Shown piece by piece: positions 1-64,000 of a stretch of 64,000 nucleotides of DNA. How positions within the stretch are numbered: position 1 is the first letter of the stretch; each line of letters begins with the position of its first letter. A model generated the notes under the pieces. It searched no databases, was not told the DNA's origin, and worked only from the letters and a program-made list of their open reading frames with translations. Source of the DNA: an uncultured delta proteobacterium (lineage in GTDB: Bacteria > Myxococcota_A > Polyangia > Fen-1088). The position numbers and the translations under genes are program-made. Location: the NCBI GenBank assembly GCA_963737265.1, contig CAVTRY010000011.1, forward strand, positions 96,001 through 160,000, read 5' to 3'.

Positions 1-2846
1 GGTTCAGGCGGTCGGGCGGCTGCAATGAATCGACTTTCGGGGGCGGAAGGCGGTCGGGAATCTCGGGCGGGGCTGGCGTCGCAGGGTGTACCGTGGGACT
101 TGCCGCCGCTTGCCCGGCAGAGGAGTTCGCGACTTTCGCCGTGGCGGCCCCCTCATCCTTCCGCTTGCTGCCGCGCGGGGCTGGTGTGGCTGCGCCTGCG
201 CTTTGGGCGTGCGAGTGGTTCGGGGCGGGCTCTGGTGGGGGCGCCGGCGCCGTGGAAGCGGCTTTTCCGGCTGGGTCTGCGGTCCTTGTGGCGCTGGTCC
301 CTTCCGCCTCAAGATCGTCGGTCGCCTCGCGGCGGCGGGCGGGCAGGCCCGGCTCGTCCACCGTCGTTGTGGTCGTACGCGTAGGTGCAGGCGCGCTCCT
401 TGGCCGGACTACGGTGGTGGAAGGAGGCGCGGTTTTGCGCGGGGAGGCCGTGTCCTTTGTGGTTGAAGGAGAGCTAGCGATCGGCTCGGGAGAGAGTACT
501 GGCGGCTCGAACGGGCGAGGCGCCCTCTGCTGAACCCGTTATCGTCGAGGAGGGCCGTTGGTGTTGCCGAGGCTGGCGACGAGCAGGCGCCGGGGCTGCG
601 GCTGAGGCGGTTTCGGGCGCGGGCGCCGGGACTGAAGCTGTTCCGTGCGCGGGTGTTGGAACGGAAGCGGTTTCGTGTGCGGGCGCTGGGACTGAAGCTG
701 TTCCGTGCTCAGGCGCCTTGACGGGAGTTGTGCCGTGGGCGGGCGCCGGGGCTGCGGCTGTTCCCTGCGCGGGTGCTGGAACGGATGCGGTTTCGTGCGC
801 GGGCGCGGGGCCTGGAGCTGTGTCGTGCGCGGGCGCCGGGCCTGAAGCTGTGTGGAGCGCGGGTGTTGGGACGGAAGCGGAGCTGGGTGCGGGCGCTTGG
901 CGGGTGTCGCTAGCGCGTGGTGTTACGTTCATCGGGCTCTGTGTCGCCGCGCTTCGGGGCGGCGTCGACATCGGGATGACAATTGGGTTCGACTTGGCCC
1001 CGGTAGCGGGTGTTGGCCGTGCGACGTTTTGAGGCTGCTTTTCGCCAATCGGAGCGGGATGGTCCTTTTGCGAAGAGGGGTCGGCGTGGTGAGACTCGGG
1101 TGACGCCTCCGTGCGCGGAAGGGGCTTTGCCGAGCCTGGCTGTCTCATTCCCGGCGACGCGCCTGGAATGAAGAGCTCGGTCTCGTGCGCTTTCACCACA
1201 GGAGCGGATGTCGCCATCGGACGCTTACTCTGTGGCTGCTGAGTCCTCTGCGCGTCTCCGAGTGGGCCGCTCTGTTCTCGCAGCGTGGACGCCGATTGTG
1301 GCGGGCCCTCCGGCTCGGGAGATTTCGCTGTCGGCATCTCAGGGCTGGCAGCCCGTGGTGAAAGTCTCCGCGTCGCCGCTCGGGTGGATTCTGGGCCGTC
1401 TGCTGCGTCTCCGCTCGCTTGAATACCTCTAGTATTCGGCGCTTCGCTGCTCCTTGCATCCGGCCCGAATCCACTCCGGGCGGCTCGGTCCGAGTTCCAC
1501 CACGGGCTGCCAGCCGAGGCCGCCTTCGCAGGATGAAAATTATCGCGCGATGTATGCGCCAACTGCGCACCGGGGCGAGTCTCGTGAGTAGCCGCCGCGG
1601 CCGGGTCGTAAGCGGCCGTCTCGAGCGACGGTCGGGTCGTCCCATGCGGGTTCGGTGTGTCCCCGGGCGTTTGGGGAAGGTTGTCGTCGTTGTGGAGTGG
1701 ACGTGCGGACGATCGAGCTGATTGTGGCGCTTGTGGTTCTTGGCGTGGCGGAAGGTAAGTCGGTCGTGGCGCTGCCACAGTGACTTTGGACCTCGCATCC
1801 TGGGTGTCGTGGGTCCTACTGTCAGTCGCGATGTGGGGTACCGTGGTGGTGCGAGTGTGTTCCGGAAGCTGCGGGGCGGTTGCCGGGGTGACCGGGAGGG
1901 CGTTGCCCACCGGCGAAGACGGCGCATGGTCGCCTTCCACGCGCGCTGGCGCTTCGTGGCTTTGCGCACGGGATTCCAGCTCAGGACGTGCATGAGCGCT
2001 CTCGGGGGTCTCGGCGCGGCTATGGGCGGTTTCATTGGGCGCGGGACTCGCGCCAGGTCGAGATACTGGAGCGTCGGCCCGTGACGTCGGACCGAGATGA
2101 TTGTCCGGGCCGTTCTTCTGATCTGCGGCGGTGTCGCGTGCCTCGGCGCCCGCAGTGGGCGGGTTCTTGGCCGGCGGCGCGTCGTGGCTGGTCGCACTCG
2201 ACAGCGCAGTCAAGTCAGCCTTGTTTTCAAGGACCGGCGCGGAAGGAATTGACCGTGCATCAGCCGAAACAGTCGCCCGGATCGTGTCGCGCGCGCTCGC
2301 ACCCGCGGTGGCAACAGGTGCCTCGTGGCTCGGCGGTTCCGCCGAGACGCGGACGGGATCTGGCTCGTTCTTGGTGTCGCCGTGGATCCGTGGCGTGTCC
2401 CCGTCGGCTCGCTCTTCGCGCGCCTCGTGTGCGGCCGCCAATCGCTGGGTGGGCGGCGGTTGAATTTCGGCTTGTTTGGCCGGTTCCAGCATCCGTGACA
2501 CCGCGGCCGCTTGCTTGCCATCGCGGTCCGGGTCGTTGTGTGTGGGGGCATTTTTCGCGACCGGATGGTCCGGTGCCGCCCTTTCTTCGGCGTGGGAATC
2601 TTCTTGGGAGAGCAGGTGGGACGCCACCGGTTTCTGTTCCGTGCCGGTGGACGTGGTCAGGTGGTCGTTCGTCGTCAGCGTGTGCTGCTCGTTGGTGATC
2701 TCACCCAGGACTTGGGCAAATCTTGCCGACCGGGTGTCAATATTGCCGTGTTCCGCACGCGAACCTGCGCGGGCGCGAGCGTTGGCCAGTGCCGCGGCGC
2801 CGTGGTCGCCCACGTGAAAGTTCGTCGTCGCACGCTGCGTGCTCAC
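1..2846 (-). CDS. Very long Pro/Ala/Thr/Ser-rich low-complexity protein, probable flagellar hook-length control protein FliK (runs off the window; apparent frameshift near 540-590)
   Basis: GTG at 2846 overlaps the TGA of the MotE-like gene (GTGA). Its position after fliI/motE is the usual fliK slot. The frame stops at 474, but another frame is open from ~540 to base 1 with the same composition (…PPVLSPEPIASSPSTTKDTASP…). The diagnostic C-terminal FliK domain is not visible in the window. Confidence 0.5.
601..900 (-). repeat. Ten imperfect 30-bp tandem repeats encoding a 10-aa unit (PAPAHETASV-like) inside the FliK-like gene
   Basis: Consecutive 30-mers such as actgaagctgttccgtgcgcgggtgttgga and acggaagcggtttcgtgtgcgggcgctggg; translation PAPAHDTAPG-PAPAHETASV-PAPAQGTAAA-…. 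Confidence 0.9.
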
Positions 2847-3803
2847 TTCGGCGGTCCCTTCTTGTCCTTGGCGTAGATTGGTTTCCGGATCGCGATTTCG
2901 GTGGCCAGATCGGCCGCCAACTCCGGCTTGATAAGGCCGAGCACTGCGCCAGCGTCGACGGCCTTCATCCTGCGCAGGATCTCCGCCGCCAAAGCACGAT
3001 CGAGTCGCGTGATGACCGCCGCGGCTTGCTCGGGCTTCATCCCTTTCATCGCCTTGGATACGGAATCGATCTGCTCGTTGGTGGCTTCGCGCAGCGCCGA
3101 CGCCGGGAGCGACGTCGACGGAAGCAGCGGCTCGCCGATGGGCATGTTGCCGCCGCCGATATTGCAATTTCCGGCCGCCCTCAGCAGGGCTTCCAATCGC
3201 GCGGTTTCCTGGCGCAAGGCCTCGCGGGCTTTGTCGATATCCGCGATCTGGTCGGTGTGACCGTGCTCGAACGGACGGGCTCGCGTTGTCGCTGGGAAGC
3301 TGCGGTCCCTTCGCGAGTTGATTGCGAAGAGCGGCCAAGGTCAGTCCGGGCGGAACCACCGCGGCGTAGCGGTCGGCCGACCACGCGTTCTTGCGGTCGG
3401 CCGGATCGTCTCGGTCATAGTGATCGACACGATCGGTTCGATCAGGAATCGCGACCCTGCGTGCTCCGCGTTTGCGGGCACGAATCTTGGCAGGAGACTC
3501 GGCAATAACTTCCTCCTCGGGCGGGATCGCGGTGGCCCGCGTTTCTTCAATTTTGGGCGGACTCTTGGTGCTCTTTTCCGCCGGGACGGGCGTGGCCGTC
3601 TTGGTGGCGCTGGGTGAGGCGGCGAGCTTGGGCGACTTGGGCTCGCTGGGCTTTCCCACCGTCGGTGAGGTTGGTGCCTTGGGGCCGGCGACGATGGGTG
3701 ATGCCGGTGTGTCGGCATCGCGTCCGTGGGGCGGCGGAGACAGCGGATCCGTCTGCGTTGCCGCAGCCAGAACTAGCCAAAGCGTGATGGCGAGACTAGG
3801 CAC
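2843..3803 (-). CDS. MotE/MgtE-N-like flagellar protein with N-terminal signal/TM segment (apparent frameshift ~3255-3270)
   Basis: GTG 3803 preceded by AGGAGG and overlapping the fliI end; N-terminus MPSLAITLWLVLAAA; a shifted frame gives the coiled coil DQIADIDKAREALRQETARLEALL and the MotE-like KAMKGMKPEQAAAVITRLDRALAAEILRRMK. Confidence 0.6.
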
Positions 3804-5151
3804 GTCGTTCCTCCTGTTTGGGAACAGCTGCAAGGGGCTTGCCATCGAGTGCCTTGTGGAGGCGTGTCAGCGTTTCGGCGAGTGTGAATCGTTCGTTCGG
3901 CTCCTGGCACAGGAAGGCGTTGAGCTCGTTGATGCAGCGAAGAGCGGCGTCCACGCGCGGATTGGTACCGCTGACATACGCGCCGACCTCGACCAAATCG
4001 GCGGCGTCTTTGTAGGCCGAAAGCACATCGCGCACCCGGCGCGCGAGCGCGCGGTGATCGGGTGTCACCACGTCGTTCATCACGCGGCTGACGCTGCCGA
4101 GGATGTCGACGGCGGGGAAGTGGCCCGCCATGGCCAGGTTGCGGCTGAGCACGATGTGGCCGTCGAGACAGGCGCGCGAGGCATCGACCACGGGATCGGT
4201 TAGATCGTCGCCCTCGGCGAGCACGGTGTACATGGCGGTGATGCTGCCTTTTCCCTCGCTGTTGCCGGCCCGCTCAACGAGGCGGGGCAACATGGCGAAC
4301 ACCGACGGGGGATAGCCGCGCGAGGTGGGCGGCTCGCCCGCGGCCAGACCGATTTCACGTTGGGCCATGGCCACGCGGGAGAGAGAATCGATGAGCAAGA
4401 GCACGCGCTTACCCTGATCGCGAAAGAATTCCGCCACCGCCGTGGCGGCCATACCGGCGCGCACGCGCACGAGCGGCGATTCGTCGCCAGTTGCCACGAC
4501 AACCACCGAACGCGCGAGACCGTTGCCGAGATCGCGCTCGACGAATTCGCGCACTTCGCGGCCGCGCTCGCCCACTAGCCCGACCACGATCACGTCGGCG
4601 TCCGCGCTGCGCGCGAGCATGCCGAGAAGGACGCTCTTGCCGATGCCGGGACCGGCCATGATGCCAAGGCGCTGGCCCTCGCCGCAGGTCAAACAGGAAT
4701 CGATGGAACGTATGCCGAGCACCAGCGGGCGAGTGATGCGTCGACGGGTCATGGCCCGCGGCGCCGCGGCGTGAATCGGCACGCGCGCGTCGAGAATAAG
4801 GCCGCCGCGGTCGTCGAGCGGCTCCATGGCGGCGTTCACCACGCGCCCAAGCAGCCGCGTGCCCACCGTGATTTCACCGGCGCTGGCGCGCGGAATGACG
4901 GGACAACCTTCGCCGATTCCCTTCACATCGCCAAAGGGCATGAGAATGGCATTCGAGCCCGAAAAGCCGACGACCTCGGCGGCGATGGTCTGTCCGCCGG
5001 CGATGCGTATCTCGCACGAGCTTCCCACCGCCACTTGCGGCAGCACGGCTTCGACCACGATGCCGGACGCGCGCGTGACCTTTCCGGCCAAGACACACGA
5101 CTGGGCTTCGGCAAGCGAGCGTTTGAAGGCGGCGAGATTGACCAGGCTCAT
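3796..5151 (-). CDS. fliI: Flagellar export ATPase FliI
   Basis: Walker A AGPGIGKS, GLVGERGREVREF, DSLSRVAMAQREIGL, GEPPTSRGYPPS, DGHIVLSR; follows fliH. Confidence 0.93.
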   Translation of the reverse strand: MSLVNLAAFKRSLAEAQSCVLAGKVTRASGIVVEAVLPQVAVGSSCEIRIAGGQTIAAEVVGFSGSNAILMPFGDVKGIGEGCPVIPRASAGEITVGTRLLGRVVNAAMEPLDDRGGLILDARVPIHAAAPRAMTRRRITRPLVLGIRSIDSCLTCGEGQRLGIMAGPGIGKSVLLGMLARSADADVIVVGLVGERGREVREFVERDLGNGLARSVVVVATGDESPLVRVRAGMAATAVAEFFRDQGKRVLLLIDSLSRVAMAQREIGLAAGEPPTSRGYPPSVFAMLPRLVERAGNSEGKGSITAMYTVLAEGDDLTDPVVDASRACLDGHIVLSRNLAMAGHFPAVDILGSVSRVMNDVVTPDHRALARRVRDVLSAYKDAADLVEVGAYVSGTNPRVDAALRCINELNAFLCQEPNERFTLAETLTRLHKALDGKPLAAVPKQEERRA

Positions 5152-5795
5152 TGTGCGTCCTCCCAGGCGCCGGTTTCGAGTACCCGGCGCAGCTCTTCGA
5201 TGCGCGCGTTGATGCGGCCATCGACCGTGACGAGATCTCCCTCGACCAGGCAGTCGCCGCGACTCAAGGAAGCGTCGGGAACGATCTCGACGCGCGAAAT
5301 GGCGGCGGCGACGACGGCCTGAGGGCCGCGACTTTCGATGACGGAGTTCATGCTGCGCGCGTCGTCGGGAGAGAGGTGAATCGCGATCCGGCGCGATTCG
5401 CCCAGGCGCTTCACAGCCGAGCGCACCAGGTTGACCAGAGGCTCGGCGCTCGCGGAAAGCTCCATCTCGAGAATGCGCCGAGCGACCAGGAAGCCAATCT
5501 CGAGGGCGTCGGTGCGTGCTTCTGCGGCCAGTTTTTCCGCGGTGGCGCGCAGGACCTCGACCGCCGCGGCGGTGCGTTCGCTGAACTGGGCCGCCAACTT
5601 TTGCGCTTCGGCGATGGCGGCCGTCGCGGACTTGCTGTCGCTATCGTCCGCGTCGGCGAGCGCGCTCGCCATGATGGGCGGTCGGAAGCGTCCGTCGCCG
5701 CTGGGCTTGAAGGCAGCGCTCTCGACCCGTGCGCCGGCGCTCAGTTTGCCAAGGAAACTAGGGCGGCGAAGCGCCTGATTTTGCGTGGTCGCCAT
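5148..5795 (-). CDS. fliH: Flagellar assembly protein FliH
   Basis: C-terminal IHLSPDD…IVPDASLSRGDCLVEGDLVTVDGRI FliH/SctL signature; between fliG and fliI. Confidence 0.85.
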   Translation of the reverse strand: MATTQNQALRRPSFLGKLSAGARVESAAFKPSGDGRFRPPIMASALADADDSDSKSATAAIAEAQKLAAQFSERTAAAVEVLRATAEKLAAEARTDALEIGFLVARRILEMELSASAEPLVNLVRSAVKRLGESRRIAIHLSPDDARSMNSVIESRGPQAVVAAAISRVEIVPDASLSRGDCLVEGDLVTVDGRINARIEELRRVLETGAWEDAQ

Positions 5796-5798
5796 GGG

Positions 5799-6821
5799 TT
5801 ACACCATCTTGTCCGTGGGGTTGACGATGGTGATGCGACCTTGTTCGGCGAGACCGAAGGCCACCTTCACCAACTCGGCCTGCGCGCCTTCGACGGCGGC
5901 CAGCTTGACCGGGCCCATGGCCTCGATTTCGTCTTCCAGCATCTGGCCCGCGCGTGACGACATGTTCTTGGTGAAGCGCAGTTTGATGGGGTCGGGCGCA
6001 CCCTTGAGCGCCGTGGATAGCTGGCTCATGTCGATTTCGCGAATGAGCGTCTGCATGTCGCGGTCGGTGAGGTTGATGAGGTCGCCGAAGGTGAAGAGCT
6101 TGCCCCGTAGCGAGGCGGCCAGCTCGGGGTCGTCCTTCTCGATTTCGCCGACGACCTCGGACTGTTGGGCCGCGGGAACCGCGCGCAGCAGCTCGACGGC
6201 AACGCCGCGACCGTCGACACGCCGGGTGTTGGCCGGCACCGACGCGGTCAGCTCGTCGCTGAGTCCTTGCCCAACCTGGCGTAGCACATCCGGCGCAACC
6301 GATTCGAGCATGGCCAAGCGGCGCACGATTTGGGGGCGCTGGTCGACGGGGATGTGTTTCAAGATCGACAGGGCACGCGCGCGGTCGAGAATGCCGAGCA
6401 CGACCGCCGCGGTCTGCGGCAGCTCCCGCGTGAGCAACATGGCCAAGGATTCGGGATCGGCCTCGGAGAGGGCGGCGAAGGTTTCAGTCACGGGCACCTC
6501 GGATTCAGCAGGCGTGTCGAATATGCGCTTGGCTACATCGAGACCCATGGCGCGCGCGGTGGCCTCGCGCAAAAGTCCATCGGCGCCGTAGGCGTCGGCG
6601 GAGACTCCTGACATGGCATTGACGAAGGCGTCCAAGGCGGCCGGGACGATCGAGGGATCGCGACGGAGGTCGCGGGCGCCGGCGGCGATGCGCTCGACGA
6701 TGTTCTCGTCGAGCGTCTTGAAGATTTGCGCCGCGACCTCTTGCCCGAGTCCAAGCAGGACCGCGGCTGCGCGCTGCGCTCCCGCGCCAGCAGAGAGCTC
6801 GACGAGAGCGCTATCGGCCAT
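5799..6821 (-). CDS. fliG: Flagellar motor switch protein FliG
   Basis: RAAAVLLGLG, ELPQTAAVVL (EHPQ-like), LFTFGDL (MFxF), ALKGA…NMSSRAGQMLEDEIEAMGPVK. Confidence 0.93.
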   Translation of the reverse strand: MADSALVELSAGAGAQRAAAVLLGLGQEVAAQIFKTLDENIVERIAAGARDLRRDPSIVPAALDAFVNAMSGVSADAYGADGLLREATARAMGLDVAKRIFDTPAESEVPVTETFAALSEADPESLAMLLTRELPQTAAVVLGILDRARALSILKHIPVDQRPQIVRRLAMLESVAPDVLRQVGQGLSDELTASVPANTRRVDGRGVAVELLRAVPAAQQSEVVGEIEKDDPELAASLRGKLFTFGDLINLTDRDMQTLIREIDMSQLSTALKGAPDPIKLRFTKNMSSRAGQMLEDEIEAMGPVKLAAVEGAQAELVKVAFGLAEQGRITIVNPTDKMV

Positions 6822-8391
6822 GACTCATCTCCTTGGTGCTGCCTCGTTGATTGGAGTCGGACTCGACCCAGGCGCGAAGCAATCCGGCGGCTTTGGCGGG
6901 ATCGGTCTTGCTCAATTCGCGCGCTTGCTCGCGCAACACGAGAGCGTCCGCGCGGCCCGCCACGGACGTCATGCCGCCCTCGGCGCGGTTGAGCAGCATC
7001 TGCACGTCACCCACCCGCGACCCAGGCTTGATCATGCTCAGCATGGACGTCATTCGGCGGTAGACCCGGAACACCAGCAGGATGCCGAAGAAGGCGAGAA
7101 CCCCCCATACGATCATGCGTCCCAGGCGCCAGAGATCCGCTCTGTCCCAGATGGGCATGGTGACCGTGCTCTCGTCGATCTTGGTGAAGGGGGCGCTGGA
7201 AATTTCGAACACGTCGCCGCGCTGGGCGTCGAAGCCAATGGCGTGCTTGGCGAGGTCTGAAAAGCGGCGGACGTCGGCCTCGCCGCGCGGTTTGCCCCCT
7301 ATGCCGTCGATCAGGACCGCCGCGGAAAGACGCAGAATCCGCGGCGTGCGGGTAATCGTGTGCGTGACCTTCTTGGTGATTTCGTAGTTGCGGACCTCGT
7401 CGTCGCGCGCGGTTTGCGACCGCGAGGAGCCGGAGCCGCCGCCCGGCACCGCCGCGATGGGTTGATTGGCCGCTGCGCCCGCAACACCCGCGCCAGTGGT
7501 GCCGTCGCTGTTGACGGTCTCGGTGGTCTTGTGCTCGCTGCGCACCGTGGCCGAGTCGGGATCGTAGTTGTCTTGGGTTGTTTCCACCTCGGTCGTATCC
7601 ACGGTGGCGGTGATCTTTGCGACGATCGACCCTCGGCCGAGCGCGGGTTCAAGCAGATCGGTGATGCGTTGTTCGAGCCCGGCCTCGATGTCCCGCTGTT
7701 CCTTGGCGATCTTGCCCGAACTCGACAAATCGCCCGACAGCACGGTTCCGCGCTGATCGACAACCGTTACGCTATCGGGATTGAGCCCGGCGACGGCGGA
7801 TGCGACCAGGTGGCGCACGCCCGCGAGCTCTCGATCCTGCATGGTCCTTCCCGGCTGCAGGTTGAGCACGACGGCCGCCGTGGCGTGGCGGTCATCGTCG
7901 CGGTAGAGCCCCTTTTCCGGCAGGGTCACGTGCACGCGCGCCGAACGCACCGCTTGCAATCGCGAAATCGTTCGAGCCAACTCGCCCTCGGTGGCTCGGC
8001 GCAGATTCACTCGCTGCGTGAACTCGGAAGCACCGAAATCGCCGCGGTCGAACAGCTCGAAACCAACGCCGCCTCCGCGCGGCAAGCCCTGCGCCGCGAG
8101 CATGAGGCGCGCTTCGTGGACTTGCGACGCTGGCACGGAGAGCGCACTGCCGCCGGCCTCGGCGCGGAACGAGATCCCGGCAGCCTTGAGCGCCGCCGCA
8201 GCGTCCGTGCTGTCCTCGGGCCCGAGGTTGGTGAAAGCGTATTGATAGGTCGAGCCGCTGCCAAACACCACGGCCACCACGGCAACGACGGTGGCCAGCG
8301 AGAGAACACCGGCCAGCAGCATTCGCGTTGCCGCGCTCAGTTCGGCGTAGCGTTTGCCGGCATCACGCATCGATTTGAGGATCGGTTCCAT
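6811..8391 (-). CDS. fliF: Flagellar MS-ring protein FliF
   Basis: Two TM segments; GFELFDRGDFGASEFTQRVNLRRATEGELARTI, ARVHVTLP, ASAVAGL, RNYEITK, RLSAAVLID. Confidence 0.93.
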   Translation of the reverse strand: MEPILKSMRDAGKRYAELSAATRMLLAGVLSLATVVAVVAVVFGSGSTYQYAFTNLGPEDSTDAAAALKAAGISFRAEAGGSALSVPASQVHEARLMLAAQGLPRGGGVGFELFDRGDFGASEFTQRVNLRRATEGELARTISRLQAVRSARVHVTLPEKGLYRDDDRHATAAVVLNLQPGRTMQDRELAGVRHLVASAVAGLNPDSVTVVDQRGTVLSGDLSSSGKIAKEQRDIEAGLEQRITDLLEPALGRGSIVAKITATVDTTEVETTQDNYDPDSATVRSEHKTTETVNSDGTTGAGVAGAAANQPIAAVPGGGSGSSRSQTARDDEVRNYEITKKVTHTITRTPRILRLSAAVLIDGIGGKPRGEADVRRFSDLAKHAIGFDAQRGDVFEISSAPFTKIDESTVTMPIWDRADLWRLGRMIVWGVLAFFGILLVFRVYRRMTSMLSMIKPGSRVGDVQMLLNRAEGGMTSVAGRADALVLREQARELSKTDPAKAAGLLRAWVESDSNQRGSTKEMSHGR

Positions 8392-8394
8392 GGT

Positions 8395-8730
8395 CTAGAT
8401 CCCCATCCGCATGATTTCGTTGTAGGTGTCGACGAGCTTGTTGCGCACGCGCATGGCCAGGCGCATGGCTACGTCGGCCTTTTCCAGCGCGAGAGCCATT
8501 TCGTGGATGTTGCCGGCGCCGTGGGCGACGGCGGTGGCCTGCGTGTCGGCAGCGACTTGCAGCTTGTCGATCTCACCAATCGCCTTGCCGAGCTCGCCGC
8601 TGAACTGTCCGGCGGTCGCGGCGTCGGGGTTGGCGATGCTTCGTTCGCTCCGGTCGGCTCGGTCGAGCTGGCCGATGCGGGACGAGCTGGTGTCGATACT
8701 GGCTTGGCCGCTGTCGATGCGCAGGTTCAT
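8395..8730 (-). CDS. fliE: Flagellar hook-basal body protein FliE
   Basis: IHEMALALEKADVAMRLAMRVRNKLVDTYNEIMRMGI C-terminus. Confidence 0.92.
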   Translation of the reverse strand: MNLRIDSGQASIDTSSSRIGQLDRADRSERSIANPDAATAGQFSGELGKAIGEIDKLQVAADTQATAVAHGAGNIHEMALALEKADVAMRLAMRVRNKLVDTYNEIMRMGI

Positions 8731-8733
8731 GGG

Positions 8734-9162
8734 CTACTTCGTGATGTCGAGGCCACGCGAGGCCATTTGCTTGAGGGTTTCCACCGCGGTGGCGTTGGCT
8801 TCGAAGGCGCGTGAGGCCGACAGCAGATTGACGATTTCGCTGATCGGGTTGACGTTGGGGAACGTTACGAACCCGTCGGCGTCGGCGTCAGGGTGGCTCG
8901 GGCTGTAGACCTTCTTGCCCTGGGATGGATCGGAAACGATTTGCGACACACGCACGCCGAGCGGCGATTGCCCGACGGTGGGCGCTTCGTCCTGGGCGCC
9001 GATGCGCATCGATTCGAAGACCGGATCGAGGCGCTGATAGGCCTTGCCGTTCGGGCCGCGCGTCGTCTCGGCGTTGGCCAGGTTGGAGGACGCTAGGTTG
9101 ACACGCGTTCGCTCCGCCGAAAGGGCCGAACCACTTACATGCAACGCTGTCAGAAAGTCCAT
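8734..9162 (-). CDS. flgC: Flagellar basal-body rod protein FlgC
   Basis: SNLANAETT, YSPSHPDADADGFVTFPNVNPISEIVNLLSASRAFEAN. Confidence 0.95.
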   Translation of the reverse strand: MDFLTALHVSGSALSAERTRVNLASSNLANAETTRGPNGKAYQRLDPVFESMRIGAQDEAPTVGQSPLGVRVSQIVSDPSQGKKVYSPSHPDADADGFVTFPNVNPISEIVNLLSASRAFEANATAVETLKQMASRGLDITK

Positions 9163-9203
9163 GGCTACCTACTTCCCGTCATAAGGTTCGTCATTTGCTC
9201 GCA

Positions 9204-9632
9204 TCATCCGTTTCCGTCCGAGGCCACGTATTTCAAGATCGCCAGCTTCTTCCCGGCGGCACGTGCGCTGGCGCCGTATTGCAAGGCGTTTTCGGCCATC
9301 GACACCATGGTTCGATCGAGGTCCACGGTGTTGCCGTCGAATGAGGCTCCGCCCGCGGGCACGTCCACGATGGGCAGGTCTCGGGCAGCGATGCCGCCGT
9401 TCGTGCCGTTCGATCCCGCCGTGCCTAGCGTGGGCTCGGTGGGAAGCGACACGCCGCCGCTCGACTGGGCGGTTCCTTCGATGGCGGCCATGGTCGCGGC
9501 GAAATCGACGTCCTTGGGTTTGAAGTTCGGCGTGTCGACGTTGGCCACGTCGGCTGCCAGCACGTTTTCGCGCACCAGACGAACGTCGAGGGAGCGTTCG
9601 AGTTGCGCCAAGGTGGAGTCGAAGATCTTCAT
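9204..9632 (-). CDS. flgB: Flagellar basal-body rod protein FlgB
   Basis: [39 protein letters not shown]. Confidence 0.93.
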
Positions 9633-10810
9633 GCTGCCGACTCCTCTTGCGATTCGCGTGCCACCTGCGTGGCACCCGTCATCGCGTCACGCCCGTGTCG
9701 CGGCAGAAGCTGCCCATCCGGTGCCAGAATTCCGGTTAGGCGCAGGGTCCGCACTTTGTTGCGCAAGGTGCGCAGGCTGATGCCGAGCAGTCGGGCCGCA
9801 TGGGTGCGATTTCCGCGCACGCGGCGAAGCGCCTCCAAGATTGCCATCTGCTCCAGCTCCGCCAATGCCAGTGGCAGCCCGGCCGGCATGGCGACCAGGA
9901 GACTTTCGTGGTCTTCGTTTGCCCTCGACGCGTCGTCATGCGCCAGCACATCCGCGCGCAGCGGGCGTTTGCAGGCCACGTCGCTTGCCGTTCCGCGAAT
10001 GGAGGCGATGCCCACGGCGGCCAGGGCAGCGGCGATGTGCCCGGCGGGCACCACCGTGCCATGGCAGCGAACCAGGGCGCGTTCGAGTACATTCGCCAGC
10101 TCGCGCACGTTGCCCGGAAAATCGTAAGCGAGGAGATTGGCGAGCGCCTCCGGGGCCAGGGTGGGCGCAGGCCGGCCGAGGCGCAGCGCGATTTCATCCG
10201 AAAGATAAGCGGCCAGCGCCGGGATGTCGGCGCGGTGCTGGCGCAAGGGTGGAAGAAAAATTGGGAAGACCGAGAGTCGGTAGTAAAGGTCGGCACGAAA
10301 TTGACCGCGCGCCACCATGGCGGCCAGGTCACGGTTCGACGTTGCGATGATGCGCACGTCGACCGGGATTGGCCGCGCGCCGCCTACGCGGTCGAGCTCG
10401 CGCTCCTGCAGCACGCGCAGAAGCTTGGCCTGCAGGGCAAGTGGCATCTCCGAAATCTCGTCGAGCAGAAGCGTGCCGCGGTCGGCTTGTTCGATACGGC
10501 CGAGGCGGCGGTCGGAGGCCCCGGTGAAGGAGCCCTTCTCGTGGCCAAAGAGCTCGCTTTCCAGCAACTCGCCGGGCAGGGCGGCGCAGTTGACGGCGAT
10601 CCACGGACCGGCGCTGCGCGGAGAGAGTCCGTGAATGTAGCGCGCGAAGACCTCTTTCCCGGTTCCGCTTTCGCCGAGCAGAAGCACGGTGGTGTTGGCG
10701 CGCGCGACGTCTTCGGCAGCGGCCAGCACGTCTTGCATGATCTGGGTTCCGCCGATGGGCGGCTCTGCGTCTGGCCGACGAGGGATCGGGAATGAAACGG
10801 CGTGGTTCAT
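9629..10810 (-). CDS. Sigma54-dependent transcriptional activator (AAA+ plus Fis HTH) with no N-terminal regulatory domain; probable flagellar regulator
   Basis: [66 protein letters not shown]; ATG 10810 overlaps the upstream TGA and its stop overlaps the flgB ATG. Confidence 0.9.
9647..9663 (-). promoter_or_regulatory. Putative sigma54 (-24/-12) promoter for flgB, embedded in the 3' end of the activator gene
   Basis: Minus strand reads TGGCACGCGAATCGCAA (GG-N10-GC; consensus TGGCACG-N4-TTGCW). Confidence 0.7.
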
Positions 10811-12180
10811 GGCGACTCCGAAGCATTGTTCTGGGACTGGCGGGCACGTAGGGATCGCGACATTGCGGTGTAGGCCGCGGCCAAGTCGCGTGCCGCCTGG
10901 GCGGCCTCGGCCTCGTCGGCTTGGATGCCGCCATGTCCGTCGACGCCCAAGGTGGCGGCGGCTACCGCGGCCCAGCGTGGTCCCGTCAGGCGCTTGCGAC
11001 CGATGCGGCCGTCGGCATATTCGTAAAGCGTGCGCGCGCGGGCTGAATCCTGGGCGACCAGATACATTTCCGCCGAGCGCAGCAGGTGGTCGCCGATGGC
11101 ATCGACATCCGTGCCCTCGACCCACGGCACGCTGGCAGCGAGCAGATTGCCCGCGAAGAGTGGCGCGCCGATGGCCAGACATTTTTCGGCGGCGGCGCGC
11201 ACCATCTCGATGGCGAGGAAGCCTTCGGTGCGACCGGGCAGCGCCATGTAGGCCTCAACGGTCTCGACCGCGCCGTCGAGGTCGGGGAACTTCAGCGCGA
11301 AGAGCACGAGGCGGCGACAGAGCACGCGGGTATCGTCGTCGCACACGCGGGGGTTGGCGCGCATGGCTTCGATGAGAGCCGACATGGAATCCTTGACTGC
11401 GCCGATGTAGGCGTGGGCGCGTGCTCCACGCAGCAGCATTTCGCTGTGGAGCGGCTCGGGCAGCAGAGTGGCGTCGAACACCCGCTTGCGCATCTCGCCG
11501 AGGCAACCGCCGCCCATTTCGCACAGGCGCGCGGTCGCCAAGCGGCCGTAGCTGCCGAAGCGACCCGCCATGCGGTACCAGCCCGCCGCCGTTGTCGCAT
11601 CTCCGGTGCGCAGCGAGATGTCGCCCAAGCGCAGGGAGGCCAAACGCCGGTATTCACCGGTCAGCGCCTTGCGGAATTCCAGCGCTGCTTCGGTGAAGCG
11701 TCCGGCCTTGAAATGGCACTCACCGCGCGCAGGCGTGGTATCGCCGGGGCAGGCGCTGCCGAAGTGAAGCGCGATGGGATGATAGAAGAACCAGATCTGG
11801 TCGCCGTCCTCGTGCAAGGGCAGCCCGCGGACCTCGTGAATTTCGAGCACCGGTTTGCCACCCGTCTGATCGAGCCTGGCTTCGATGCGCGGCGTCCGGC
11901 ACTGAAGGACGACGGTGTTTGGCTCGCGGTGGATGTACGGGCAAAGCTGCGGGTCGCTGGCGAGGAAGCGCTGTTGGATAGCGCGCGTGTCGGACGTCGT
12001 CGTCAAGTCGATGCGCATGGCCAACGAGTCCACCGACAGAACCACGCGGCTGATCGGAACCGCCAGGGGAAGCCGCTCAATGGCCGCCACCGTCGACACC
12101 CGCTCGCTCTCCGGACTGTCCGGCGAATCGCCAGAAGGAAAACCGCCAAGCGCGACGAGAAGGGTGACGAGCTGGAACAT
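10807..12180 (-). CDS. Putative secreted TPR-like, Cys-containing protein heading the flagellar operon
   Basis: Hydrophobic N-terminus [13 protein letters not shown]; TPR-like helices ([45 protein letters not shown]); ATGA coupling to the activator. Confidence 0.6.
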
Positions 12181-12194
12181 GCTGGTGTCGCCTT

Positions 12195-12212
12195 ATGCAG
12201 CCATCGTGCCGG
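12195..12212 (-). promoter_or_regulatory. Putative sigma54 promoter for the flagellar operon
   Basis: Minus strand reads CCGGCACGATGGCTGCAT (GG-N10-GC) just upstream of ATG 12180. Confidence 0.6.
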
Positions 12213-12446
12213 TCGGCATTTCGAGGGACTGTCGGATCTTGCCCAGGCAGAAAAGGCCCAGTGTTCGCGCCGGTTCAGCTCCAGCATGGGCAGCCATTCG
12301 TTGCCTGCTTGATCCGTGCTGGCCAGGTTGGGTGTCAGGCCCGTGTCGCGCCGGAGCCGTCGCGCTGCTGGCGCGTCACCCCCCTGTCGCGGTGACGGCC
12401 TGCCCCAACACTGGTAGTCTTGCCGCCGAAAATGACAGGAGGACCC

Positions 12447-13235
12447 ATGGGCAAGTCAGGACAAACCGCTCTCATTACTGGCGCCTCGGCGGGACTCGGC
12501 CGCGAATTCGCCCGACTCGCCGCACGCGACGGACACGATTTGGTGCTAGTCGCCCGGCGGCTCTACCGCCTCGACGAGCTGGCCGGCGAGCTGACCGCTG
12601 CTCATGGTGTCGCGGTGCTCAGCGTGGCGGTTGACTTGGAAGACAAGACGGCGGCGCGGCAGATCGCAGAGCAAGTGCAGTCCGCCGGAATGACGATCGA
12701 TCTTCTGATCAACAACGCCGGCTTTGGCTCGCATGGAACCTTTGCGCGCTCGGAGCTCGGCCGCGAGCTTGGGATCATCGATGTGAACGTGCGGGTTTTG
12801 GTTGAGCTGACGCATCTCTTTTTGCCGGGAATGCTCGATCGCCGGCGCGGGCGCGTCTTGAACGTTGCCTCGGTGGCCGGGTTCGTGCCCGGCCCGTTCA
12901 TGGCCACCTACTACGCCAGCAAGGCGTTCGTTCTCAGCTTCACCGAAGCGCTGACCTACGAGTTACGCGGCACCGGCGTTACCGCGACGGCTGCCTGTCC
13001 CGGCCCTACCGCCACCGAATTTGGGACTGTAGCAAAAAGCGAGCGAACGAATCTCTTCCGCGGCGTTCCGGCCGATGCCGCCGCCGTTGCTCGCCACGGC
13101 TATCGGGCGATGCTGGCGGGCAAGGTTGTGGCCGTTCCGGGGATTAAGAACAAGCTCACCGCGCAATCGATCCGGGTTGGCCCGCGCGCGGTCGTGCGCA
13201 GGATCTCCGCCCACCTGAACCGGGTACCAAGCTAG
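12447..13235 (+). CDS. Short-chain dehydrogenase/reductase (SDR)
   Basis: TGASAGLG, LINNAGFG, catalytic YYASK; RBS AGGAGG before ATG 12447. Confidence 0.92.
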   Translation: MGKSGQTALITGASAGLGREFARLAARDGHDLVLVARRLYRLDELAGELTAAHGVAVLSVAVDLEDKTAARQIAEQVQSAGMTIDLLINNAGFGSHGTFARSELGRELGIIDVNVRVLVELTHLFLPGMLDRRRGRVLNVASVAGFVPGPFMATYYASKAFVLSFTEALTYELRGTGVTATAACPGPTATEFGTVAKSERTNLFRGVPADAAAVARHGYRAMLAGKVVAVPGIKNKLTAQSIRVGPRAVVRRISAHLNRVPS

Positions 13236-13250
13236 CGGGCAGGGGATCCG

Positions 13251-14145
13251 CTACGGCTTCAACTTTGGCAGGGACGGAAACGACGTCGCCGGCAAGAGCA
13301 CGCGGACCGGCGGAATCTCGCCGCGCTTGCGTGCGCGGGCGATCCATTCGATGGCCACGCCCGAGGCAGGGGGATTGATCACGGTCGCCTTCAGTCGCCC
13401 CTCGCGAACCAGGCGCTGGCCGAAGGTTTGCGATCCGTCGCACCCCGTGATGGGGGCGCCGCCAACCGGCAGGTCGCTTCGGCTGTCAAAGTCGCGCAGT
13501 GCCTGTCGCACGCCCAAGGCCATTTCGTCGTTGTGGGCCACGACCATGACGGGCAAATCTTCCTGCGCCGTGATGCCGCTAACCCAGCGTTCGACCGCCA
13601 TGCGTGCGCCTTCCGCGGTCCAGTCGGCATTCAATTCGATGAGATCGAACTTGCTGCCGAGCGTCTGCTTCAAACCGTCCAGGCGCTTCAGCGCGGACAG
13701 ATTACGAAGGTTGCCCGTGACACACAAGACCCGACCGGCGGTGGCGATGAGAGTTGTAACCTGCTCGGCCTGGATTCGGCCAATTTCGATCTGGTCGCAG
13801 GTGACCGCGAAAACTGCCCGGTTGGGATGCCGGGCGCGTACCTCGTCGATAAAGCCTCCCTCGTTGAGCAGTGCCCACTCCAAGCCGGCCTCGGCGGCTT
13901 CGTGGGCGACAGGAGCCAGCTCCTCGTCGTGTACGCCACTGGCCAGAATCGCGACAAGGTTGGTGGCGGCGGCTGTCTTGATGGCCTCGCGAATCTGGGC
14001 GACCTGTTCGAGCGGCATCGAATTGTGCCGACTCCACCAGGATGTCGAATCCGTGTTTCTTCGCCTCGCGCAGACCGACTTCCTTCAGCCGCCGCTGATA
14101 GTCGTTGTCGATGCTGCGGAGAAACAACCCAATGGTACCCAACAT
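13251..14145 (-). CDS. Periplasmic-binding-protein type I (RbsB/LacI sensor-like) fold protein, apparent frameshift ~14010
   Basis: IGLFLRSIDNDY…AQFDA joins EQVAQIREAI in another frame; VTCDQIEIGRIQAE, ADWTAEGA, VVAHNDEMALG, ITGCDG. Confidence 0.7.
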
Positions 14146-14190
14146 CCGATCATTTTCGCACGAAAGCGGGCTCGTCGCCGATACAGTTCT

Positions 14191-15247
14191 TCAGCAGATC
14201 CTCGGCAATTGCTCGCCGCTGTGCATGTCGAGGATGCGCTTGGTGCCGATGCGGCTTTGCAGGGTGACCAAGGCGGCGGGCGATTCGGACACGGTGCCGA
14301 TGCGGACTGCGGTCGAGGAGACCGGGTGCTGTCGCAGGATTTGTAACGCGTGCTCGGCTTGCGCCGCCGGCACGAATGCCACGAAGCGACCTTCGTTGGC
14401 AAGGTAAAGCGGGTCGAGTCCGAGAATTTCGCACGCGCCGCAAACGTTCTCCTCGACGGCGATGTGGCGTTCCACGATGTCGATGTGAAGCCGGCTGGAC
14501 TCGGCGATTTCAATCAGGCTGGTGGCGAGGCCGCCGCGGGTTAGATCGCGCAGACAGTGGACTGGGATACGCGCGGCGAGCAGGTCAAGCACGGGATCGA
14601 CCAGCGGCGCGCAGTCGGTCTCGATGGTGGTTTCGAAACTGCAGGCCTTCACGCACGGCCATAATGGCCACGCCGTGGCGGCCGACGTCGCCGCTGAGCA
14701 GAATGGCGTCTCCCGGGCGCACGCTGGTGGGGGCAACGACAAGGTCGTGTTCGATGACTCCGATGCCGGCGGTGTTGACGAACAGCCCATCGCCCTTGCC
14801 CTTGTCCACGACCTTGGTGTCGCCGGTGACGATATTCACGCGCGCAGCCTGGGCGGTTCGGGCCATGGACGCCACGACCCGTTCAAGGGTTGCGATGGGC
14901 AGCCCTTCTTCCAAGATGAAACCGGCGCTAAGACACAGCGGCCGGGCACCACACATGGCCAGATCGTTGACCGTGCCTGTGACGGCCAGGGTGCCGATAT
15001 CGCCGCCCGGAAAAAACAGCGGGTGCACGACATAGGAATCGGTGGTGAAGGCCAGCCTGCCTTTGCCGGCGTCCATCACCGCACCGTCGTGACGCGATTC
15101 TAGGGGCTGGTTGCCCAAGGCGGGCAGAATGGTGCGTTCGAGCAGAGCGTGCATCATGCGCCCGCCGCCGCCATGGGCGAGAGTCACGAAGTCGCGCTGG
15201 GCGATGGGAACCGGGCAGCTTGCGGTGAAGGAAACTGGGTCGGCCAT
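14191..15247 (-). CDS. hypE: Hydrogenase maturation protein HypE (apparent +1 frameshift at 14636-14638)
   Basis: [51 protein letters not shown] and C-terminal LPRIC; removing one T from a TTT run restores a 351-aa ORF. Confidence 0.92.
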
Positions 15248-15249
15248 CC

Positions 15250-16376
<1,127 letters not shown>

Positions 16377-16380
<4 letters not shown>

Positions 16381-16625
16381 GGTTGTTTGTCGAGCTCGCC
16401 GAGCTCGCCGATTTGGCGGAAGTACTCGAGGGTCAATGCGGCCTCGTGCTCGTCGACGACGCTGATGGCGAAGCCCGCGTGGACGAGGACGTAGTCGCCG
16501 ACCTTGGCATCGGGAACGAAGGCCAAACACGCCTCTTTGGTCACGCCACCAAAGCTGACCCTGCCCGTGCGCGCGGTGTCTTCGCCGACGATGCTGAGGA
16601 TTTTCCCGGGAACCGCCAGACACAT
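16377..16625 (-). CDS. hypC: Hydrogenase chaperone HypC
   Basis: N-terminal MCLAVPGK; [12 protein letters not shown]. Confidence 0.96.
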
Positions 16626-16628
16626 GGT

Positions 16629-18920
16629 CTAGTCCTTCCTGTGTGCCGCCATGACCTGCCCCAGGGCGATGCCGCCATCGTTGGGCGGAACGCGCTGGTG
16701 CCAGTACGGACGATAACCCGTGTCGAGCAAACGCGAAACCATGCGTTCGGTCAGAAAGCGGTTTTGAAAGCAGCCGCCGCTGAGCACGACGTTCTTCTCG
16801 CCGAGTCGCGTCGCGACGTCCACTGCCATCTCGACCAGGGTGTTGTGGAAGCGTGCGGACGCAAGCGCAGCAGGAACTGCGGGCTCGGCCAGGAGTGCTC
16901 GGATGGCCGGCGCCCAATCGACGATAAGTGTGTCCTTTTCGGGTCGCACGACAAAGGGATAGCAGGCATCCTCTTTTGTGTCGGCCAAGGCAAACTCCAG
17001 CTCCATGGCGGCCTGTCCTTCGAAGCTGGCCACCTGGCGCAGATTGAGCAGCGATGCGATGCCGTCGAACAGGCGTCCCGCGCTGGTCGTGATGGGGGCG
17101 TTGAGCCGCCTTTGCAGCATGGTTTGCAGCGCTGCAAGCTCTGTCGGTGAAAACGATCGCAGCGCCGGTACATCGAAGGCGAAGGCGTCGTCAGCGAAAA
17201 TTTCGTAAAGTAGGGCCATCGCCACGCGCCTCGGCTCACGCACGGCCTTGGCGTTACCGGGTAGCCGAAATGGGCGCAGGTGTGCGACCCGGCGAAAACC
17301 CGTGCGGGTGACGTGCAGAAATTCGCCGCCCCACACCGTGCCGTCGGAGCCCATGCCGCTGCCGTCCCACGCAATCCCAAGCACGGGCGGTCGCAAGTGG
17401 TTTTCGGCCATGCATGCCAGGATATGAGCGTGGTGATGTTGGACCGCCACAACCCGCAGCCCCGACTGGCGAGCGTGTTGGCTAGACAGGTAGTCGGGGT
17501 GCAGGTCGCAGGCGATGGTGTCGGGCGTGAATTCGTACAGGCTTTGGAAGGCGCCGATCACTGCGCGAAATGCGGCATAGGCTCCCTCGGTCGCGAGGTC
17601 GCCGATGTGTTGGCTGATGAAAACCTGCGAGCCGACCGCTGCCGCAATGGTGCTTTTTTGATGTCCGCCAACCGCCAGAATCGGTGGCAGATCGCCGTCC
17701 GCTTGGATGGGCAGCGGGGCGAAGCCACGCGCGCGGCGGAGCACCAACTCGCGCCCGCACACCTCGCGCACCACCGAGTCGTCCACGTGTCGCAAGATCG
17801 GACGGTCGTGGACGAGAAAGAAATCGGCGATGCCGCGCAGGCGCGCGGCGGCGTCATGCTCGTCGGTGCAGATCGGTTCTTCGGCAAGGTTGCCGCTGGT
17901 TGCGACGACCAGGAAGCCGAGATCGCGCATCAGCAGATGGTGCAGCGGCGAGCTCGGCAACATCACACCCAGGGTGGGGTTGCCCGGTGCGATGGACGGC
18001 GCGAGATCAGTCGCGCCAGGCAAGCGCCGCAGCAGAACGATGGGACACTCGGGCGATCGCAGCAGACGGCGTTCGACGTCCGAAGCCGAACAATGTTGCA
18101 ACGCCTGTGTGATTGACGGCGCCAGCAGCGCGAATGGCTTTTCCTCGCGTCGCTTGCGCAGGCGAAGTTGCCGTACGGTGTCTTCCTTGCGCGCATCCAC
18201 CATGAGGTGAAAACCGCCGATCCCTTTCACCGCCACGATTTTGCCCGCGCGAATCGCATCCGCGGTTGCCATGAGCGCCGAGTCGGCTTTGCAAATTTCA
18301 ACGCCGTCGTGATTCCACAAGGCAAGCTGCGGGCCGCAGGCCGCGCAAGCGTTTGGCTGGGCGTGAAAGCGCCGATCCGTGGGATCGTGATATTCGCGCG
18401 AGCACTCGCCGCACATCGCGAAGCGATTCATGGTGGTGGCCGCGCGGTCGTAGGGCAGGGCGGCGATGATGCTGAAGCGCGGGCCGCAATGGGTGCAGTT
18501 GGTGAAGGGATAGCGATAGCGACGGTTCGCCGGATCGAACACCTCGGCCAGGCAAGCCGGGCAGGTCGCTAAATCGGGAAGAACCAGGACTCGTTTTTCG
18601 CCCCCCGTGCTGGCACGAATTGCGAAATCGGCGTACCCCACCGGATCGAGATAGGTGGCCTCCAGACTCTGGATGAGCGCGATGTCCGGTTTGTCGCTCT
18701 CCAGCCGCCGCACGAACTCCCACACGACGGACTGTGGACCTTCGGCCTCGATGAAGACTCCCGCCGCCGAGTTGTTCACCCAACCGCCAAGCCCCAGATC
18801 GCGCGCGAGCCTGAACACGAACGGTCGAAATCCCACGCCTTGAACCGCGCCACGAATGGCGACATGCGCGCGGATGGCACCGGAGTCTGGCTGATGGTCA
18901 GGCACCGCCACAATGTACAA
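16629..18920 (-). CDS. hypF: Carbamoyltransferase HypF (exact start uncertain)
   Basis: [11 protein letters not shown] acylphosphatase domain; Zn fingers CPAC…CTHCGPR and CGEC…CAACGP; [24 protein letters not shown]. Confidence 0.96.
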
Positions 18921-19153
18921 GACTATTCGAATAAAAGATCGCCGGGGGGCTTGCCAACTCGCTCGGGATTCGCTATTTTTTCACGTGCGCAGTGCTTGCG
19001 CCATGGATAGCTGGCTCGTGTTGTAGGGCAGCGGCAGCAGTATGGTTGTTTGAGAAGTCAGTCCGGGTCGCGCAGCCGAAGGGCGTGGACATGTGTCCCG
19101 ACGCGGTCTGGGCGTGTCGTCCGACTCGACGAGAGTCAGAAGCGGAAAAAGCC

Positions 19154-20989
19154 ATGGCAGACAACTCCAGCGTCAGTAGGCAGATTTGCGGGAAGCTCGG
19201 CAACGACAAGAACCGGTTGATGGACATTCTGCTAGGCGTCCAGGCGCAGGCAGGTTGCATCGCCGGCGAAGCTCTCGACGAAATCGCTCAATCCCTGTCG
19301 ATGAGCAGGGTCGAGGTCGAAAGCGCGGCGACGTTCTACGCCTTCTTCTCCGAGGAGCGGCGCGGGCGATTCGTCATTCGGCTGTGCAACGACGTCATTG
19401 ATCAGATCCATGGCATGGACCGCATCGCCGCGGCTTTCCGCGCCGAGCTCGGCATCGAGTTCGGACAGACCACGGCGGATGGACTGTTTTCGCTCGAATA
19501 CACACCGTGCATCGGGATGTCGGATCAGGCGCCGGCCTTGCTGATCAATCACAAGGTCGTGACTCGAGTCTCGACGGACATGGTGTACGAGATCGTACAA
19601 ACCTTGCGGGCGACCAATGATTTGGGCCAGATCAAGTTTCCCCTCGGAGATGGCAACAACAGCCATCCCCTCGTGCGCGCCATGGTACTTAACAATCTGC
19701 GCGAGCGGGGCGCGGTCGTGTTCGCGCCATCCACACCGGCTGTTGCTCTGCAACGAGCACTTTCGGAACAGCCGGTCGAGATCATCAAGATTGTAAAGGC
19801 GTCGCGCCTGCGCGGGCGCGGCGGGGCTGGTTTCCCGACCGGCATGAAGTGGGAGTTCACCCGTGCGGCCGAGGGTGCACGCAAGTTCATCGTGTGCAAC
19901 GCCGACGAGGGCGAACCCGGGACGTTCAAGGATCGGGTGATCCTCACCGAGGCTGCGGATCTGATGTTCGAGGGCATGACCATCGCTGGCTACGCCATCG
20001 GAGCGGGCGAAGGCATCGTCTACTTGCGCGGTGAATATGCGTACCTGCTGCCATTCCTCGACGACGTGCTCGCCAGGCGGCGCGCGGCAGGTCTGCTTGG
20101 GCGCGACATTTTGGGCAAAACCGGGTTCCGTTTCGATATTCGCATCCAGCTTGGCGCCGGTGCCTACGTGTGCGGCGAGGAAACGGCGCTGCTGAGCTCG
20201 TGTGAAGGCAAGGCCGGGGATCCCAAGACGCGACCTCCATTTCCGGCGCAAAAGGGCTACCTCGGCATGCCCACCGTCATCAACAACGTAGAAACGTATT
20301 GCGCCGCCGCTCGAATCATCGAAAACGGTCCGGGGTGGTTCACGTCCATGGGCACGCCGGGCAGCGCCGGAACCAAGGTGTTCAGCGTGTCCGGCGACTG
20401 TGGCCAGCCGGGCGTCTACGAGCTGCCCTTCGGTATCACCCTCGGCGAGCTCTTGGCTCGCGTGGGCGCAAGCGATACTGTTGCCGTGCAGGTGGGCGGC
20501 GCGGCCGGCCGAATGATTGGGCCGGCGGAATTTGGCCGCAGATTCTGTTACGACGATCTCGCCACCGGCGGCTCGGTCATGGTGTTCGGTCCACAAAGGG
20601 ACGTGCTGGGTGTTGCTCACGCCTTCATGGAATTCTTCGTCGACGAAAGTTGTGGCTACTGCACCCCTTGCCGGGTCGGCACCCGCTTGCTGCTTGAACG
20701 CCTGCGGAGATTCCTGGCCGGCACAGCCGATGGCGCGGATATCGACTATCTGGAAAAGGTCGGGAAAACCATGAAGACGGCAAGCCGATGCGGCCTTGGG
20801 CAGACGGCGGCGAATCCAGTGCTCTCAACCATTCAGAGCTTTCGTCAGAATTATGAGCGCCGGCTCAAGCCGAACGGAGCCGTTTTCCTGTCGTCGTTCG
20901 ATCCGCGCAAAGCCGTTGTCACGGCCGAGGGTATCGCCGGGCGCGCTTCGATGCATTTCGGGACCCAGAAAGGCGAGGTGCAATCGTGA
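19154..20989 (+). CDS. hoxF: NAD-linked [NiFe]-hydrogenase diaphorase flavoprotein HoxF (NuoE-like plus NuoF-like fusion)
   Basis: N-terminal NuoE-like domain (ATFYAFF, PCIGMSDQAPA); GRGGAGFPTG, CNADEGEPGTFKDR, GAYVCGEET, ESCGYCTPCRVG, CGLGQ. Confidence 0.9.
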   Translation: MADNSSVSRQICGKLGNDKNRLMDILLGVQAQAGCIAGEALDEIAQSLSMSRVEVESAATFYAFFSEERRGRFVIRLCNDVIDQIHGMDRIAAAFRAELGIEFGQTTADGLFSLEYTPCIGMSDQAPALLINHKVVTRVSTDMVYEIVQTLRATNDLGQIKFPLGDGNNSHPLVRAMVLNNLRERGAVVFAPSTPAVALQRALSEQPVEIIKIVKASRLRGRGGAGFPTGMKWEFTRAAEGARKFIVCNADEGEPGTFKDRVILTEAADLMFEGMTIAGYAIGAGEGIVYLRGEYAYLLPFLDDVLARRRAAGLLGRDILGKTGFRFDIRIQLGAGAYVCGEETALLSSCEGKAGDPKTRPPFPAQKGYLGMPTVINNVETYCAAARIIENGPGWFTSMGTPGSAGTKVFSVSGDCGQPGVYELPFGITLGELLARVGASDTVAVQVGGAAGRMIGPAEFGRRFCYDDLATGGSVMVFGPQRDVLGVAHAFMEFFVDESCGYCTPCRVGTRLLLERLRRFLAGTADGADIDYLEKVGKTMKTASRCGLGQTAANPVLSTIQSFRQNYERRLKPNGAVFLSSFDPRKAVVTAEGIAGRASMHFGTQKGEVQS

Positions 20990-21732
20990 GCACGCAGGGA
21001 AGCAAGCAACAAAGCAAGAATGTCGGCTTCACTATCGACGGCAAGGAAGTGCAGGGTGAGCAGGGGCAGACCATCCTGCAAGCCGCAGCACTAGCCAACA
21101 TCTACATTCCTCACCTGTGCGCGATGCGTGGACTCTCGCCCTGGGGAAGCTGCCGCGTGTGCACAGTGCTGGTGAATGGCCGGCCGCAGGCTGCCTGCAC
21201 CATGCCCATCAGCGAGGGCATGGTGGTGGAGAATGACACCCCGGATCTCAAAGACCTGCGCAGCAGCTTGGTCGAAATGCTTTTCGTCGAGGGCAACCAC
21301 TATTGCATGTTCTGCGAGAAGAGCGGCAATTGTGAATTGCAAGCCGTGGCCTACCGGTTGGGCATTCTTTCGCCACGGCATCCGTACATGTTCCCGGCGC
21401 GCGAAGTGGACGCAAGTCATCCCGATGTGATGTTGGATTACAACCGCTGCATTTTGTGCGCTCGCTGCATACGGGCATCCCGAGAATTGGATGACAAGCA
21501 CGTGTTCCAGTTCATCAAACGGGGGGCCCACAAGCGCGTCGGTGTCAATAGCGCCAATGGCGCTGTTGCAACCAACCTTGTCGTGGACGACAAGGCTGCG
21601 GAAGCATGTCCGGTTGGTTGCATCATCAAGAAGCGCGTGGGCTTTGCCGTGCCGATTGGCCAACGCCTCTACGACAAGAAACCCATTGGCAGCGAAATCG
21701 AAAGCGGACGCGCGGCCACCAGTTCGCGGTAG
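20986..21732 (+). CDS. hoxU: Diaphorase Fe-S subunit HoxU
   Basis: IPHLC…GSCRVC…AC, HYCMFCEKSGNC, RCILCARC, CPVG; GTGA overlap with hoxF. Confidence 0.92.
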   Translation: MSTQGSKQQSKNVGFTIDGKEVQGEQGQTILQAAALANIYIPHLCAMRGLSPWGSCRVCTVLVNGRPQAACTMPISEGMVVENDTPDLKDLRSSLVEMLFVEGNHYCMFCEKSGNCELQAVAYRLGILSPRHPYMFPAREVDASHPDVMLDYNRCILCARCIRASRELDDKHVFQFIKRGAHKRVGVNSANGAVATNLVVDDKAAEACPVGCIIKKRVGFAVPIGQRLYDKKPIGSEIESGRAATSSR

Positions 21733-21740
21733 GCGGGATC

Positions 21741-22289
21741 ATGGCAAACAAACCCAAGCTGGCGACAGTATCCTTGGCCGGGTGTTTCGGCTGTCACATG
21801 TCGATTCTCGACATTGACGAGCGGATTTTGAAGCTCATTGAATTGGTCGATTTCGATCGGTCGCCGATCGACGATATCAAGAAGATCGAAGGTCGCTGCA
21901 CGGTGGGAATCGTCGAGGGCGGCTGCTGCAACGAAGAGAACGTGCATGTCTTGCAACACTTTCGCGAGCATTGCGACGTGCTGATTTCAACCGGCGACTG
22001 CGCCATCATGGGTGGCATTCCGGCGCTGCGTAACACCATCCCGCTCAAGGAATGTCTGGACGAGGCCTACTTAAAGGGACCGACGGTTTACAATCCACGC
22101 GCGCGCCTGCCGAGCGATCCGGAAATTCCACTCTTGCTCGACCGGGTCTATCCGTGCCACGAAGTGGTCAAAATGGACTACCATTTGCCTGGTTGTCCGC
22201 CCTCGGCCGAGACCATCTGGCAGGCGCTGGTGGCGCTCCTTGGCGGAAAGCCGCTGGAGCTGTCCTACGAGCTTATCAAGTACGACTGA
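21741..22289 (+). CDS. hoxY: [NiFe]-hydrogenase small subunit HoxY
   Basis: LAGCFGCHMS, GDCAIMGG, PGCPP; short one-cluster small subunit. Confidence 0.93.
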   Translation: MANKPKLATVSLAGCFGCHMSILDIDERILKLIELVDFDRSPIDDIKKIEGRCTVGIVEGGCCNEENVHVLQHFREHCDVLISTGDCAIMGGIPALRNTIPLKECLDEAYLKGPTVYNPRARLPSDPEIPLLLDRVYPCHEVVKMDYHLPGCPPSAETIWQALVALLGGKPLELSYELIKYD

Positions 22290-22307
22290 GAGCGGAGAGG
22301 AGATCCG

Positions 22308-23741
22308 ATGAGCGTTGCCAAGCGAATCGTCATCGAACCCGTGACCCGCGTGGAAGGCCACGGAAAAGTCACCATATTGCTCGACGAGAATCAAAAGGTC
22401 GTGCAGGCCCGCCTGCATGTCGTGGAATTTCGCGGCTTCGAGCGTTTCATCCAGGGGCGTCCCTTCTGGGAAGTTCCGGTGCTGGTACAGCGTCTGTGCG
22501 GTATTTGTCCGGTCAGCCACCATTTGGCCGCCGCCAAGGCCATGGACCGCATCGTGGGCGGCGAGAACCTGACGCCGACGGCGGAGAAAATTCGCCGCCT
22601 CATGCACTACGGGCAAACCTACCAATCGCACGCGCTGCATTTCTTCCATCTGGCTTCGCCCGACCTGCTGTTTGGTTTTGGCTCGGACGTCGCCACCCGC
22701 AATGTTATCGGTGTGGCGGGCAAGCATCCGGAGCTGGCGCTGCAGGCCGTGATGATGCGCAAGTACGGCCAGGAGATCATCAAGGCCACGGCAGGCAAGA
22801 AGATCCACGGCACCGGCGCCATTCCCGGCGGGGTCAACAAGAACCTGTCCATTCCCGAGCGCGACGGGTTCCTCAAGGACGTCGAGCAGCAGCTGGCGTG
22901 GGCGAAGGCGGCGGTCAAGATCGCCAAGGACTACACGGTGCAAAACCTGGCCAGTCTGGCGCCCTTCGGATCCTTTGAATCCAACCATCTGTCGCTGGTG
23001 CGCGCCGACGGTGCGATGGATCTGTACCACGGCAACCTGCGCGCCATCGACGGGCAAGGGAATATCATTTTCGAACAGGTCGACTACCAAAAGTACGTCG
23101 AACTCATCGCGGAAGAAGTCCGCGATTGGTCGTACATGAAATTTCCATTCATTCGATCGGTCGGGCCGGAAAAGGGATGGTACCGGGTGGGACCGCTGGC
23201 ACGACTCAACACCGCCGGTTTCATCGATACGCCGCTGGCCGAGGCGGAACGTAAGGAGTTTCGCGCCGTCACCGCCAACAAGCCGAACAACATCACCATG
23301 GCCTATCACTGGGCGCGCATGGTCGAATTGCTGCACGCGATGGAGAAAATCCAGGCGCTCCTCGATGACAAGGATCTGCAAGGCACGAATCTGGTGGTCA
23401 AGGGCCAGCGGCGCGAGGTCGGCATCGGTCTTATCGAAGCGCCGCGCGGAACCTTGTTCCATCACTACAAGGTGGACAAGAACGACCAGGTCGTGTCAGC
23501 CAATCTTATCGTGTCGACCACTAACAACAATGAGCCCATGAACCGGGCGGTGGCCAAGGTGGCGCAGGACCATTTACAGGGCGTGGAGATCACCGAGGGC
23601 TTGCTCAATCACGTCGAGGTCGCCATTCGCGCCTACGATCCGTGCCTTTCGTGCGCGACGCACGCGCTCGGGCAAATGCCGTTGGAAGTGACCGTGGTCG
23701 ATCTCCAAGGCGAGATCCTTTCGCAGAAGAGCAGGGGATGA
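22308..23741 (+). CDS. hoxH: Group 3d [NiFe]-hydrogenase large subunit HoxH
   Basis: EPVTRVEGHG, L1 QRLCGICPVSH, EAPRGTLFH, L2 YDPCLSCATH followed by a cleavable C-terminal tail. Confidence 0.95.
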   Translation: MSVAKRIVIEPVTRVEGHGKVTILLDENQKVVQARLHVVEFRGFERFIQGRPFWEVPVLVQRLCGICPVSHHLAAAKAMDRIVGGENLTPTAEKIRRLMHYGQTYQSHALHFFHLASPDLLFGFGSDVATRNVIGVAGKHPELALQAVMMRKYGQEIIKATAGKKIHGTGAIPGGVNKNLSIPERDGFLKDVEQQLAWAKAAVKIAKDYTVQNLASLAPFGSFESNHLSLVRADGAMDLYHGNLRAIDGQGNIIFEQVDYQKYVELIAEEVRDWSYMKFPFIRSVGPEKGWYRVGPLARLNTAGFIDTPLAEAERKEFRAVTANKPNNITMAYHWARMVELLHAMEKIQALLDDKDLQGTNLVVKGQRREVGIGLIEAPRGTLFHHYKVDKNDQVVSANLIVSTTNNNEPMNRAVAKVAQDHLQGVEITEGLLNHVEVAIRAYDPCLSCATHALGQMPLEVTVVDLQGEILSQKSRG

Positions 23742-24271
23742 GTCGCGCGACCGACAGGGTGCTGGTTTATGGCTACGGCAATCCTGGCCGCCGTGACGAC
23801 GGCCTCGGACCAGCGTTCGCGTCCGCGGTGGAAGCCCTCGATTTGCCCGGGGTCGCGGTGGACGCCAACTATCAGCTCACTGTGGAGGACGCGGCTGACC
23901 TCGGTGGCTGTGCAGCGGTGGTGTTTGTCGACGCGGCCAAGCAAGGGCCAGAGCCATTCTGGTTTTCAGGTGTCGTCGATTCGGCCGTGACGAGCATCGG
24001 CTGGACCAGCCACAGCGTCACGGCGACCCAGGTCGTGGCGTTGGCGCGCGAGCTGTTTGCCAGCAAGGCCGCTGCCTATACGCTTGGCATCCGCGGATAT
24101 GAATTTGCCGATCTTGGCGAAGGGCTGTCGGCGCGAGCAAAAGACAACTTGGACAAGGCCGTGGAATTCGCCAAGACGGCGCTCGTCGATCGTCACTTCG
24201 ACCATTATGTGCGAGAATTTGCGTACCCGGCCGCGGGTTTCGTCGCCGGCGGCTCAACCTGGAAGGCGTAA
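23738..24271 (+). CDS. hoxW: Hydrogenase maturation endopeptidase (HoxW-like)
   Basis: GYGNPGRRDDGLG, VFVDA, TSH; ATGA overlap with hoxH. Confidence 0.88.
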   Translation: MSRATDRVLVYGYGNPGRRDDGLGPAFASAVEALDLPGVAVDANYQLTVEDAADLGGCAAVVFVDAAKQGPEPFWFSGVVDSAVTSIGWTSHSVTATQVVALARELFASKAAAYTLGIRGYEFADLGEGLSARAKDNLDKAVEFAKTALVDRHFDHYVREFAYPAAGFVAGGSTWKA

Positions 24272-24273
24272 CC

Positions 24274-24651
24274 ATGAGCGATGGAAAACACCTCATCCTT
24301 TGCGTCGATGACGACGCCGACCTTCTCGACCTTCTGCGCATGCAGCTTGAAAAGGGCGGCTATCGCGTGGAGTCGGCATTCTCGGCCGAAGAGGGCTTGG
24401 TCAAGTTCAAACAACTCCAGCCCGATCTCGTCATCCTCGATTTGATGATGGAAGAGATCGACGCCGGAACCAACCTGGTCAAGGAGCTCAAGCTGGCTGG
24501 CAATCGCGCGCCTGTGCTGCTGCTCAGCTCCATGGGCGATCAACTGAGCTTATCGACCGGCTATCGCGAGCTGGGTTTGGATGCCGTGTTTCAGAAGCCG
24601 GTGAACGCCGAGGCGCTGTTGCGTACGATCAAAGCCAAGCTCGCGCCTTAG
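24274..24651 (+). CDS. Single-domain response regulator (REC only)
   Basis: CVDDD, phosphoacceptor in ILDLMME, LLSS, QKPV; no output domain. Confidence 0.92.
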   Translation: MSDGKHLILCVDDDADLLDLLRMQLEKGGYRVESAFSAEEGLVKFKQLQPDLVILDLMMEEIDAGTNLVKELKLAGNRAPVLLLSSMGDQLSLSTGYRELGLDAVFQKPVNAEALLRTIKAKLAP

Positions 24652-24679
24652 CGGACTGGGGTTCCACCTGCCAACCACG

Positions 24680-26062
24680 ATGGAAGCAGTGGAAGGCCAT
24701 CCGTTGATTCTTTCGCACAGTCTGCTGCTGGGCGAGCGTCTGTACTTTTTCACGCGCCTGCGCTTTCTGGCCGCGCTCGGCATTCTGGTGGGAGCACCGT
24801 TTGCTACCTTCGTCGTCGGCATTCGGGGACTTGACCTCGCGGCGTTGACGGCTGCAGCGATTTTCCTGGCAACGTACAACGTCGCTATTTTCTTCGCTGT
24901 CCGACCTTTCCGCCGCCCCCAGGACGAGCCACGGATTTACCGCCGCTTGGTTGGAATTGCTCACCTCTCGATTCTCTTCGACTATTGGGTCCTGACGTAC
25001 GCCACCTGGTTGGTGGGCGGCTCGCAGTCGCCTTTCCTGGCCTTCTACCTTCTGCACGCAATTCTCGCCTGCGTGCTGCTATCGCGCCAAGCGGCCTATG
25101 TCCACGCGACCCTCGGGTACCTCCTGCTCGCCGGCCTGGTGCTTGGGGAATGGTTCGGCGTCCTCGCCAAGCACCGTCCCATCGGGGCGGTGCCCGGTGG
25201 CCCCGGGGCTGAGGTGCGCGTGGTCATGACCGTACTCTTTGTCTACGGTTTGTTGATGGCGGTAACCACCGTCCTGACGAGCGGAATCGTCCGTCTGCTG
25301 CGCGAAAGCGATCGCCGGCTGCGCGAGGCCGGCGATCGATTGGAACGCCTGGCGGACATGCGCCGCTCGTTTCTTCACGTCGTCTTGCACGATTTACGCA
25401 GCCCTGTCGGAACCGTGGTTGCCATGCTCGAAGGTTTGCACAGCGGCATCGATGGCCCTCTTGGCGAAGCACAGAAACATCGCGTGGGCAGGGCCGGCGA
25501 GCGATTGCGAGGCGTTCTTGATCTTCTGCGCGGGCTGCGCATTCTGGCCGATTTGGAGACGGAACGTCTGGACAGCATGATGGCTCCGGTGGATATGCTG
25601 GATCTGATTCGGGCCTTGGTGGAAGACCACCTTGATGCGGCCGAGCAGCGCGGGCACAGCTTGCGAACGGTTTTGCCGGCATCGCTGCCTCAGGTCCGCG
25701 GCGTCGATCGATTGATTCGCGAAGCCCTGGCCAACTACGTGTCCAACGCCATCAAATACACCGATCGGGGCGGTGCCATCACCGTTCGCGCGGAACAGGC
25801 AGGGCAGGGTGTGCGGGTTGAGGTAGCCGATAACGGGCCTGGTATCGCCGGCGAAGCGCAGAATCGCCTGTTCCAGGAATTCAATAAGGTGGGCAAGCCC
25901 GGATCGAGTTCCGGCGAAGCCGCTGGGATCGGGTTGGGTCTGTCCATCGTCCGACGCATCGCCGAGGCGCACGGCGGCAGCTTCGGCGTGGTCAGCCAGG
26001 CCGGCGAGGGCAGCATCTTCTTCTTCGAGCTGCCCGCCGTTGCCCCCGTGACGACCCGGTAG
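24680..26062 (+). CDS. Membrane-bound sensor histidine kinase
   Basis: About 5-6 TM helices, H-box VLHDLRSP, N-box NYVSNAIKY, DNGPGI, GIGLGL. Confidence 0.92.
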   Translation: MEAVEGHPLILSHSLLLGERLYFFTRLRFLAALGILVGAPFATFVVGIRGLDLAALTAAAIFLATYNVAIFFAVRPFRRPQDEPRIYRRLVGIAHLSILFDYWVLTYATWLVGGSQSPFLAFYLLHAILACVLLSRQAAYVHATLGYLLLAGLVLGEWFGVLAKHRPIGAVPGGPGAEVRVVMTVLFVYGLLMAVTTVLTSGIVRLLRESDRRLREAGDRLERLADMRRSFLHVVLHDLRSPVGTVVAMLEGLHSGIDGPLGEAQKHRVGRAGERLRGVLDLLRGLRILADLETERLDSMMAPVDMLDLIRALVEDHLDAAEQRGHSLRTVLPASLPQVRGVDRLIREALANYVSNAIKYTDRGGAITVRAEQAGQGVRVEVADNGPGIAGEAQNRLFQEFNKVGKPGSSSGEAAGIGLGLSIVRRIAEAHGGSFGVVSQAGEGSIFFFELPAVAPVTTR

Positions 26063-26263
26063 CGCTGCGGTCTGCCCATTTTTTGTTGTGACAAAAAAGA
26101 CGATGAAGTTTGCGTCGGCGAGATTCCGAGTTTCGAAGAAAGTACAAGAATGCCGTCCACGCGCAGCGGTATTGCTTGATATCTCCGCATAAGCACGGCG
26201 GTTTGTCCTGGCTAGCAGGTATTCCGACCGCCAAATGATTGATTAACCCGGCATGTTCGGTGC

Positions 26264-26329
26264 TTGACTTGCCTTCGATGCACCGGTAAATAGATCGTTA
26301 CAGAATTCACAGCGTGACTTCATGCACGG
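26264..26329 (+). promoter_or_regulatory. Putative sigma70 promoter followed by two tandem Rex-like operators
   Basis: TTGACT-N17-TAAATA (26264-26292); TCGTTACAGAATTCACAG (26295-26312, 10 of 14 consensus positions of TTGTGAAnnnnTTCACAA) and GCGTGACTTCATGCACGG (26312-26329, 8 of 14) directly upstream of rex. Confidence 0.5.
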
Positions 26330-26347
26330 TGGTACCGGGGTAGGCCC

Positions 26348-27037
26348 ATGAACAAGCAAAAAATCCCAAGCCGATGTGTAGAGCGCCTCAGTATCTACAG
26401 GCGTGCCTTGCTTCAGGATCGCTGTGCTTCTGGCCCAAGCATTTTTTCGCACCAGCTGGCGTTTGCCTGCCGGCTGACTGCGGCCCAGGTGCGGCGAGAC
26501 TTGATGCTTATCGGGTACAGCGGGAGTCCGACCACCGGTTACGAGGTCAAGCGCCTGCTTTCGTCCATCGGCACCTTGATCGATCCGCCCGAGATACGCG
26601 AGGTGGCCATTGTTGGCATGGGACACCTCGGGCGCGCCATCGCGGCCTACTTGGCCAATCGTCTGCCGAAGATTCGCCTTGCCGCGGGCTTCGATGTCAA
26701 CCCAGACAAGATCGGCGCCACGTTCAGTGGCGTGCGCTGCCATTCGGTTCAGAAACTGGCCGAGGTAGTGGCCGAAAGGAAGATCGGCCTCGGTATCCTG
26801 ACCGTACCCGCCGAGCACGCGCAGGCCGCGGCCGAGCAGTTGGTCCACGCTGGCGTCACCGGCATTCTCAACTTCGCCCCGGTGTGCCTGCACATTCCAA
26901 GTCGCGTCTCCGTCGAGAGCATCGACATGACGGTGGCTTTGGAAAAGGTGGCCTTTTTCGCCTGCGGCAGTTCTAGAAGAAAAGGAACAATCGATGACCA
27001 CAGCAGCACGAGCAACATCGACCAAACCGCTCCTTAA
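26348..27037 (+). CDS. rex: Redox-sensing transcriptional repressor Rex
   Basis: IPSRCVERLSIYRRAL, AAQVRRDL, GYEV, VGMGHLGRA, AGFDVNPDKIG, GILNFAP. Confidence 0.93.
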   Translation: MNKQKIPSRCVERLSIYRRALLQDRCASGPSIFSHQLAFACRLTAAQVRRDLMLIGYSGSPTTGYEVKRLLSSIGTLIDPPEIREVAIVGMGHLGRAIAAYLANRLPKIRLAAGFDVNPDKIGATFSGVRCHSVQKLAEVVAERKIGLGILTVPAEHAQAAAEQLVHAGVTGILNFAPVCLHIPSRVSVESIDMTVALEKVAFFACGSSRRKGTIDDHSSTSNIDQTAP

Positions 27038-27488
27038 GGAGTTTGGCGAGGCCAAGCGAGACAGTCTGATCCCGATCCTTCAGAAAGCCCAAGAGGTTCA
27101 TGGCTACCTATCGGAAGAGGCCATCGCCGAGATAGGGCGCCACCTCAAGCTTCCCGCGAGCAAGGTCTACGGCGTCGCGACCTTCTACAATCAGTTTCGC
27201 TTCACGCCCAAGGGCAAGTACCACATCATGTTGTGCCGCGGGACCGCCTGCCACGTGAAGGGCTCGCTCAAGCTGCTCGACGCGGTCACGCGTACGCTGA
27301 AATTGCAAGCCGGCCAGACCACCCGCGACGGGCTGTTCAGCCTGGAGGTCGTGGCGTGCATGGGTGCCTGCGGTTTGGCGCCGGCCATGAGCATCAACGG
27401 CGAGATGCACGCCAAGGTCACCCCCAAGAAGGTCGCTAAGCTTCTCGAAGAGTGCCGCGCCAAGGAGCAGGTCCATGCCCACGCCTGA
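26994..27488 (+). CDS. hydC: [FeFe]-hydrogenase [2Fe-2S] subunit (HydC/NuoE-like)
   Basis: LIPILQKAQEVHGYL, VATFYNQF, CRGTAC, ACMGACGLAP. Confidence 0.9.
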   Translation: MTTAARATSTKPLLKEFGEAKRDSLIPILQKAQEVHGYLSEEAIAEIGRHLKLPASKVYGVATFYNQFRFTPKGKYHIMLCRGTACHVKGSLKLLDAVTRTLKLQAGQTTRDGLFSLEVVACMGACGLAPAMSINGEMHAKVTPKKVAKLLEECRAKEQVHAHA

Positions 27489-30400
27489 GACATCTACCAA
27501 GACAACCTGTTGGACCGCGCCCTCGCAGCCAACCGCCGAGCTTTTGGCTAAGTTGCCGGTCGGTCCGCTTTCCGCGAACGCCGGCCCCAATATCGGCGAG
27601 CGCATCACCCTGCTTCGTCGCGACGAGGTGCGCAAGCCGACCATTTTGATTGGCACGGGCACCTGCGGTCTCGGCGCTGGCGCGGCCAAGACCATGGAAG
27701 CGGCGAAAGCCTACGTCGCCAAACGCATGATCGATGCGGAGGTCGTCGAGGTTGGCTGCCTCGGCATGTGCTCGGAAGAACCTATGCTCGATGTGCAGCT
27801 GCCGGGCAAGGCGCGCATCAGCTTCTGCCGAGTTACCGCCGACAAAGTTGGCGGGGTGCTCGACGCCGCCTTGGCTGGCAAGTTGCCCCAAGACGGAGTG
27901 CTCGGCCAATTCCGCGGCGCTGCCGGCGAGCCCTGGGCCAAGGTGCCCTTCCTCGACCAACACCCATTTTTCGCCCCGCAGCTGCGCTGGGTGCTTGCCA
28001 ACTCGGGCATCATCGATCCCGGCAGCATCGACGAATACATCGCGCGCGGCGGCTACAGCTCGCTGGAAAATACCCTGCGCACGAAAAAGCCCGACGAGGT
28101 TTGCGACATCGTGGCCAAGGGCGGCCTGCGCGGCCGTGGCGGCGGCGGGTTCCCCACCGGGATGAAGTGGAAGTTCGCGCGCGAGGCTCCCGGCGACCAC
28201 AAATACCTCATTTGCAACGCGGACGAGGGCGATCCCGGAGCCTTCATGGATCGCGCGGTGGCGGAAAGTGATCCCTATCGTTTGCTCGAAGGCATGGTGA
28301 TCGCGGCCTATGCCATCGGCGCCAGCAAGGCGTACATCTACATTCGCGCCGAGTACCCGCTCGCCATCGAGCGTCTGCGCGTGGCCATTCCCAAGGCCAC
28401 GGAATACGGACTACTCGGCAAGAACATCCTGGGCAGCGGTTTCGACTTGGAAATCGTGCTCAAACTTGGCGCCGGTGCCTTCGTGTGCGGTGAAGAAACC
28501 GCGCTTATGCAAAGCATCGAGGGCAAGCGCGGAATGCCACGGCCGCGACCGCCTTTCCCGGCCGTCAAGGGCCTGTTCGGCATGCCTACGGTCATCAACA
28601 ACGTCGAGACGCTGGCCTGCGTGTCCACGCTGATGGAGATGGGCGGCGATGCATTCGCCGCGGTTGGCACAGCTAAGAGCAAGGGCACCAAGGTGTTCGC
28701 GCTTTCGGGCATGGTCAGCCGCACCGGCCTCGTCGAAGTGCCCATGGGCACCACCATCCGCAAGATCGTGTTCGACGTAGGCGGTGGCAATCCCTCGGGC
28801 AAGAAATGCAAGGCGGTTCAGATCGGCGGTCCATCGGGCGGCTGCATCCCTGAACCGAAGATGGACATCATCGTCGACTACGATGCCATCAAGGAACTGG
28901 GCGCCATCATGGGCTCGGGCGGCTTGGTCGTGCTCGACGAAACCACCTGCATGGTCGACTTGGCCAAGTTCTTCATGGAGTTCATCCAGAACGAGAGCTG
29001 CGGCAAGTGCATCCCGTGCCGCGAAGGCACCAAGCGCATGCTGGAGATCTTGCAAGCCATCACCCGGCCGCGCCGGCGTGAAAACGGCAACGATGCTCTG
29101 CTGCGTTTTCAGGGCGTCATGCAGCTCAAGCAACTGGCCGAAACCATCCGCATCAGCTCGCTGTGTGGCCTCGGCCAGACCGCGCCCAATCCGGTGCTCA
29201 GCACCATGCGCTGGTTCCGCGACGAGTACGAAGCGCACATCTTCGATCGCGCTTGTCCGGCGGGCACCTGCAAGGATCTCGTCGGGGCGCCTTGTCAGAC
29301 TGGCTGTCCGGTGGGCACCGAAGTGTGGCGCTACGTCGCGCACCTTGGACGCGGCGAAACCGAGCTGGCCTATCAAGCCATCCGCGAGGCCAACCCGTTT
29401 CCGTCGGTATGCGCCCGCGTGTGCAGCCATCCCTGCGAGGATGTCTGCCGCTGCGGCGCCACGGGCGGCGAACCCATCGCGGTGCGCGCGCTCAAGCGCT
29501 ACGTGGTGGATCACGTCGATCCGTCCGCGTACCGGGTGACTCTCAAGGGCGCCACCCCCAAGTCGAAGAAGGTGGCGGTCATTGGCGCCGGACCCTCGGG
29601 CCTTACGGCGGCACACTACCTGTCGCTCAAGGGACACAAGGTCACGGTGTTCGAGAAGGAGAACGAGCCGGGCGGCATGCTTTTCAACGGCATTCCGGCC
29701 TATCGGCTGCCGCGCGACGTGGTTCGCAAGGAGATCGCGTCGCTGCTCAACGACAACATCGAGCTCAAGTGCAATATCGCCTTGGGCAAGGACGTCACGG
29801 TCGACGGTCTCTTGGCGAGCGGGTTCGACGCGGTCTACGTCTCGATCGGCGCGTACAAGAGTCAGCGTCTCGGCATCGACGGCGAGCATGTGGCCGGCGT
29901 GATTCCTGGCATGGCCTTCCTCAAGGCCAACAACTTGCGCGGCGAAACCTTGGCGCAAGGCAAGGTGGGCATCATTGGCGGTGGTAACACCGCCATGGAT
30001 GCCGCCCGCGTGGCGCTGCGCCAACCCGGGGTCGACAAGGTCACCATCCTCTACCGGCGGACGCGCGACGAAATGCCCGCCTTCGAGGAGGAGGTCCACG
30101 CCGCCCTCGAGGAGGGCATCGAGATCAAGGAGTTGGCAACTCCTGTCGCGGTGCTGTCGGAGAATGGCAAGCTCACCGGCGTGCGCCTGCTCCGCAACGA
30201 GCTCGGCGACCAGGATTCGAGCGGCCGGCGCAAACCGGTGCCGGTCAAGGGCAGCGAATTCGACGTCGCGCTCGATACGTTGATCGTGGCCATCAGCGAA
30301 CAGCCAGAGGCCGAGTCCTTCCAAGGTCTGCGCACCACCAAGTGGGGCACCATCGAGACCAACTCCGAGTCGACCGCGGCCGGCCGGCCCGGTGTATTCA

Positions 30401-30729
30401 GTGGCGGCGATGTGGCACGCGGCCCGTCGGGAGTCATCGAGGCTATCGCCGACGGCAAACGGGCCGCGCTGATGGTGGATCGCTATCTCACCGGGCGGCA
30501 GATGAAGATGATCAAGAAGGTGAAGCTACCTTCGATCTACATCGAGCCTGTGGAGGTTGACGACGACGAGGGCGAGACCATCGTGGAACGGGCCGTCGAG
30601 GACAAGGTATCGCCAGCGAAGCGGCGCAAGAGCTTCGTCGAGGTGGAAACGGGTCTGTCGCTGCAGGCGGCGACGGATGAAGCAAAAAGGTGCCTGCGCT
30701 GTGACCTGGATTTTACCCGACCCCTTTGA
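27475..30729 (+). CDS. hydB: HydB/NuoF-like FMN/NADH subunit fused to a GltD/NfnB-like FAD/NADPH domain (1084 aa)
   Basis: Trx-like domain (TCGLGAG, GCLGMCSEEP); NuoF motifs GRGGGGFPTG, ADEGDPGAFMD, GGPSGG, ESCGKCIPC; then PCQTGCP, VCARVCSHPCEDVC, GAGPSG, GIPAYRLP, GGGNTAMDAAR, YRRT, GGDVARG, EAKRCLRC. Confidence 0.9.
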   Translation: MPTPETSTKTTCWTAPSQPTAELLAKLPVGPLSANAGPNIGERITLLRRDEVRKPTILIGTGTCGLGAGAAKTMEAAKAYVAKRMIDAEVVEVGCLGMCSEEPMLDVQLPGKARISFCRVTADKVGGVLDAALAGKLPQDGVLGQFRGAAGEPWAKVPFLDQHPFFAPQLRWVLANSGIIDPGSIDEYIARGGYSSLENTLRTKKPDEVCDIVAKGGLRGRGGGGFPTGMKWKFAREAPGDHKYLICNADEGDPGAFMDRAVAESDPYRLLEGMVIAAYAIGASKAYIYIRAEYPLAIERLRVAIPKATEYGLLGKNILGSGFDLEIVLKLGAGAFVCGEETALMQSIEGKRGMPRPRPPFPAVKGLFGMPTVINNVETLACVSTLMEMGGDAFAAVGTAKSKGTKVFALSGMVSRTGLVEVPMGTTIRKIVFDVGGGNPSGKKCKAVQIGGPSGGCIPEPKMDIIVDYDAIKELGAIMGSGGLVVLDETTCMVDLAKFFMEFIQNESCGKCIPCREGTKRMLEILQAITRPRRRENGNDALLRFQGVMQLKQLAETIRISSLCGLGQTAPNPVLSTMRWFRDEYEAHIFDRACPAGTCKDLVGAPCQTGCPVGTEVWRYVAHLGRGETELAYQAIREANPFPSVCARVCSHPCEDVCRCGATGGEPIAVRALKRYVVDHVDPSAYRVTLKGATPKSKKVAVIGAGPSGLTAAHYLSLKGHKVTVFEKENEPGGMLFNGIPAYRLPRDVVRKEIASLLNDNIELKCNIALGKDVTVDGLLASGFDAVYVSIGAYKSQRLGIDGEHVAGVIPGMAFLKANNLRGETLAQGKVGIIGGGNTAMDAARVALRQPGVDKVTILYRRTRDEMPAFEEEVHAALEEGIEIKELATPVAVLSENGKLTGVRLLRNELGDQDSSGRRKPVPVKGSEFDVALDTLIVAISEQPEAESFQGLRTTKWGTIETNSESTAAGRPGVFSGGDVARGPSGVIEAIADGKRAALMVDRYLTGRQMKMIKKVKLPSIYIEPVEVDDDEGETIVERAVEDKVSPAKRRKSFVEVETGLSLQAATDEAKRCLRCDLDFTRPL

Positions 30730-30757
30730 TGGCGGCGGCAAGCAGGAAGAAAACAAC

Positions 30758-32479
30758 ATGCTGACCATCGAGATCAACGGAAAGAAGCTGGAAGCCGCCA
30801 AGGGCGAGACCATCCTCACGGTCGCGCGCCGCAACGGCATTGAAGTGCCGACCCTGTGCCACATGGAAGGGCTCATGCCGAGCGGCGCCTGCCGCATGTG
30901 CGTAGTCGACGTGGAGGGCTCTGCCAATCTCCTCACGGCGTGCTCGTACCCCGTCGTAGAGGGAATGAAGGTGCGCACGCATTCGCCGCGCGCGCTTGAA
31001 ACCCGCCGCACCATCGTGCAACTACTGCTCGCCAATCACCCGGACGACTGCCTCTACTGCTCGCGCAGCTCGAACTGCGACCTGCAGGCGCTGGCGCGCG
31101 ATCTTGGCATCAGCCGGCGCGAGTACCACGGCTTCAAGAGCAAGCAAATCCTGGACGTCTCGGGACCGTCGCTGGTGCGCGATCCCGAAAAGTGCATCCT
31201 GTGCGGCAAGTGCGTGCGGGTGTGTGAAGATATCCAAGGCGTGTCGGCCATCGACTTCGTCGGCCGCGGCAGCAAGACCGTTATTGGGACCGCGTTCTCG
31301 CGCGGGCTCGCCACCTCAAGCTGCATCAACTGCGGCCAGTGCGTGGTGGTTTGCCCGACTGGCGCGCTCGTCGAACGCTCCTACGTGCCCGAGGTGCTGT
31401 CCGCCCTGCGCGACCCGGACAAGTACCTGGTGGTGCAGCACGCGCCGGCGGTTTCGGTCACGCTGGCCGAGGAATTCGGCGTCGGGCCGGGCAGCGACTG
31501 CGACGGCCAAATGGTGGCCGCGCTTCGCCGCGCCGGCTTCAAGCGCGTGTTCGACACCAGCTTCAGCGCCGACCTCACCATCATGGAAGAGGCGTCCGAG
31601 CTGGTGCAGCGGATTCAGACGGGTGGCAAACTGCCGATGTTCACCAGCTGCTCGCCCGGCTGGATCAAATTCATCGAGGAGTTCTACCCGGACATGCTCG
31701 GACACGTCTCGACGTGCAAGAGCCCGCAGCAGATGTTGGGCGCGGTCATCAAGAGCTACTTCGCCGAACGCGAAGGAATCGACCCGGCCAAGATAGTCAG
31801 CGTGTCCATCATGCCGTGCACGGCCAAGAAGTACGAAGCTGGCCGACCCGAGATGGCGCAAAACTACGTTCCCGACGTGGACTACGTACTTACCACGCGC
31901 GAGGCTGCCCAGCTTTTGCGCATGAGCGGTGTGGGCATGCTTGGCATCGAGCCGGAAATGGCGGACACACCCTTCGGCGAGCGGTCTACGGCAGGCAAAA
32001 TCTTCGGCGCTTCCGGTGGCGTCATGGAGGCCGCCGTTCGCACCGCGCACTGGATGATCACGGGCAAGGAACTGCCCGGACTCGACGTTCAGCCGCTGCG
32101 TGGTTTAGGCGGTGCCAAAGAACTAAAGGCCAACATCGGTGGCATCGAGGTGGGGGCGGCCGTGGTCAGCGGGCTCGCCAATGCCCGCGTGCTCATCGAG
32201 CAGATTCGTGCCGGCCGCAAGGATCTTCACTTCATCGAAGTCATGACCTGTCCTGGTGGTTGCATCAACGGCGGCGGACAACCCCTACATTCAAACAAGG
32301 ACGCGGTCCTGGCGCGCATGAAGAAGCTGTACAACCTGGACCAGAACGGCAGCCTACGCGTCAGCCACGACAACAAGTCAGTCAAACGCCTGTACGAAGA
32401 ATTTCTCGGCGCGCCCCTCGGCGAAAAGAGCCACCATCTTCTGCACACGTATTACGTTGAGAGAGAGGTCTTGGTGTAA
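30758..32479 (+). CDS. hydA: Group A (A3-like) [FeFe]-hydrogenase catalytic subunit HydA
   Basis: Accessory [2Fe-2S], His-ligated and 2x[4Fe-4S] clusters; H-cluster motifs FTSCSPGW, MPCTAKKYE, EVMTCPGGCINGGGQP; IFGASGGVMEAAVRT; C-terminal SHHLLHTYY. Confidence 0.96.
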   Translation: MLTIEINGKKLEAAKGETILTVARRNGIEVPTLCHMEGLMPSGACRMCVVDVEGSANLLTACSYPVVEGMKVRTHSPRALETRRTIVQLLLANHPDDCLYCSRSSNCDLQALARDLGISRREYHGFKSKQILDVSGPSLVRDPEKCILCGKCVRVCEDIQGVSAIDFVGRGSKTVIGTAFSRGLATSSCINCGQCVVVCPTGALVERSYVPEVLSALRDPDKYLVVQHAPAVSVTLAEEFGVGPGSDCDGQMVAALRRAGFKRVFDTSFSADLTIMEEASELVQRIQTGGKLPMFTSCSPGWIKFIEEFYPDMLGHVSTCKSPQQMLGAVIKSYFAEREGIDPAKIVSVSIMPCTAKKYEAGRPEMAQNYVPDVDYVLTTREAAQLLRMSGVGMLGIEPEMADTPFGERSTAGKIFGASGGVMEAAVRTAHWMITGKELPGLDVQPLRGLGGAKELKANIGGIEVGAAVVSGLANARVLIEQIRAGRKDLHFIEVMTCPGGCINGGGQPLHSNKDAVLARMKKLYNLDQNGSLRVSHDNKSVKRLYEEFLGAPLGEKSHHLLHTYYVEREVLV

Positions 32480-32481
32480 CT

Positions 32482-32901
32482 ATGAACGAAGCAAAGACAA
32501 TTCTCGTTGTTGACGACGACCTCGACATCCTGGAACAGTACAGCCTGCTGCTGAAGGCGGACGGCTACAACGTCGTGCAAGCCAGCACCATGGCCGAGGC
32601 GGAAGAAACCATCCTCACGGTGCGCCCGGATCTGGCCATTCTGGATTTGATGATGGATGAAAGGGACGCCGGCTTCGTGCTGTGCAACCAGTTCAAGCGC
32701 ATGTATGCCGGCTTGCCCATCATCATCGTGTCGAACGTTACGCCCATCACGGGGCTCGACTTTCGGCCGCGCAGCCCGGAGGAACATTCGTGGGTGCGGG
32801 CGGATGCGATGCTGAACAAGCCCATTGTCGCCGAGCGCCTGCTCAACGAGGTGCGCCGGCTACTCAACCAGGGCCAGTCCGTCGTCGCCGCCGCACACTA
32901 G
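32482..32901 (+). CDS. Single-domain response regulator (REC only)
   Basis: VVDDD, ILDLMMDERDAG, NKPI; no output domain. Confidence 0.9.
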   Translation: MNEAKTILVVDDDLDILEQYSLLLKADGYNVVQASTMAEAEETILTVRPDLAILDLMMDERDAGFVLCNQFKRMYAGLPIIIVSNVTPITGLDFRPRSPEEHSWVRADAMLNKPIVAERLLNEVRRLLNQGQSVVAAAH

Positions 32902-32959
32902 CGTTCGGGGAGCGCGCGGTAGCTGACGTAGTGGGTGGTACAGCAGCCGGCATGCCAAG

Positions 32960-35029
32960 ATGGGAGTCTCCATGACCATCGCGCGGCCGAGATGCTTTAC
33001 CAAGACCGTGAAGGATCGCTGCCACGTCTGCTACACCTGCGTGCGTGGTTGTCCGGCCAAGGCCATCCGCATCCTGGATCGCCAGGCCGAGATCGTCGAG
33101 GATCGCTGTATCGGCTGCGGCAACTGCGTGCGGGTGTGCGGACGCGGCGCGAAGACTGTGGTCAACACCATTCCCGAGGTCGAGGCGCTGCTGGCCAGCC
33201 AGCCGCGCGTGGCGGCACTAGTCGCCCCCAGTTTTCCCGCGGAATTCCACGATCTGCTTGGGCACAAAGACGGGGACGTGTTGGTCGGGACGTTGGTCGG
33301 GATGTTGCGCAAGCTTGGCTTCGCTCTCGTCACCGAGGTCGGCTTCGGCGCCGACTTGGTCGCGCGGGGCTACCGAGAATTGCTCCACACCCGCGCGCCG
33401 GGACAACGCTATGTCGCCACCACCTGTCCTGCCGTGGTCGGCTATGTAGAGCGCTATTGGCCGGGGCTGGTCGACAATCTTGCGCCCATCGTCTCACCCA
33501 TGGTGGCCATGGCGAGAGTGTTGCGCGAAATCCACGGTCACGACCTGCGCACGGTTTTCATCGGTCCGTGCTTGGCCAAGAAAGTCGAAGCCAGCATGAG
33601 CGAGCTTGAAGGCGAAGTGGACGCGGTCATTACCTTCGCCGAGCTACGCACGATGTTCCTGTCCCACGGTATCGAGGCAGCCGCGGTCCCTCCGAGCGAC
33701 TTCGATCCGCCTCATCCCGGTACCGGCACGCTGTTCCCGCTTAACCGAGGATTGTTCCAGGCCGCGGGTATTAGCGAGGATCTGTCGACGACCGATGTGG
33801 TTGCCGCTCATGGCGGAACGTCGGCGTTTGTGACCGCTATCGAGGAATTCGCGAGTGGCGACCTTGACGCCGGTTTGGTCGAAATGCTGTGTTGCAATGG
33901 TTGTGTTTCGGGGCCAGGCATGACCGCGCACGAAAAGCCATTTCGCCGTCGGGCACGCGTGGCCACCTACGCCAACGATTCCAAGCGCAGGCGCGACGAG
34001 GACGAGTGGAAGCGGCAGATGACTCGATTCGCCGAGATCGACCTGTCGCGAACCTTTCACGCCTTCGACCAGCGGACAGCGACACCGTCCGAGGAAGAAA
34101 TTCGCACCATCTTGCGTGGCATGGGCAAGGAAGAACCAGCCGACGAGCTTGACTGCAAGGCGTGCGGGTACGCCACCTGCCGCGAACATGCGGTCGCCAT
34201 CTACCGCGGGTTGGCGGAAAGCCAGATGTGTCTGCCCTACGTCATCGATCAGTTCGACCATACGGTCAGGCAGTTGTCCGAATCGAACCAGCAACTCGAA
34301 AGCACGCAAGAACAGCTCATGCATTCCGAGCGCCTGGCCAGCATGGGCCAACTTGCCGCGGGCGTGGCCCATGAGCTCAACAATCCCCTTGGCGTGGTGT
34401 TACTCTACGCCCACCTGCTGCGCGATGAAGCCGGCGAGTCGTCGAACATGCGCAAAGAGCTGACCCTCATTAGTGATCAGGCCACGCGCTGCAAACGTAT
34501 CGTTTCCGATCTGCTCGATTTTGCGCGCGAGAACAAACTGCTTCTGGAGCCAATTGGCGTCGAAGAGCTAATCAAAAGAAGCCTGGCGGGCCTTCTCGTG
34601 CCACCGTCGATCAAGACCGTTTTCGAGTTTGGTCACGCGCATCCAGAATGCGAGGTCGATCCGGCCCAAATGATCCAAGTCCTCACCAACCTCTACAGCA
34701 ATGCCTTCGCGGCCATGTCCGACGAAGGGACGCTCACCATCGCAACCCACGAGGAAGGGGAGCGATTGGTGATCAGCGTGGCCGACACGGGCACCGGAAT
34801 CACCCCCGAGAACATGAAACACATCTTTCAGCCGTTCTTCACCACCAAGCAGATCGGCAAGGGCACCGGCCTCGGCCTGGCCGTGGTGTACGGCATCGTG
34901 AAGATGCATCGGGGCGACATCAGCATCGAATCCAACGCCGATCCCACCCGCGGTCCGACCTGGACGCGCTTCAAGGTGTCGTTCCCGCACAACCCGGCGA
35001 TGAACAATGCCGAGGCGAGACTGGGCTGA
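32960..35029 (+). CDS. Sensory (group C, histidine-kinase-linked) [FeFe]-hydrogenase fused to HisKA/HATPase
   Basis: 2x[4Fe-4S] (CHVCYTCVRGCP, CIGCGNCVRVC); H-domain APSF, ATTCPAVV, GPCLAKKVE, EMLCCNGCVSGPG; extra Fe-S domain DCKACGYATC…MCLP; H-box AHELNNP, DTGTGI, FFTTK…GTGLGL. Confidence 0.9.
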   Translation: MGVSMTIARPRCFTKTVKDRCHVCYTCVRGCPAKAIRILDRQAEIVEDRCIGCGNCVRVCGRGAKTVVNTIPEVEALLASQPRVAALVAPSFPAEFHDLLGHKDGDVLVGTLVGMLRKLGFALVTEVGFGADLVARGYRELLHTRAPGQRYVATTCPAVVGYVERYWPGLVDNLAPIVSPMVAMARVLREIHGHDLRTVFIGPCLAKKVEASMSELEGEVDAVITFAELRTMFLSHGIEAAAVPPSDFDPPHPGTGTLFPLNRGLFQAAGISEDLSTTDVVAAHGGTSAFVTAIEEFASGDLDAGLVEMLCCNGCVSGPGMTAHEKPFRRRARVATYANDSKRRRDEDEWKRQMTRFAEIDLSRTFHAFDQRTATPSEEEIRTILRGMGKEEPADELDCKACGYATCREHAVAIYRGLAESQMCLPYVIDQFDHTVRQLSESNQQLESTQEQLMHSERLASMGQLAAGVAHELNNPLGVVLLYAHLLRDEAGESSNMRKELTLISDQATRCKRIVSDLLDFARENKLLLEPIGVEELIKRSLAGLLVPPSIKTVFEFGHAHPECEVDPAQMIQVLTNLYSNAFAAMSDEGTLTIATHEEGERLVISVADTGTGITPENMKHIFQPFFTTKQIGKGTGLGLAVVYGIVKMHRGDISIESNADPTRGPTWTRFKVSFPHNPAMNNAEARLG

Positions 35030-36174
35030 TGGGCGAGCGGCTGCGCATCCTCGTCACCGACGATGAAGAAGGAATTCGTTTGGGCGTGGCGCGCGTACTT
35101 GAGAAGTTCGTCGCGAGCTTTCCCGACATTGATGCCGAGATCGCCTACGACATCGAGACCGCGGCCAGCGGCGAGGACGCGGTCGAGCGTCTGCGCGACG
35201 CGCCACCCGACATCCTGCTTCTCGATCTGAAACTGCCCGGCATGGGTGGGCTCGATGTCCTACGCGAAGCCCGCGCCCTCGATCCGCCGGTGCTCACCGT
35301 TATGATCACCGCCTTCGCCTCGGTGACTACCGCGGTCGAGGCCACGCGGGGTGGAACCTTCGATTTTCTGCCCAAGCCGTTCACGCCGAACGAAATCCGC
35401 GGCGTCGTCCGCCGCGCCACGCGCGACCTCGTCCTCAGCCGCCAGGCTCGGAAATTGGCGACCGAGCAACGTCGCACGCGTTTTGAAATCATCAGCGTGC
35501 TCGCGCATGAGCTGAAGGCGCCGCTCGGCGTGGTCGAAGGATACTTGGCGTCAATTCTCGATGGCGTGGTTTCCGACGAGGCCACGTTGCGCCGGGTGGT
35601 CAGCCGCTCGATTGCCAGAATTCAAGGTATGCGCCAGCTCATCTTCGATTTGCTCGACGTGACCCGGCTAGAAGCCGGGATGAAGGCGCGGGTGTTGGAG
35701 CCGGTGCAGCTGGCTGAAGTCGCGCGCGAGTGCATGGATGCGTTGCGAACGCAGGCTGAAGCCAAGAAGGTGTCGATGGAGCTGGGCGGCGCTGCCGACG
35801 TCGAGCTGGTCGCGGTCCGGGGCGAGGTGGAGATCGTGCTCAACAACCTGCTGACCAACGCCATCAAGTACAACCGCGAAGGCGGCAGCGTGCGCGTCGA
35901 CTTGAATCGACACGACGATCACGTCGAGATCGCCGTGCGCGACACCGGCATCGGTCTTTCGCACGAAGAGGCGGGCAAGGTGTTCAATGATTTCGTGCGC
36001 ATCAAGAACAGCAAGACGCGCGGGATCGAAGGATCGGGGCTAGGATTGGCCACGGTCAAGCGCATCGCGGGCATGTATCATGGCGTGGCCACGGTAAGCT
36101 CGGAGCCGGACCAAGGAAGCACCTTCATCGTTACCCTCAAGGCCGCAGCGCCAGAAAAGATCGCGCAACCATGA
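35029..36174 (+). CDS. Hybrid REC-histidine kinase
   Basis: ILVTDDE, LLDLKLPG, PKPF, then AHELKAP, NLLTNAIKY, DTGIG, GSGLGL; TGATG overlap with the sensory hydrogenase. Confidence 0.92.
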   Translation: MGERLRILVTDDEEGIRLGVARVLEKFVASFPDIDAEIAYDIETAASGEDAVERLRDAPPDILLLDLKLPGMGGLDVLREARALDPPVLTVMITAFASVTTAVEATRGGTFDFLPKPFTPNEIRGVVRRATRDLVLSRQARKLATEQRRTRFEIISVLAHELKAPLGVVEGYLASILDGVVSDEATLRRVVSRSIARIQGMRQLIFDLLDVTRLEAGMKARVLEPVQLAEVARECMDALRTQAEAKKVSMELGGAADVELVAVRGEVEIVLNNLLTNAIKYNREGGSVRVDLNRHDDHVEIAVRDTGIGLSHEEAGKVFNDFVRIKNSKTRGIEGSGLGLATVKRIAGMYHGVATVSSEPDQGSTFIVTLKAAAPEKIAQP

Positions 36175-36434
36175 AAGATCACCGCATCGTTGGAATTCAC
36201 GTCACCGATCGCGCCACCCACGCGGGCGAGGTGCAACAGATCCTGAGCAAATACGCAAAGAACATCCGCACCCGTCTCGGTCTGCACGAGACGAACGAAG
36301 ACGCCGCATCGCCGAATGGCCTCATCCTCATCGAGGCCGTCGGCAGCAACAAAGAGATTGACGAGCTTTCTGACGAGCTGCGCCGCCTGAAAGGCGTCCA
36401 GGTGCAGAGCATGTTCTTTTCCCATCCCGAATAG
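36171..36434 (+). CDS. Small ACT/NikR-C-like protein related to the TM1266 iron-only hydrogenase system regulator family
   Basis: IVGIHVTDR…VQQILSKY…IRTRLGLHE…GLILIE…LKGVQVQSM; ATGA-coupled at the end of an [FeFe] operon. Confidence 0.75.
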   Translation: MKDHRIVGIHVTDRATHAGEVQQILSKYAKNIRTRLGLHETNEDAASPNGLILIEAVGSNKEIDELSDELRRLKGVQVQSMFFSHPE

Positions 36435-36445
36435 CTAAGTTAGGG

Positions 36446-36985
36446 TTAGAAGAGAAGGATCGCGCCTTCCTTGAGGGCCGACTCGGTTTCGTCGGATCGA
36501 CTTTCCGCGAGCCGGAAGTTAGGCTTGACGTCAAGTTCGAGCCAGCATTCGAGGACCATGCCGTCGACGGCAAATAGGATCGGAGACCAAGCGGCCTGAC
36601 AGATGGACGCAAGGTCCAGTAGCTCGGCCAGTGCGCTCAACGGCACGCCGAATTTCACCCTCGCTCCATACGCCGCCAACCGGTTGCGAAAGCGCCCGAC
36701 AGCTTGATTGACCATCTCGCACGCCCAGTCGTCCAGGTCGCGCGGAATCGCACTCGGTTGCAAGGGATGAAGTCGAGAAAACAACTCACTCGGCGCCGCG
36801 AGAGTGAGCGAGCCCCGTACTTCCTCGTTGCCGAACGAGGAGAATGCGGCGGTGCCATCACCGATGGGTCGCGGCGGGCGTGACCCCGTAAGCCTCACGG
36901 CCTGGACTCCCAAGTCGCTGAGCATCTCCGCCGCGCAGTCCGAGAATATCTCAGCCAGTCGCGTTTCGCTGGACTCGACGGGCAT
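36446..36985 (-). CDS. CheX/CheC-like phosphatase domain protein
   Basis: F-G…RGSLTL; DWACEMVNQAVGRFRNRL (ExxN motif); GVP. Confidence 0.65.
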   Translation of the reverse strand: MPVESSETRLAEIFSDCAAEMLSDLGVQAVRLTGSRPPRPIGDGTAAFSSFGNEEVRGSLTLAAPSELFSRLHPLQPSAIPRDLDDWACEMVNQAVGRFRNRLAAYGARVKFGVPLSALAELLDLASICQAAWSPILFAVDGMVLECWLELDVKPNFRLAESRSDETESALKEGAILLF

Positions 36986-37252
36986 TACCACCTCTGCAGG
37001 GATAGGTCGGCGGGAACGGAGCTCCACTTGAGAACCCAATGCGGATCGGAAAGTCGCCGCGCGCCGCGGCCCCAAGAGTTCGCGTCTGGCCCCAGAAAAA
37101 ACGCCGAGTCTGTCTCTGGTGCGTGCGGATAATGCATGGAGACCATGCTGTTCGGCCATGTTGGGCGAAGAGGTGGATCGGCCGCGTTCCGTTGCACCGA
37201 GTATCGATCATCTCCAAGGCAGCCCGTCAGCACCATGCGTAGCCGCGCGCCG

Positions 37253-37777
37253 CTATCCCCAGCGTTCGCCCGCGAAATACAGCCCGGCGAAGACCTTGGC
37301 CGCGATAATCAGACCTTTTTGCTCCTGATCTCGTAGCCAGTTGCGGACCTCGTCGAGAGGGATCTCGTGCACGACGATGGCCTCGTTGTCGATGCCGCCG
37401 CCCGGACCGACGCGTTCGAGATTCCAGGCAAGGACGATGTGAACCAACTCGTTGGCCATGCCGGGTGAGGTCGCCGTGCTGGCCACCAGCTCCAGATTGC
37501 GCGCCGAAAAGCCGGTCTCCTCGACCAACTCGCGGCCAGCGGCAACCAGCGGGCCCTCGTCCTGCTGGCCGGCTTCATCGCCGATGAGGCCGGCCGGAAA
37601 TTCGATGACCTTGCGGCCAAGGGGGATGCGGAACTGCTCGACCAATACCAGGCGGCGCTCGGCGGTCAGCGGCACGATGCTGACCACGCCCTTGGAATTG
37701 GGCCGCTCGACGAAGAACCAGCCCGAGCGCTCGATCATGCGCAGAAAACGCGTGTCGGCGAGAATGCGATCGGCCAT
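37253..37777 (-). CDS. NUDIX hydrolase (ADP-ribose pyrophosphatase-like)
   Basis: VEQFRIP, EFPAGLI…AAGRELVEETG Nudix box, TSPG. Confidence 0.9.
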   Translation of the reverse strand: MADRILADTRFLRMIERSGWFFVERPNSKGVVSIVPLTAERRLVLVEQFRIPLGRKVIEFPAGLIGDEAGQQDEGPLVAAGRELVEETGFSARNLELVASTATSPGMANELVHIVLAWNLERVGPGGGIDNEAIVVHEIPLDEVRNWLRDQEQKGLIIAAKVFAGLYFAGERWG

Positions 37778-37789
37778 GACTGGCGCCGC

Positions 37790-38701
37790 CTAGCGACCCA
37801 ATTCTTCGTCGATCCAGTCGCGCAGACTGGCGATATCGAGCGGGTCGTTGTACTTGCGTCCGTTGATGTAGACGGTAGGCGTGGCGTTGATGCCAAGGTC
37901 GCTGCCCTCGGACTTGTCCTGTTCGACGCGCGCCTTGACGTCTTCGGCGTCCAGGTCGAGGCGCCAGCGCTTGACGTCAAGGCCGCCATCTTTGGCTGCC
38001 TTTTCCATTCCGGCGGGGGTCAGGTTTTCCGAAATGGCCCAAATCTTCTCGTTGAAAGGCCAGAACTTGCCCTGTTTGTGCGCAGCCACCGCCCCCTCGG
38101 CGGCAAGGCGGGCGTTGGGGTGGGAGCTGAGAGGGTAGTGCTTGAAATACACCTTCAGGTCGTTCGGGTATTCGTCCACCAGCTGGCGTATCAGGGTCTG
38201 GGCGTGTTTGCAGTGCGGGCACTCGTAGTCGACGAATTCCACGATGGAAACACGGCCGGATGTCGCGCCCTTGCTGGGGGCCGCTGACACGTCGAGGTTG
38301 GTAACGCGTCGCGTGCGAAATCGCTTTTCCAGCTTTTCTCCAATCTCGGAGTCGGTGAATCCGGAATCGACAAGGTGCGCGACGTAGCGGACAGCGTAGA
38401 ACGACGCGCGGCATGCGCCGTCGTGCTTGACGGAATAGATGAGACTGTGACCCTTGCCGCAGGCCGAGGGCTCGCTGTTGACGATCCGGTAGAAGACCTT
38501 GCGTTCGAACTCGTCCAGCTTGCCGAGGTCGATGCCGGGCGGCGGTGTGTTGTCCTCGCCCGAGGGAGCGCTGGCCTTTTCGCTCGGAAGGGCCGGCGCG
38601 GCCTGGGCCGAATGGATTGGGCTGTGCCCGGACCATGCGCATGCGGCGATGAATACCGTTGTCGAGAGGAGCCATCGGCGCGTTCGTGAGGACATCATCA
38701 A
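37790..38701 (-). CDS. Exported DsbA-family thiol-disulfide oxidoreductase
   Basis: Signal peptide; VEFVDYECPHC, KHYPL, cis-Pro GINATPTVYING. Confidence 0.88.
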   Translation of the reverse strand: MMMSSRTRRWLLSTTVFIAACAWSGHSPIHSAQAAPALPSEKASAPSGEDNTPPPGIDLGKLDEFERKVFYRIVNSEPSACGKGHSLIYSVKHDGACRASFYAVRYVAHLVDSGFTDSEIGEKLEKRFRTRRVTNLDVSAAPSKGATSGRVSIVEFVDYECPHCKHAQTLIRQLVDEYPNDLKVYFKHYPLSSHPNARLAAEGAVAAHKQGKFWPFNEKIWAISENLTPAGMEKAAKDGGLDVKRWRLDLDAEDVKARVEQDKSEGSDLGINATPTVYINGRKYNDPLDIASLRDWIDEELGR

Positions 38702-38816
38702 GGCACAGATTAGGAACCCGAACGCTTTTAGTCAAACCGTGAACGCAACTCCTCATTTGACGTCGCGACATCCACCGGACAGTATGTAGCACCGTCGAAC
38801 ACAACGGGCCGAAAGC

Positions 38817-39218
38817 ATGGGTTCTGACTACATCGCCGTCGCACTCGCCATCCTCGTCAGCGGGGGTGTAGCCCTTCAGTTTCTGGCGCTGGCGAAATTT
38901 CTTGGCGAGCGGCGCTACAGCGCGGCCAAGAACATTACCTATGAGGCAGGGTCAGATCCGGTCGGCGATCCGCGCGCCCACTTTCCGGTCCGCTTCTACC
39001 CGCTCGCCATCCTTTTCGTGGTGTTCGACATCGAAACCGCGTTTCTCTATCCCTGGGCCGTCAACTACCGACAGCTTTCGTGCGCCGGCACCCTGCGTGC
39101 AGGGGTGTGCGCGGCCGGCACTTCCATGATCGGGCTCGGAGCCGCGGCGGCCTTCATGGTGATTCTGCTCGTCGCCCTTGTCTACGCGTGGCGAAGGGGC
39201 GTCATTGGCTGGGGCTAG
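38817..39218 (+). CDS. nuoA: NADH-quinone oxidoreductase subunit A
   Basis: YEAGSDP, FYPLAILFVVFDIETAFLYPWA, YAWRRGVIGW. Confidence 0.93.
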   Translation: MGSDYIAVALAILVSGGVALQFLALAKFLGERRYSAAKNITYEAGSDPVGDPRAHFPVRFYPLAILFVVFDIETAFLYPWAVNYRQLSCAGTLRAGVCAAGTSMIGLGAAAAFMVILLVALVYAWRRGVIGWG

Positions 39219-39224
39219 CCAAAC

Positions 39225-39761
39225 ATGCCACTGACATTTTACAGCTCGAAGCTTGCCGACGCCGTCAACTGGGCGCGCAAGTATTCACTCTTCCAGTATC
39301 CCTTCGTCACCGCGTGCTGCGGAATGGAGTTCATGGCCTTGTGGGCGCCCAAGTACGATATCGGACGATTTGGCGCCGAATTTCCGCGGTTTTCGCCGCG
39401 GCAGGCCGATTTGCTCATCATCGTGGGTACCATCACCGAACGTCAGGCGCCGGTTCTTCGTCGCATCTACGACCAGATGTGCGAGCCCAAGTGGGTGATT
39501 GCCTTCGGGGTGTGTGCGTCGACCGGCGGCTTCTATCAGAACTACTCGGTCATGCCGGGCGCGGATCAGGTGATCCCAGTGGACGTGTACGTGCCTGGCT
39601 GTCCGCCCCGGCCCGAACAGGCACTCGATGCCCTGATGATCCTGCAGGACCGTATCCAGCGCGGGGAAGGTCACAGCCAGGTCGCGCTGAAACAGGAGAA
39701 GGGCTTTGACGTGCCCCTGGCGTCGATTCGGCCATCCCAGCGACATGGGGGAGGGGCCTAA
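39225..39761 (+). CDS. nuoB: NADH-quinone oxidoreductase subunit B
   Basis: TACCGMEF, SPRQAD, GVCASTGG, DVYVPGCPPRPE. Confidence 0.95.
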   Translation: MPLTFYSSKLADAVNWARKYSLFQYPFVTACCGMEFMALWAPKYDIGRFGAEFPRFSPRQADLLIIVGTITERQAPVLRRIYDQMCEPKWVIAFGVCASTGGFYQNYSVMPGADQVIPVDVYVPGCPPRPEQALDALMILQDRIQRGEGHSQVALKQEKGFDVPLASIRPSQRHGGGA

Positions 39762-39781
39762 ACGCACGGGCCCAAACAACG

Positions 39782-40273
39782 ATGGCCAAGATTATCCTCG
39801 ACAGACTGAATGAGCGCTTCGCCGCCGGCGGCCTGCTAGAAACGGGCTCGCAGCACGGCAACGAGTGGGCGCGGGTGGCTCCGGATGCATGGCGCGTGGT
39901 GGCCGAGTTTCTGCGTGACGATCCGCAGGCGCGTATGGACATGTTCGTGGATTTGACGTGCGTGGACCGTCTACCACGGCAGCCCCGTTTCGATGTCGTC
40001 CTCCATCTCTACTCGCTTGAGAAGAAGCACCGGGTCCGCCTGTACGCCGGGCTTTCGGACAAAGACCCGACCTTAGCCAGCCTGGTTCCGGTATGGCCGG
40101 GCGCCAACTGGTTCGAGCGCGAGGCCTACGACATGTACGGCGTGCGTTTCGATGGGCACCCCGATTTGCGGCGTATTTTGATGTACCCGGAATTTCAGGG
40201 CTACCCATTGCGCAAAGACTATCCCAAGGAAAAGCGCCAGCCGCTCTTGCGTCGTCTTCCGGGGAGCGTGTGA
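39782..40273 (+). CDS. nuoC: NADH-quinone oxidoreductase subunit C
   Basis: ANWFEREAYDMYGVRFDGHPDLRRIL…GYPLRKDYP. Confidence 0.95.
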   Translation: MAKIILDRLNERFAAGGLLETGSQHGNEWARVAPDAWRVVAEFLRDDPQARMDMFVDLTCVDRLPRQPRFDVVLHLYSLEKKHRVRLYAGLSDKDPTLASLVPVWPGANWFEREAYDMYGVRFDGHPDLRRILMYPEFQGYPLRKDYPKEKRQPLLRRLPGSV

Positions 40274-40275
40274 CC

Positions 40276-41556
40276 ATGGCGGCGGACGCCACATCATCAT
40301 CCCCGCAGCCCGAGCTTCGCCGCCGCATCGTTTTGGGCGAGGCGGACATTTCGGACTTCGACGAAGGTGAAGGCCAGGAGCTGCCCACCGAGGTCATGCC
40401 GCTTCAGATGGGGCCGTCGCATCCAGCCATGCACGGCACGGTTCGCATGGTGCTCGAAGTGGAGGGCGAGAAAATCAAAACCGCCGACATCCAGATTGGC
40501 TACCTGCATCGCTGCTTCGAGAAGGAAGCCGAGAACGCCACCTGGACGCAGATCTTTCCCTACACGGACCGGCTCAACTACGTCTCGCCCATGCTCAACA
40601 ACGTGGGCTACGCCATCGCGGTGGAAAAGCTCATGGGGATCGATGGCAAGATCCCCGAGCGGGCGCAGTATATCCGCGTGATCGTCGGCGAGATCTCGCG
40701 CATCACCGATCACCTGACGTGTCTTGGCGCCGGCGCGATGGAACTCGGCTCGTTCACCGTTTTCTTCTACCTCATCAAGGCGCGTGAATGGTTGTGGGAA
40801 CTTTTGGAAGAGGTGTCGGGCGCGCGTCTGACCCACAGCTACGTCCGCATTGGCGGCGTGGTCGCCGATCTTCCGGCGGGCTGGCCGGCCAGGTTGCGCG
40901 AAGTCTTGGCCAAGGCGCGTGTCGCACTTGCGGACGCGGACAAGCTGCTTACGCGCAACAAGATTTTTCGCGACCGCATGGATGGCGTCGGCATCATCAA
41001 TAGGGCGGACGCGGCGGGATGGGGCCTGACCGGCCCCGTGGCGCGTTCGACCGGGCTCGCCTACGACGTGCGCAAGGATCATCCCTATTTGGTTTATGAC
41101 CAGCTTGATTTCGACGTGCCGGTCGGCTCGACCGGCGACAACTTCGACCGGTATGCCGTCCGCCTGGAGGAGATCTTCCAATCGATGCGTATTCTCGAAC
41201 AGGCGCTGACCAAGATTCCCGACGGCCCCGTGATCGTCGACGATGCGCGCGTCGCGCTGCCGGCAAAACGGGAAACCTACAACACCATCGAGGCCATGAT
41301 CGCGCACTTCAAGCTGGTCATGGACGGCCTGCACGTTCCGGCCGGCGAGGTGTACTCGTTCACCGAGGGCGGCAACGGCGAGCTCGGCTTCTATATCGTA
41401 TCGAATGGGACCGGCCAGCCGTGGAAGTGCAGGGTGCGGCCGCCGTGTTTTGCCAACCTAGCGATTCTGAATAAGGTCCTTCTTGGTCTGTTTATTGCCG
41501 ACGTGGTGCCGACCTTCGGCATGATCAACATGATCGGTGGCGAGTGTGATCGCTAG
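40276..41556 (+). CDS. nuoD: NADH-quinone oxidoreductase subunit D
   Basis: GPSHPAMHG, GYLHRCFEK, DRLNY, GECDR terminus; no NiFe CxxC motifs. Confidence 0.95.
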   Translation: MAADATSSSPQPELRRRIVLGEADISDFDEGEGQELPTEVMPLQMGPSHPAMHGTVRMVLEVEGEKIKTADIQIGYLHRCFEKEAENATWTQIFPYTDRLNYVSPMLNNVGYAIAVEKLMGIDGKIPERAQYIRVIVGEISRITDHLTCLGAGAMELGSFTVFFYLIKAREWLWELLEEVSGARLTHSYVRIGGVVADLPAGWPARLREVLAKARVALADADKLLTRNKIFRDRMDGVGIINRADAAGWGLTGPVARSTGLAYDVRKDHPYLVYDQLDFDVPVGSTGDNFDRYAVRLEEIFQSMRILEQALTKIPDGPVIVDDARVALPAKRETYNTIEAMIAHFKLVMDGLHVPAGEVYSFTEGGNGELGFYIVSNGTGQPWKCRVRPPCFANLAILNKVLLGLFIADVVPTFGMINMIGGECDR

Positions 41557-43131
41557 ATGGCTATAGATTCCCCCGCCGCACCCGAGACCGTAACCGTCGT
41601 CATCGACGGACAGGAACACAAGTTTCCCAAGGGCACCAACCTTCTCGAGGCTTGCCAATCGGTCGGGGCGAAGATCCCGTTCTTCTGCTACCATCCGGGG
41701 TTGTCGGCACCCGCTATCTGTCGCCAGTGCCTGGTCGAAATCAAGGGTGCGCCCAAGCCGGTTCCCTCCTGCTACACCACCGTCGCTGACAAGATGGAGG
41801 TCAGCACGAGCTCGCCAAAGGTGCTCGATGTTCGCCGCCAGATGCTCGAATTCACGCTGCTCAACCACCCCGTCGACTGTCCAATCTGCGACAAGGCCGG
41901 CGAATGCAGTCTGCAGCGCCACTACTTCGACTGGGACGGCAAGCTGGCGCGCAACGAAGGTGACAAGGTTCGCAAGGCCAAGGTCGTCGACATTGGCAAG
42001 CACATCGTGCTCGATCAGGAACGTTGCATTCTGTGCAGTCGCTGCATTCGCGTGTGCGACGAGGTCGCCAAGTCCTCCGACCTAACCATGGCCTACCGTG
42101 GAAGCCATCAGATCCTGACCACCGCGCCGGGACAGCGCTTGGACAACCCCTATTCGCTCAACACCGTGGATGTCTGCCCGGTGGGGGCGCTGACCGCCAA
42201 GGATTTTCGATTTTCGCGGCGGGCGTGGGAACTGTTTTCGTCGCCGTCGGTGTGCCCTGGGTGCGCCACTGGGTGCAACATCGAGGTGCACACCTCGCGC
42301 GGAACGATTCGCCGGCTGGTGCCTCGTTTGAATCCCGCGGTCAACAAGCATTGGATGTGCGACGAGGGCCGTTTCGAGTACAAGGCCGTGCACGAAAACC
42401 GCCTGCTCTTGCCTACGGTGGGCGGCAGGCGCGCCATCCTGAATCAGGCGATGGCAGACGCCGCGCGACTGCTGCGGGGCGGGCTTGAGCGCGCGCCGGG
42501 CAGCGGGGGCGTGGTTTTTTCGGCTGGCGCCACCAACGAAGACACACATGCATTGGTGCGCCTGGCGCTCGACGGACTGAAGCTCGGGCGCGTCTATTCG
42601 GGTGGACGGCCGCCCGGCTGGTCGGACGCGATCTTGGTCAGCGCCGACAAGAACCCCAACCTGGCGGGCGTGCAGCGAATGGCACCGGCGCCACTGCGGA
42701 CTCTCACCGACCTGGCTGCGGATGTCGCGTCCGGCGCGGTGACGACCTTGCTGGTGCTTGGCAACGAAACCCTGGCGCTTCCGGCCGGCAAGCTGACTGC
42801 GCTTGTCGTATTGGCGTCGCACAAGGGTGCGCTGGTCGACGCCGCCGATGTCGTCCTGCCCGTGGCCACGTGGGCCGAGGTGGATGGAACTTTCACCAAC
42901 AAGGGCGGCCGCGTGCAACGCATCCACCCCGCCGTTCCCGTCACGGGCGAGGTCGTGCCGGCGTGGCGAGCGCTGTCGCTGCTCGCCGGCGAGCTCGGAG
43001 TGAACCTGGCCTTCGCGTCCGCCGGCGAAGTTTTCGCCGAGGCAGCCAGCCGCTATCCATTCATGAAAGAGGCGACCTGGGGACCGTCGAGCCCACCCGT
43101 TCAGTTGCGCTTTGGGGACTCAAGAGGCTAG
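41557..43131 (+). CDS. nuoG: NuoG-like Fe-S subunit (short, 524 aa)
   Basis: FCYHPGL…CRQC…C, HPVDCPICDKAGEC, CILCSRC…CPVG, CPGCATGC…MCDEG; abuts the nuoD stop. Confidence 0.88.
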   Translation: MAIDSPAAPETVTVVIDGQEHKFPKGTNLLEACQSVGAKIPFFCYHPGLSAPAICRQCLVEIKGAPKPVPSCYTTVADKMEVSTSSPKVLDVRRQMLEFTLLNHPVDCPICDKAGECSLQRHYFDWDGKLARNEGDKVRKAKVVDIGKHIVLDQERCILCSRCIRVCDEVAKSSDLTMAYRGSHQILTTAPGQRLDNPYSLNTVDVCPVGALTAKDFRFSRRAWELFSSPSVCPGCATGCNIEVHTSRGTIRRLVPRLNPAVNKHWMCDEGRFEYKAVHENRLLLPTVGGRRAILNQAMADAARLLRGGLERAPGSGGVVFSAGATNEDTHALVRLALDGLKLGRVYSGGRPPGWSDAILVSADKNPNLAGVQRMAPAPLRTLTDLAADVASGAVTTLLVLGNETLALPAGKLTALVVLASHKGALVDAADVVLPVATWAEVDGTFTNKGGRVQRIHPAVPVTGEVVPAWRALSLLAGELGVNLAFASAGEVFAEAASRYPFMKEATWGPSSPPVQLRFGDSRG

Positions 43132-43147
43132 ACCGAGAGACTAGACA

Positions 43148-44287
43148 ATGTTGGGGAACATCTTTCAATTCGCCTCGCACATCCTGCCCTACGGGTCCGA
43201 TGGCTTCGTTGCCGTCACAGCCTTGCTCAAGATCGTGTTTTTCGTTCTTCTCTTCACCATGCCGCTGGCTGGGATTCTGACCTGGATGGAACGCCGTCAG
43301 TCCGCGATGATGCAGGATCGCGTCGGACCGAACCGTGCCAACCTCGGGCGATTCACGTTGTGGGGAATTCCCCATTTCGTGGCCGATGCCATCAAGATGA
43401 TTTTCAAAGAGGACTTCATTCCGCCCAAGGCGAACAAGCTCCTCTTCGCGTTGGCACCGGTGATGGCGCTAATGCCGGTTCTGCTCGCCACCGCGATCAT
43501 TCCATTCGGCGCGCCGCTATGCTTTGGCCGCATGACCGAGGCGGTTGCCAGCGGCACCTGCGCAGCGCCCGTCGATCTGCAAGCCGCGCACCTTGACGTC
43601 GGGCTGCTGTTTTACTTCGCCATTTCGTCGCTGTCCGTGTATGGCGCTGCCCTGGCAGGCTGGGCGTCGAACAACAAATGGGCGCTCATGGGCGGCATGC
43701 GCGCCTCGTCGCAGATGATGTCTTACGAGGTGACCATGGGCATGGCGGTGATGGCCATGTTCCTGGTGTACGGAACACTCGAACCCGGCGCGATGGTGAA
43801 TGCGCAGGGCAACTGGCCCTGGCAGTGGGGCATCGTCGGCGTTCCCCATGTCATCGCGTTCCTGTTGTTTCTCACGGCTTCCATCGCCGAGAGCAAGCGC
43901 ACGCCCTTCGATATCCCCGAGGGTGAATCGGAAATCGTCGGCTACTTCGTCGAATACTCAGGTATGCGCTTCGGCATGTTCTATCTCGGCGAGTTCGTGG
44001 AAATCATCACCACCAGCGCCATCATGATCACCGTCTTTTTCGGTGGCTGGCGCTTTCCCGGAGCCGATCATCTGGCGGCCAGCCTACCCAACATTCTCTT
44101 CGTGCTGGTGAGCGTCCTGGTTTGGTCGTTGAAGGTTTTCTTGTTCTGCGCCTTTCAGCTGCTCATTCGCTGGTCGCTGCCACGTTTTCGCGCCGACCAA
44201 TTGTTGCGTCTCGGCTGGCAGCGCCTTCTGCCCATTTCGATTGCGAACGTGGTCCTGGCTGCGGCCTGGATCCTGCTGCGAATGTAG
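43148..44287 (+). CDS. nuoH: NADH-quinone oxidoreductase subunit H
   Basis: ERRQSAMMQDRVGPNR, ADAIKMIFKED, KRTPFDIPEGESE, EYSGMRF, PRFRADQL. Confidence 0.95.
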   Translation: MLGNIFQFASHILPYGSDGFVAVTALLKIVFFVLLFTMPLAGILTWMERRQSAMMQDRVGPNRANLGRFTLWGIPHFVADAIKMIFKEDFIPPKANKLLFALAPVMALMPVLLATAIIPFGAPLCFGRMTEAVASGTCAAPVDLQAAHLDVGLLFYFAISSLSVYGAALAGWASNNKWALMGGMRASSQMMSYEVTMGMAVMAMFLVYGTLEPGAMVNAQGNWPWQWGIVGVPHVIAFLLFLTASIAESKRTPFDIPEGESEIVGYFVEYSGMRFGMFYLGEFVEIITTSAIMITVFFGGWRFPGADHLAASLPNILFVLVSVLVWSLKVFLFCAFQLLIRWSLPRFRADQLLRLGWQRLLPISIANVVLAAAWILLRM

Positions 44288-44298
44288 ACAAGACGGGC

Positions 44299-44862
44299 AT
44301 GGCAACCACGGTCAAAACCGTTTCTCGCCCCGCCGGCCTTCGCCGGCACACCTATCTCATTGCCATCGCGGAAGGTCTTTGGGTCACGTTTCGCCATCTG
44401 ATGCGCAACTGGATCGGCAACACGCTTGGCCGTCGTGGCAAGACGGACATCGCGACGCTCTCGTACCCAGAGGAAAAGAAAGCCTATCCAGAGCGCAACC
44501 GCGGCCTGCATCGTCTGATGAAGCGCGCGGATGGCGAGGTGCGCTGCGTGGCCTGCATGATGTGTCCGACGGTGTGCCCGGCCCATTGCATCACCATTGT
44601 GCCCGAGGAGTCGCCCGACGGTGGCATCGAGAAGCGACCGCGCATTTTCGAAATCGACGAGCTCCGCTGCGTGGTGTGCGGCCTGTGCGTCGAGGCCTGC
44701 CCTTGCGACGCGATTCGCATGGACACGCACATCCACGCCTGGCCGACCACCCGTCGGGCTGACGCCATCTTGGACAAGGAAGAGCTGCTTTCTCGCGGCG
44801 GTCCCTCGACCGCGACCCAGGGTGGCGTGGGTCCGTTCTGGCGTGAGAAGGTCAAGCCCTAG
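44299..44862 (+). CDS. nuoI: NADH-quinone oxidoreductase subunit I
   Basis: YPEE…RGLHRL, CVACMMCPTVCP, CVVCGLCVEACP. Confidence 0.94.
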   Translation: MATTVKTVSRPAGLRRHTYLIAIAEGLWVTFRHLMRNWIGNTLGRRGKTDIATLSYPEEKKAYPERNRGLHRLMKRADGEVRCVACMMCPTVCPAHCITIVPEESPDGGIEKRPRIFEIDELRCVVCGLCVEACPCDAIRMDTHIHAWPTTRRADAILDKEELLSRGGPSTATQGGVGPFWREKVKP

Positions 44863-44875
44863 AGCCTGGACTAGG

Positions 44876-45871
44876 TCAGCTAAGCCAGCTAGCGAGTCGT
44901 CCGGCGATCTCGACCAGCCTGTCCATGGTCGCGTCGAGTATCGGATCCACGACCTGGCGCAAGGGATCGGCGTCATAGTAGGCCACGATTTCTTCGGCTC
45001 CGCGCGAGAAGGGGATGGTGGCTTGCCAGCCGGGAACCAGGCGCTTCACCTTGCTGTTGTCGAAGATCATGCTGTGGCTCTTGTCGCCGAGCAGGCTGTC
45101 ACCCCAGTCGCGATCGACTTTGGCGATGACCTTGGAGGGCAGGTGTACGAGGTCGGCCTTGGTTTCCGCGGCCGTGGCGACGATGTGGTGAAGCTGATTC
45201 CAGCTCAGCCATTCATCGGAGGTGATGTGGAAGGCGTCGCCGATGGTGCGCGCGTTGCCGAGAAGGGCGACGAAGGCGCGGGCGAAGTCTTGGTGATGGG
45301 TGAGGGTCCACAGCGAGGTGCCGTCGCCGTGGACCACGACCGGCTTGCCCTGGCGCATGCGATGAACCACGGTGTAGCCGCCATGAAAGGGAAACAGCGT
45401 GCGGTCGTAGGTGTGCGAGGGGCGGACGATGGTGAAGGGGAACTTGTCGCGTCGGTAGGCGGCCAGCAGGGCTTCCTCGCAAGCGGCCTTATTGCGCGAA
45501 TATTCCCACACCGGATTGTCGAGCGGAGTGGATTCAGTGACGGGCAGGCTGTTGGGCGGCGTCTGGTAGGCCGAGGCCGAGCTGATGAAGACGAACTGAC
45601 CGGTGCGCCCGCGGAAGAGCTCGAGGTCGAGCGCGATGTGCTCGGGCGAAAAAGCCATGAAGTCGACGACGGCGTCGAAGTGTTGATTGCCAAGAGCCGT
45701 GCGCGCCGAGGCGGGATCCCTGATGTCGCCCACCAGCACCTTGACCGCCAGCGGAACCTGCCGCGCTGTCTTGCCGCGCCGCAGGTGAAAGAGCTGAATG
45801 CCGGCCTCGACCGCGACGCGAGAACAAGCCGAGCTGATGACGCCGGTGCCGCCGATGAATAGAACCTTCAT
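44876..45871 (-). CDS. NAD-dependent epimerase/dehydratase family (extended SDR)
   Basis: IGGTGVIS, FISSASAY, YSRNK, VRPSHTY. Confidence 0.88.
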   Translation of the reverse strand: MKVLFIGGTGVISSACSRVAVEAGIQLFHLRRGKTARQVPLAVKVLVGDIRDPASARTALGNQHFDAVVDFMAFSPEHIALDLELFRGRTGQFVFISSASAYQTPPNSLPVTESTPLDNPVWEYSRNKAACEEALLAAYRRDKFPFTIVRPSHTYDRTLFPFHGGYTVVHRMRQGKPVVVHGDGTSLWTLTHHQDFARAFVALLGNARTIGDAFHITSDEWLSWNQLHHIVATAAETKADLVHLPSKVIAKVDRDWGDSLLGDKSHSMIFDNSKVKRLVPGWQATIPFSRGAEEIVAYYDADPLRQVVDPILDATMDRLVEIAGRLASWLS

Positions 45872-45903
45872 GGGTCCAGTTCTACCGCAGACCGGCCAGA
45901 AGA

Positions 45904-46027
45904 TTCACCACAGAGACGCAGGAGGGCGCAGAGCCCAGAGAAAGAAAGGTCTCCGGATCCAGATCCGGACCCTTTCCATCCCTCCCGGCTCCGCCGACTC
46001 TGTGCCCTCTGTGCTCTCTGTGGCGAA
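45904..46027. repeat. Intergenic nested inverted-repeat element (CACCACAGAG…CTCTGTGG type, REP/MITE-like)
   Basis: 30-bp imperfect arms at 45904-45933 and 45998-46027; inner perfect palindrome TCCGGATC-CA-GATCCGGA flanked by GAAAGG/CCTTTC. Confidence 0.8.
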
Positions 46028-46034
46028 CTTCCGG

Positions 46035-48113
46035 CTACTCGTCTTCCTCAGCCGCCATCTTGGAATCGGCTACGACCTTCTCCATCAGATGACCGGGCAG
46101 CTCGTCATAGTGCGAGAACTCGATGGTGAAGGAACCGCGGCCACCGGTGATGGAGCGCAGATCGGACGAGTATTTCATGGTTTCGGACATGGGCACCACG
46201 GCGCGGATGACCTCGCCCTTGCCGGTCGAGTCCATGCCTTCCACGCGACCGCGCCGATGGTTGAGATCGCCGATGACGTCGCCCATGCAGTCGCTGGGAC
46301 AGGTAATCTGCAACTTCATGACCGGTTCCAGCAGGCAGGGTTTGGCCTGTTTGAACGCGGTCTGGAAGCCTTTCGAGGCCGCGATTTCGAACGACCGCGC
46401 GTCCGAGTCGACGTCGTGGTACTTGCCGTCAAACAGGCGAACTTTGACATCCGTCACGCGGTAGCCGGCGATAACCCCTCTGGTCATGCGGTTGCGCATG
46501 CCCTTTTCCACCGCGGGAATGAACTGGCGTGGCACCGAACCGCCCACGATGTCGTCGACGAATTCGAAGCCGCCGCCGTGGGGCAGGGGTTGCATGTCGA
46601 TGTACACCACGGCGTATTGGCCGCGACCGCCGGTCTGTTTCTTGTGCTTGCCCTCGATGTTCTGCGCGGTCCCCTTGATGGTCTCGAGGTACGGCACTTT
46701 GGGTGCGTGCAGCTCGACCTCGACGCCCATGCGGTGCAGACGATCCACAATGGCCTCGACGTGGATCTGGCCCGTGCCGCCGAGCAAGATCTCCTTCGAC
46801 TGCGGATCGTGGCTGACCTTGACGGCGACGTCCGAGTCGACGATTTCGTTCAGCTTCACCGCCAGCTTGTCTTCGTCGGCCTTGCTCTTGGGGTGCAGGG
46901 CATAGGTGATTAGGGCGGGTGGAATGGTCGGCCGGGGCAGGGCGAAGGGGGCTTTTTCGTCGGCCAAGCTGTCGCCGGTCTTGGTCATCTTCAGCTTGGC
47001 CACGGCCACGATGTCGCCGGGGAACGCCTCGGCCACCGCCTCGCGCGCCTTGCCTTGCAGGGCATAGAGCTGACCGAAGCGCTCCTTGGTGTCGTGGTTG
47101 ACGGAAACCAGGGTGGCGTCGCTCTGCAACTTGCCCGAGAGCACGCGCAGAATCGATAGACGGCCGATGTCCGAGGAAGCGGTCTTCCAGACGTAGGCAG
47201 CCACGGGTGCGTTGGTGTCGGGCGCCTGTTCGGCAGGGGCGCCATTCAGCGTACCTTTCCAGGCCGGGCGTTCGGCGGGCGAGGGCAGGATGTCGACGAC
47301 GAAGTCGAGCAGGGTTTGGATGCCCACGCAGAGAGCTCCTGACGTCGCCAGCACGGGCACGATGGCGCGCGAACGCACGCCACGGGAAAGGCCCAGGCGC
47401 GCCTCTTCGTCGCTGAGCGCACCCGATTCGAGGTACCTTTCCAGCAGGGCGTCGTCGGCCGAGGCGATGGCCTCGTGCAGGACCTCGCGCGCCTTGCGGG
47501 CGGCGTCGAGCATGTCGGCCGGTACCTCGCCGACGGAAACCTCGCGCCCCTCGTTGGAAAAGCGCACGGCCTTCATGGTCATGAGATCCACGACGCCTTC
47601 GAAGGCGGTTTCCTGGCCGATGGGCAATTGCACCGCGACCGCCTTGGTCGACAGGCTGTTGCGGACATTGTCGAGCGCGGTGTGAAAGTCGGCGTTGTCG
47701 CGATCGAGTCGGGAGACGACGATGCACCGGGGCAGCTCCAGCTCTTCCGCCATTTCCCAGGTCCGCCCGGTGTAGACCTGCACGCCGTCGTTGGCGGAGA
47801 CGAGTAGCACAGCGGCGTCGGCGACGTCGAGAGCGATGCGCGTCTCGACCAGGAAGCTGCCGTTGCCGGAGGTGTCGATGAGGTTGATCTTGCTCTTCTT
47901 CCATTCGACGTGGCCGACCGCGGCCGAGATGCTGGTCTTGCGCTTGTGCTCCTCGGGCTCGAAGTCGAAGGTCGACGTGTCGTCGTCAACCCGGCCGAGG
48001 CGCTGATTCGTCTTCGTGCAGAAGAGAATGGCCTCCGCCAGAGTGGTCTTGCCCGCGCCACCGTGGCCAATCAGCGCAATGTTTCGGATCTCGTTCGCCG
48101 CGTAGCTCTTCAT
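46035..48113 (-). CDS. Elongation factor G paralogue (EF-G2-like)
   Basis: IRNIALIGHGGAGKTT, KVPYLETI, KKQTGGRGQY, DGKYHDVDS, LLEPVM, LRSITGGRG; not in an rpsL-rpsG-tuf context; divergent G motifs. Confidence 0.9.
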   Translation of the reverse strand: MKSYAANEIRNIALIGHGGAGKTTLAEAILFCTKTNQRLGRVDDDTSTFDFEPEEHKRKTSISAAVGHVEWKKSKINLIDTSGNGSFLVETRIALDVADAAVLLVSANDGVQVYTGRTWEMAEELELPRCIVVSRLDRDNADFHTALDNVRNSLSTKAVAVQLPIGQETAFEGVVDLMTMKAVRFSNEGREVSVGEVPADMLDAARKAREVLHEAIASADDALLERYLESGALSDEEARLGLSRGVRSRAIVPVLATSGALCVGIQTLLDFVVDILPSPAERPAWKGTLNGAPAEQAPDTNAPVAAYVWKTASSDIGRLSILRVLSGKLQSDATLVSVNHDTKERFGQLYALQGKAREAVAEAFPGDIVAVAKLKMTKTGDSLADEKAPFALPRPTIPPALITYALHPKSKADEDKLAVKLNEIVDSDVAVKVSHDPQSKEILLGGTGQIHVEAIVDRLHRMGVEVELHAPKVPYLETIKGTAQNIEGKHKKQTGGRGQYAVVYIDMQPLPHGGGFEFVDDIVGGSVPRQFIPAVEKGMRNRMTRGVIAGYRVTDVKVRLFDGKYHDVDSDARSFEIAASKGFQTAFKQAKPCLLEPVMKLQITCPSDCMGDVIGDLNHRRGRVEGMDSTGKGEVIRAVVPMSETMKYSSDLRSITGGRGSFTIEFSHYDELPGHLMEKVVADSKMAAEEDE

Positions 48114-48305
48114 GGTTACCTTTCTTCAGGTGCACATCAGGAGATTCACGACCCCGACCCGCCCACACTTCATCTGTAACACTTCTAAAACACCTGCGTG
48201 ACGAAGTCGAGACGGGCAAGCAGGCAAGCATGCGATAGTCATGTGCGGAACAGGAAAAGCTGGAATTGCAAGCGCGATTCCTCACCCGGTGGGTGAAAAC
48301 GTTGG

Positions 48306-49688
48306 CTAAACGGTGCGCGAAAAGACTGGCTCCTTGGCGGAGAGCTTGGCCCCAAGGTGGGCGTCGAAACACATGGCCAGGTTGCGCACGAAGACCTGGC
48401 CGAGGCCAATGGCACGTACGCCGCTGTCGTCGATCTGGCACATGCCGTCGGCAACGAAGGGCAGAAGCTTGGCCAGGGATTCGCGTAAGTAGTCGGCGAA
48501 CACGATGCCGTGTTTGCCCTCGATGGCCCGGCGGTCGACGACGAAGTTGCACATGAGCGCGTGGATCACGTCGCGGCGAATTTCGTCGTCGGGCGTGCGC
48601 TGATAGCCCCGCGCGACGGGCAGGCGCCCTTGGTCGAGCATGGCGTAGTAGTGCACGAGCTTCTTTTCGTCTTGCACCAGCGCCCCGCGCATATCGCCGA
48701 TGGCCGAGACGCCGAAGCCAATCATGTCCGGGCCTGCCATCACAGTGTAGCCCATGAAGTTGCGCTGCAAGCGACCCTCGCGCTGGGCGACGGCCAGCTC
48801 GTCGCTCGGCAGCGCGAAGTGGTCCATGCCGATGGCCTGGTAGCCGGCGGCCATGAAGCCCTCGCGCGCGATGGCGAGCAGGGCGAACTTATTGTCGCGC
48901 GCAGGCAGCAGCGGCAGGACAATCTGGCGCTGGTGGCCGCGCTGATTGGGCAGGTAGGCGAACGAATAGACCGCGATGCGATCGGGTTTGAGGGCGATGG
49001 TTTGGGCTACGGTGCGGGCAAAGGTTGCCGGCGTCTGGTTGGGCAGGCCGTAGATCAAATCCATATTGACCCCGGAAAACCCCTGCCGGCGCGCATTCTC
49101 GGCCAGCTCCGCCGTGGATTCGAGCGATTGCTCGCGCCCAATGGCTTTCTGTACCTCGGGATCGAAGTCCTGCACGCCAATCGAAATGCGAGAGAAACCA
49201 AGGCCGGCGAGGGCATCAATGTGCGCGGACGTCGTCACGCGCGGATCCACCTCGATGGCACGTTCGGCGTGGGGCAAAAACTCGAAGTGGCGCTCGAAGC
49301 CGCGTACGAGTTGCTCCAATTCTTCTGGCGTCAGGTAGGTCGGGGTGCCGCCGCCCAAATGGAATTGCGCCACTTGGCGCCGGTCGGGCAAAAGCTCGGC
49401 TACTCGCCCCATCTCGACCAGCACATGGGCGAGGTAGGGCGCCGCGACCTCGTGGCGCGCGGTCGCGAAGGTGTGGCAGCCGCAAAACCAGCAGCGCGCG
49501 ACGCAGAACGGAAGATGGGTGTAGACCGAAAGAGGGGCGTTGCCTGCCTGGTTGGCCGTCGCCAGCGATCTTCGGTATTCCGCCTCGCCGAATCCCGCAT
49601 GAAAATCCACCGCAGTCGGGTAGGAGGTGTAACGAGGCCCGACGGAATCGTAGCGGGCCAAGAGCTCGGCGGGTACGGCCTTTCGCAT
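48306..49688 (-). CDS. hemN: Oxygen-independent coproporphyrinogen III oxidase HemN
   Basis: GPRYTSYPTA, HLPFCVARCWFCGC, GGGTPT, IGMDHFALP, RNFMGYT, FSRTV. Confidence 0.95.
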   Translation of the reverse strand: MRKAVPAELLARYDSVGPRYTSYPTAVDFHAGFGEAEYRRSLATANQAGNAPLSVYTHLPFCVARCWFCGCHTFATARHEVAAPYLAHVLVEMGRVAELLPDRRQVAQFHLGGGTPTYLTPEELEQLVRGFERHFEFLPHAERAIEVDPRVTTSAHIDALAGLGFSRISIGVQDFDPEVQKAIGREQSLESTAELAENARRQGFSGVNMDLIYGLPNQTPATFARTVAQTIALKPDRIAVYSFAYLPNQRGHQRQIVLPLLPARDNKFALLAIAREGFMAAGYQAIGMDHFALPSDELAVAQREGRLQRNFMGYTVMAGPDMIGFGVSAIGDMRGALVQDEKKLVHYYAMLDQGRLPVARGYQRTPDDEIRRDVIHALMCNFVVDRRAIEGKHGIVFADYLRESLAKLLPFVADGMCQIDDSGVRAIGLGQVFVRNLAMCFDAHLGAKLSAKEPVFSRTV

Positions 49689-50420
49689 CTATTTCCTTTC
49701 GACCACGACCAGAACTTCCTCGGCCACCAAGTCGTCGTCGGGACGCAGCTCGCGCGGGACACCTTCGACCAGAGCGTACCCCGACACGATGTGAACCCCG
49801 TTCGACTCTGTCCAGTCTAGCAAGTCGCGCAAGGTGAGCAGGTGAATGTTGGCCGACTCGTACCAATGATAGGGCAGGCGGTCGGTCACTGGCATCCGGC
49901 TGTGCGCCGCCAGATCCACAACCACCCGGTAGTGGGCAAAGTTCGGGAACGATACGATGCCGCGCTTGCCGACGCGCAACATTTCATCGAGCACCCCGCA
50001 CGGGTCCTGCAAGGTTTGCAGGGTCTCTTCCAGCACCACGACATCGAAGGTCTTGTCGGGACACCAGCGCAGGCCGGCGCCCAAATCGGCCTGAATCACC
50101 GGCACGCCGCGATCCACGCAGGAAAAAACCTGATCCGCGTCGATCTCCACGCCTTGGCCGCGCACGTTGCGTTCTCGCATCAGGCGTTCAAGCAGAAAGC
50201 CGTCGCCGCAGCCAAGGTCGAGCACGCTGGCGCCAACCGGGATTTCGCGCGAGATGACTTCCTCCTGCCAGCGCGTCTCGGCGGATTCCTCCGCGCGGCG
50301 GCTGACATGCGCTTTCACCAAGGCGACGATTTCGGAGGCGCGGCGTTCGAATAATCCTTCCGGTAGCCGAGCCAGGCCGCGGTCAGTGATGAGATTTCGA
50401 TCAGCAAAGGGTTGGGTCAT
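49689..50420 (-). CDS. metW: Methionine biosynthesis protein MetW
   Basis: VLDLGCGDG, VSFPNFAHY, MPVTDRLPYHWYESANIH; follows metX. Confidence 0.88.
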   Translation of the reverse strand: MTQPFADRNLITDRGLARLPEGLFERRASEIVALVKAHVSRRAEESAETRWQEEVISREIPVGASVLDLGCGDGFLLERLMRERNVRGQGVEIDADQVFSCVDRGVPVIQADLGAGLRWCPDKTFDVVVLEETLQTLQDPCGVLDEMLRVGKRGIVSFPNFAHYRVVVDLAAHSRMPVTDRLPYHWYESANIHLLTLRDLLDWTESNGVHIVSGYALVEGVPRELRPDDDLVAEEVLVVVERK

Positions 50421-50428
50421 GGTGACTC

Positions 50429-51625
50429 CTAGTGCGCGAGAAAGCCGCGCAGCAGCCGTCCGACTTTTTGCGTTTCGACCAGGAACGAGTCGTGGCCAAA
50501 GCGCGAGGGCACATTGGCGTAGGTTACCTTCACGCCAGTCCTGGCCATGGCGAGCGCGAGCTCTTTGCAATCGCCGGGTGGGTAGAGCCAGTCGGAATCG
50601 AAGGACACCACCAGGGCGCGCGAGCGCACGCGGCGGCAGGCTTCGACCAGATTGCCATTCCCCCAGGCCGCCGCCGCGTCGTAGTAGTCCATGGCGCGCG
50701 TGATGTAGAGGTAGCTGTTGGCATCGAAGCGCTCGACGAACGCGCGGCCCTGGTAGTCGAGGTAGCTCTCGACGGCGAATTCGATGCCGAAGCCGGCCTT
50801 TTGCTCGCTGTTATGTTGCAAGCGGCGGCCGAATTTCTCGTGCATGCCTTCGTCGGACAGATAGGTGATGTGCGCCAGCATGCGCGCCGCCGCCAGGCCC
50901 GCGTCGGGACCACCGCCGTTGCCGTAGTAGTCGCCGCTGGCGAAGCGCGGATCGTTCAGGATGCAGTGGCGGGCCACGGCGTTGAAGGCCAGGCCCTGCG
51001 CGGAAAGGCGCGCGCTGGCGGCCAGGATTACGGCGCGCTCGACGCGCTCGGGATAGGCGAGGGCCATTTCCAGCGCTTGCTGGCCACCCAACGAGCCGCC
51101 AACCACCGCACACACGCGCGCGATGCCGAGCGCGTCGAGCAGCCGTCCGTGCAACTTCACCCAGTCGCCCACCGTGACCATGGGAAAGTGCAGGCCATAC
51201 TGCTTGCCGGTGCGCGGGTCGATCGACGACGGGCAGGTGGTGCCGTAGCAACTGCCGAGGACGTTCGGGCAGATGACGAAGTAGCGGTTGGTGTCGATGG
51301 CCTTGCCCGGCCCGACGATGGCGTCCCACCAGCCCGCCTTGCGCAGGCGCCACACGCGCCCATTTTTTGCCGCGTCCTTGTCCCATCCCGCGACGTGGGC
51401 GTCGCCTGTCAGCGCGTGGGCGACGAAGACCGCGTTGTCCTTGCGCGGGGAGAGCGTGCCATAGGTTTCGTACTCGACGTCGATGGTCCCCATGCTGCCG
51501 CCGAGCTCCAGAGTCATCGGCGCGTCGGCCGCCACGATCCGGACGTTCTGCGCGCTCGTCCAGCCGACCGAATCGGGTGCCTCTGGGCCGCTGTCGCGCG
51601 ACCCTTCTTTTTCCTCGGGAGTCAT
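50429..51625 (-). CDS. metX: Homoserine O-acetyltransferase MetX
   Basis: HALTGDAH, GWWDAIVGPGK, GGSLGG nucleophile elbow, FDANSY, GHDSFL. Confidence 0.94.
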   Translation of the reverse strand: MTPEEKEGSRDSGPEAPDSVGWTSAQNVRIVAADAPMTLELGGSMGTIDVEYETYGTLSPRKDNAVFVAHALTGDAHVAGWDKDAAKNGRVWRLRKAGWWDAIVGPGKAIDTNRYFVICPNVLGSCYGTTCPSSIDPRTGKQYGLHFPMVTVGDWVKLHGRLLDALGIARVCAVVGGSLGGQQALEMALAYPERVERAVILAASARLSAQGLAFNAVARHCILNDPRFASGDYYGNGGGPDAGLAAARMLAHITYLSDEGMHEKFGRRLQHNSEQKAGFGIEFAVESYLDYQGRAFVERFDANSYLYITRAMDYYDAAAAWGNGNLVEACRRVRSRALVVSFDSDWLYPPGDCKELALAMARTGVKVTYANVPSRFGHDSFLVETQKVGRLLRGFLAH

Positions 51626-51692
51626 CGACCCCTATCAGTTCACAAGCAGGTGGGTATGCGCAAGGCCTGGACGAATATCCGGGGCGCAAAGG

Positions 51693-52139
51693 CTAAATTG
51701 AATAGTCGGGCGCGTTATTGCCCAAGGCCGCTCGGTAGCGTTCGACCAGAATCTGGAAGCTAGCTGAATCGTACACCGAGCTGGCCGTGCGAACCGCCGC
51801 CTCCCAAATGGGCGCGAATACCAGCTGCGAGGCGTGCGAGCCGCCGCCCACGCTCCGGCCCGCGATTTCGGGCTCGGCAAGCGTACCCTGAACGACGCGC
51901 AGAACGTCGCCGACCGAAATTCGCGCCGGCGGGCGGGCGAGCACGTAACCGCCTTCATTGCCTCGGCGCGATTCCACCAGGCTGGCGCGCTTGAGCTGGG
52001 CCAGAATTGCTTCCAAGAAGCGCGCCGGGATCGCCTGAGCCTTTGCAATTTCGCCAATCGAAACAGGGCCCTGACCAAAGCGCACTGAAAGCTCAAGGAT
52101 CGCTCGCAGCGCATATTTGCTCTTTTGAGTAATCGCCAT
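51693..52139 (-). CDS. Rrf2-family regulator, Cys-less (CymR-like)
   Basis: YALRAILEL, IAKAQAIPARFLEAIL, SRRGNEGGYVL; no Fe-S cysteines. Confidence 0.9.
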   Translation of the reverse strand: MAITQKSKYALRAILELSVRFGQGPVSIGEIAKAQAIPARFLEAILAQLKRASLVESRRGNEGGYVLARPPARISVGDVLRVVQGTLAEPEIAGRSVGGGSHASQLVFAPIWEAAVRTASSVYDSASFQILVERYRAALGNNAPDYSI

Positions 52140-52163
52140 CCGTCAACCTGCGCCAACAATTGT

Positions 52164-52188
52164 AATTCCGACTAATCTGGTCGACTAT
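52164..52188 (-). promoter_or_regulatory. Rrf2/IscR type-1-like palindromic operator overlapping the promoter of rrf2-metX-metW-hemN
   Basis: Minus strand ATAGTCGACCAGATTAGTCGGAATT resembles ATASYYGACTRWWWYAGTCRRSTAT; TTGACA at 52212-52207 lies upstream. Confidence 0.65.
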
Positions 52189-52243
52189 TTAACGCCGGAT
52201 CTTGGATGTCAAGGCGGGCTGCATGAAGGGGGTCGGGGAATGG

Positions 52244-52786
52244 CTACTTCGCGGAAGCCTCCAGCGCGTCCAGCGCGGCCAAGACCTCGCGGCTGTGCGT
52301 GGCAGGCTTCACGTCGGCAAACACGCGAACTACCTCACCCTGCGGATCGATGATGAAGGTGTGGCGGGCGGCCAGCTTGGTCACGATCAGGTTGTTCAGC
52401 GACCCGTAAGCCGCCGCCACCTTTTTCTCGGTGTCGGCCAGGAGCTTGAAGGTCAGGCCCTGCTGCGCGCAGAATTCCTTGTGCGACTCCACGCTGTCGA
52501 CGCTCACGCCTAGGATGATCGCCTTGCGCTTGGCGTATTCGGCCTGGTCCTGGGCGAAGTTGTGCGCCTCAAGCGTGCACCCCGAGGTCTTGTCCTTGGG
52601 ATAGAAATAGAGGACGACCCAGCTGCCGTGCAGGGCCGACAGCTTGACCTGGGTGCCGTCCTGGGAAGGCAGGCTGAAATCCGGGGCCGCGCTGCCGGGG
52701 GACGGCATCTCTGCGGCGTTTGCGCGCAGAGGCCAGGCAATCAGGAAGATCGCGACTAGGCCGAGTATTCCCGGGGTTGTGTTCAT
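52244..52786 (-). CDS. Peroxiredoxin (BCP/PrxQ type, no CxxxxC resolving Cys) with signal peptide
   Basis: YFYPKDKTSGCTLEA, GVSVD, RHTFIID; N-terminal hydrophobic segment ending ANA. Confidence 0.88.
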   Translation of the reverse strand: MNTTPGILGLVAIFLIAWPLRANAAEMPSPGSAAPDFSLPSQDGTQVKLSALHGSWVVLYFYPKDKTSGCTLEAHNFAQDQAEYAKRKAIILGVSVDSVESHKEFCAQQGLTFKLLADTEKKVAAAYGSLNNLIVTKLAARHTFIIDPQGEVVRVFADVKPATHSREVLAALDALEASAK

Positions 52787-52899
52787 GGTGAGCTCCAAGA
52801 GTGCTTTTCTCTTGGATGCCCGGGGCGCGCGTTGGCTTCGCTATTTCATCCTGTCTCCGCACACGTCCGTCGGAGCTTCGTCGACGGCTTTGGGCTGGC

Positions 52900-53415
52900 C
52901 TATCCCAGTCCGACCACGTTGGCGAGAATTCCCTTAGCGAAGTCGGATGAAGGCAGGCCTGCCGTCGCCATCGGCCGCACAGCGGGAAGCCCTGACGTAG
53001 CCTCATCGGGCGACTGTTCGAGCAGGAATTGGGCAAGCAGTCGGTCGGCGTCGTTGACGTGATAGACGGCCCAGTCCTCGAGCAGGAAAAAGATCGCGGA
53101 TCTGGTTTCGTCGATACGTTCTTCTTTGCTCGATCGCGCGGCGATCGCTCTGGCTTCGCGGCGAATGTGATCGTGGAACGCGGAATGAAAGCGCCGGCTG
53201 GTGTAGCGGTGCTGGCGCATGGCCAACTCCTCGGAGGAGAAGTGATACTCGACGTAGGCGACGAGGAAATTCACCGCGCGCTGAAACTGTTCGGGGCTCT
53301 TCGCCAAGTCGGTTGAGAACAGAACCTCGTTCGCCATGGCGAACAGAGTGCGGTGTTGGAAGTCGATATCGGAGCTCCCTGTCTCGAGCTCCGGCGTAAA
53401 TTCAAATCGGTGCAT
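52900..53415 (-). CDS. Bacteriohemerythrin
   Basis: LETGSSDIDFQH, HFSSEE, HSAFH, HVNDAD diiron ligand set; RBS AGGAGAG. Confidence 0.88.
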   Translation of the reverse strand: MHRFEFTPELETGSSDIDFQHRTLFAMANEVLFSTDLAKSPEQFQRAVNFLVAYVEYHFSSEELAMRQHRYTSRRFHSAFHDHIRREARAIAARSSKEERIDETRSAIFFLLEDWAVYHVNDADRLLAQFLLEQSPDEATSGLPAVRPMATAGLPSSDFAKGILANVVGLG

Positions 53416-53754
53416 AGCTCTCCTAGTGTCGTAGTTCCCTTGCCATTTCCGTTCTCGGTGGAGTAGGTGCAGTCCTTGAGGGCCCAAGTGAAGAAAAAGT
53501 GAAGAAAAATTCACAAATAGGTAGAACAACCTCGCATACGATCCATGACGCGGGATGGTGGCAGGTTTGGGTCATGTTTCATGCTAGTTTCGGACTCGCG
53601 ACTACAACGCTTTTCCGACCTGAAGGTGCCTGGTCATGGCAGACTCCGGCACCTTGTCATTGACGGCAGCGCCTAAACCATCTACGAAAGGCGCTGTACC
53701 TCGCAGCCAACAGTTGAACCTGCCCTGGTTTCCATGCAAGGAAGGGCGTACCCA

Positions 53755-55148
53755 ATGAAGACCATCACCGAGTTTTCCGGAATTCTGCTGCAGCGGGCGG
53801 CAGCGGCCCAGCGGACGTTTAGGGCAGCCAACCCGCGGCAGGCTACTCCTGCCGTCGAACAGGCCCCGCCGCCGGCCCCTGACGCATCGGAGCCGAGCGC
53901 AGGGATGGCAGGTGGGGAAGACGCGGAAGGTACGGAACGTACGGAACGTACGGAAGGCGCGGAAGATACGGAAGAAATCGTCTCAGGCGACGCGTCCGTC
54001 TCGGCTGACACCAATGCCGTGCCTGGGGACGGTGTGGTCGCCGAAGCCGCTCTGCCTGCCGAGGAGGCCGTGGCGGGAGGTGAAAACTCGGGCGCGAGCG
54101 AGGAACAGCCGGCGCCCTTCGCTGCCGACCTGGGCGCCGGGCCCGAGGCCGAAGCCGTGGCGGCGGAGCTGCAGGTCCAAGGCGACAGGCTTGCCCGTCT
54201 GATGGAAGCGCTCGACGTGGTCGGCAACCGGTCGGCTCAGGTGCGCCTCGTGCGCGTCCTTCAAGGCGAGGACGCTCCGAGCGGTGCGCAGAAGCGCGGC
54301 GAGTTTTACTACGCCGTGGACCTGATGCCCCGACCACAGAGCCAGCAGCGGGACGGATTTGACTCTCGCCGTGGCGGCCAGGGCGGGCGGGATCGCGGCG
54401 GCCGGCCGGGCGCAGGCGGTCCGCGCGGAGCGGGCGGCGGGCCGGGTGGAGGTGCGGGCGGACACGGCGGCCAGGGTGGGCGTGGCGGCAAATTCAGCAA
54501 CGATCGTCCTGGGGGGCGAGGCGGCGACAGCCGCGAGCCACGTGGCGAGGTGCCGCGCGGGGGAGCGGGCTGGATGTTGACCCGTGCTCCCGAAGACCGG
54601 CGCGGCGAAGCCGGCCCACCAGGGCTGATCGACGCGGAGACGGCCGTCCCCCGCGAGGGCCGCGCTTCGATAACCGTGGTCCTCGTCCACCTCAAGGTGC
54701 GCGTCCTGGAGCAGGGCCGGGCGCCGCCGGCGCGGGACCGGGGGCGGGACCAGGAGCAGGATCGCGAGATCGATTTCCACGTGGACCTCGTCCCGACGGT
54801 GCTGGCCCAAGACCCGGCCCGCGGCCCCAAGGGCCGGGTGACAGGCCAGCTGGTGGCCCTCGTTTCGAAGGCAGGCCGTCAGGTGGGCCAGGCGGACCAC
54901 CGAACGGTGGGCGCGGACCACGCCGGCCCGAAAGCGGCAACGACCGCGGCAACAACGATCGAAATTGGCCCGGTCGGCGACGCGGCGGTTGGGACGAGCC
55001 GTTGGTCGCGGAGCCGGCAGACACCGCCGCGCCAGCGTCGGCCAGCCAGGAAACCCCGGCGGTGGCACAAAACCTACCGGCACCTGCAACCGAGTCCGCC
55101 GTTCCAACGCACACCAACGTCGTCCCGTCGACGGACAACAACGGTTAG
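53755..55148 (+). CDS. Hypothetical, largely disordered protein with an acidic N-half, small folded core and RGG/RGPR-rich tail (apparent frameshift ~54622)
   Basis: MKTITEFSG start. Adding one G in the GGG run gives …ADRRGDGRPPRGPRFDNRGPRPP…NNG* ending at 55148, just before the convergent gene; the unshifted frame would overlap that gene by 200 bp. Confidence 0.65.
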
Positions 55149-55170
55149 TCGCGTAGGGAGGGGCCAGCTT

Positions 55171-56103
55171 TCAGCGTCTCGGCCGCGGCCGAGGTTTCCG
55201 CTTGGCACCCTTGCTAGGCGGGGCTGTCGCGATGGGTGGCAGCAGGGTCGGCTCGCATGTGAAGACCATGACTTGGCGTCCGCTACTGGTCTTCAGGCTG
55301 AGCACGGGAACCGAGTCCGATGGAACCGAACCACCCTTGTCGGGGATTTCAGCATGGGCAGCCGCCCCTGACGGCGGCGGGGAGCGGTAAAATGGTCGGA
55401 TCTGCGCCAGCTTTTCGGCGGTAACAAATTCGGCGGGACGGGATGCAGCTTGCCGCATACTTGGAGCCGCGGCCGGAGAAGGCGCATCCTTCGAGCCGCG
55501 CCCGAAGTAGATTTGGGTTAGCGCCGTTCTGTCGTCGGTGTCCGGGCCGCGCGCGGACGAGCCACCGCCGTTCGGGTACATGAGGGTCGCGTGCGTGTCG
55601 CTGTGGCCGAGTCCTAGGACATGCCCGAGCTCGTGGGTCAGAACGGACTGCAAATCGTAGCCTCCCCTCTCATCGGGTGCGGCAAACGAATGGTCGCATT
55701 CGTTGAGCTCTACCGTCGCCGACGTCACGACGCCCGTCGGCCGGCTGGCGGTGAACTCGGTGTTGCCAAGGTCCAGCGCGTCGCCCCGCCACTTGGCCCG
55801 GCAAAACTTGATGGTGAGATCCGCGTGGGTTCCTGCCACGAAACGAAAGCGGGGCTGGCCAAGGCGCATGGAATTCCAAATCTCCGCGGCGCTCTGGATG
55901 GCGCGTCCGACTCCTTGCAGACGGACGGTTCGGCCGGCGGCTTTTGGGTCGATTCCGACGGTGATCTCCGGCTTCGCCCAATGCACAATGGCGCCCGCAT
56001 CGGTCTTGAGCACCGCCGTCTTTCCCGAGGCGCGGCCAAGCATTAGAAGGACGACAATCAGTGGACCGCCGACCCTTGAGACACAGTGCGATGCCAAGCT
56101 CAT
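55171..56103 (-). CDS. Secreted matrixin-family (metzincin) metalloprotease
   Basis: HELGHVLGLGHS zinc motif, Met-turn LMYP, signal peptide. Confidence 0.88.
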   Translation of the reverse strand: MSLASHCVSRVGGPLIVVLLMLGRASGKTAVLKTDAGAIVHWAKPEITVGIDPKAAGRTVRLQGVGRAIQSAAEIWNSMRLGQPRFRFVAGTHADLTIKFCRAKWRGDALDLGNTEFTASRPTGVVTSATVELNECDHSFAAPDERGGYDLQSVLTHELGHVLGLGHSDTHATLMYPNGGGSSARGPDTDDRTALTQIYFGRGSKDAPSPAAAPSMRQAASRPAEFVTAEKLAQIRPFYRSPPPSGAAAHAEIPDKGGSVPSDSVPVLSLKTSSGRQVMVFTCEPTLLPPIATAPPSKGAKRKPRPRPRR

Positions 56104-56279
56104 GCCCTGCCGCTTCTATCGGCACAACCGCAGGCAAGGTAAACGCGGCAAACATAAACCCCTTTCGCCACGACTGACGTACGGGCGCAGCACCAGCCCA
56201 TGCGAAACTACGAGACTTTCTCGCACCGACGATCTACGACAGAGCACGCATGCGACACAGAAGACCGAGGCACCCTCGA

Positions 56280-57548
56280 ATGACAAGTGCAACCTCACGA
56301 ACGGTGGTCGCTTCGGTGTTGTTCCTCACGCTCGCTGCCAAGGCGAGCCCGGCCAAGTCGGCCACCGGCGACGAGCAGCGCGCAGCTTCGGCCATCGAGA
56401 AGGCGCTGCAAAAACACGGTGCGGACGTGCATCGCTGCTTCGCAAAGGTGTTGGCCGATCGCTTGGACGCGGCCGGGGCGGTCGAGGTCACGGTCGACGT
56501 GGGTCGGGCCGGCAAAGTCACGGCCGCCAAGGCGCGCAAGATCGAGAAGGGCGCCCCGGGCGCGCTCGCGACGTGCATCGAGAGCGCGGCCTTGGGTTGG
56601 ACCATCGACGGCATCGAAGCGGGGGCCAGCGTGGTTCTTCCTTTCTCCTTCAAGCCGCAAAGCCGGCAGTTCGTGGTCAATTCCGCCGACGTTCCCGAGC
56701 GTGCCCTCGGCGCTCCCGCGCCGGGCAAGGGCAAGCCCGGCCCCAGGCGCGACGTTCCCTTCACGGTCAAGATCCTCGCCGACGAAGTCAACGTGAAGGC
56801 CGAGGGAATCTCGCTGACCTTGCTAAGCGTGGGCCCCGCCAGTCGGGTGGCCATGCACCGGCATCCCCACAGCGCAAAGATTCTCTACCTTGTGAAGGGG
56901 CATGCCCGCCTGCTTGGGCCCGAGGGCATGACGCCGGTCAAGCTGGAGGAGGGCGCGGCGGTTTTCATTCCGGCGGGCTATCCGCACGTAATCGAGAACA
57001 TGGGCCGGCAATCGACCGCGGTATTCCTGCAGGCGTTCTCGCCGCCTGGTCCCGAACGCGTATATCGCGATCCGACCGACGCCCGCGGTCGCGCCGAGTT
57101 CGAGGTCATCCGCGACCCCGCTTCGGCGAAGGTGCCGCCGGAGGCTGGCGGGAAAATCATGGTTACGACCGCTGCGGAAACCAAATCAGTGACGCTCGCT
57201 CGTGGTGTCGGTACCGCGAAGACCCTTGTCGCGGCGAGCGGCGGCGGAACGCCTTCCATGTCGCTCGCTCTCTTGGAGCTCGCCGACGGCGCCGAGATCC
57301 AGGGCCGGGGCGACGCGCCCGGCGCCGAGGTGCTCTATTTCCTGTCAGGCGGCGGTAGCCTGAAAGCCGCGGGGGAAACCTTGCCGCTGGCGGCGAACTC
57401 CCTCGTCTATCTGCCCCATGGGACGGTCTATTCGATCGCGATTGCCGCGGCCGAGAAGGGCGAAAAAGTAGTCGCGGTGGAATTCAGGGCGTCCGCCGCC
57501 GCCAAGAGCCGCAGCGCTTCGGCGCCGGGCGGAATACCGAGGAAATAG
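56280..57548 (+). CDS. Exported protein with AgmX/PglI (TonB-C-like) domain and tandem cupin domains
   Basis: Signal peptide; VHRCFAKVL…GAVEVTVDVGRAGKV…CIESAALGW…LPFSF; cupin HRHPHSAKILYLVKG…IPAGYPHVIEN; second degenerate cupin. Confidence 0.7.
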   Translation: MTSATSRTVVASVLFLTLAAKASPAKSATGDEQRAASAIEKALQKHGADVHRCFAKVLADRLDAAGAVEVTVDVGRAGKVTAAKARKIEKGAPGALATCIESAALGWTIDGIEAGASVVLPFSFKPQSRQFVVNSADVPERALGAPAPGKGKPGPRRDVPFTVKILADEVNVKAEGISLTLLSVGPASRVAMHRHPHSAKILYLVKGHARLLGPEGMTPVKLEEGAAVFIPAGYPHVIENMGRQSTAVFLQAFSPPGPERVYRDPTDARGRAEFEVIRDPASAKVPPEAGGKIMVTTAAETKSVTLARGVGTAKTLVAASGGGTPSMSLALLELADGAEIQGRGDAPGAEVLYFLSGGGSLKAAGETLPLAANSLVYLPHGTVYSIAIAAAEKGEKVVAVEFRASAAAKSRSASAPGGIPRK

Positions 57549-57603
57549 CGGCGAACCCATCTAGCCATCACAGCTCACGAGTAAACCAAGGCGGATCCAC
57601 GCG

Positions 57604-58770
57604 ATGAACTTCGAGCTCAATCAGGAACAAAAGGTCCTTCAGAAAACCGTGCGCGACTTCTGCGCGCGCGAAATCATTCCCCACGCGGCTAGGTGGAGCG
57701 AAGAGGAGCGTTTTCCTCACGAAATCATCGAGCCGATTGCGGCCTTGGGGCTGCTTGGAATCCAGATCCCGGAGATCTATGGCGGCGCGGGCATGGGCCT
57801 ACTCGACCTGGCCGTTGCGGTCGAGGAGCTGTCGCGCGCCGACGCGTCCATTGGGCTAACCGTGGCCTCGCACAATCTCCTGTGCATGGACCACATCTAC
57901 CTGGCGGGTACGGACGACCAGCGCAAGAAGTACCTGCCTCGGCTGGCCAGCGGGCAAGCGCTCGGAGCATGGTGCTTGACCGAACCCGACTCGGGCTCGG
58001 ATGCGGGCGCGGCGCGAACGCGCGCCATCAAGCGCGATGGACAGGGCGGCGTCGAGTGGGTCTTGAACGGCGGCAAGAGCTTCATCACGCAGGGCTCGGT
58101 GGCCGGGGTTTACGTCGTATTAGCGTCGACCACGCCTGCGCGAAAACAGAAAGGGCTGACCGCGTTCATTCTGGAAAAGGGAATGCCCGGGCTTCGTCCC
58201 GGCAGGCACGTGCAGAAGATGGGCCTGTGGGCCTCGGACACGGCCGACGTCGTCATCGAAGAAGTTGTGGTGTCCGATGACCAACGCCTGGGGCAGATCG
58301 ACAGCGGCTTCTTCGACACCGGAAAGGTGCTCGATCGCGGGCGCATCGGCATCGGCGCGTGGGCCGTCGGCATCGGTCGGGCGGCCCTCGAAGCCGCGAA
58401 AACCTACGCTCAGCAGCGCATCCAGTTCGGCAAGCCCATCGCCGAATTTCAGGCCATCCGCACCATGCTGGCCGACATGGCGACCGAGCTCGATGCTGCC
58501 CGCTTGCTGGTCTGGCGTGCAGCCGTCATGCAGGACCGCAACCAACGCACCACCCGCGAATCCTCGGTCGCGAAATACTACGCCTCGCAGGCGGCGGTGC
58601 GCGCGTGCGATTCAGCGGTGCGGATCCACGGTGGCTACGGCTACACCCGCGAGTTCCCGGTCGAACGCTACCTGCGCGACGTGAAGCTGGCCGAGATCGG
58701 CGAGGGGACGTCGGAAATCCAGAAGCTCGTGATCGCGCGCGAGGTGCTGAAGGGTGCGTCCACGGCCTAG
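57604..58770 (+). CDS. Acyl-CoA dehydrogenase
   Basis: CLTEPDSGSD, LNGGKSFITQG, RIQFGKPI, IHGGYGY, IGEGTSEIQ. Confidence 0.95.
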   Translation: MNFELNQEQKVLQKTVRDFCAREIIPHAARWSEEERFPHEIIEPIAALGLLGIQIPEIYGGAGMGLLDLAVAVEELSRADASIGLTVASHNLLCMDHIYLAGTDDQRKKYLPRLASGQALGAWCLTEPDSGSDAGAARTRAIKRDGQGGVEWVLNGGKSFITQGSVAGVYVVLASTTPARKQKGLTAFILEKGMPGLRPGRHVQKMGLWASDTADVVIEEVVVSDDQRLGQIDSGFFDTGKVLDRGRIGIGAWAVGIGRAALEAAKTYAQQRIQFGKPIAEFQAIRTMLADMATELDAARLLVWRAAVMQDRNQRTTRESSVAKYYASQAAVRACDSAVRIHGGYGYTREFPVERYLRDVKLAEIGEGTSEIQKLVIAREVLKGASTA

Positions 58771-58921
58771 CTCGGCGAGGTAGACCGACATGCGCGGGGC
58801 CCGCCGTTTTAGCGTAATCCCGCGACAAGCGCAGCGAGGTCGCGGAAGGCGGCCGAAAGGCGCCTTTCCAGGATGGGGACGCGCCACCCAGTTGGAGCGA
58901 TGACTGGTGGTCGTAAACGTC

Positions 58922-58972
58922 GTCGTGGCCGTGGCCGACGAAGATCACTCCGGCCACGGCCACGGCCACGAC
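58922..58972. repeat. Hexamer-periodic (GTGGCC/GGCCAC) perfect 16-bp inverted repeat, intergenic
   Basis: gtcgtggccgtggccg (58922-58937) is the reverse complement of cggccacggccacgac (58957-58972). Confidence 0.8.
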
Positions 58973-59041
58973 CACGGCCGCGACCTTCTGCGCCTATCGC
59001 AGGATTTCAGTGTTCTAGCGGCGACCTGGATCGCGTGCATA

Positions 59042-62000
59042 ATGGATCGGATGGGCGGCCGTCGACGCGACAGCCGGGGAAAATCAGGACTCATTGCCGG
59101 GCGATTTCGGCTGCAAGACGTTGTCGCGTCTGGCGGCATGGGGGAGGTGTATCGCGCGCGCGACGTGGTTTCGCACATCCAAGTTTGTGTGAAGCTGTTG
59201 CGCACCGACGAGGATCGCGACGGCGAGCGCTTCGTGCAGGAGGCGAAGATTCTTTCCGTGCTCCAACATCCGTCCATCGTGCGCTACCTCGCCCACGGTG
59301 TTGTGGGTGGCGATCGCTATCTCGTGATGGAGTGGCTGGAGGGCGAAGACCTTGCGCGCAGGCTCGAACGTGAGCCACCCGGGCTGGTCGATACGGTGGT
59401 TCTGCTCAGGCAAGCGGCCGAGGCGCTGGCCTATGCGCACGCGCACGAAATCGTCCATCGCGACATCAAGCCGCAGAATCTGTTTCTTCTCGAACGCAAG
59501 ATCGATCAGCTCAAGGTGCTGGATTACGGCATCGCCAAGCTGGTGAACGCGGACCGGCGCCTCACGCGGACCGGGAATCTTGTCGGCACGCCCGGCTACC
59601 TCGCGCCCGAAACCATCGACGGCACGGGCAATCTGGACGGACGGGCCGACATCTTTTCGCTCGGCTGCGTGGCGCACGAGTGTTTGACCGGCAAGCCCAC
59701 CTTTCGCGGCCACGAGCCCGGCGTCCTGCTGGCCAAGCTGATGCTGGAGGATCCGCCGCATCTCTCCGAGATCGTGCCCGAGGTTCCGCGCGCGGTCGGC
59801 GATCTGGTGGCGCGCATGCTGGCCAAGAATCCCGAACGGCGACCGACAGCAGCGCAGGTGCTGCGGACCTTGGCGGCGATGGGCGATCTGTCCGACGGGT
59901 CAGGCTCGTCGTTCGGGCGCTTGCAGGAGACCCATCTCACGGTGGTGGAACAGCGGGTGAGCTGCATCGTCATGGCCACGGCGGACACGCGCAGAACGGG
60001 CGAAACGACGGCGCCGGGGTCGATGCGGGTTGCGCCGGCGTTGGCCTCCGCGGCGGCGCTACCCAATCTTGCCGAGCTCGAAGCGCGCCTGTCGCTGCGC
60101 ATGTCGGCCAAGACCCATGTCCTGCCCGACGGAAAGATCATCGTGACCCTGCCCGAGGGAACCGTCGCTTCCGATCAGGCCATCCTCGCCGCGCGCTGTG
60201 CCCTGTTCGTTCATGAGCATCTGCCGGAATCCGCGGTGGTGGTGGCGCTCGGCATCGCTCGTCTGTCCCACCGCTCCGCAGTGGGCAGCGTCATCGAGCA
60301 GGCGGCGAGCCTGCTGCGCGCGACCGGGCCCGGCCGCGTGCGGGTGGACGAAGGAATTGCGTCGTTTCTCGGCGCGCGCTTCGAGCTGGTTCGCGACGAG
60401 GCTGGCGTGCACCTGCTGGCGCAGCACGAGACTCTGGAAGGCAAGCGCAGTCTGCTCGGTCGGCCCGCGACCTTCCTGGGGCGCGGACAGGAGCTGTCGT
60501 TCATGGCCGGGCTGCTGACCGACGCGGCCTTTGAGCGCCAGGCGATTGCCGTGCTGGTGTGCGGGCCGGCTGGCATCGGCAAGTCGCGGCTACTGCAAGA
60601 ATTCATGACCTGGCTCAAAGCCAGGCCCGAACCGATTCTCGTGCTTGTTGGCGCCGGGGATTCCCTGGCCGCCGGGGCACCTTTCGCCCTGCTCGGCCGA
60701 GCCATTCGCCGCCTGGCCGGGATCGCCGAGACCGACAGCGAGGACGAGCACCGGCGCAAACTGGCGGAGTGCGTCGGCAAGCACCTTCCCGCGCCGTCGT
60801 GCGCGGGCGTGACGGCGTTTATCGGCGAGATCGGCGGCGTCACTTTCCCCGAGTCCGCGCACGAATCGCTGCGGGGCGCACGCCAGAATCCGGTCTTGAT
60901 GGCCGATGCCACCCGCCGCGCGTTCGAGGAATGGATGCGCGCGGAGTGCGAGGCCAACCCGGTGCTGGTCGTGCTGGAAGACATGCAGTGGGGCGATGCT
61001 GGAACCGTGGGGCTGCTCGACGGCGCGCTTCGCAACCTGCGCGATCAACCGTTCATGGTGCTGGCGCTGGCGCGTCCGGATCTGCAGACGGTGTTTCCCA
61101 ATCTGTGGGCCGAGCGCCAGGTTCACGTCATTCAGTTGCCGCCGCTTTCCCGGCGTGCGAGCGAGCGCCTGGTGCGCGATGCGCTGGGAAGTTCCGTGGC
61201 CGACGACGTGGTGTCGCAGATCCTCTTGCGCGGCGACGGCAATCCGTTTTTCCTGGAAGAATTGGTGCGCGCGGCGCACGCCGGACGATCGGGCGAGGTT
61301 CCCGAACCGGTGCTGGGCATGGTGCAGGCGCGCCTCGAGGCCGAGGGACCGGACGGGCGGCGCGTTCTGCGCGCGGCCGCGGTGTTTGGCGAAACCTTTT
61401 CCCGCGATGGCGTGGCGGCGCTACTGGGCGGCGAGCGACCCGGCGTGGGCGAGGCGCTGGAGCGCCTGACCGATCGCGAATTGGTCAACCTGGCAGTGCC
61501 TTCCATCGCCTCGGACGGCAGCCCGGCCTTCACCTTTGCCCACGCCCTGATTCGCGAGGCGGCCTACGCCATGCTCACCGACGAAGATCGCCAGCTTGGC
61601 CATCGCCTGGCGGCCAAGTGGCTGCTCGAGCATAGCTCGCCCGAGCCCATCGCCCTGGCCGAGCACTTTCGCCGCGGCAGCGATCCGCGCAGCGCAGCCT
61701 TTTGGTACCGGCGCGCGGCCGAGCAGGCGCTCAAGTCGAACGATCTTCGCGGCGCCATCGCGCGCGCGGCGCTTGGGCTGTCCGCGCTTGGCACCGACGC
61801 AGCCGACGCGCAGTCGGGCGAGATGCGCGGCGCGTTGTGGTTGGTGCAAGCCGAGGCGCACCGTTGGTGCGGGGAATTGTCGCGCGCCGAATCGGCGGGC
61901 GGGGCGGCCTTGGCGCTGCTTGTGCCCGGTTCGCCAGTCTGGTTCCGCGCCGCGGGACAAACCATCGTGGCACTCGGCAGCCAGGGCAAGACGCACGAGC

Positions 62001-63037
62001 TCGGCTCGCTGGTGGCCAAGGTGCGCGCGGTGGAGCCGCAGCTCGAGGCGCGCGATGCCTTCCTGGTGTGCCTCAGCGAGGGTGCGAACCACCTCATCGC
62101 CGCCGGCCACCTGGCCTCGGCGGACGCCTTGCTCGAAGAGGCCGCGCGTCTCGCCAGCTATTTTTCCGATCTCGAGCCGCAAGCTTCGGGGCTGGTCCAC
62201 AAGGCGCGCGCGGCGCGCGCGGCGGCGCGGGGGGAAAACATGGCTTGCCTCGAAGAGCTGGAAACGGCCTGGGCGTCGTTCGAGCAGGCGGGCGACCAGC
62301 GCAACGCCATCGCGGTACGATCGAGCATCGGCACGGTCTACGCCGACCTGGGCGACACCGGCCGGGCAGTCGAGCTTTTGCGCGAGGTGGTGGCCAGCGC
62401 GGATCGGCTGGGGCTGCCGGAGATCGCCGCCATTGGCCGCCGCGATCTCGCGCGCGTTCTCGGCTGGCGGCGCGAAACCGCCGAGGCAGAGCGCCTGGTG
62501 CGCCAGGCGATGGCAATCCTGGGCGCGCGCGGGGAATCGCGCGAGGAGGGCTTGGCCGCGGGCTACCTCGCCGAGATTTTGCTGTCCGTCGGCCGCTGCG
62601 ACGAGGCCGCCGTCCAGGCCGAACGAGCGGCGGCGATTCTGACCATGGCGCCGGCAGAGCGGGCCTTCGCGCTGGCCGTGCTCGCGCGCGCCAGGCTTGG
62701 CCGCGGCCTGGTGGCGCAGGCGTCGGTGTTCGCGCACGAGGCGTACTACGGCGCGCTCGAATCGCTCGGCATGATGGGAGAGAGCGAGACGGTGGTGTTC
62801 CTGGCGTATGGGGAATGCCTGCTCGCCGCGCGCGACCTGGAAGCCGCGCACAAGGTGCTGGCGCGAGCGCGCGAGCGGTTGCTGCTCCGTTCGGGGAAGC
62901 TTGGGCCACGGGGCAATCAGGCCGCGTTTCGCGCGCAGGTTCCCCACAACGCCGAGATTCTGCGCCTGGCCGACATCAACCTAGGACCCGTCCGCGCCAC
63001 GGCCGACGACGACCAAGCGCTGCGGGCCGCGAAATAG
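59042..63037 (+). CDS. Ser/Thr protein kinase fused to a degenerate cyclase-like linker, STAND-type ATPase and TPR repeats
   Basis: SGGMGEVY, VKLL, HRDIKPQN, DYG, GTPGYLAPE; Walker A GPAGIGKS, Walker B VLEDMQW, GNPFFLEE; TPR-rich C-terminus. Confidence 0.9.
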   Translation: MDRMGGRRRDSRGKSGLIAGRFRLQDVVASGGMGEVYRARDVVSHIQVCVKLLRTDEDRDGERFVQEAKILSVLQHPSIVRYLAHGVVGGDRYLVMEWLEGEDLARRLEREPPGLVDTVVLLRQAAEALAYAHAHEIVHRDIKPQNLFLLERKIDQLKVLDYGIAKLVNADRRLTRTGNLVGTPGYLAPETIDGTGNLDGRADIFSLGCVAHECLTGKPTFRGHEPGVLLAKLMLEDPPHLSEIVPEVPRAVGDLVARMLAKNPERRPTAAQVLRTLAAMGDLSDGSGSSFGRLQETHLTVVEQRVSCIVMATADTRRTGETTAPGSMRVAPALASAAALPNLAELEARLSLRMSAKTHVLPDGKIIVTLPEGTVASDQAILAARCALFVHEHLPESAVVVALGIARLSHRSAVGSVIEQAASLLRATGPGRVRVDEGIASFLGARFELVRDEAGVHLLAQHETLEGKRSLLGRPATFLGRGQELSFMAGLLTDAAFERQAIAVLVCGPAGIGKSRLLQEFMTWLKARPEPILVLVGAGDSLAAGAPFALLGRAIRRLAGIAETDSEDEHRRKLAECVGKHLPAPSCAGVTAFIGEIGGVTFPESAHESLRGARQNPVLMADATRRAFEEWMRAECEANPVLVVLEDMQWGDAGTVGLLDGALRNLRDQPFMVLALARPDLQTVFPNLWAERQVHVIQLPPLSRRASERLVRDALGSSVADDVVSQILLRGDGNPFFLEELVRAAHAGRSGEVPEPVLGMVQARLEAEGPDGRRVLRAAAVFGETFSRDGVAALLGGERPGVGEALERLTDRELVNLAVPSIASDGSPAFTFAHALIREAAYAMLTDEDRQLGHRLAAKWLLEHSSPEPIALAEHFRRGSDPRSAAFWYRRAAEQALKSNDLRGAIARAALGLSALGTDAADAQSGEMRGALWLVQAEAHRWCGELSRAESAGGAALALLVPGSPVWFRAAGQTIVALGSQGKTHELGSLVAKVRAVEPQLEARDAFLVCLSEGANHLIAAGHLASADALLEEAARLASYFSDLEPQASGLVHKARAARAAARGENMACLEELETAWASFEQAGDQRNAIAVRSSIGTVYADLGDTGRAVELLREVVASADRLGLPEIAAIGRRDLARVLGWRRETAEAERLVRQAMAILGARGESREEGLAAGYLAEILLSVGRCDEAAVQAERAAAILTMAPAERAFALAVLARARLGRGLVAQASVFAHEAYYGALESLGMMGESETVVFLAYGECLLAARDLEAAHKVLARARERLLLRSGKLGPRGNQAAFRAQVPHNAEILRLADINLGPVRATADDDQALRAAK

Positions 63038-63069
63038 CAAAAGGCCCACTTCCCGAAGGAGGTGGGCCT
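63038..63069 (-). terminator. Rho-independent terminator with UUCG tetraloop (possibly bidirectional)
   Basis: Minus strand AGGCCCACCTCC-TTCG-GGAAGTGGGCCT followed by TTTG (T4 run including the last stem base), between convergent genes. Confidence 0.8.
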
Positions 63070-63100
63070 CGAATGAGACTGCTTGTCCTGCGCTAGCGAC

Positions 63101-64000
63101 TTATTGAATTGTATAAACGCACTCGGGAATCGTGCTTCCGTCGACGCAAGTGCGGCAACTCATGTTGATCTTCGTGCCGGCAGGAACCGCGGCAACGTTC
63201 GGATCCACGACTATGTTGATGAGCTGACCTACCCCTGCGCCTTGCGTGCCCGAGCACTTGGTTGTGTCATAGACCAGCTTCCAGCACGGACGTGTCGGCT
63301 GAGCCGTATCTGCAACACCTGTCTGGCATTGAGGCATGGCGCTATTGGGGTCCTCAGTTGGAACGCCCTGGGCGTTCGGCTCTGCATAGGCGACGTGGCA
63401 ATCAGGCTGGAGACCCGGCGTGGCGGTATCGGTGTCGAGCAGCGTGGCGTTCACGCAAAGGTTCGTCAGGTGCTTCGCAATGGTGACTCCGATTGTTTTC
63501 ATTGATGCCGCGAAGTCGGGCTGGCAGATGCTGTACTTGAGGCCATTGTCGCCGAATTCGTTGATGAAAGCGTCCATGCGCAAGCCGCCTGTCGCGCCAA
63601 AGGCGATGCTAGCCTGGTAGCCGGCCTGAGTTGTCGGGTCGTTCCCGGCCAGTGGGTGATTGGGATCGTAGCAGATCGGCCAGTAGTCATAGACCGTGGG
63701 ATGGGCGGTGTCGGCCGTGTTCTGATTGAAGAGCTTGTCGACCTTGTATGGAGTGGTCGTATCCCCATCGAGCGGAACGCCATAGATGCCCGCCACCAGG
63801 ATGTTGGTGGGATCGCTCTTCAAGCTCTTGATGGTATTGGCCAGGTTGTGAATATCCCTGAGTGGGCTGCAGGTTGTAGGCTGGTCTGTGTTGGTCGTCC
63901 CATTGCCGTCAAGCGGATTGGGACACGAGTCGGTCCTGGCAGCGCAGTCCGAATACGTGTGTGTGAACGCTGCCGTGGTGGGATAGCCAGGGGGAGTGTC
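63101..64000 (-). CDS. C-terminal part of a Cys-rich myxobacterial exported (vWA-associated) protein; starts beyond the window
   Basis: Frame open to base 64000; LKSDPTNILVAGIYG, SICQPDF, CVNATLLDTDTATPGLQPDC and PCWKL motifs resemble Polyangia vWA-domain proteins. Confidence 0.6.
   Translation of the reverse strand, partial: DTPPGYPTTAAFTHTYSDCAARTDSCPNPLDGNGTTNTDQPTTCSPLRDIHNLANTIKSLKSDPTNILVAGIYGVPLDGDTTTPYKVDKLFNQNTADTAHPTVYDYWPICYDPNHPLAGNDPTTQAGYQASIAFGATGGLRMDAFINEFGDNGLKYSICQPDFAASMKTIGVTIAKHLTNLCVNATLLDTDTATPGLQPDCHVAYAEPNAQGVPTEDPNSAMPQCQTGVADTAQPTRPCWKLVYDTTKCSGTQGAGVGQLINIVVDPNVAAVPAGTKINMSCRTCVDGSTIPECVYTIQ

Follow-up and report, generated by a model that had tools for sequence, protein, structure and literature searches.

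Canonical [FeFe]-hydrogenases of the HydABC type hand electrons to ferredoxin through the C-terminal clusters of HydB, so what would such an enzyme couple to hydrogen if that part of HydB were replaced by a flavin-containing module? The question is raised by a three-gene [FeFe]-hydrogenase locus (hydC, an hydB::gltD fusion and hydA) at positions 26994-32479 of the window, by which we mean the whole 64,000-nucleotide stretch analyzed (positions 96,001 to 160,000 of contig CAVTRY010000011.1, assembly GCA_963737265.1, from an uncultured delta proteobacterium). All features given with nucleotide positions below lie on its + strand.

Operon structure and hydrogenase competence

The first gene of the trio, hydC (26994-27488), encodes a NuoE-like protein of 164 aa (PF01257, E 2.9e-51) with the [2Fe-2S] cluster C1, whose four Cys are all there in the motifs CRGTAC (residues 81-86) and CMGAC (122-126). 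It is followed by the hydB::gltD fusion gene (27475-30729; 1084 aa) and by hydA (30758-32479; 573 aa), which Pfam, PDB matches and motifs identify as an M3-type [FeFe]-hydrogenase. These are the open reading frames of a preliminary description of this DNA, except that the start of hydA has been moved: its frame is open from 30557, and the true start is the ATG at 30758, with an AGGAAG ribosome-binding site just upstream.

HydA comprises a [2Fe-2S] domain, a His-ligated [4Fe-4S] domain, a 2x[4Fe-4S] domain and the H-domain, and carries the H-cluster motifs P1-P3 (TSCSPGW, MPCTAKKYE and EVMTCPGGCINGGGQP), the Ser variant of P1 being also that of A. woodii HydA1 (7q4v_A). Its nearest solved relatives are the A3 enzymes of T. 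kivui (8a6t_A, 2.6e-179) and A. woodii (7q4v_A, 1.5e-177), and the H-domain is found in all 16 of the related loci that reach that far. The genome also encodes the maturases HydE, HydF and HydG (TIGR03956, TIGR03918 and TIGR03955, at 318.6, 543.8 and 485.9 bits, respectively), all above the curated cut-offs.

Upstream, a rex-like redox-sensing repressor gene (26348-27037; 229 aa; PF06971 Put_DNA-bind_N and PF02629 CoA_binding) overlaps the start of hydC by 44 nt, and of the 17 related loci long enough to show it, 16 have such a gene 5' of hydC. Downstream of hydA come a response regulator receiver gene (32482-32901; PF00072) that is kept in relatives, a HydS-HK gene that fuses a sensory [FeFe]-hydrogenase-like domain to a histidine kinase (32960-35029; PF02906, PF04060, HisKA and HATPase_c; motifs ATTCP, GPCLAKK and CCNGC), and a hybrid receiver/histidine kinase (35026-36174; PF00072, PF00512 and PF02518). 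The order Rex-hydC-hydB::gltD-hydA-RR-hydS is maintained among relatives, and the operon is preserved on ~20 independent metagenome contigs. These flanking genes suggest expression under a Rex-like NADH sensor together with an H2-sensing HydS-histidine kinase system.

HydB is conserved up to the Zn hinge

Structurally, the first part of HydB is that of a bifurcating-type enzyme. Its N-terminal thioredoxin-like [2Fe-2S] domain (27640-27894; ~residues 56-140) carries C64, C95 and C99, which are at least 90% conserved in an 18-sequence alignment (A1), with C95 and C99 invariant in a 14-sequence family alignment (A2). There follow the FMN/NAD(H) domain (28111-28626; residues 213-384; Complex1_51K PF01512, E 2.2e-45) with the motifs RGRGGGGFPTG, GDPGAFMD and GAGAFVCGEE, an SLBB domain (residues 407-455, Pfam), and the NuoF [4Fe-4S] (B1/N3) domain (28957-29238; residues 495-588; NADH_4Fe-4S PF10589, E 3.9e-30), whose ligands C509, C512, C515 and C564 are invariant in the 18 sequences. 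The Zn-hinge ligand set C492, H588, C594 and C599 (28948-29271) spans the B1 domain; none of the four varies in alignment A1, the unfused HydB paralogues have them too, and a Zn-stabilized linker has been reported for HydB/StnB (PMC10482914). Residues 20-597 of the HydB model superpose on T. maritima HydB (7p5h_B, 4-564) with a Z of 37.5; in the AlphaFold2 model the pTM is 0.52 and the pLDDT is <50 at the hinge residues 560-610, a low confidence that extends to how the module is placed against the HydBC core.

The bifurcating-type signatures that the preliminary description had seen in HydB were found as quoted, at 252-259 (GDPGAFMD), 451-456 (GGPSGG), 490-492 (TTC), 586-588 (EAH) and 594-599 (CPAGTC). 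Among the features that mark group A3/Bfu enzymes, the GAFMD and GGPSG loops, which are named Bfu signatures (PMC12018979), the FMN/NADH site and the B1 [4Fe-4S] cluster are all present and invariant in the alignments.

A GltD-like module begins at the swap junction

The GltD-like module begins directly after the conserved Zn hinge, at a swap junction (KDLVG, 29272-29286) placed by aligning the window HydB with paralogues from its own genome and with loci L067, L072, L029 and L037. In two HydB paralogues of the same genome and in the nearest unfused relatives, it is exactly here that the 2x CxxCxxCxxxCP ferredoxin domain starts, and Pfam finds no Fer4 dicluster (B3/B4 ferredoxin-like) domain in the window HydB. 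Pfam and the paralogue alignment thus bear out the earlier claim that the ferredoxin-docking tail is replaced by a ~480-aa FAD/NAD(P)H module, which has two [4Fe-4S] sites of its own that the earlier claim did not mention.

Could the fusion instead be an artefact of assembly or gene calling, two genes wrongly joined? The probability of this is negligible. The gene is one open frame of 1084 codons, and among the matches listed 119 of 120 homologues, which come from independent sources, align over 96% or more of the 1084-aa product, with identities of 63-100%. Continuous fused genes occur in 18 close metagenome contigs, fused loci number 41 in species-representative genomes, and contigs of relatives from two other runs span the junction (X2 record 30, X11 record 12). 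The full-length homologues and independent contigs refute the artefact reading, and nothing was found in its favor.

Within the module, a DPD_II/Fer4_20 domain (29266-29517; residues 598-681; PF14691, E 4.3e-22) provides two [4Fe-4S] sites with the ligands C607, C611, C646, C650, C654 and C658, conserved in the alignments. Lys674 (codon 29494-29496), invariant in the 14-sequence family alignment, aligns with K170 of StnC at a position where NfnB and NfnL have Glu; this Lys is conserved across NfnABC enzymes beside the non-bifurcating FAD, with Glu in NfnL (PMC12018979; PMC10482914). The FAD and NAD(P)H Rossmann domains (29566-30456; residues 698-994; Pyr_redox_2 PF07992, E 2.5e-24) contain GAGPSG (704-709), GGGNTAMDAAR (835-845, in which GGGNTA matches GxGxxA), YRRT (860-863) and the longer YRRT..EMPA, motifs common to StnC, NfnA, NfnB and NfnL in the alignments. 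A low-confidence linker (30508-30576; residues 1012-1034; pLDDT <50 in the AlphaFold2 model) leads to a permuted tail (30604-30705; residues 1044-1077) with a pLDDT of ~80-85 and a helix at 1063-1075. This tail holds EAKRCLRC (1069-1076), whose C1073 and C1076, invariant in 18 sequences, supply the first two Cys that the distal [4Fe-4S] site would otherwise lack. GAGPSG, GGGNTAMDAAR, YRRT and EAxRCLxC had all been reported before and were all located in HydB, the last at the extreme C-terminus as described: in T. maritima NfnB (4ylf_B), the stretch aligned with 1044-1077 of the window HydB is residues 10-43. The tail also aligns to the ends of the StnC/NfnA inserts, and the model is aligned through 1078 with 9bov_A and through 1079 with 8oh5_C.

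The module is of the Stn/NfnABC type

PDB matches to HydB are split, with residues 56-606 nearest to NfnB/HydB chains and 605-1077 nearest to NfnA/StnC inserts. The best sequence matches of the module are 9bov_A (3e-103), 9n5u_A and 8oh5_C, versus 2.7e-86 for NfnB 4ylf_B. Residues 598-1078 of the model superpose on 9bov_A 97-567 with a Z of 44.8 and an rmsd of 2.4 Å over 458 residues, and NfnL (5jca_L) aligns only over model residues 600-1007. Since sequence, topology, Lys ligand and fold all match the StnC/NfnA inserts, the flavin module is, judged from sequence and model, of the Stn/NfnABC type, circularly permuted alike, and not of the NfnB, GltD or "A2" type. Its earlier designation as "GltD/NfnB-like" was right as to the homologous fold, but its nearest relatives are the StnC/NfnA inserts rather than free GltD or NfnB.

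GltD-like proteins that use NADH exist. For this module, NADP(H) is the predicted substrate, with GxGxxA and YRRT..EMPA shared with the NADPH-using StnC, NfnA and NfnB; the GxGxxA motif has been proposed as an NADP(H) marker (PMC7483475). Evolutionarily, trees suggest that the module was transferred between HydB lineages, and its partner in other settings is formate dehydrogenase or a glutamate-synthase-like protein.

Comparison with known systems

The architecture is not new, as the preliminary description had allowed it might be: Zheng & Huang have described it from genomes under the name "sub-type I BfuABC" (2024, mSystems; PMC11406978). In that sub-type, as in the window, DPD_II plus a C-terminal FAD/NAD(P) domain replaces the B3/B4 part of BfuB/HydB, and HydA is of the M3a type with Ser at the fifth P1 position; both are found in many phyla (PMC11406978). 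The window HydB has Fer4_20 (598-681) and Pyr_redox_2 (698-994) in the place of B3/B4, with hydC upstream and hydA downstream, and by this domain architecture and gene neighborhood the predicted enzyme belongs to the sub-type I variant. As it stands, then, the locus is a further member of a published, genome-described class whose function is predicted. A text search of PMC11406978 returned zero occurrences of "NADP", "GltD" or "glutamate synthase", and in that text, unlike in our reading, the module is not tied to Stn/NfnABC or to NADP(H). New here are the module type, Lys674, the position of the swap immediately behind the Zn hinge, the tree evidence for module transfer and the genome context. 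The searched literature yielded no biochemistry of the HydB::GltD hydrogenase architecture.

Canonical HydABC enzymes (T. maritima 7p5h, T. kivui 8a6t, A. woodii 7q4v) resemble the window enzyme in HydA (E ~1e-179), HydC, the HydB core to the Zn hinge and the gene order C-B-A, and A. woodii shares the P1 motif TSCSPGW, but where these have the C-terminal 2x[4Fe-4S] domain, the window HydB has ~480 aa that hold FAD and two [4Fe-4S] sites. Bfu enzymes are defined by an invariant BfuBC core that includes the B3/B4 clusters (PMC9304861); of the Bfu/group A3 features, the HydA motifs, HydB core, HydC and maturases are found here, but the B3/B4 domain is not.

StnABC/NfnABC (Nfn-Bfu; 8oh5, 9bov, 9n5u/9n5v) likewise have a HydBC-like core and the same permuted NADP(H) module, with a PCxxxCP start, an EAxRCLxC end and the Lys ligand at the proximal cluster. 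In these enzymes, however, the module is inserted in an A subunit without an H-cluster, where it feeds the mid-potential input branch, and the B subunit retains B3/B4; in the window it occupies the B3/B4 position on B, and A, unlike their NuoG-like subunit, is a true hydrogenase with a complete H-domain. On these two differences identity with the StnABC/NfnABC transhydrogenases was rejected, and true Stn-type loci (L085, L091, L095, L096, L100 and L108) differ from the window locus.

The NfnAB/NfnSL large subunit and GltD share the FAD/NADPH fold and two [4Fe-4S] sites with the module (homologues among free subunits: 4ylf_B, 2.7e-86; 5jca_L; 6s6s_G). However, they occur as free subunits that pair with NfnA/NfnS or GltB, their CxxC segment is N-terminal and unpermuted, and NfnB/NfnL has the Glu ligand. 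A C-terminal CxxC, Lys for Glu and an operon in which no NfnA/NfnS-like partner gene was found speak against an NfnAB/NfnSL identity, which was rejected. In group A2 (HydDB), HydA goes with a separate GltD-like subunit, and NuoE/NuoF subunits are lacking. The window locus encodes NuoE- and NuoF-like subunits, has its GltD-like part fused to HydB and has a HydA nearest to A3 enzymes, which speaks against group A2; the label "A2/A3 hybrid" is not supported, HydA being nearest to A3 enzymes and the module to StnC/NfnA inserts. In archaeal hybrid [FeFe]/[NiFe] hydrogenases, compared here by description, a NuoF-like HydB is also fused to a glutamate-synthase (GltD-like) domain, at which the authors guess that ferredoxin binds, but the catalytic subunits are other than those of the window enzyme (Cell 2024, PMC11216029).

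Predicted reaction and its alternatives

We read the locus, tentatively and at slightly less than even confidence, as a functional trimeric group-A3-like [FeFe]-hydrogenase HydA-HydB-HydC whose ferredoxin domain was exchanged for a Stn/NfnABC-type NADP(H) module. Functionally, we infer that it is most likely a gated H2:NAD+/NADP+ oxidoreductase that uses no ferredoxin, and the ferredoxin-independent H2/NAD/NADP enzyme first proposed for it was a reasonable reading of its sequence. The ferredoxin site would be lost because the B3/B4 docking domain of solved Bfu enzymes is absent from this HydB; ferredoxin has been observed docked between the C-terminal domain of NfnC and the B3/B4 domain of NfnB (PMC12018979). 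Electrons from H2 would pass through the HydA clusters to B1 and on to the FMN of HydB, where one branch would reduce NAD+. The gated branch normally reaches B3/B4, and from there ferredoxin, by way of the mobile HydC [2Fe-2S] domain; here it would lead through the module, by its two [4Fe-4S] clusters and a non-bifurcating FAD, to NADP+, for a net 2 H2 + NAD+ + NADP+ <-> NADH + NADPH + 2 H+ without ferredoxin. In the forward direction the enzyme would gain NADPH from low-partial-pressure H2, drawn by NAD+ reduction, and in reverse NADH and NADPH would be vented as H2. Of the gating parts, HydC is present and HydB retains its N-terminal [2Fe-2S] domain, its GAFMD and GGPSGG loops and its Zn ligands; every cofactor ligand is conserved in the alignments.

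In redox potential the NAD and NADP couples lie close together. Over so narrow a span the enzyme may have no need of gated bifurcation, and a plain NAD(P)H hydrogenase of the S. wolfei type, with H2/NAD(H) at FMN, NADP(H) at FAD and no energetic coupling, would then do. HydABC enzymes whose HydB is without B3/B4, as it is here, have been reported to be non-bifurcating (PMC9304861, PMC11406978). We nonetheless consider this unlikely, if a genuine contender, with all the gating parts retained and invariant; moreover, an ungated wire from FMN/NAD to FAD/NADP would be an uncoupled transhydrogenase and would be expected to collapse the NADPH/NADH disequilibrium.

A ferredoxin-dependent enzyme is rather improbable as well. 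Ferredoxin could dock on the module because the same two [4Fe-4S] clusters lead to ferredoxin in NfnSL (PMC10482914), and NADP(H) would be either a fourth substrate or an acceptor with a regulatory or alternative role in an enzyme joining H2/NAD/Fd bifurcation to Nfn-like chemistry. In solved Stn/NfnABC, however, this module type passes only NADPH electrons inward (PMC10482914), the permuted tail completes the distal cluster as in StnC, where that cluster faces a protein-bound cluster and not solvent, and the experimentally seen ferredoxin site needs the very ferredoxin-like domain that is missing here (PMC12018979). The same genome encodes two canonical HydABC operons, a canonical NfnAB and a GltBD; with these HydABC operons and NfnAB the cell is not short of ferredoxin-linked routes, which counts against the ferredoxin-free reading that we prefer.

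Zheng & Huang postulated a second bifurcating FAD (PMC11406978), so that the added flavin would be an NfnB-like bifurcation center beside the FMN/FeS center, and the module is indeed homologous to NfnB. The module type and its ligand, Lys instead of the Glu of bifurcating NfnL/NfnB, speak against this, the Stn/NfnABC-type FAD is described as non-bifurcating (PMC10482914, PMC12018979), and the operon is without the NfnA/NfnS-like partner noted above, all of which makes two centers highly improbable.

More broadly, we regard it as possible, though on balance doubtful, that HydB::GltD serves Bfu-type enzymes as an exchangeable "NADP(H) end-piece", redirecting the ferredoxin branch to NADP(H) and, with HydA, giving bifurcation between pyridine nucleotides alone; in the searched literature, no purified enzyme is reported to perform NAD/NADP-only H2 bifurcation. 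If so, other phyla, an Asgard archaeon among them, would use the end-piece to the same effect with formate dehydrogenase and with a glutamate-synthase-like partner. For soil and peat anaerobes, the predicted reaction, if true, would mean a direct ferredoxin-free H2 link to both pyridine-nucleotide pools, by which NADPH could be gained from trace H2, or NADH plus NADPH disposed of. It would also serve as a natural experiment on the site and mechanism by which the HydBC core gates the low-potential branch, the acceptor having been swapped and the gate kept, and a clean comparison is possible because a canonical HydABC paralogue is encoded in the same genome.

Gene organization and domain replacement in HydB

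On the plus strand of the window, a compact operon is arranged around hydC (26994-27488; 164 aa, PF01257), hydB (27475-30729; 1084 aa) and hydA (30758-32479; 573 aa), with a rex-like gene ahead (26348-27037, +; PF06971 and PF02629). The hydA frame is open from 30557, and its real start is the ATG at 30758, which is preceded at eight bases by an AGGAAG ribosome-binding site. Directly behind hydA, at 32482-36174, come three more plus-strand genes, a set retained at this place in 14 related contigs. They encode a receiver protein (32482-32901), a histidine kinase joined to a sensory [FeFe]-hydrogenase-like domain (HydS-kinase, 32960-35029; HisKA/HATPase, motifs ATTCP, GPCLAKK and CCNGC) and a hybrid receiver/kinase (35026-36174).

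Two further gene clusters lie in the window. Upstream of the operon is a Hox-type [NiFe]-hydrogenase cluster (18992-23741), composed of a fused HoxE-HoxF gene (665 aa; PF01257, PF01512, PF10589) and then HoxU-, HoxY- and HoxH-like genes. Behind this cluster are genes for a receiver (24274-24651) and for a histidine kinase (24680-26062), and HoxH is found upstream of rex in 12 related contigs. A nuo operon (38817-44287) contains nuoA, nuoB, nuoC and nuoD, then a short NuoG-like gene of 524 aa and nuoH, without nuoE/nuoF between D and G; a NuoE/NuoF-like pair occurs elsewhere in the same genome (contig C23, about 523.2-525.0 kb).

The best solved relatives of HydA are bifurcating enzymes, those of T. 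kivui (8a6t_A, 2.6e-179) and A. woodii (7q4v_A, 1.5e-177). Its P2 and P3 motifs are canonical, and P1 reads TSCSPGW, as in A. woodii HydA1 (7q4v_A) and in both HydA paralogues of the same genome; Ser is described as common at that P1 position in the available text of PMC11406978. An inactive, Stn-like remnant, suspected from P1, is ruled out by the intact P2 and P3, by the presence of this P1 in A. woodii HydA1 and all three HydAs of the genome, and by that published observation. HydE, HydF and HydG are encoded in the genome, with scores above curated cut-offs.

By Pfam, HydB consists of a NuoF part (Complex1_51K 213-384, SLBB 407-455, NADH_4Fe-4S 495-588) and a GltD-like part (Fer4_20 598-681, Pyr_redox_2 698-994), and the motifs quoted in the preliminary description are all present at the kind of position it described. 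Two more hydCBA operons occur in the genome (6.55 Mb, 25 contigs), on contigs C22 and C23; their HydBs carry a Fer4 dicluster domain at the C-terminal end. The nearest unfused relatives, 62-68% identical over residues about 14-603, come from Thermoguttaceae and Ca. Kuenenia MAGs. In alignment, the window protein is collinear with these paralogues and relatives up to the Zn-hinge motif CPAGxC...L; past it, the unfused HydBs continue into 2x CxxCxxCxxxCP, whereas the window protein passes into the GltD-like module, which opens with APCQTGCPVGTEVWRYV. In 18 fused sequences, both the Zn ligands (C492, H588, C594 and C599) and the Cys ligands of the B1 cluster are invariant. The B3/B4 ferredoxin-like domain was thus replaced cleanly.

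In the C23 set (164856-169063), HydA is matched by two neighbouring stretches that lie in different frames (166578-166111 and 166109-164856), which may reflect a frameshift or a split gene, and the hydC-like ORF is unusually long at 339 aa. A paralogue of the HydS-kinase gene also follows the canonical hydCBA of C22. On a further contig, C7 (237856-241713; 1857-5714 of locus L026), a 1285-aa protein adjoining a CoA-enzyme-activase DUF2229 gene includes a GltD-like module, whose match to that of the window extends to residue 1076 in the C-terminal tail, and also a C-terminal Fer4 domain.

Type of the flavin module

The preliminary description had called it a GltD/NfnB-like NADPH module; the GltD-like FAD part and the NADPH-enzyme motifs hold, while its type is that of Stn/NfnABC enzymes. 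The best solved-structure matches of residues 605-1077 are inserts in A subunits of Bfu-type (electron-bifurcating family) transhydrogenases, namely NfnA of C. saccharolyticus (9bov_A, 3e-103) and T. sibiricus (9n5u_A, 5e-101), together with S. ovata StnC (8oh5_C, 1e-94); NfnB (4ylf_B, 2.7e-86), NfnL, GltD and DPD rank behind NfnA and StnC. Relative to NfnB the module is circularly permuted: NfnB 10-43 (...EAQRCLQC) aligns to window residues 1044-1077, in agreement with the reported displacement of EAxRCLxC to the extreme C-terminus, and the NfnB body (46-462) aligns to 606-1008. StnC and NfnA share the window order, starting with PCxxxCP and ending with EAxRCLxC, of which C1073 and C1076 are invariant in 18 fused sequences.

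An AlphaFold2 model of HydB (mean pLDDT 74.2, pTM 0.52, with a low-confidence hinge) has a linker at 1012-1034 with pLDDT <50, then a confident tail (about 80-85) with a helix at 1063-1075. In this model, residues 598-1078 match the fold of 9bov_A 97-567 with Z 44.8 and an rmsd of 2.4 A over 458 residues, and that of 8oh5_C with Z 43.9; NfnL (5jca_L) aligns to 600-1007 only (Z 36.0).

Mechanistically, K674 (RALKRYV), invariant in a 14-sequence family alignment, occupies the position of StnC K170, which is taken by Glu (LERFV) in T. maritima NfnB and P. furiosus NfnL. In the published accounts as available (PMC10482914; PMC12018979), Lys ligates the [4Fe-4S] cluster beside the non-bifurcating FAD in all NfnABC enzymes, and Glu at this position denotes bifurcating NfnL. 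A second, NfnB-like bifurcating FAD within the module is highly improbable beside this Lys. The module also carries the GxGxxA motif (GGGNTA), proposed by Kremp et al. as a marker of NADP(H) (PMC7483475, available text), and a YRRT..EMPA stretch common to the compared NADPH enzymes (StnC, NfnA, NfnB and NfnL). Derivation from NfnB or GltD is ruled out by the permutation, the Lys ligand, the best matches, the fold and the tree of the GltD part (FastTree only).

In a HydB::GltD alignment (A1), three remote NuoF-GltD fusions (rows P0127, P0130 and P0137) show 35-40% identity; their FMN and B1 motifs are degenerate, and residue 674 is Glu rather than Lys. They seem to form a separate family, possibly one without FMN.

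Relation to described enzymes and proposed reaction

The novelty once considered for this hydrogenase architecture does not stand, since it has been described from genomes: in the available text of Zheng & Huang 2024 (PMC11406978), "sub-type I" BfuB, present in Hydrogenedentota and several other phyla, has DPD_II plus an FAD/NAD(P) domain in place of B3/B4, an arrangement that the authors call unreported until then. That text contains no biochemistry and no mention of NADP, GltD or Nfn. A HydB with a glutamate-synthase domain is reported for archaeal hybrid hydrogenases (Cell 2024; PMC11216029, available text), and word searches of the main text of Schut 2022 returned no BfuB-GltD fusion, although its supplementary tables list all clades and may hold one. 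Full-text searches of openly available articles returned no purified enzyme with HydB::GltD. The window locus is therefore a member of a known, biochemically uncharacterised kind. New here are the recognition of the module as one of Stn/NfnABC type, the precise position of the swap in HydB, the evidence for module exchange and alternative catalytic partners, and the genomic setting, in which two canonical HydABC operons, NfnAB, GltBD and HydEFG occur in one genome with the fusion.

In solved Bfu enzymes, as available in PMC10482914 and PMC12018979, electrons from a mid-potential donor pass through the A subunit and B1 to FMN, where NAD+ is reduced, and a mobile HydC-type domain takes low-potential electrons to B3/B4 and ferredoxin. 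All gate parts are kept in the window enzyme, and its gated branch would now end in two [4Fe-4S] clusters leading to a non-bifurcating-type FAD and an NADP(H) site. With the gate kept and the branch ending in an NADP(H)-type module, we tentatively favour 2 H2 + NAD+ + NADP+ <-> NADH + NADPH + 2 H+, without ferredoxin, as the net reaction. A plain NAD(P)H hydrogenase that dispenses with gating could use the same nicotinamide sites and is conceivable, if unlikely, beside the retained gate parts. Ferredoxin, the acceptor in the solved enzymes, might instead dock on the GltD-like module, which is unlikely with the canonical docking domain replaced.

Thermodynamically, NADPH has a physiological potential of about -380 mV. 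The corresponding values are about -280 mV for NADH and -414 mV for H2 at 1 bar (Schut 2022, available text). At these potentials the favoured ferredoxin-free reaction would be near equilibrium at low H2 pressures, and the flanking genes for a Rex-like NADH sensor and an H2-sensing kinase system fit a role as a redox valve.

Distribution and evolution of the fusion

The HydB::GltD fusion is real and common. Among the matches listed, 119 of the 120 best database clusters (query included) align over at least 96% of the 1084 residues, with identities of 63-100%, and the source names of the 120 span many phyla. A species-level scan (one genome per species) with generic NuoF patterns, whose listed matches lay outside the window's own clade, gave at least 41 loci where the fused gene runs in a single frame, and two more in which the frame is broken, among the best 80 of at least 600 matches. 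A metagenome scan with the C-terminal half recovered the window's own clade: within the 31 of 80 returned loci analysed, the fused gene is continuous in 18 contigs (82-97% identity), and two more (about 57-67%) have the same gene order. Searching reads of other runs yielded only short contigs of relatives, none spanning the whole stretch, two of which bridge the junction (run X2, record 30, 29163-29345; run X11, record 12, 29220-29334). The artefact of assembly that the preliminary description had allowed for can thus be discounted almost entirely. RNA-library contigs (run X19) cover the GltD part, and because none bridges the junction by at least 31 nt, they are no evidence of expression.

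The HydC-(HydB-GltD)-HydA order, for which a synteny search had been suggested, is kept in close relatives: all 16 loci that extend far enough have a HydA H-domain after hydB::gltD, receiver and HydS genes follow in 14, and rex precedes hydC in 16 of the 17 that reach (not detected in L121). The HydS-kinase gene is also downstream of the nearest unfused HydABC operons (e.g. L067, L069, L071-L074).

Evolutionarily, the NuoF core places the window protein with its close fused relatives in a well-supported clade that is nested among unfused HydBs (98 inside 99 by FastTree, 100 rows; 99 inside 99 by IQ-TREE quick, 38 rows), and other fused genes are spread over several other clades. Holding 19 fused rows, a group named after the first tree was seen, together against 19 other rows gave a lnL difference of 154 and a p-AU of 9e-159, which rules out a single origin of all HydB::GltD fusions. 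In the module tree (FastTree only, 71 rows), the modules fused to HydB form one group (support 87), which neighbours the Stn/NfnA inserts and is separate from NfnB and GltD; there the window clade joins modules of Acidobacteriota, Gemmatimonadaceae and Planctomycetaceae MAGs (support 100), and the NuoF parts of those fusions lie elsewhere in the NuoF-core tree. The simplest reading of the two trees is that the module has moved between HydB lineages.

The gene after the fusion varies among the 41 fused loci of the species sample (from the best 80 of at least 600 matches). Ten loci continue with a full HydA and 9 with an FdhA-like formate dehydrogenase. In 5, the next genes encode a small FeS protein and a Glu_synthase-domain protein; one of these loci is from a Promethearchaeota MAG and has glutamate dehydrogenase genes near the fusion. 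Another 5 show only a NuoG-like N-terminus, one (L064) has a complete second hydCBA set, and in 11 the next gene is cut off or without assignment. In the Glu_synthase-type loci, from Acidobacteriota, Gemmatimonadaceae and Promethearchaeota (Loki) MAGs, hydC and hydB::gltD precede a small 2Fe-2S/4Fe-4S protein and a ~527-aa Glu_synthase-domain protein (L029 9030-11393, L032 9207-11475, L063 9075-11372; also L030 and L031), with glutamate dehydrogenase nearby (L063 11520-12770, L032 3343-4872), and these may encode an uncharacterised Bfu-type enzyme of glutamate metabolism. Where HydB::GltD is followed by a molybdopterin formate-dehydrogenase-type A subunit (L033 8985-11699, L043 8978-12043; also L040, L045, L048, L055, L056, L060 and L103), the pair is a putative NAD/NADP-linked formate dehydrogenase variant.

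Follow-up and report, generated by a model that had tools for sequence, protein, structure and literature searches.

A putative H2-sensing [FeFe]-hydrogenase–histidine kinase fusion, the kinase cascade predicted around it and a possible link to Rex in an uncultured delta proteobacterium

A sensory role for the group C and D [FeFe]-hydrogenases is still termed putative (PMC8924675), and no biochemistry on kinase-fused members was found in the literature. The closest known relatives of the protein described here are the HydDB C3 fusions of Caldithrix abyssi (WP_006928132.1, 670 aa) and Ignavibacterium album (WP_014559402.1, 659 aa). A kinase fusion of this kind has also been reported as BfuT, sub-type V (PMC11406978), in a paper whose main text mentions neither response regulators nor Rex. 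TmHydS (M2f, with PAS) and TamHydS (M2e, or group D) share with our protein the N-terminal 2x[4Fe-4S] region, the loss of C299, a small residue at M353 and the C-terminal Cx2Cx4Cx16C motif, but their chains include no catalytic output domain. H2 fails to reduce the C-terminal cluster of TamHydS, and the 2026 study of this protein closes with the statement that interaction partners must be found (PMC13104023).

Three other systems resemble parts of the locus, the first two in features that are predicted here. In HoxBC-HoxJ-HoxA of Cupriavidus a slow hydrogenase steers a histidine kinase governing hydrogenase genes; however, the hydrogenase is of the [NiFe] type, sensor and kinase are separate, and one transfer step leads to a DNA-binding regulator. 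In LvrA-LvrB-LvrC of Leptospira an upstream kinase acts on a Rec-DHp-CA kinase, LvrB, in which receiver phosphorylation switches on the second kinase, which then phosphorylates another receiver; LvrC carries an anti-sigma output domain, whereas in our locus the final receiver has nothing attached and a hydrogenase domain provides the input. In Caldicellulosiruptor, Rex is an established regulator of a bifurcating [FeFe]-hydrogenase (PMC8579813); as in such regulons, a rex gene and an operator-like site stand before hydCBA here.

The window, that is, the whole 64,000-nt stretch of contig CAVTRY010000011.1 that was analysed, contains the features listed in Table 1; genes are referred to by their first position. 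The best PDB matches of HydA are HydABC complexes. The extension of HydB corresponds to sub-type I BfuB (PMC11406978), unlike the sub-type V loci that encode BfuT. No hydE, hydF or hydG was present among the window proteins scanned. Of 27 related loci, a sample from the best 80 of 608 stretches in a genome scan, 12 have maturase genes no more than 10 kb away. The TM1266-like gene recurs in two of these loci, both times adjoining hydG; nothing on the function of TM1266 was found among the papers listed. Scans for sigma70 promoters and terminators gave no excess over shuffled sequences.

Table 1. Features of the window around the sensory hydrogenase gene
Feature	Position	Strand	Basis or remark
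HoxFUYHW NAD-linked [NiFe]-hydrogenase operon (context)	19154..24271	+	domain/family search
Second single-domain receiver (D56), family of 32482, after hoxW	24274..24651	+	34% identical to 32482
Membrane histidine kinase, five hydrophobic segments	24680..26062	+	domain search, sequence comparison
Palindrome resembling a Rex operator, 53 nt ahead of rex	26295..26312	.	matrix scan
Rex, NADH/NAD+-sensing repressor, first gene of run	26348..27037	+	NF003995, 201.7 bits (cut-off 126)
HydC (NuoE-like)	26994..27488	+	domain/family search
HydB (NuoF-like) with C-terminal DPD_II/FAD extension	27475..30729	+	architecture of sub-type I BfuB
HydA, catalytic subunit, trimeric NAD-linked [FeFe]-hydrogenase	30758..32479	+	NF040763, 817 bits (cut-off 765)
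Single-domain receiver (D55, K113), family tied to hydrogenase operons	32482..32901	+	domain search, family profile
Putative sensory [FeFe]-hydrogenase–histidine kinase fusion	32972..35029	+	Pfam, motifs, structure model; alternative start 32960
Soluble histidine kinase under Rec control: REC (D66), helix, HisKA (H160) and HATPase	35029..36174	+	overlaps sensor stop codon
TM1266-like/CPF_0552-family small protein, last gene of run	36171..36434	+	PF21699, NF052672 above cut-off

The sensor consists of a 2x[4Fe-4S] region, an H-domain, a Cx2Cx4Cx16C cluster, a signalling helix, an NtrB-type HisKA domain (H471) and a HATPase domain. Residues are numbered from the ATG at 32960, which yields 689 aa; the ATG at 32972, with GGAG upstream, yields 685 aa, matching the length of the relatives. 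Pfam searches identified Fer4 (residues 18–64), Fe_hyd_lg_C (84–319; 7e-48), FeS PF04060 (397–426) and intact HisKA (462–524) and HATPase_c (567–677) domains, and no PAS match was obtained. A first-pass annotation had described a single chain with ferredoxin, H-cluster, extra Fe-S and HisKA/HATPase domains, in which a PAS-less group C H-domain is wired directly to the kinase; domains and motifs agree with this description, and the ORF positions proved correct. The layout is not due to chance, since the arrangement from cluster to His is identical in all 120 relatives listed.

The motifs of the sensor read ATTC156P, GPC204LAK207KVE210, EMLCC312NGC315, C399x2C402x4C407x16C424 and H471ELNNP. Alignment to TSCCP, MPC and EVMACxGGC of group A bore out the substitutions noticed earlier (proton-transfer Cys lost, GPC for MPC, EMLCC for EVMAC): Thr replaces the proton-transfer Cys, Gly replaces M353 and Leu replaces M497. 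The third motif is CxGC, one residue short, with two rather than three residues between C312 and C315; each of these two cysteines is kept in 119 of the 120 close relatives listed, and C311 in 83. All four H-cluster cysteines (C156, C204, C312 and C315) are present, T155 stands where C299 is absent, and G202 is the small residue at M353. Together with the N-terminal 2x[4Fe-4S] region and the C-terminal Cx2Cx4Cx16C motif, both group C features (PMC8163306), this points to a putative sensory group C [FeFe]-hydrogenase; such a protein would bind a complete H-cluster and activate H2. In a structure model of the sensor (pLDDT 90.6), the H-domain superposes on CbA5H and CpI (Z 41 and 39; rmsd 2.8–2.9 Å; about 355 residues); the sequence and fold matches listed included no solved group C/D structure.

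One might object that the module has ceased to work as a hydrogenase: it could carry [4Fe-4S] clusters only, or bind [2Fe] but not turn over, and respond to the redox state of ferredoxin, to O2 damage or to maturase output instead of H2. One residue is deleted directly ahead of the bridging Cys in 48 of the 51 rows that bear a kinase, and K207 is replaced in 12 of 50; both would fit such a loss, and the frequent linkage to maturase genes suits a maturation sensor equally well. However, the pocket persists in distant relatives: the four cysteines are found in 48 of 50 kinase-bearing proteins, E210 in 48 and K207 in 38 (Arg instead in six), and the APS, SP and KKxE motifs are conserved. The modelled fold superposes on active enzymes, and TmHydS and TamHydS are active despite similar substitutions. 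The TamHydS and T. neapolitana HydS rows, unlike the sensor, keep the canonical CxxxC instead of CxGC (TmHydS itself is not in the table compared), so that H-cluster binding is not transferable from them. On balance we consider the loss of hydrogenase function improbable. In other proteins this short-motif module is joined to different outputs, namely sigma54-AAA-HTH, GGDEF, MCP and HisKA_3.

Compared by eye with the printed HydDB rows, the sensor matches the C3 entries described as 'fusion with histidine kinase': H-domain and histidine kinase share one chain of about 660–690 aa, and ATTCP, GPC and ExxCCxGC are the motifs of the Caldithrix row. Length, C-terminal cluster, single-chain kinase fusion and the place downstream of hydA are common to C3/BfuT proteins and the sensor, but here a small receiver precedes the sensor gene, an order found in none of the 27 related loci. 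The label originally attached to the protein, C1 (histidine kinase-linked), had to be abandoned. The C1 rows, judged from 14 of 73 (12 plus two more, all alike), are stand-alone hydrogenases of 435–462 aa with two subunits, a separate kinase gene and a canonical third motif, and none of the five kinase fusions in HydDB is filed as C1 (three are under C2 and two under C3). Nor is C1 known from genomes alone: the C1 row of T. mathranii carries the Ser/Leu substitutions described for TamHydS, which has been characterised, and by our own identification probably is that protein. The M2f (TmHydS) type was also rejected, since no PAS match was obtained and the stretch between the last Cys and the His, 47 residues in length, is modelled as a single helix; 'PAS domain' in HydDB is a blanket label, since it is printed for every group C row examined, even those of 435 aa. 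In a tree of H-domains, those of histidine-kinase fusions cluster together (SH-aLRT 86) and adjoin the PAS-type ones; a FastTree phylogeny of 121 H-domains came with long-branch warnings. Caldithrix is absent from the 79 loci returned by the genome scan. The sensor is thus of a known type, catalogued since 2016, and the locus is therefore not unique; the cascade around it was not found described.

One helix is predicted from just past C424 to residue 490, running through H471. The spacing from last Cys to His is 47 residues in all 120 close relatives listed and 33, 40, 47, 54 or 68 residues in 42 of the 49 distant relatives with spacings under 80 aa, so that the linker appears to change in length mostly by heptads. 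Against this, only four of the ten distinct linker lengths keep the register, and the proteins share a common descent.

The TGATG overlap and the ORFs confirm that, as first noted, the sensor lies between a REC-only protein and a translationally coupled REC-kinase hybrid; an ATGA overlap joins the latter to the TM1266-like gene. The receiver-kinase has the Rec-DHp-CA layout of LvrB, with D66, K116, H160 and the N, G1 and G2 boxes intact, and its Lys-to-His distance is 44 in 21 of 26 PAS-less members. The system had been called a phosphorelay. However, no Hpt match was obtained among the 55 window proteins scanned, and a classical His-Asp-HPt-Asp relay was rejected because the HPt between the receivers is missing from this set; this and the Rec-DHp-CA hybrid argue for an LvrB-like kinase cascade.

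The receiver-kinase occurs in 25 of the 27 related loci, both misses ending at a contig edge, and the distinct family of small single-domain receivers in 24; in four loci the receiver-kinase directly follows a sensor that has no small receiver at that place. Among 44 held-out kinases with the same H-box and no H-domain, an NtrC-type (hybrid-like) receiver is next in 35, a small-family receiver in none, and nine are followed by no receiver. Loci L032, L034, L039 and L054 have the same triad next to group 4 [NiFe] genes, but with a Cache-domain kinase instead of the hydrogenase sensor. Receiver 24274 scores 120 bits on the small-receiver profile, being itself in the training set. The kinase core of 24680 is closest to that of the receiver-kinase, and this membrane kinase is likely a second input to the single-domain receivers.

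We propose a kinase cascade of two tiers that signals H2, or strictly speaking the H-cluster's redox state, to the hydrogenase operon, a reading to which we give slightly less than an even chance. The H-domain would bind an H-cluster with slow turnover, and a shape change may then pass via the C-terminal Fe-S domain into the coiled-coil helix that leads directly into the phospho-His, switching the autokinase or phosphatase activity of the sensor in a direction that is not predictable. We infer in this way that H2 controls the kinase activity of the sensor. The idea that the signal is an electron passed to the C-terminal cluster was dropped: a simple electron wire is unlikely, as the TamHydS cluster is not reduced by H2 (PMC13104023). 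To judge from the kinase class and the retention of the gene, H471 would phosphorylate D66 of the receiver-kinase and free the kinase of the latter, as in LvrB; H160 would then phosphorylate the single-domain receiver or receivers, which 24680 may feed too. These four steps taken jointly seem to us somewhat more probable than not.

No HTH was detected by domain search in 24274, 32482 or 35029, in agreement with the first-pass annotation, which had concluded that the system has no DNA-binding output. This conclusion is not supported: Rex heads the same gene run, an operator-like palindrome precedes the operon, and in other proteins a receiver of this family is joined to Rex. With a matrix trained on nine other loci, the palindrome ranks first of 63,983 window positions (15.1 bits vs 7.9 for the next), and the operator also ranks first in the held-out locus L003; the plain Rex consensus with up to three mismatches has no match in the window, the site at 26295 having four. 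The rex gene is found in 10 of the 27 loci, all within the sub-clade of the sensor. In the other 17, most of which retain the small receiver, the DNA fetched contains no rex, and none of the Cache-kinase loci has it.

Of 35 proteins over 290 aa retrieved with the receiver family, 34 are Rex with a C-terminal receiver. On the small-receiver profile, 29 Rex-fused receivers score 108–135 bits, tandem receivers of another kind 79–109 and hybrid receivers 20–61. The fusions have two separate origins in a Rex tree, and their receivers form a clade of their own, apart from that of 32482 (joining branch 87% SH-aLRT). In a monomer model of a fusion both domains fold (pTM 0.52), with a linker predicted to be disordered; its atlas look-alikes are only receiver clusters, with scores under 0.9. 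Against a receiver–Rex contact it counts that neighbours may become fused although their products never touch. A complex prediction for a Rex dimer with receiver 32482 gave no answer (score 0.00) and speaks neither for nor against. Neither a phosphorylation input to Rex nor Rex–receiver fusions were found in print.

Action of the receiver on Rex is the most likely final step and the least supported one, and we put it forward tentatively. Transcription of rex-hydCBA and the sensor genes would then be set by both NADH/NAD+ and H2. Alternatively, the small receiver of the same cascade could act post-translationally, as first suggested for this locus, on an enzyme (HydABC, Hox, group 4 hydrogenase or maturases) or be a phosphate sink, with Rex controlling the operon on its own. 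Small receivers do adjoin the structural genes of hydrogenases of several types, mostly with no rex close by, and the family conserves M58, G64, F65, P79 and F94 beyond the phosphorylation site, as expected for a binding surface. However, the neighbouring hydrogenases have no single subunit in common, no fusion to a hydrogenase subunit appears among 120 longer proteins listed (the search being weak for long proteins), and the fusions found are to Rex and, once, to an AsnC-type HTH; we hold this alternative to be unlikely. It is quite improbable that the real output lies in a sigma54 enhancer-binding protein whose gene is located elsewhere and which the NtrB-type sensor phosphorylates, with hybrid and small receivers as feedback or branch elements. 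HoxBC-HoxJ-HoxA does end in such a protein (PMC10073562), locus L001 has a divergent REC-AAA protein, and 5 of the 19 loci examined (L001, L013, L016, L019 and L023, none with rex) have a −24/−12-like motif ahead of hydC. However, this motif was sought with relaxed settings and with no shuffle control, four of these five loci fall in a different sub-clade, and no such motif precedes rex or hoxF in the window.

The complete reading, doubtful as it still is, would have an H2-sensing [FeFe] kinase cascade control Rex through a bare receiver, as a two-input (H2, NADH) switch on bifurcating hydrogenase genes; the Rex–receiver fusions would be a one-chain, phosphorylation-controlled Rex, and the CxGC clade would have an uncharacterised H-cluster geometry. 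A soluble chain with a built-in kinase and its likely substrates next door offers a direct read-out for signalling by sensory [FeFe]-hydrogenases, and specific tests can start from what is added here: a cascade that is conserved, a linker stepped in heptads, a third motif one residue short and the link to Rex. Should Rex prove to be the target, a single promoter could be where anaerobes of at least seven phyla balance H2 pressure against NADH.

As the first-pass annotation proposed, the sensor joins ferredoxin, H-domain, extra Fe-S and HisKA/HATPase modules; the ferredoxin part holds two clusters, and the extra Fe-S module is of the Cx2Cx4Cx16C form. A Pfam search of its ORF gave no PAS hit, in agreement with its description as PAS-less. 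Alignment of the H-domain motifs likewise bore out the three claimed substitutions, TTCP for SCCP, GPC for MPC and EMLCC for EVMAC (CpI reference positions C299, M353 and M497; PMC8163306). The sensor gene, whose nearest named relatives come from Polyangia, is third from the end of the run rex-hydC-hydB-hydA-receiver-sensor-receiver kinase-TM1266-like, upstream of which lie hyp genes, hoxFUYHW and the genes of the second small receiver and of a membrane kinase. Judging by those relatives, the DNA probably comes from an anaerobic myxobacterium. HydB carries a DPD_II/FAD extension (sub-type I-like), beside a sub-type V-like sensor; this form occurs in just 3 of the 27 related loci among the matches listed. 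Motif 1 of HydA is TSCSP, as in A. woodii 7q4v. Convergent with the operon end is a CheX-like protein (weak Pfam match, below cut-off); CheX proteins are receiver phosphatases. The sigma54 activator without a receiver domain heads flagellar genes, and nothing observed connects it with the cascade.

Coordinates of the features discussed (sensor residues numbered from 32960)
Feature	Source	Position	Strand	Phosphorylation residues
Sigma54 activator	window	9632-10810	-	
Second small receiver	window	24274-24651		D56
Rex palindrome	window	26295-26312		
Same-strand gene run	window	26348-36434		
HydB-HydA region	window	27475-32479		
Small receiver	window	32482-32901		D55
Sensor	window	32960/32972-35029	+	H471
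Receiver-kinase	window	35029-36174	+	D66, H160
CheX-like protein	window	36449-36985	-	
Run from rex to hydG-F-E	L003	9200-16877		
Small receiver with insertion	L004	5130-5648		
Second group C gene	L006	3357-5249		
Second group C gene	L030	1763-3697		
Split sensor gene	L011	2668-4656		
Split sensor gene	L012	3819-5859		
Cache-sensor set	L027	1109-4609		

The sensor belongs to an already catalogued type, and the C1 label given to it earlier is wrong, since kinase fusions are recorded in the HydDB supplement and in PMC11406978. The former (PMC5037454) lists five, three in C2 and two in C3; the C3 pair are a 670-aa protein of Caldithrix abyssi and a 659-aa one of Ignavibacterium album. All three motifs of the C. 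abyssi protein are those of our sensor. All 14 C1 rows compared, of 73, are stand-alone proteins with the kinase on a separate gene. PMC11406978 names the kinase-bearing C3 protein BfuT of sub-type V and places its gene downstream of the catalytic one; the lineages concerned are Hydrogenedentota, Calditrichota and Bacteroidota. A term search of the paper's main text found neither 'response regulator' nor 'Rex', and two of three term matches in its supplement held nothing relevant to either. No description of the cascade, of the short motif, of the periodic linker or of the fusions between Rex and a receiver, all set out below, turned up in the open-access papers searched.

Comparison with 119 of 150 distant representatives (those covering the H-domain) suggests, together with a structure model (pLDDT 90.6; superposition Z 41 on CbA5H and 39 on CpI), that the sensor is likely to bind an H-cluster. 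All four cluster cysteines are complete in 48 of the 50 kinase-bearing relatives, and E210 and K207, the counterparts of E361 and K358 in CpI numbering, are kept in 48 and 38. A third motif shortened by one residue, CxGC in place of CxGGC, is present in 48/51 kinase-bearing rows (query included) and 35/69 others; a clade of 31 proteins, mostly of 555–600 aa and several with PAS, retains the long form. The row that we identify as TamHydS, on the basis of the Ser and Leu substitutions it shows, and that of T. neapolitana HydS carry the long motif, whereas our sensor has the short one, and support for binding is therefore not transferable from characterised enzymes. TmHydS became no more active when its Cys was put back (PMC10055695), so 'low activity' is a property of the clade and not the effect of one residue.

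In the predicted model, a single helix begins just past the final Cys of the cluster and continues through the phospho-His. The distance between the two is 47 residues in 120/120 close relatives, and 42 of the 49 distant relatives with a distance below 80 have 33, 40, 47, 54 or 68. Sixteen of the 23 at a distance other than 47 are in heptad register (nominal p 3e-9, the sequences being related), although by distinct linker lengths only 4/10 are. Such a helix with heptad-stepped linkers characterises a phase-sensitive signalling coiled coil, which the sensor linker looks like. A scan of 40 of the 119 proteins showed the short-motif module fused also to sigma54 activators, GGDEF, MCP and HisKA_3 domains; it therefore behaves as a portable input. 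Since H2 leaves the C-terminal cluster of TamHydS unreduced (PMC13104023), a conformational signal is favoured.

The best 80 of 608 stretches in the genome scan yielded 79 loci, 27 with the full sensor fusion; these, among the matches listed, span at least seven named phyla. They contain hydA in 23 (immediately upstream of the sensor in 20), the receiver-kinase in 25, the small receiver in 24, a maturase gene in 12 and rex in 10. The commonest order is sensor-small receiver-receiver kinase (21/27), followed by sensor-receiver kinase (4/27); the remaining two loci run out at a contig edge. The sensor H-box is NtrB-like, and held-out kinases of this class are followed by an NtrC-type, hybrid-like receiver in 35/44 cases and by the small-receiver family in 0/44. 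The sensor would thus phosphorylate D66 of the receiver-kinase, whose H160 would then phosphorylate the small receivers. The first-pass annotation proposed a phosphorelay. The 55 window proteins scanned gave no HPt hit, and the hybrid is arranged as Rec-DHp-CA, like LvrB, a kinase turned on by phosphorylation of its receiver (PMC13269768); this points to a kinase cascade.

A triad in which a Cache sensor replaces the hydrogenase sensor adjoins group 4 [NiFe] genes; such sets (L027, L032, L034, L039, L041, L054, L060, L077) lie beside [NiFe] hydrogenase or Fe-S/CCG-domain genes. Residues 27–37 of the receiver-kinase form a conserved 11-residue insertion past receiver helix 1, common to PAS-less members and absent from PAS-containing ones (L013–L016, L019, L020, L022, L023). 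In the Bacteroidota loci L004, L007, L025 and L027 the gene that comes first, before hydC, encodes a small receiver with ∼35 inserted residues; in L004 it is preceded by Rex boxes. The second group C genes of L006 and L030 share the sensor's H-domain clade, lack the kinase and are divergent with a SpoIIE phosphatase gene. Two sensor genes are split close to the 5' end, through frameshift or assembly error.

With a matrix from nine other loci (training sites chosen by match to a consensus; window and L003 held out), the palindrome ahead of rex ranks first of 63,983 window positions (15.1 bits versus 7.9 for the next), and the two best sites in L003 both precede rex. The L003 run comprises rex, sensor, receiver-kinase and hydG-F-E with two Rex boxes; neither catalytic hydrogenase nor small receiver lies within 10 kb of it. 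All ten rex-bearing loci among the matches listed lie in the sub-clade of the window sensor. Searching longer proteins with the small-receiver profile revealed a Rex fusion, and a search with the latter gave 34 Rex proteins with a C-terminal receiver among the matches listed (P0299, P0391–P0422, P0457), those with a named source coming from Acidobacteria, Latescibacterota, Oligoflexia and Betaproteobacteria. The 31 compared are 32–92% identical, and 28 have the phospho-Asp motif and Lys; the receiver is decayed in P0419–P0422. The Rex tree puts their Rex parts at two separate positions, each adjoining a Rex from a hydrogenase locus. Fusions of the small-receiver family to an AsnC-type HTH protein and a PF00682 domain (P0326, P0312) also occur. 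Action of the small receiver on Rex is rather doubtful, because the fused receivers make up a clade of their own, sister to that of receiver 32482 on a weakly supported common branch, 17/27 loci among the matches listed show no rex in the DNA covered, and five have a sigma54-like promoter in its place; even so, Rex is the best named target. The Rex proteins with a C-terminal receiver constitute a family that merits separate study.
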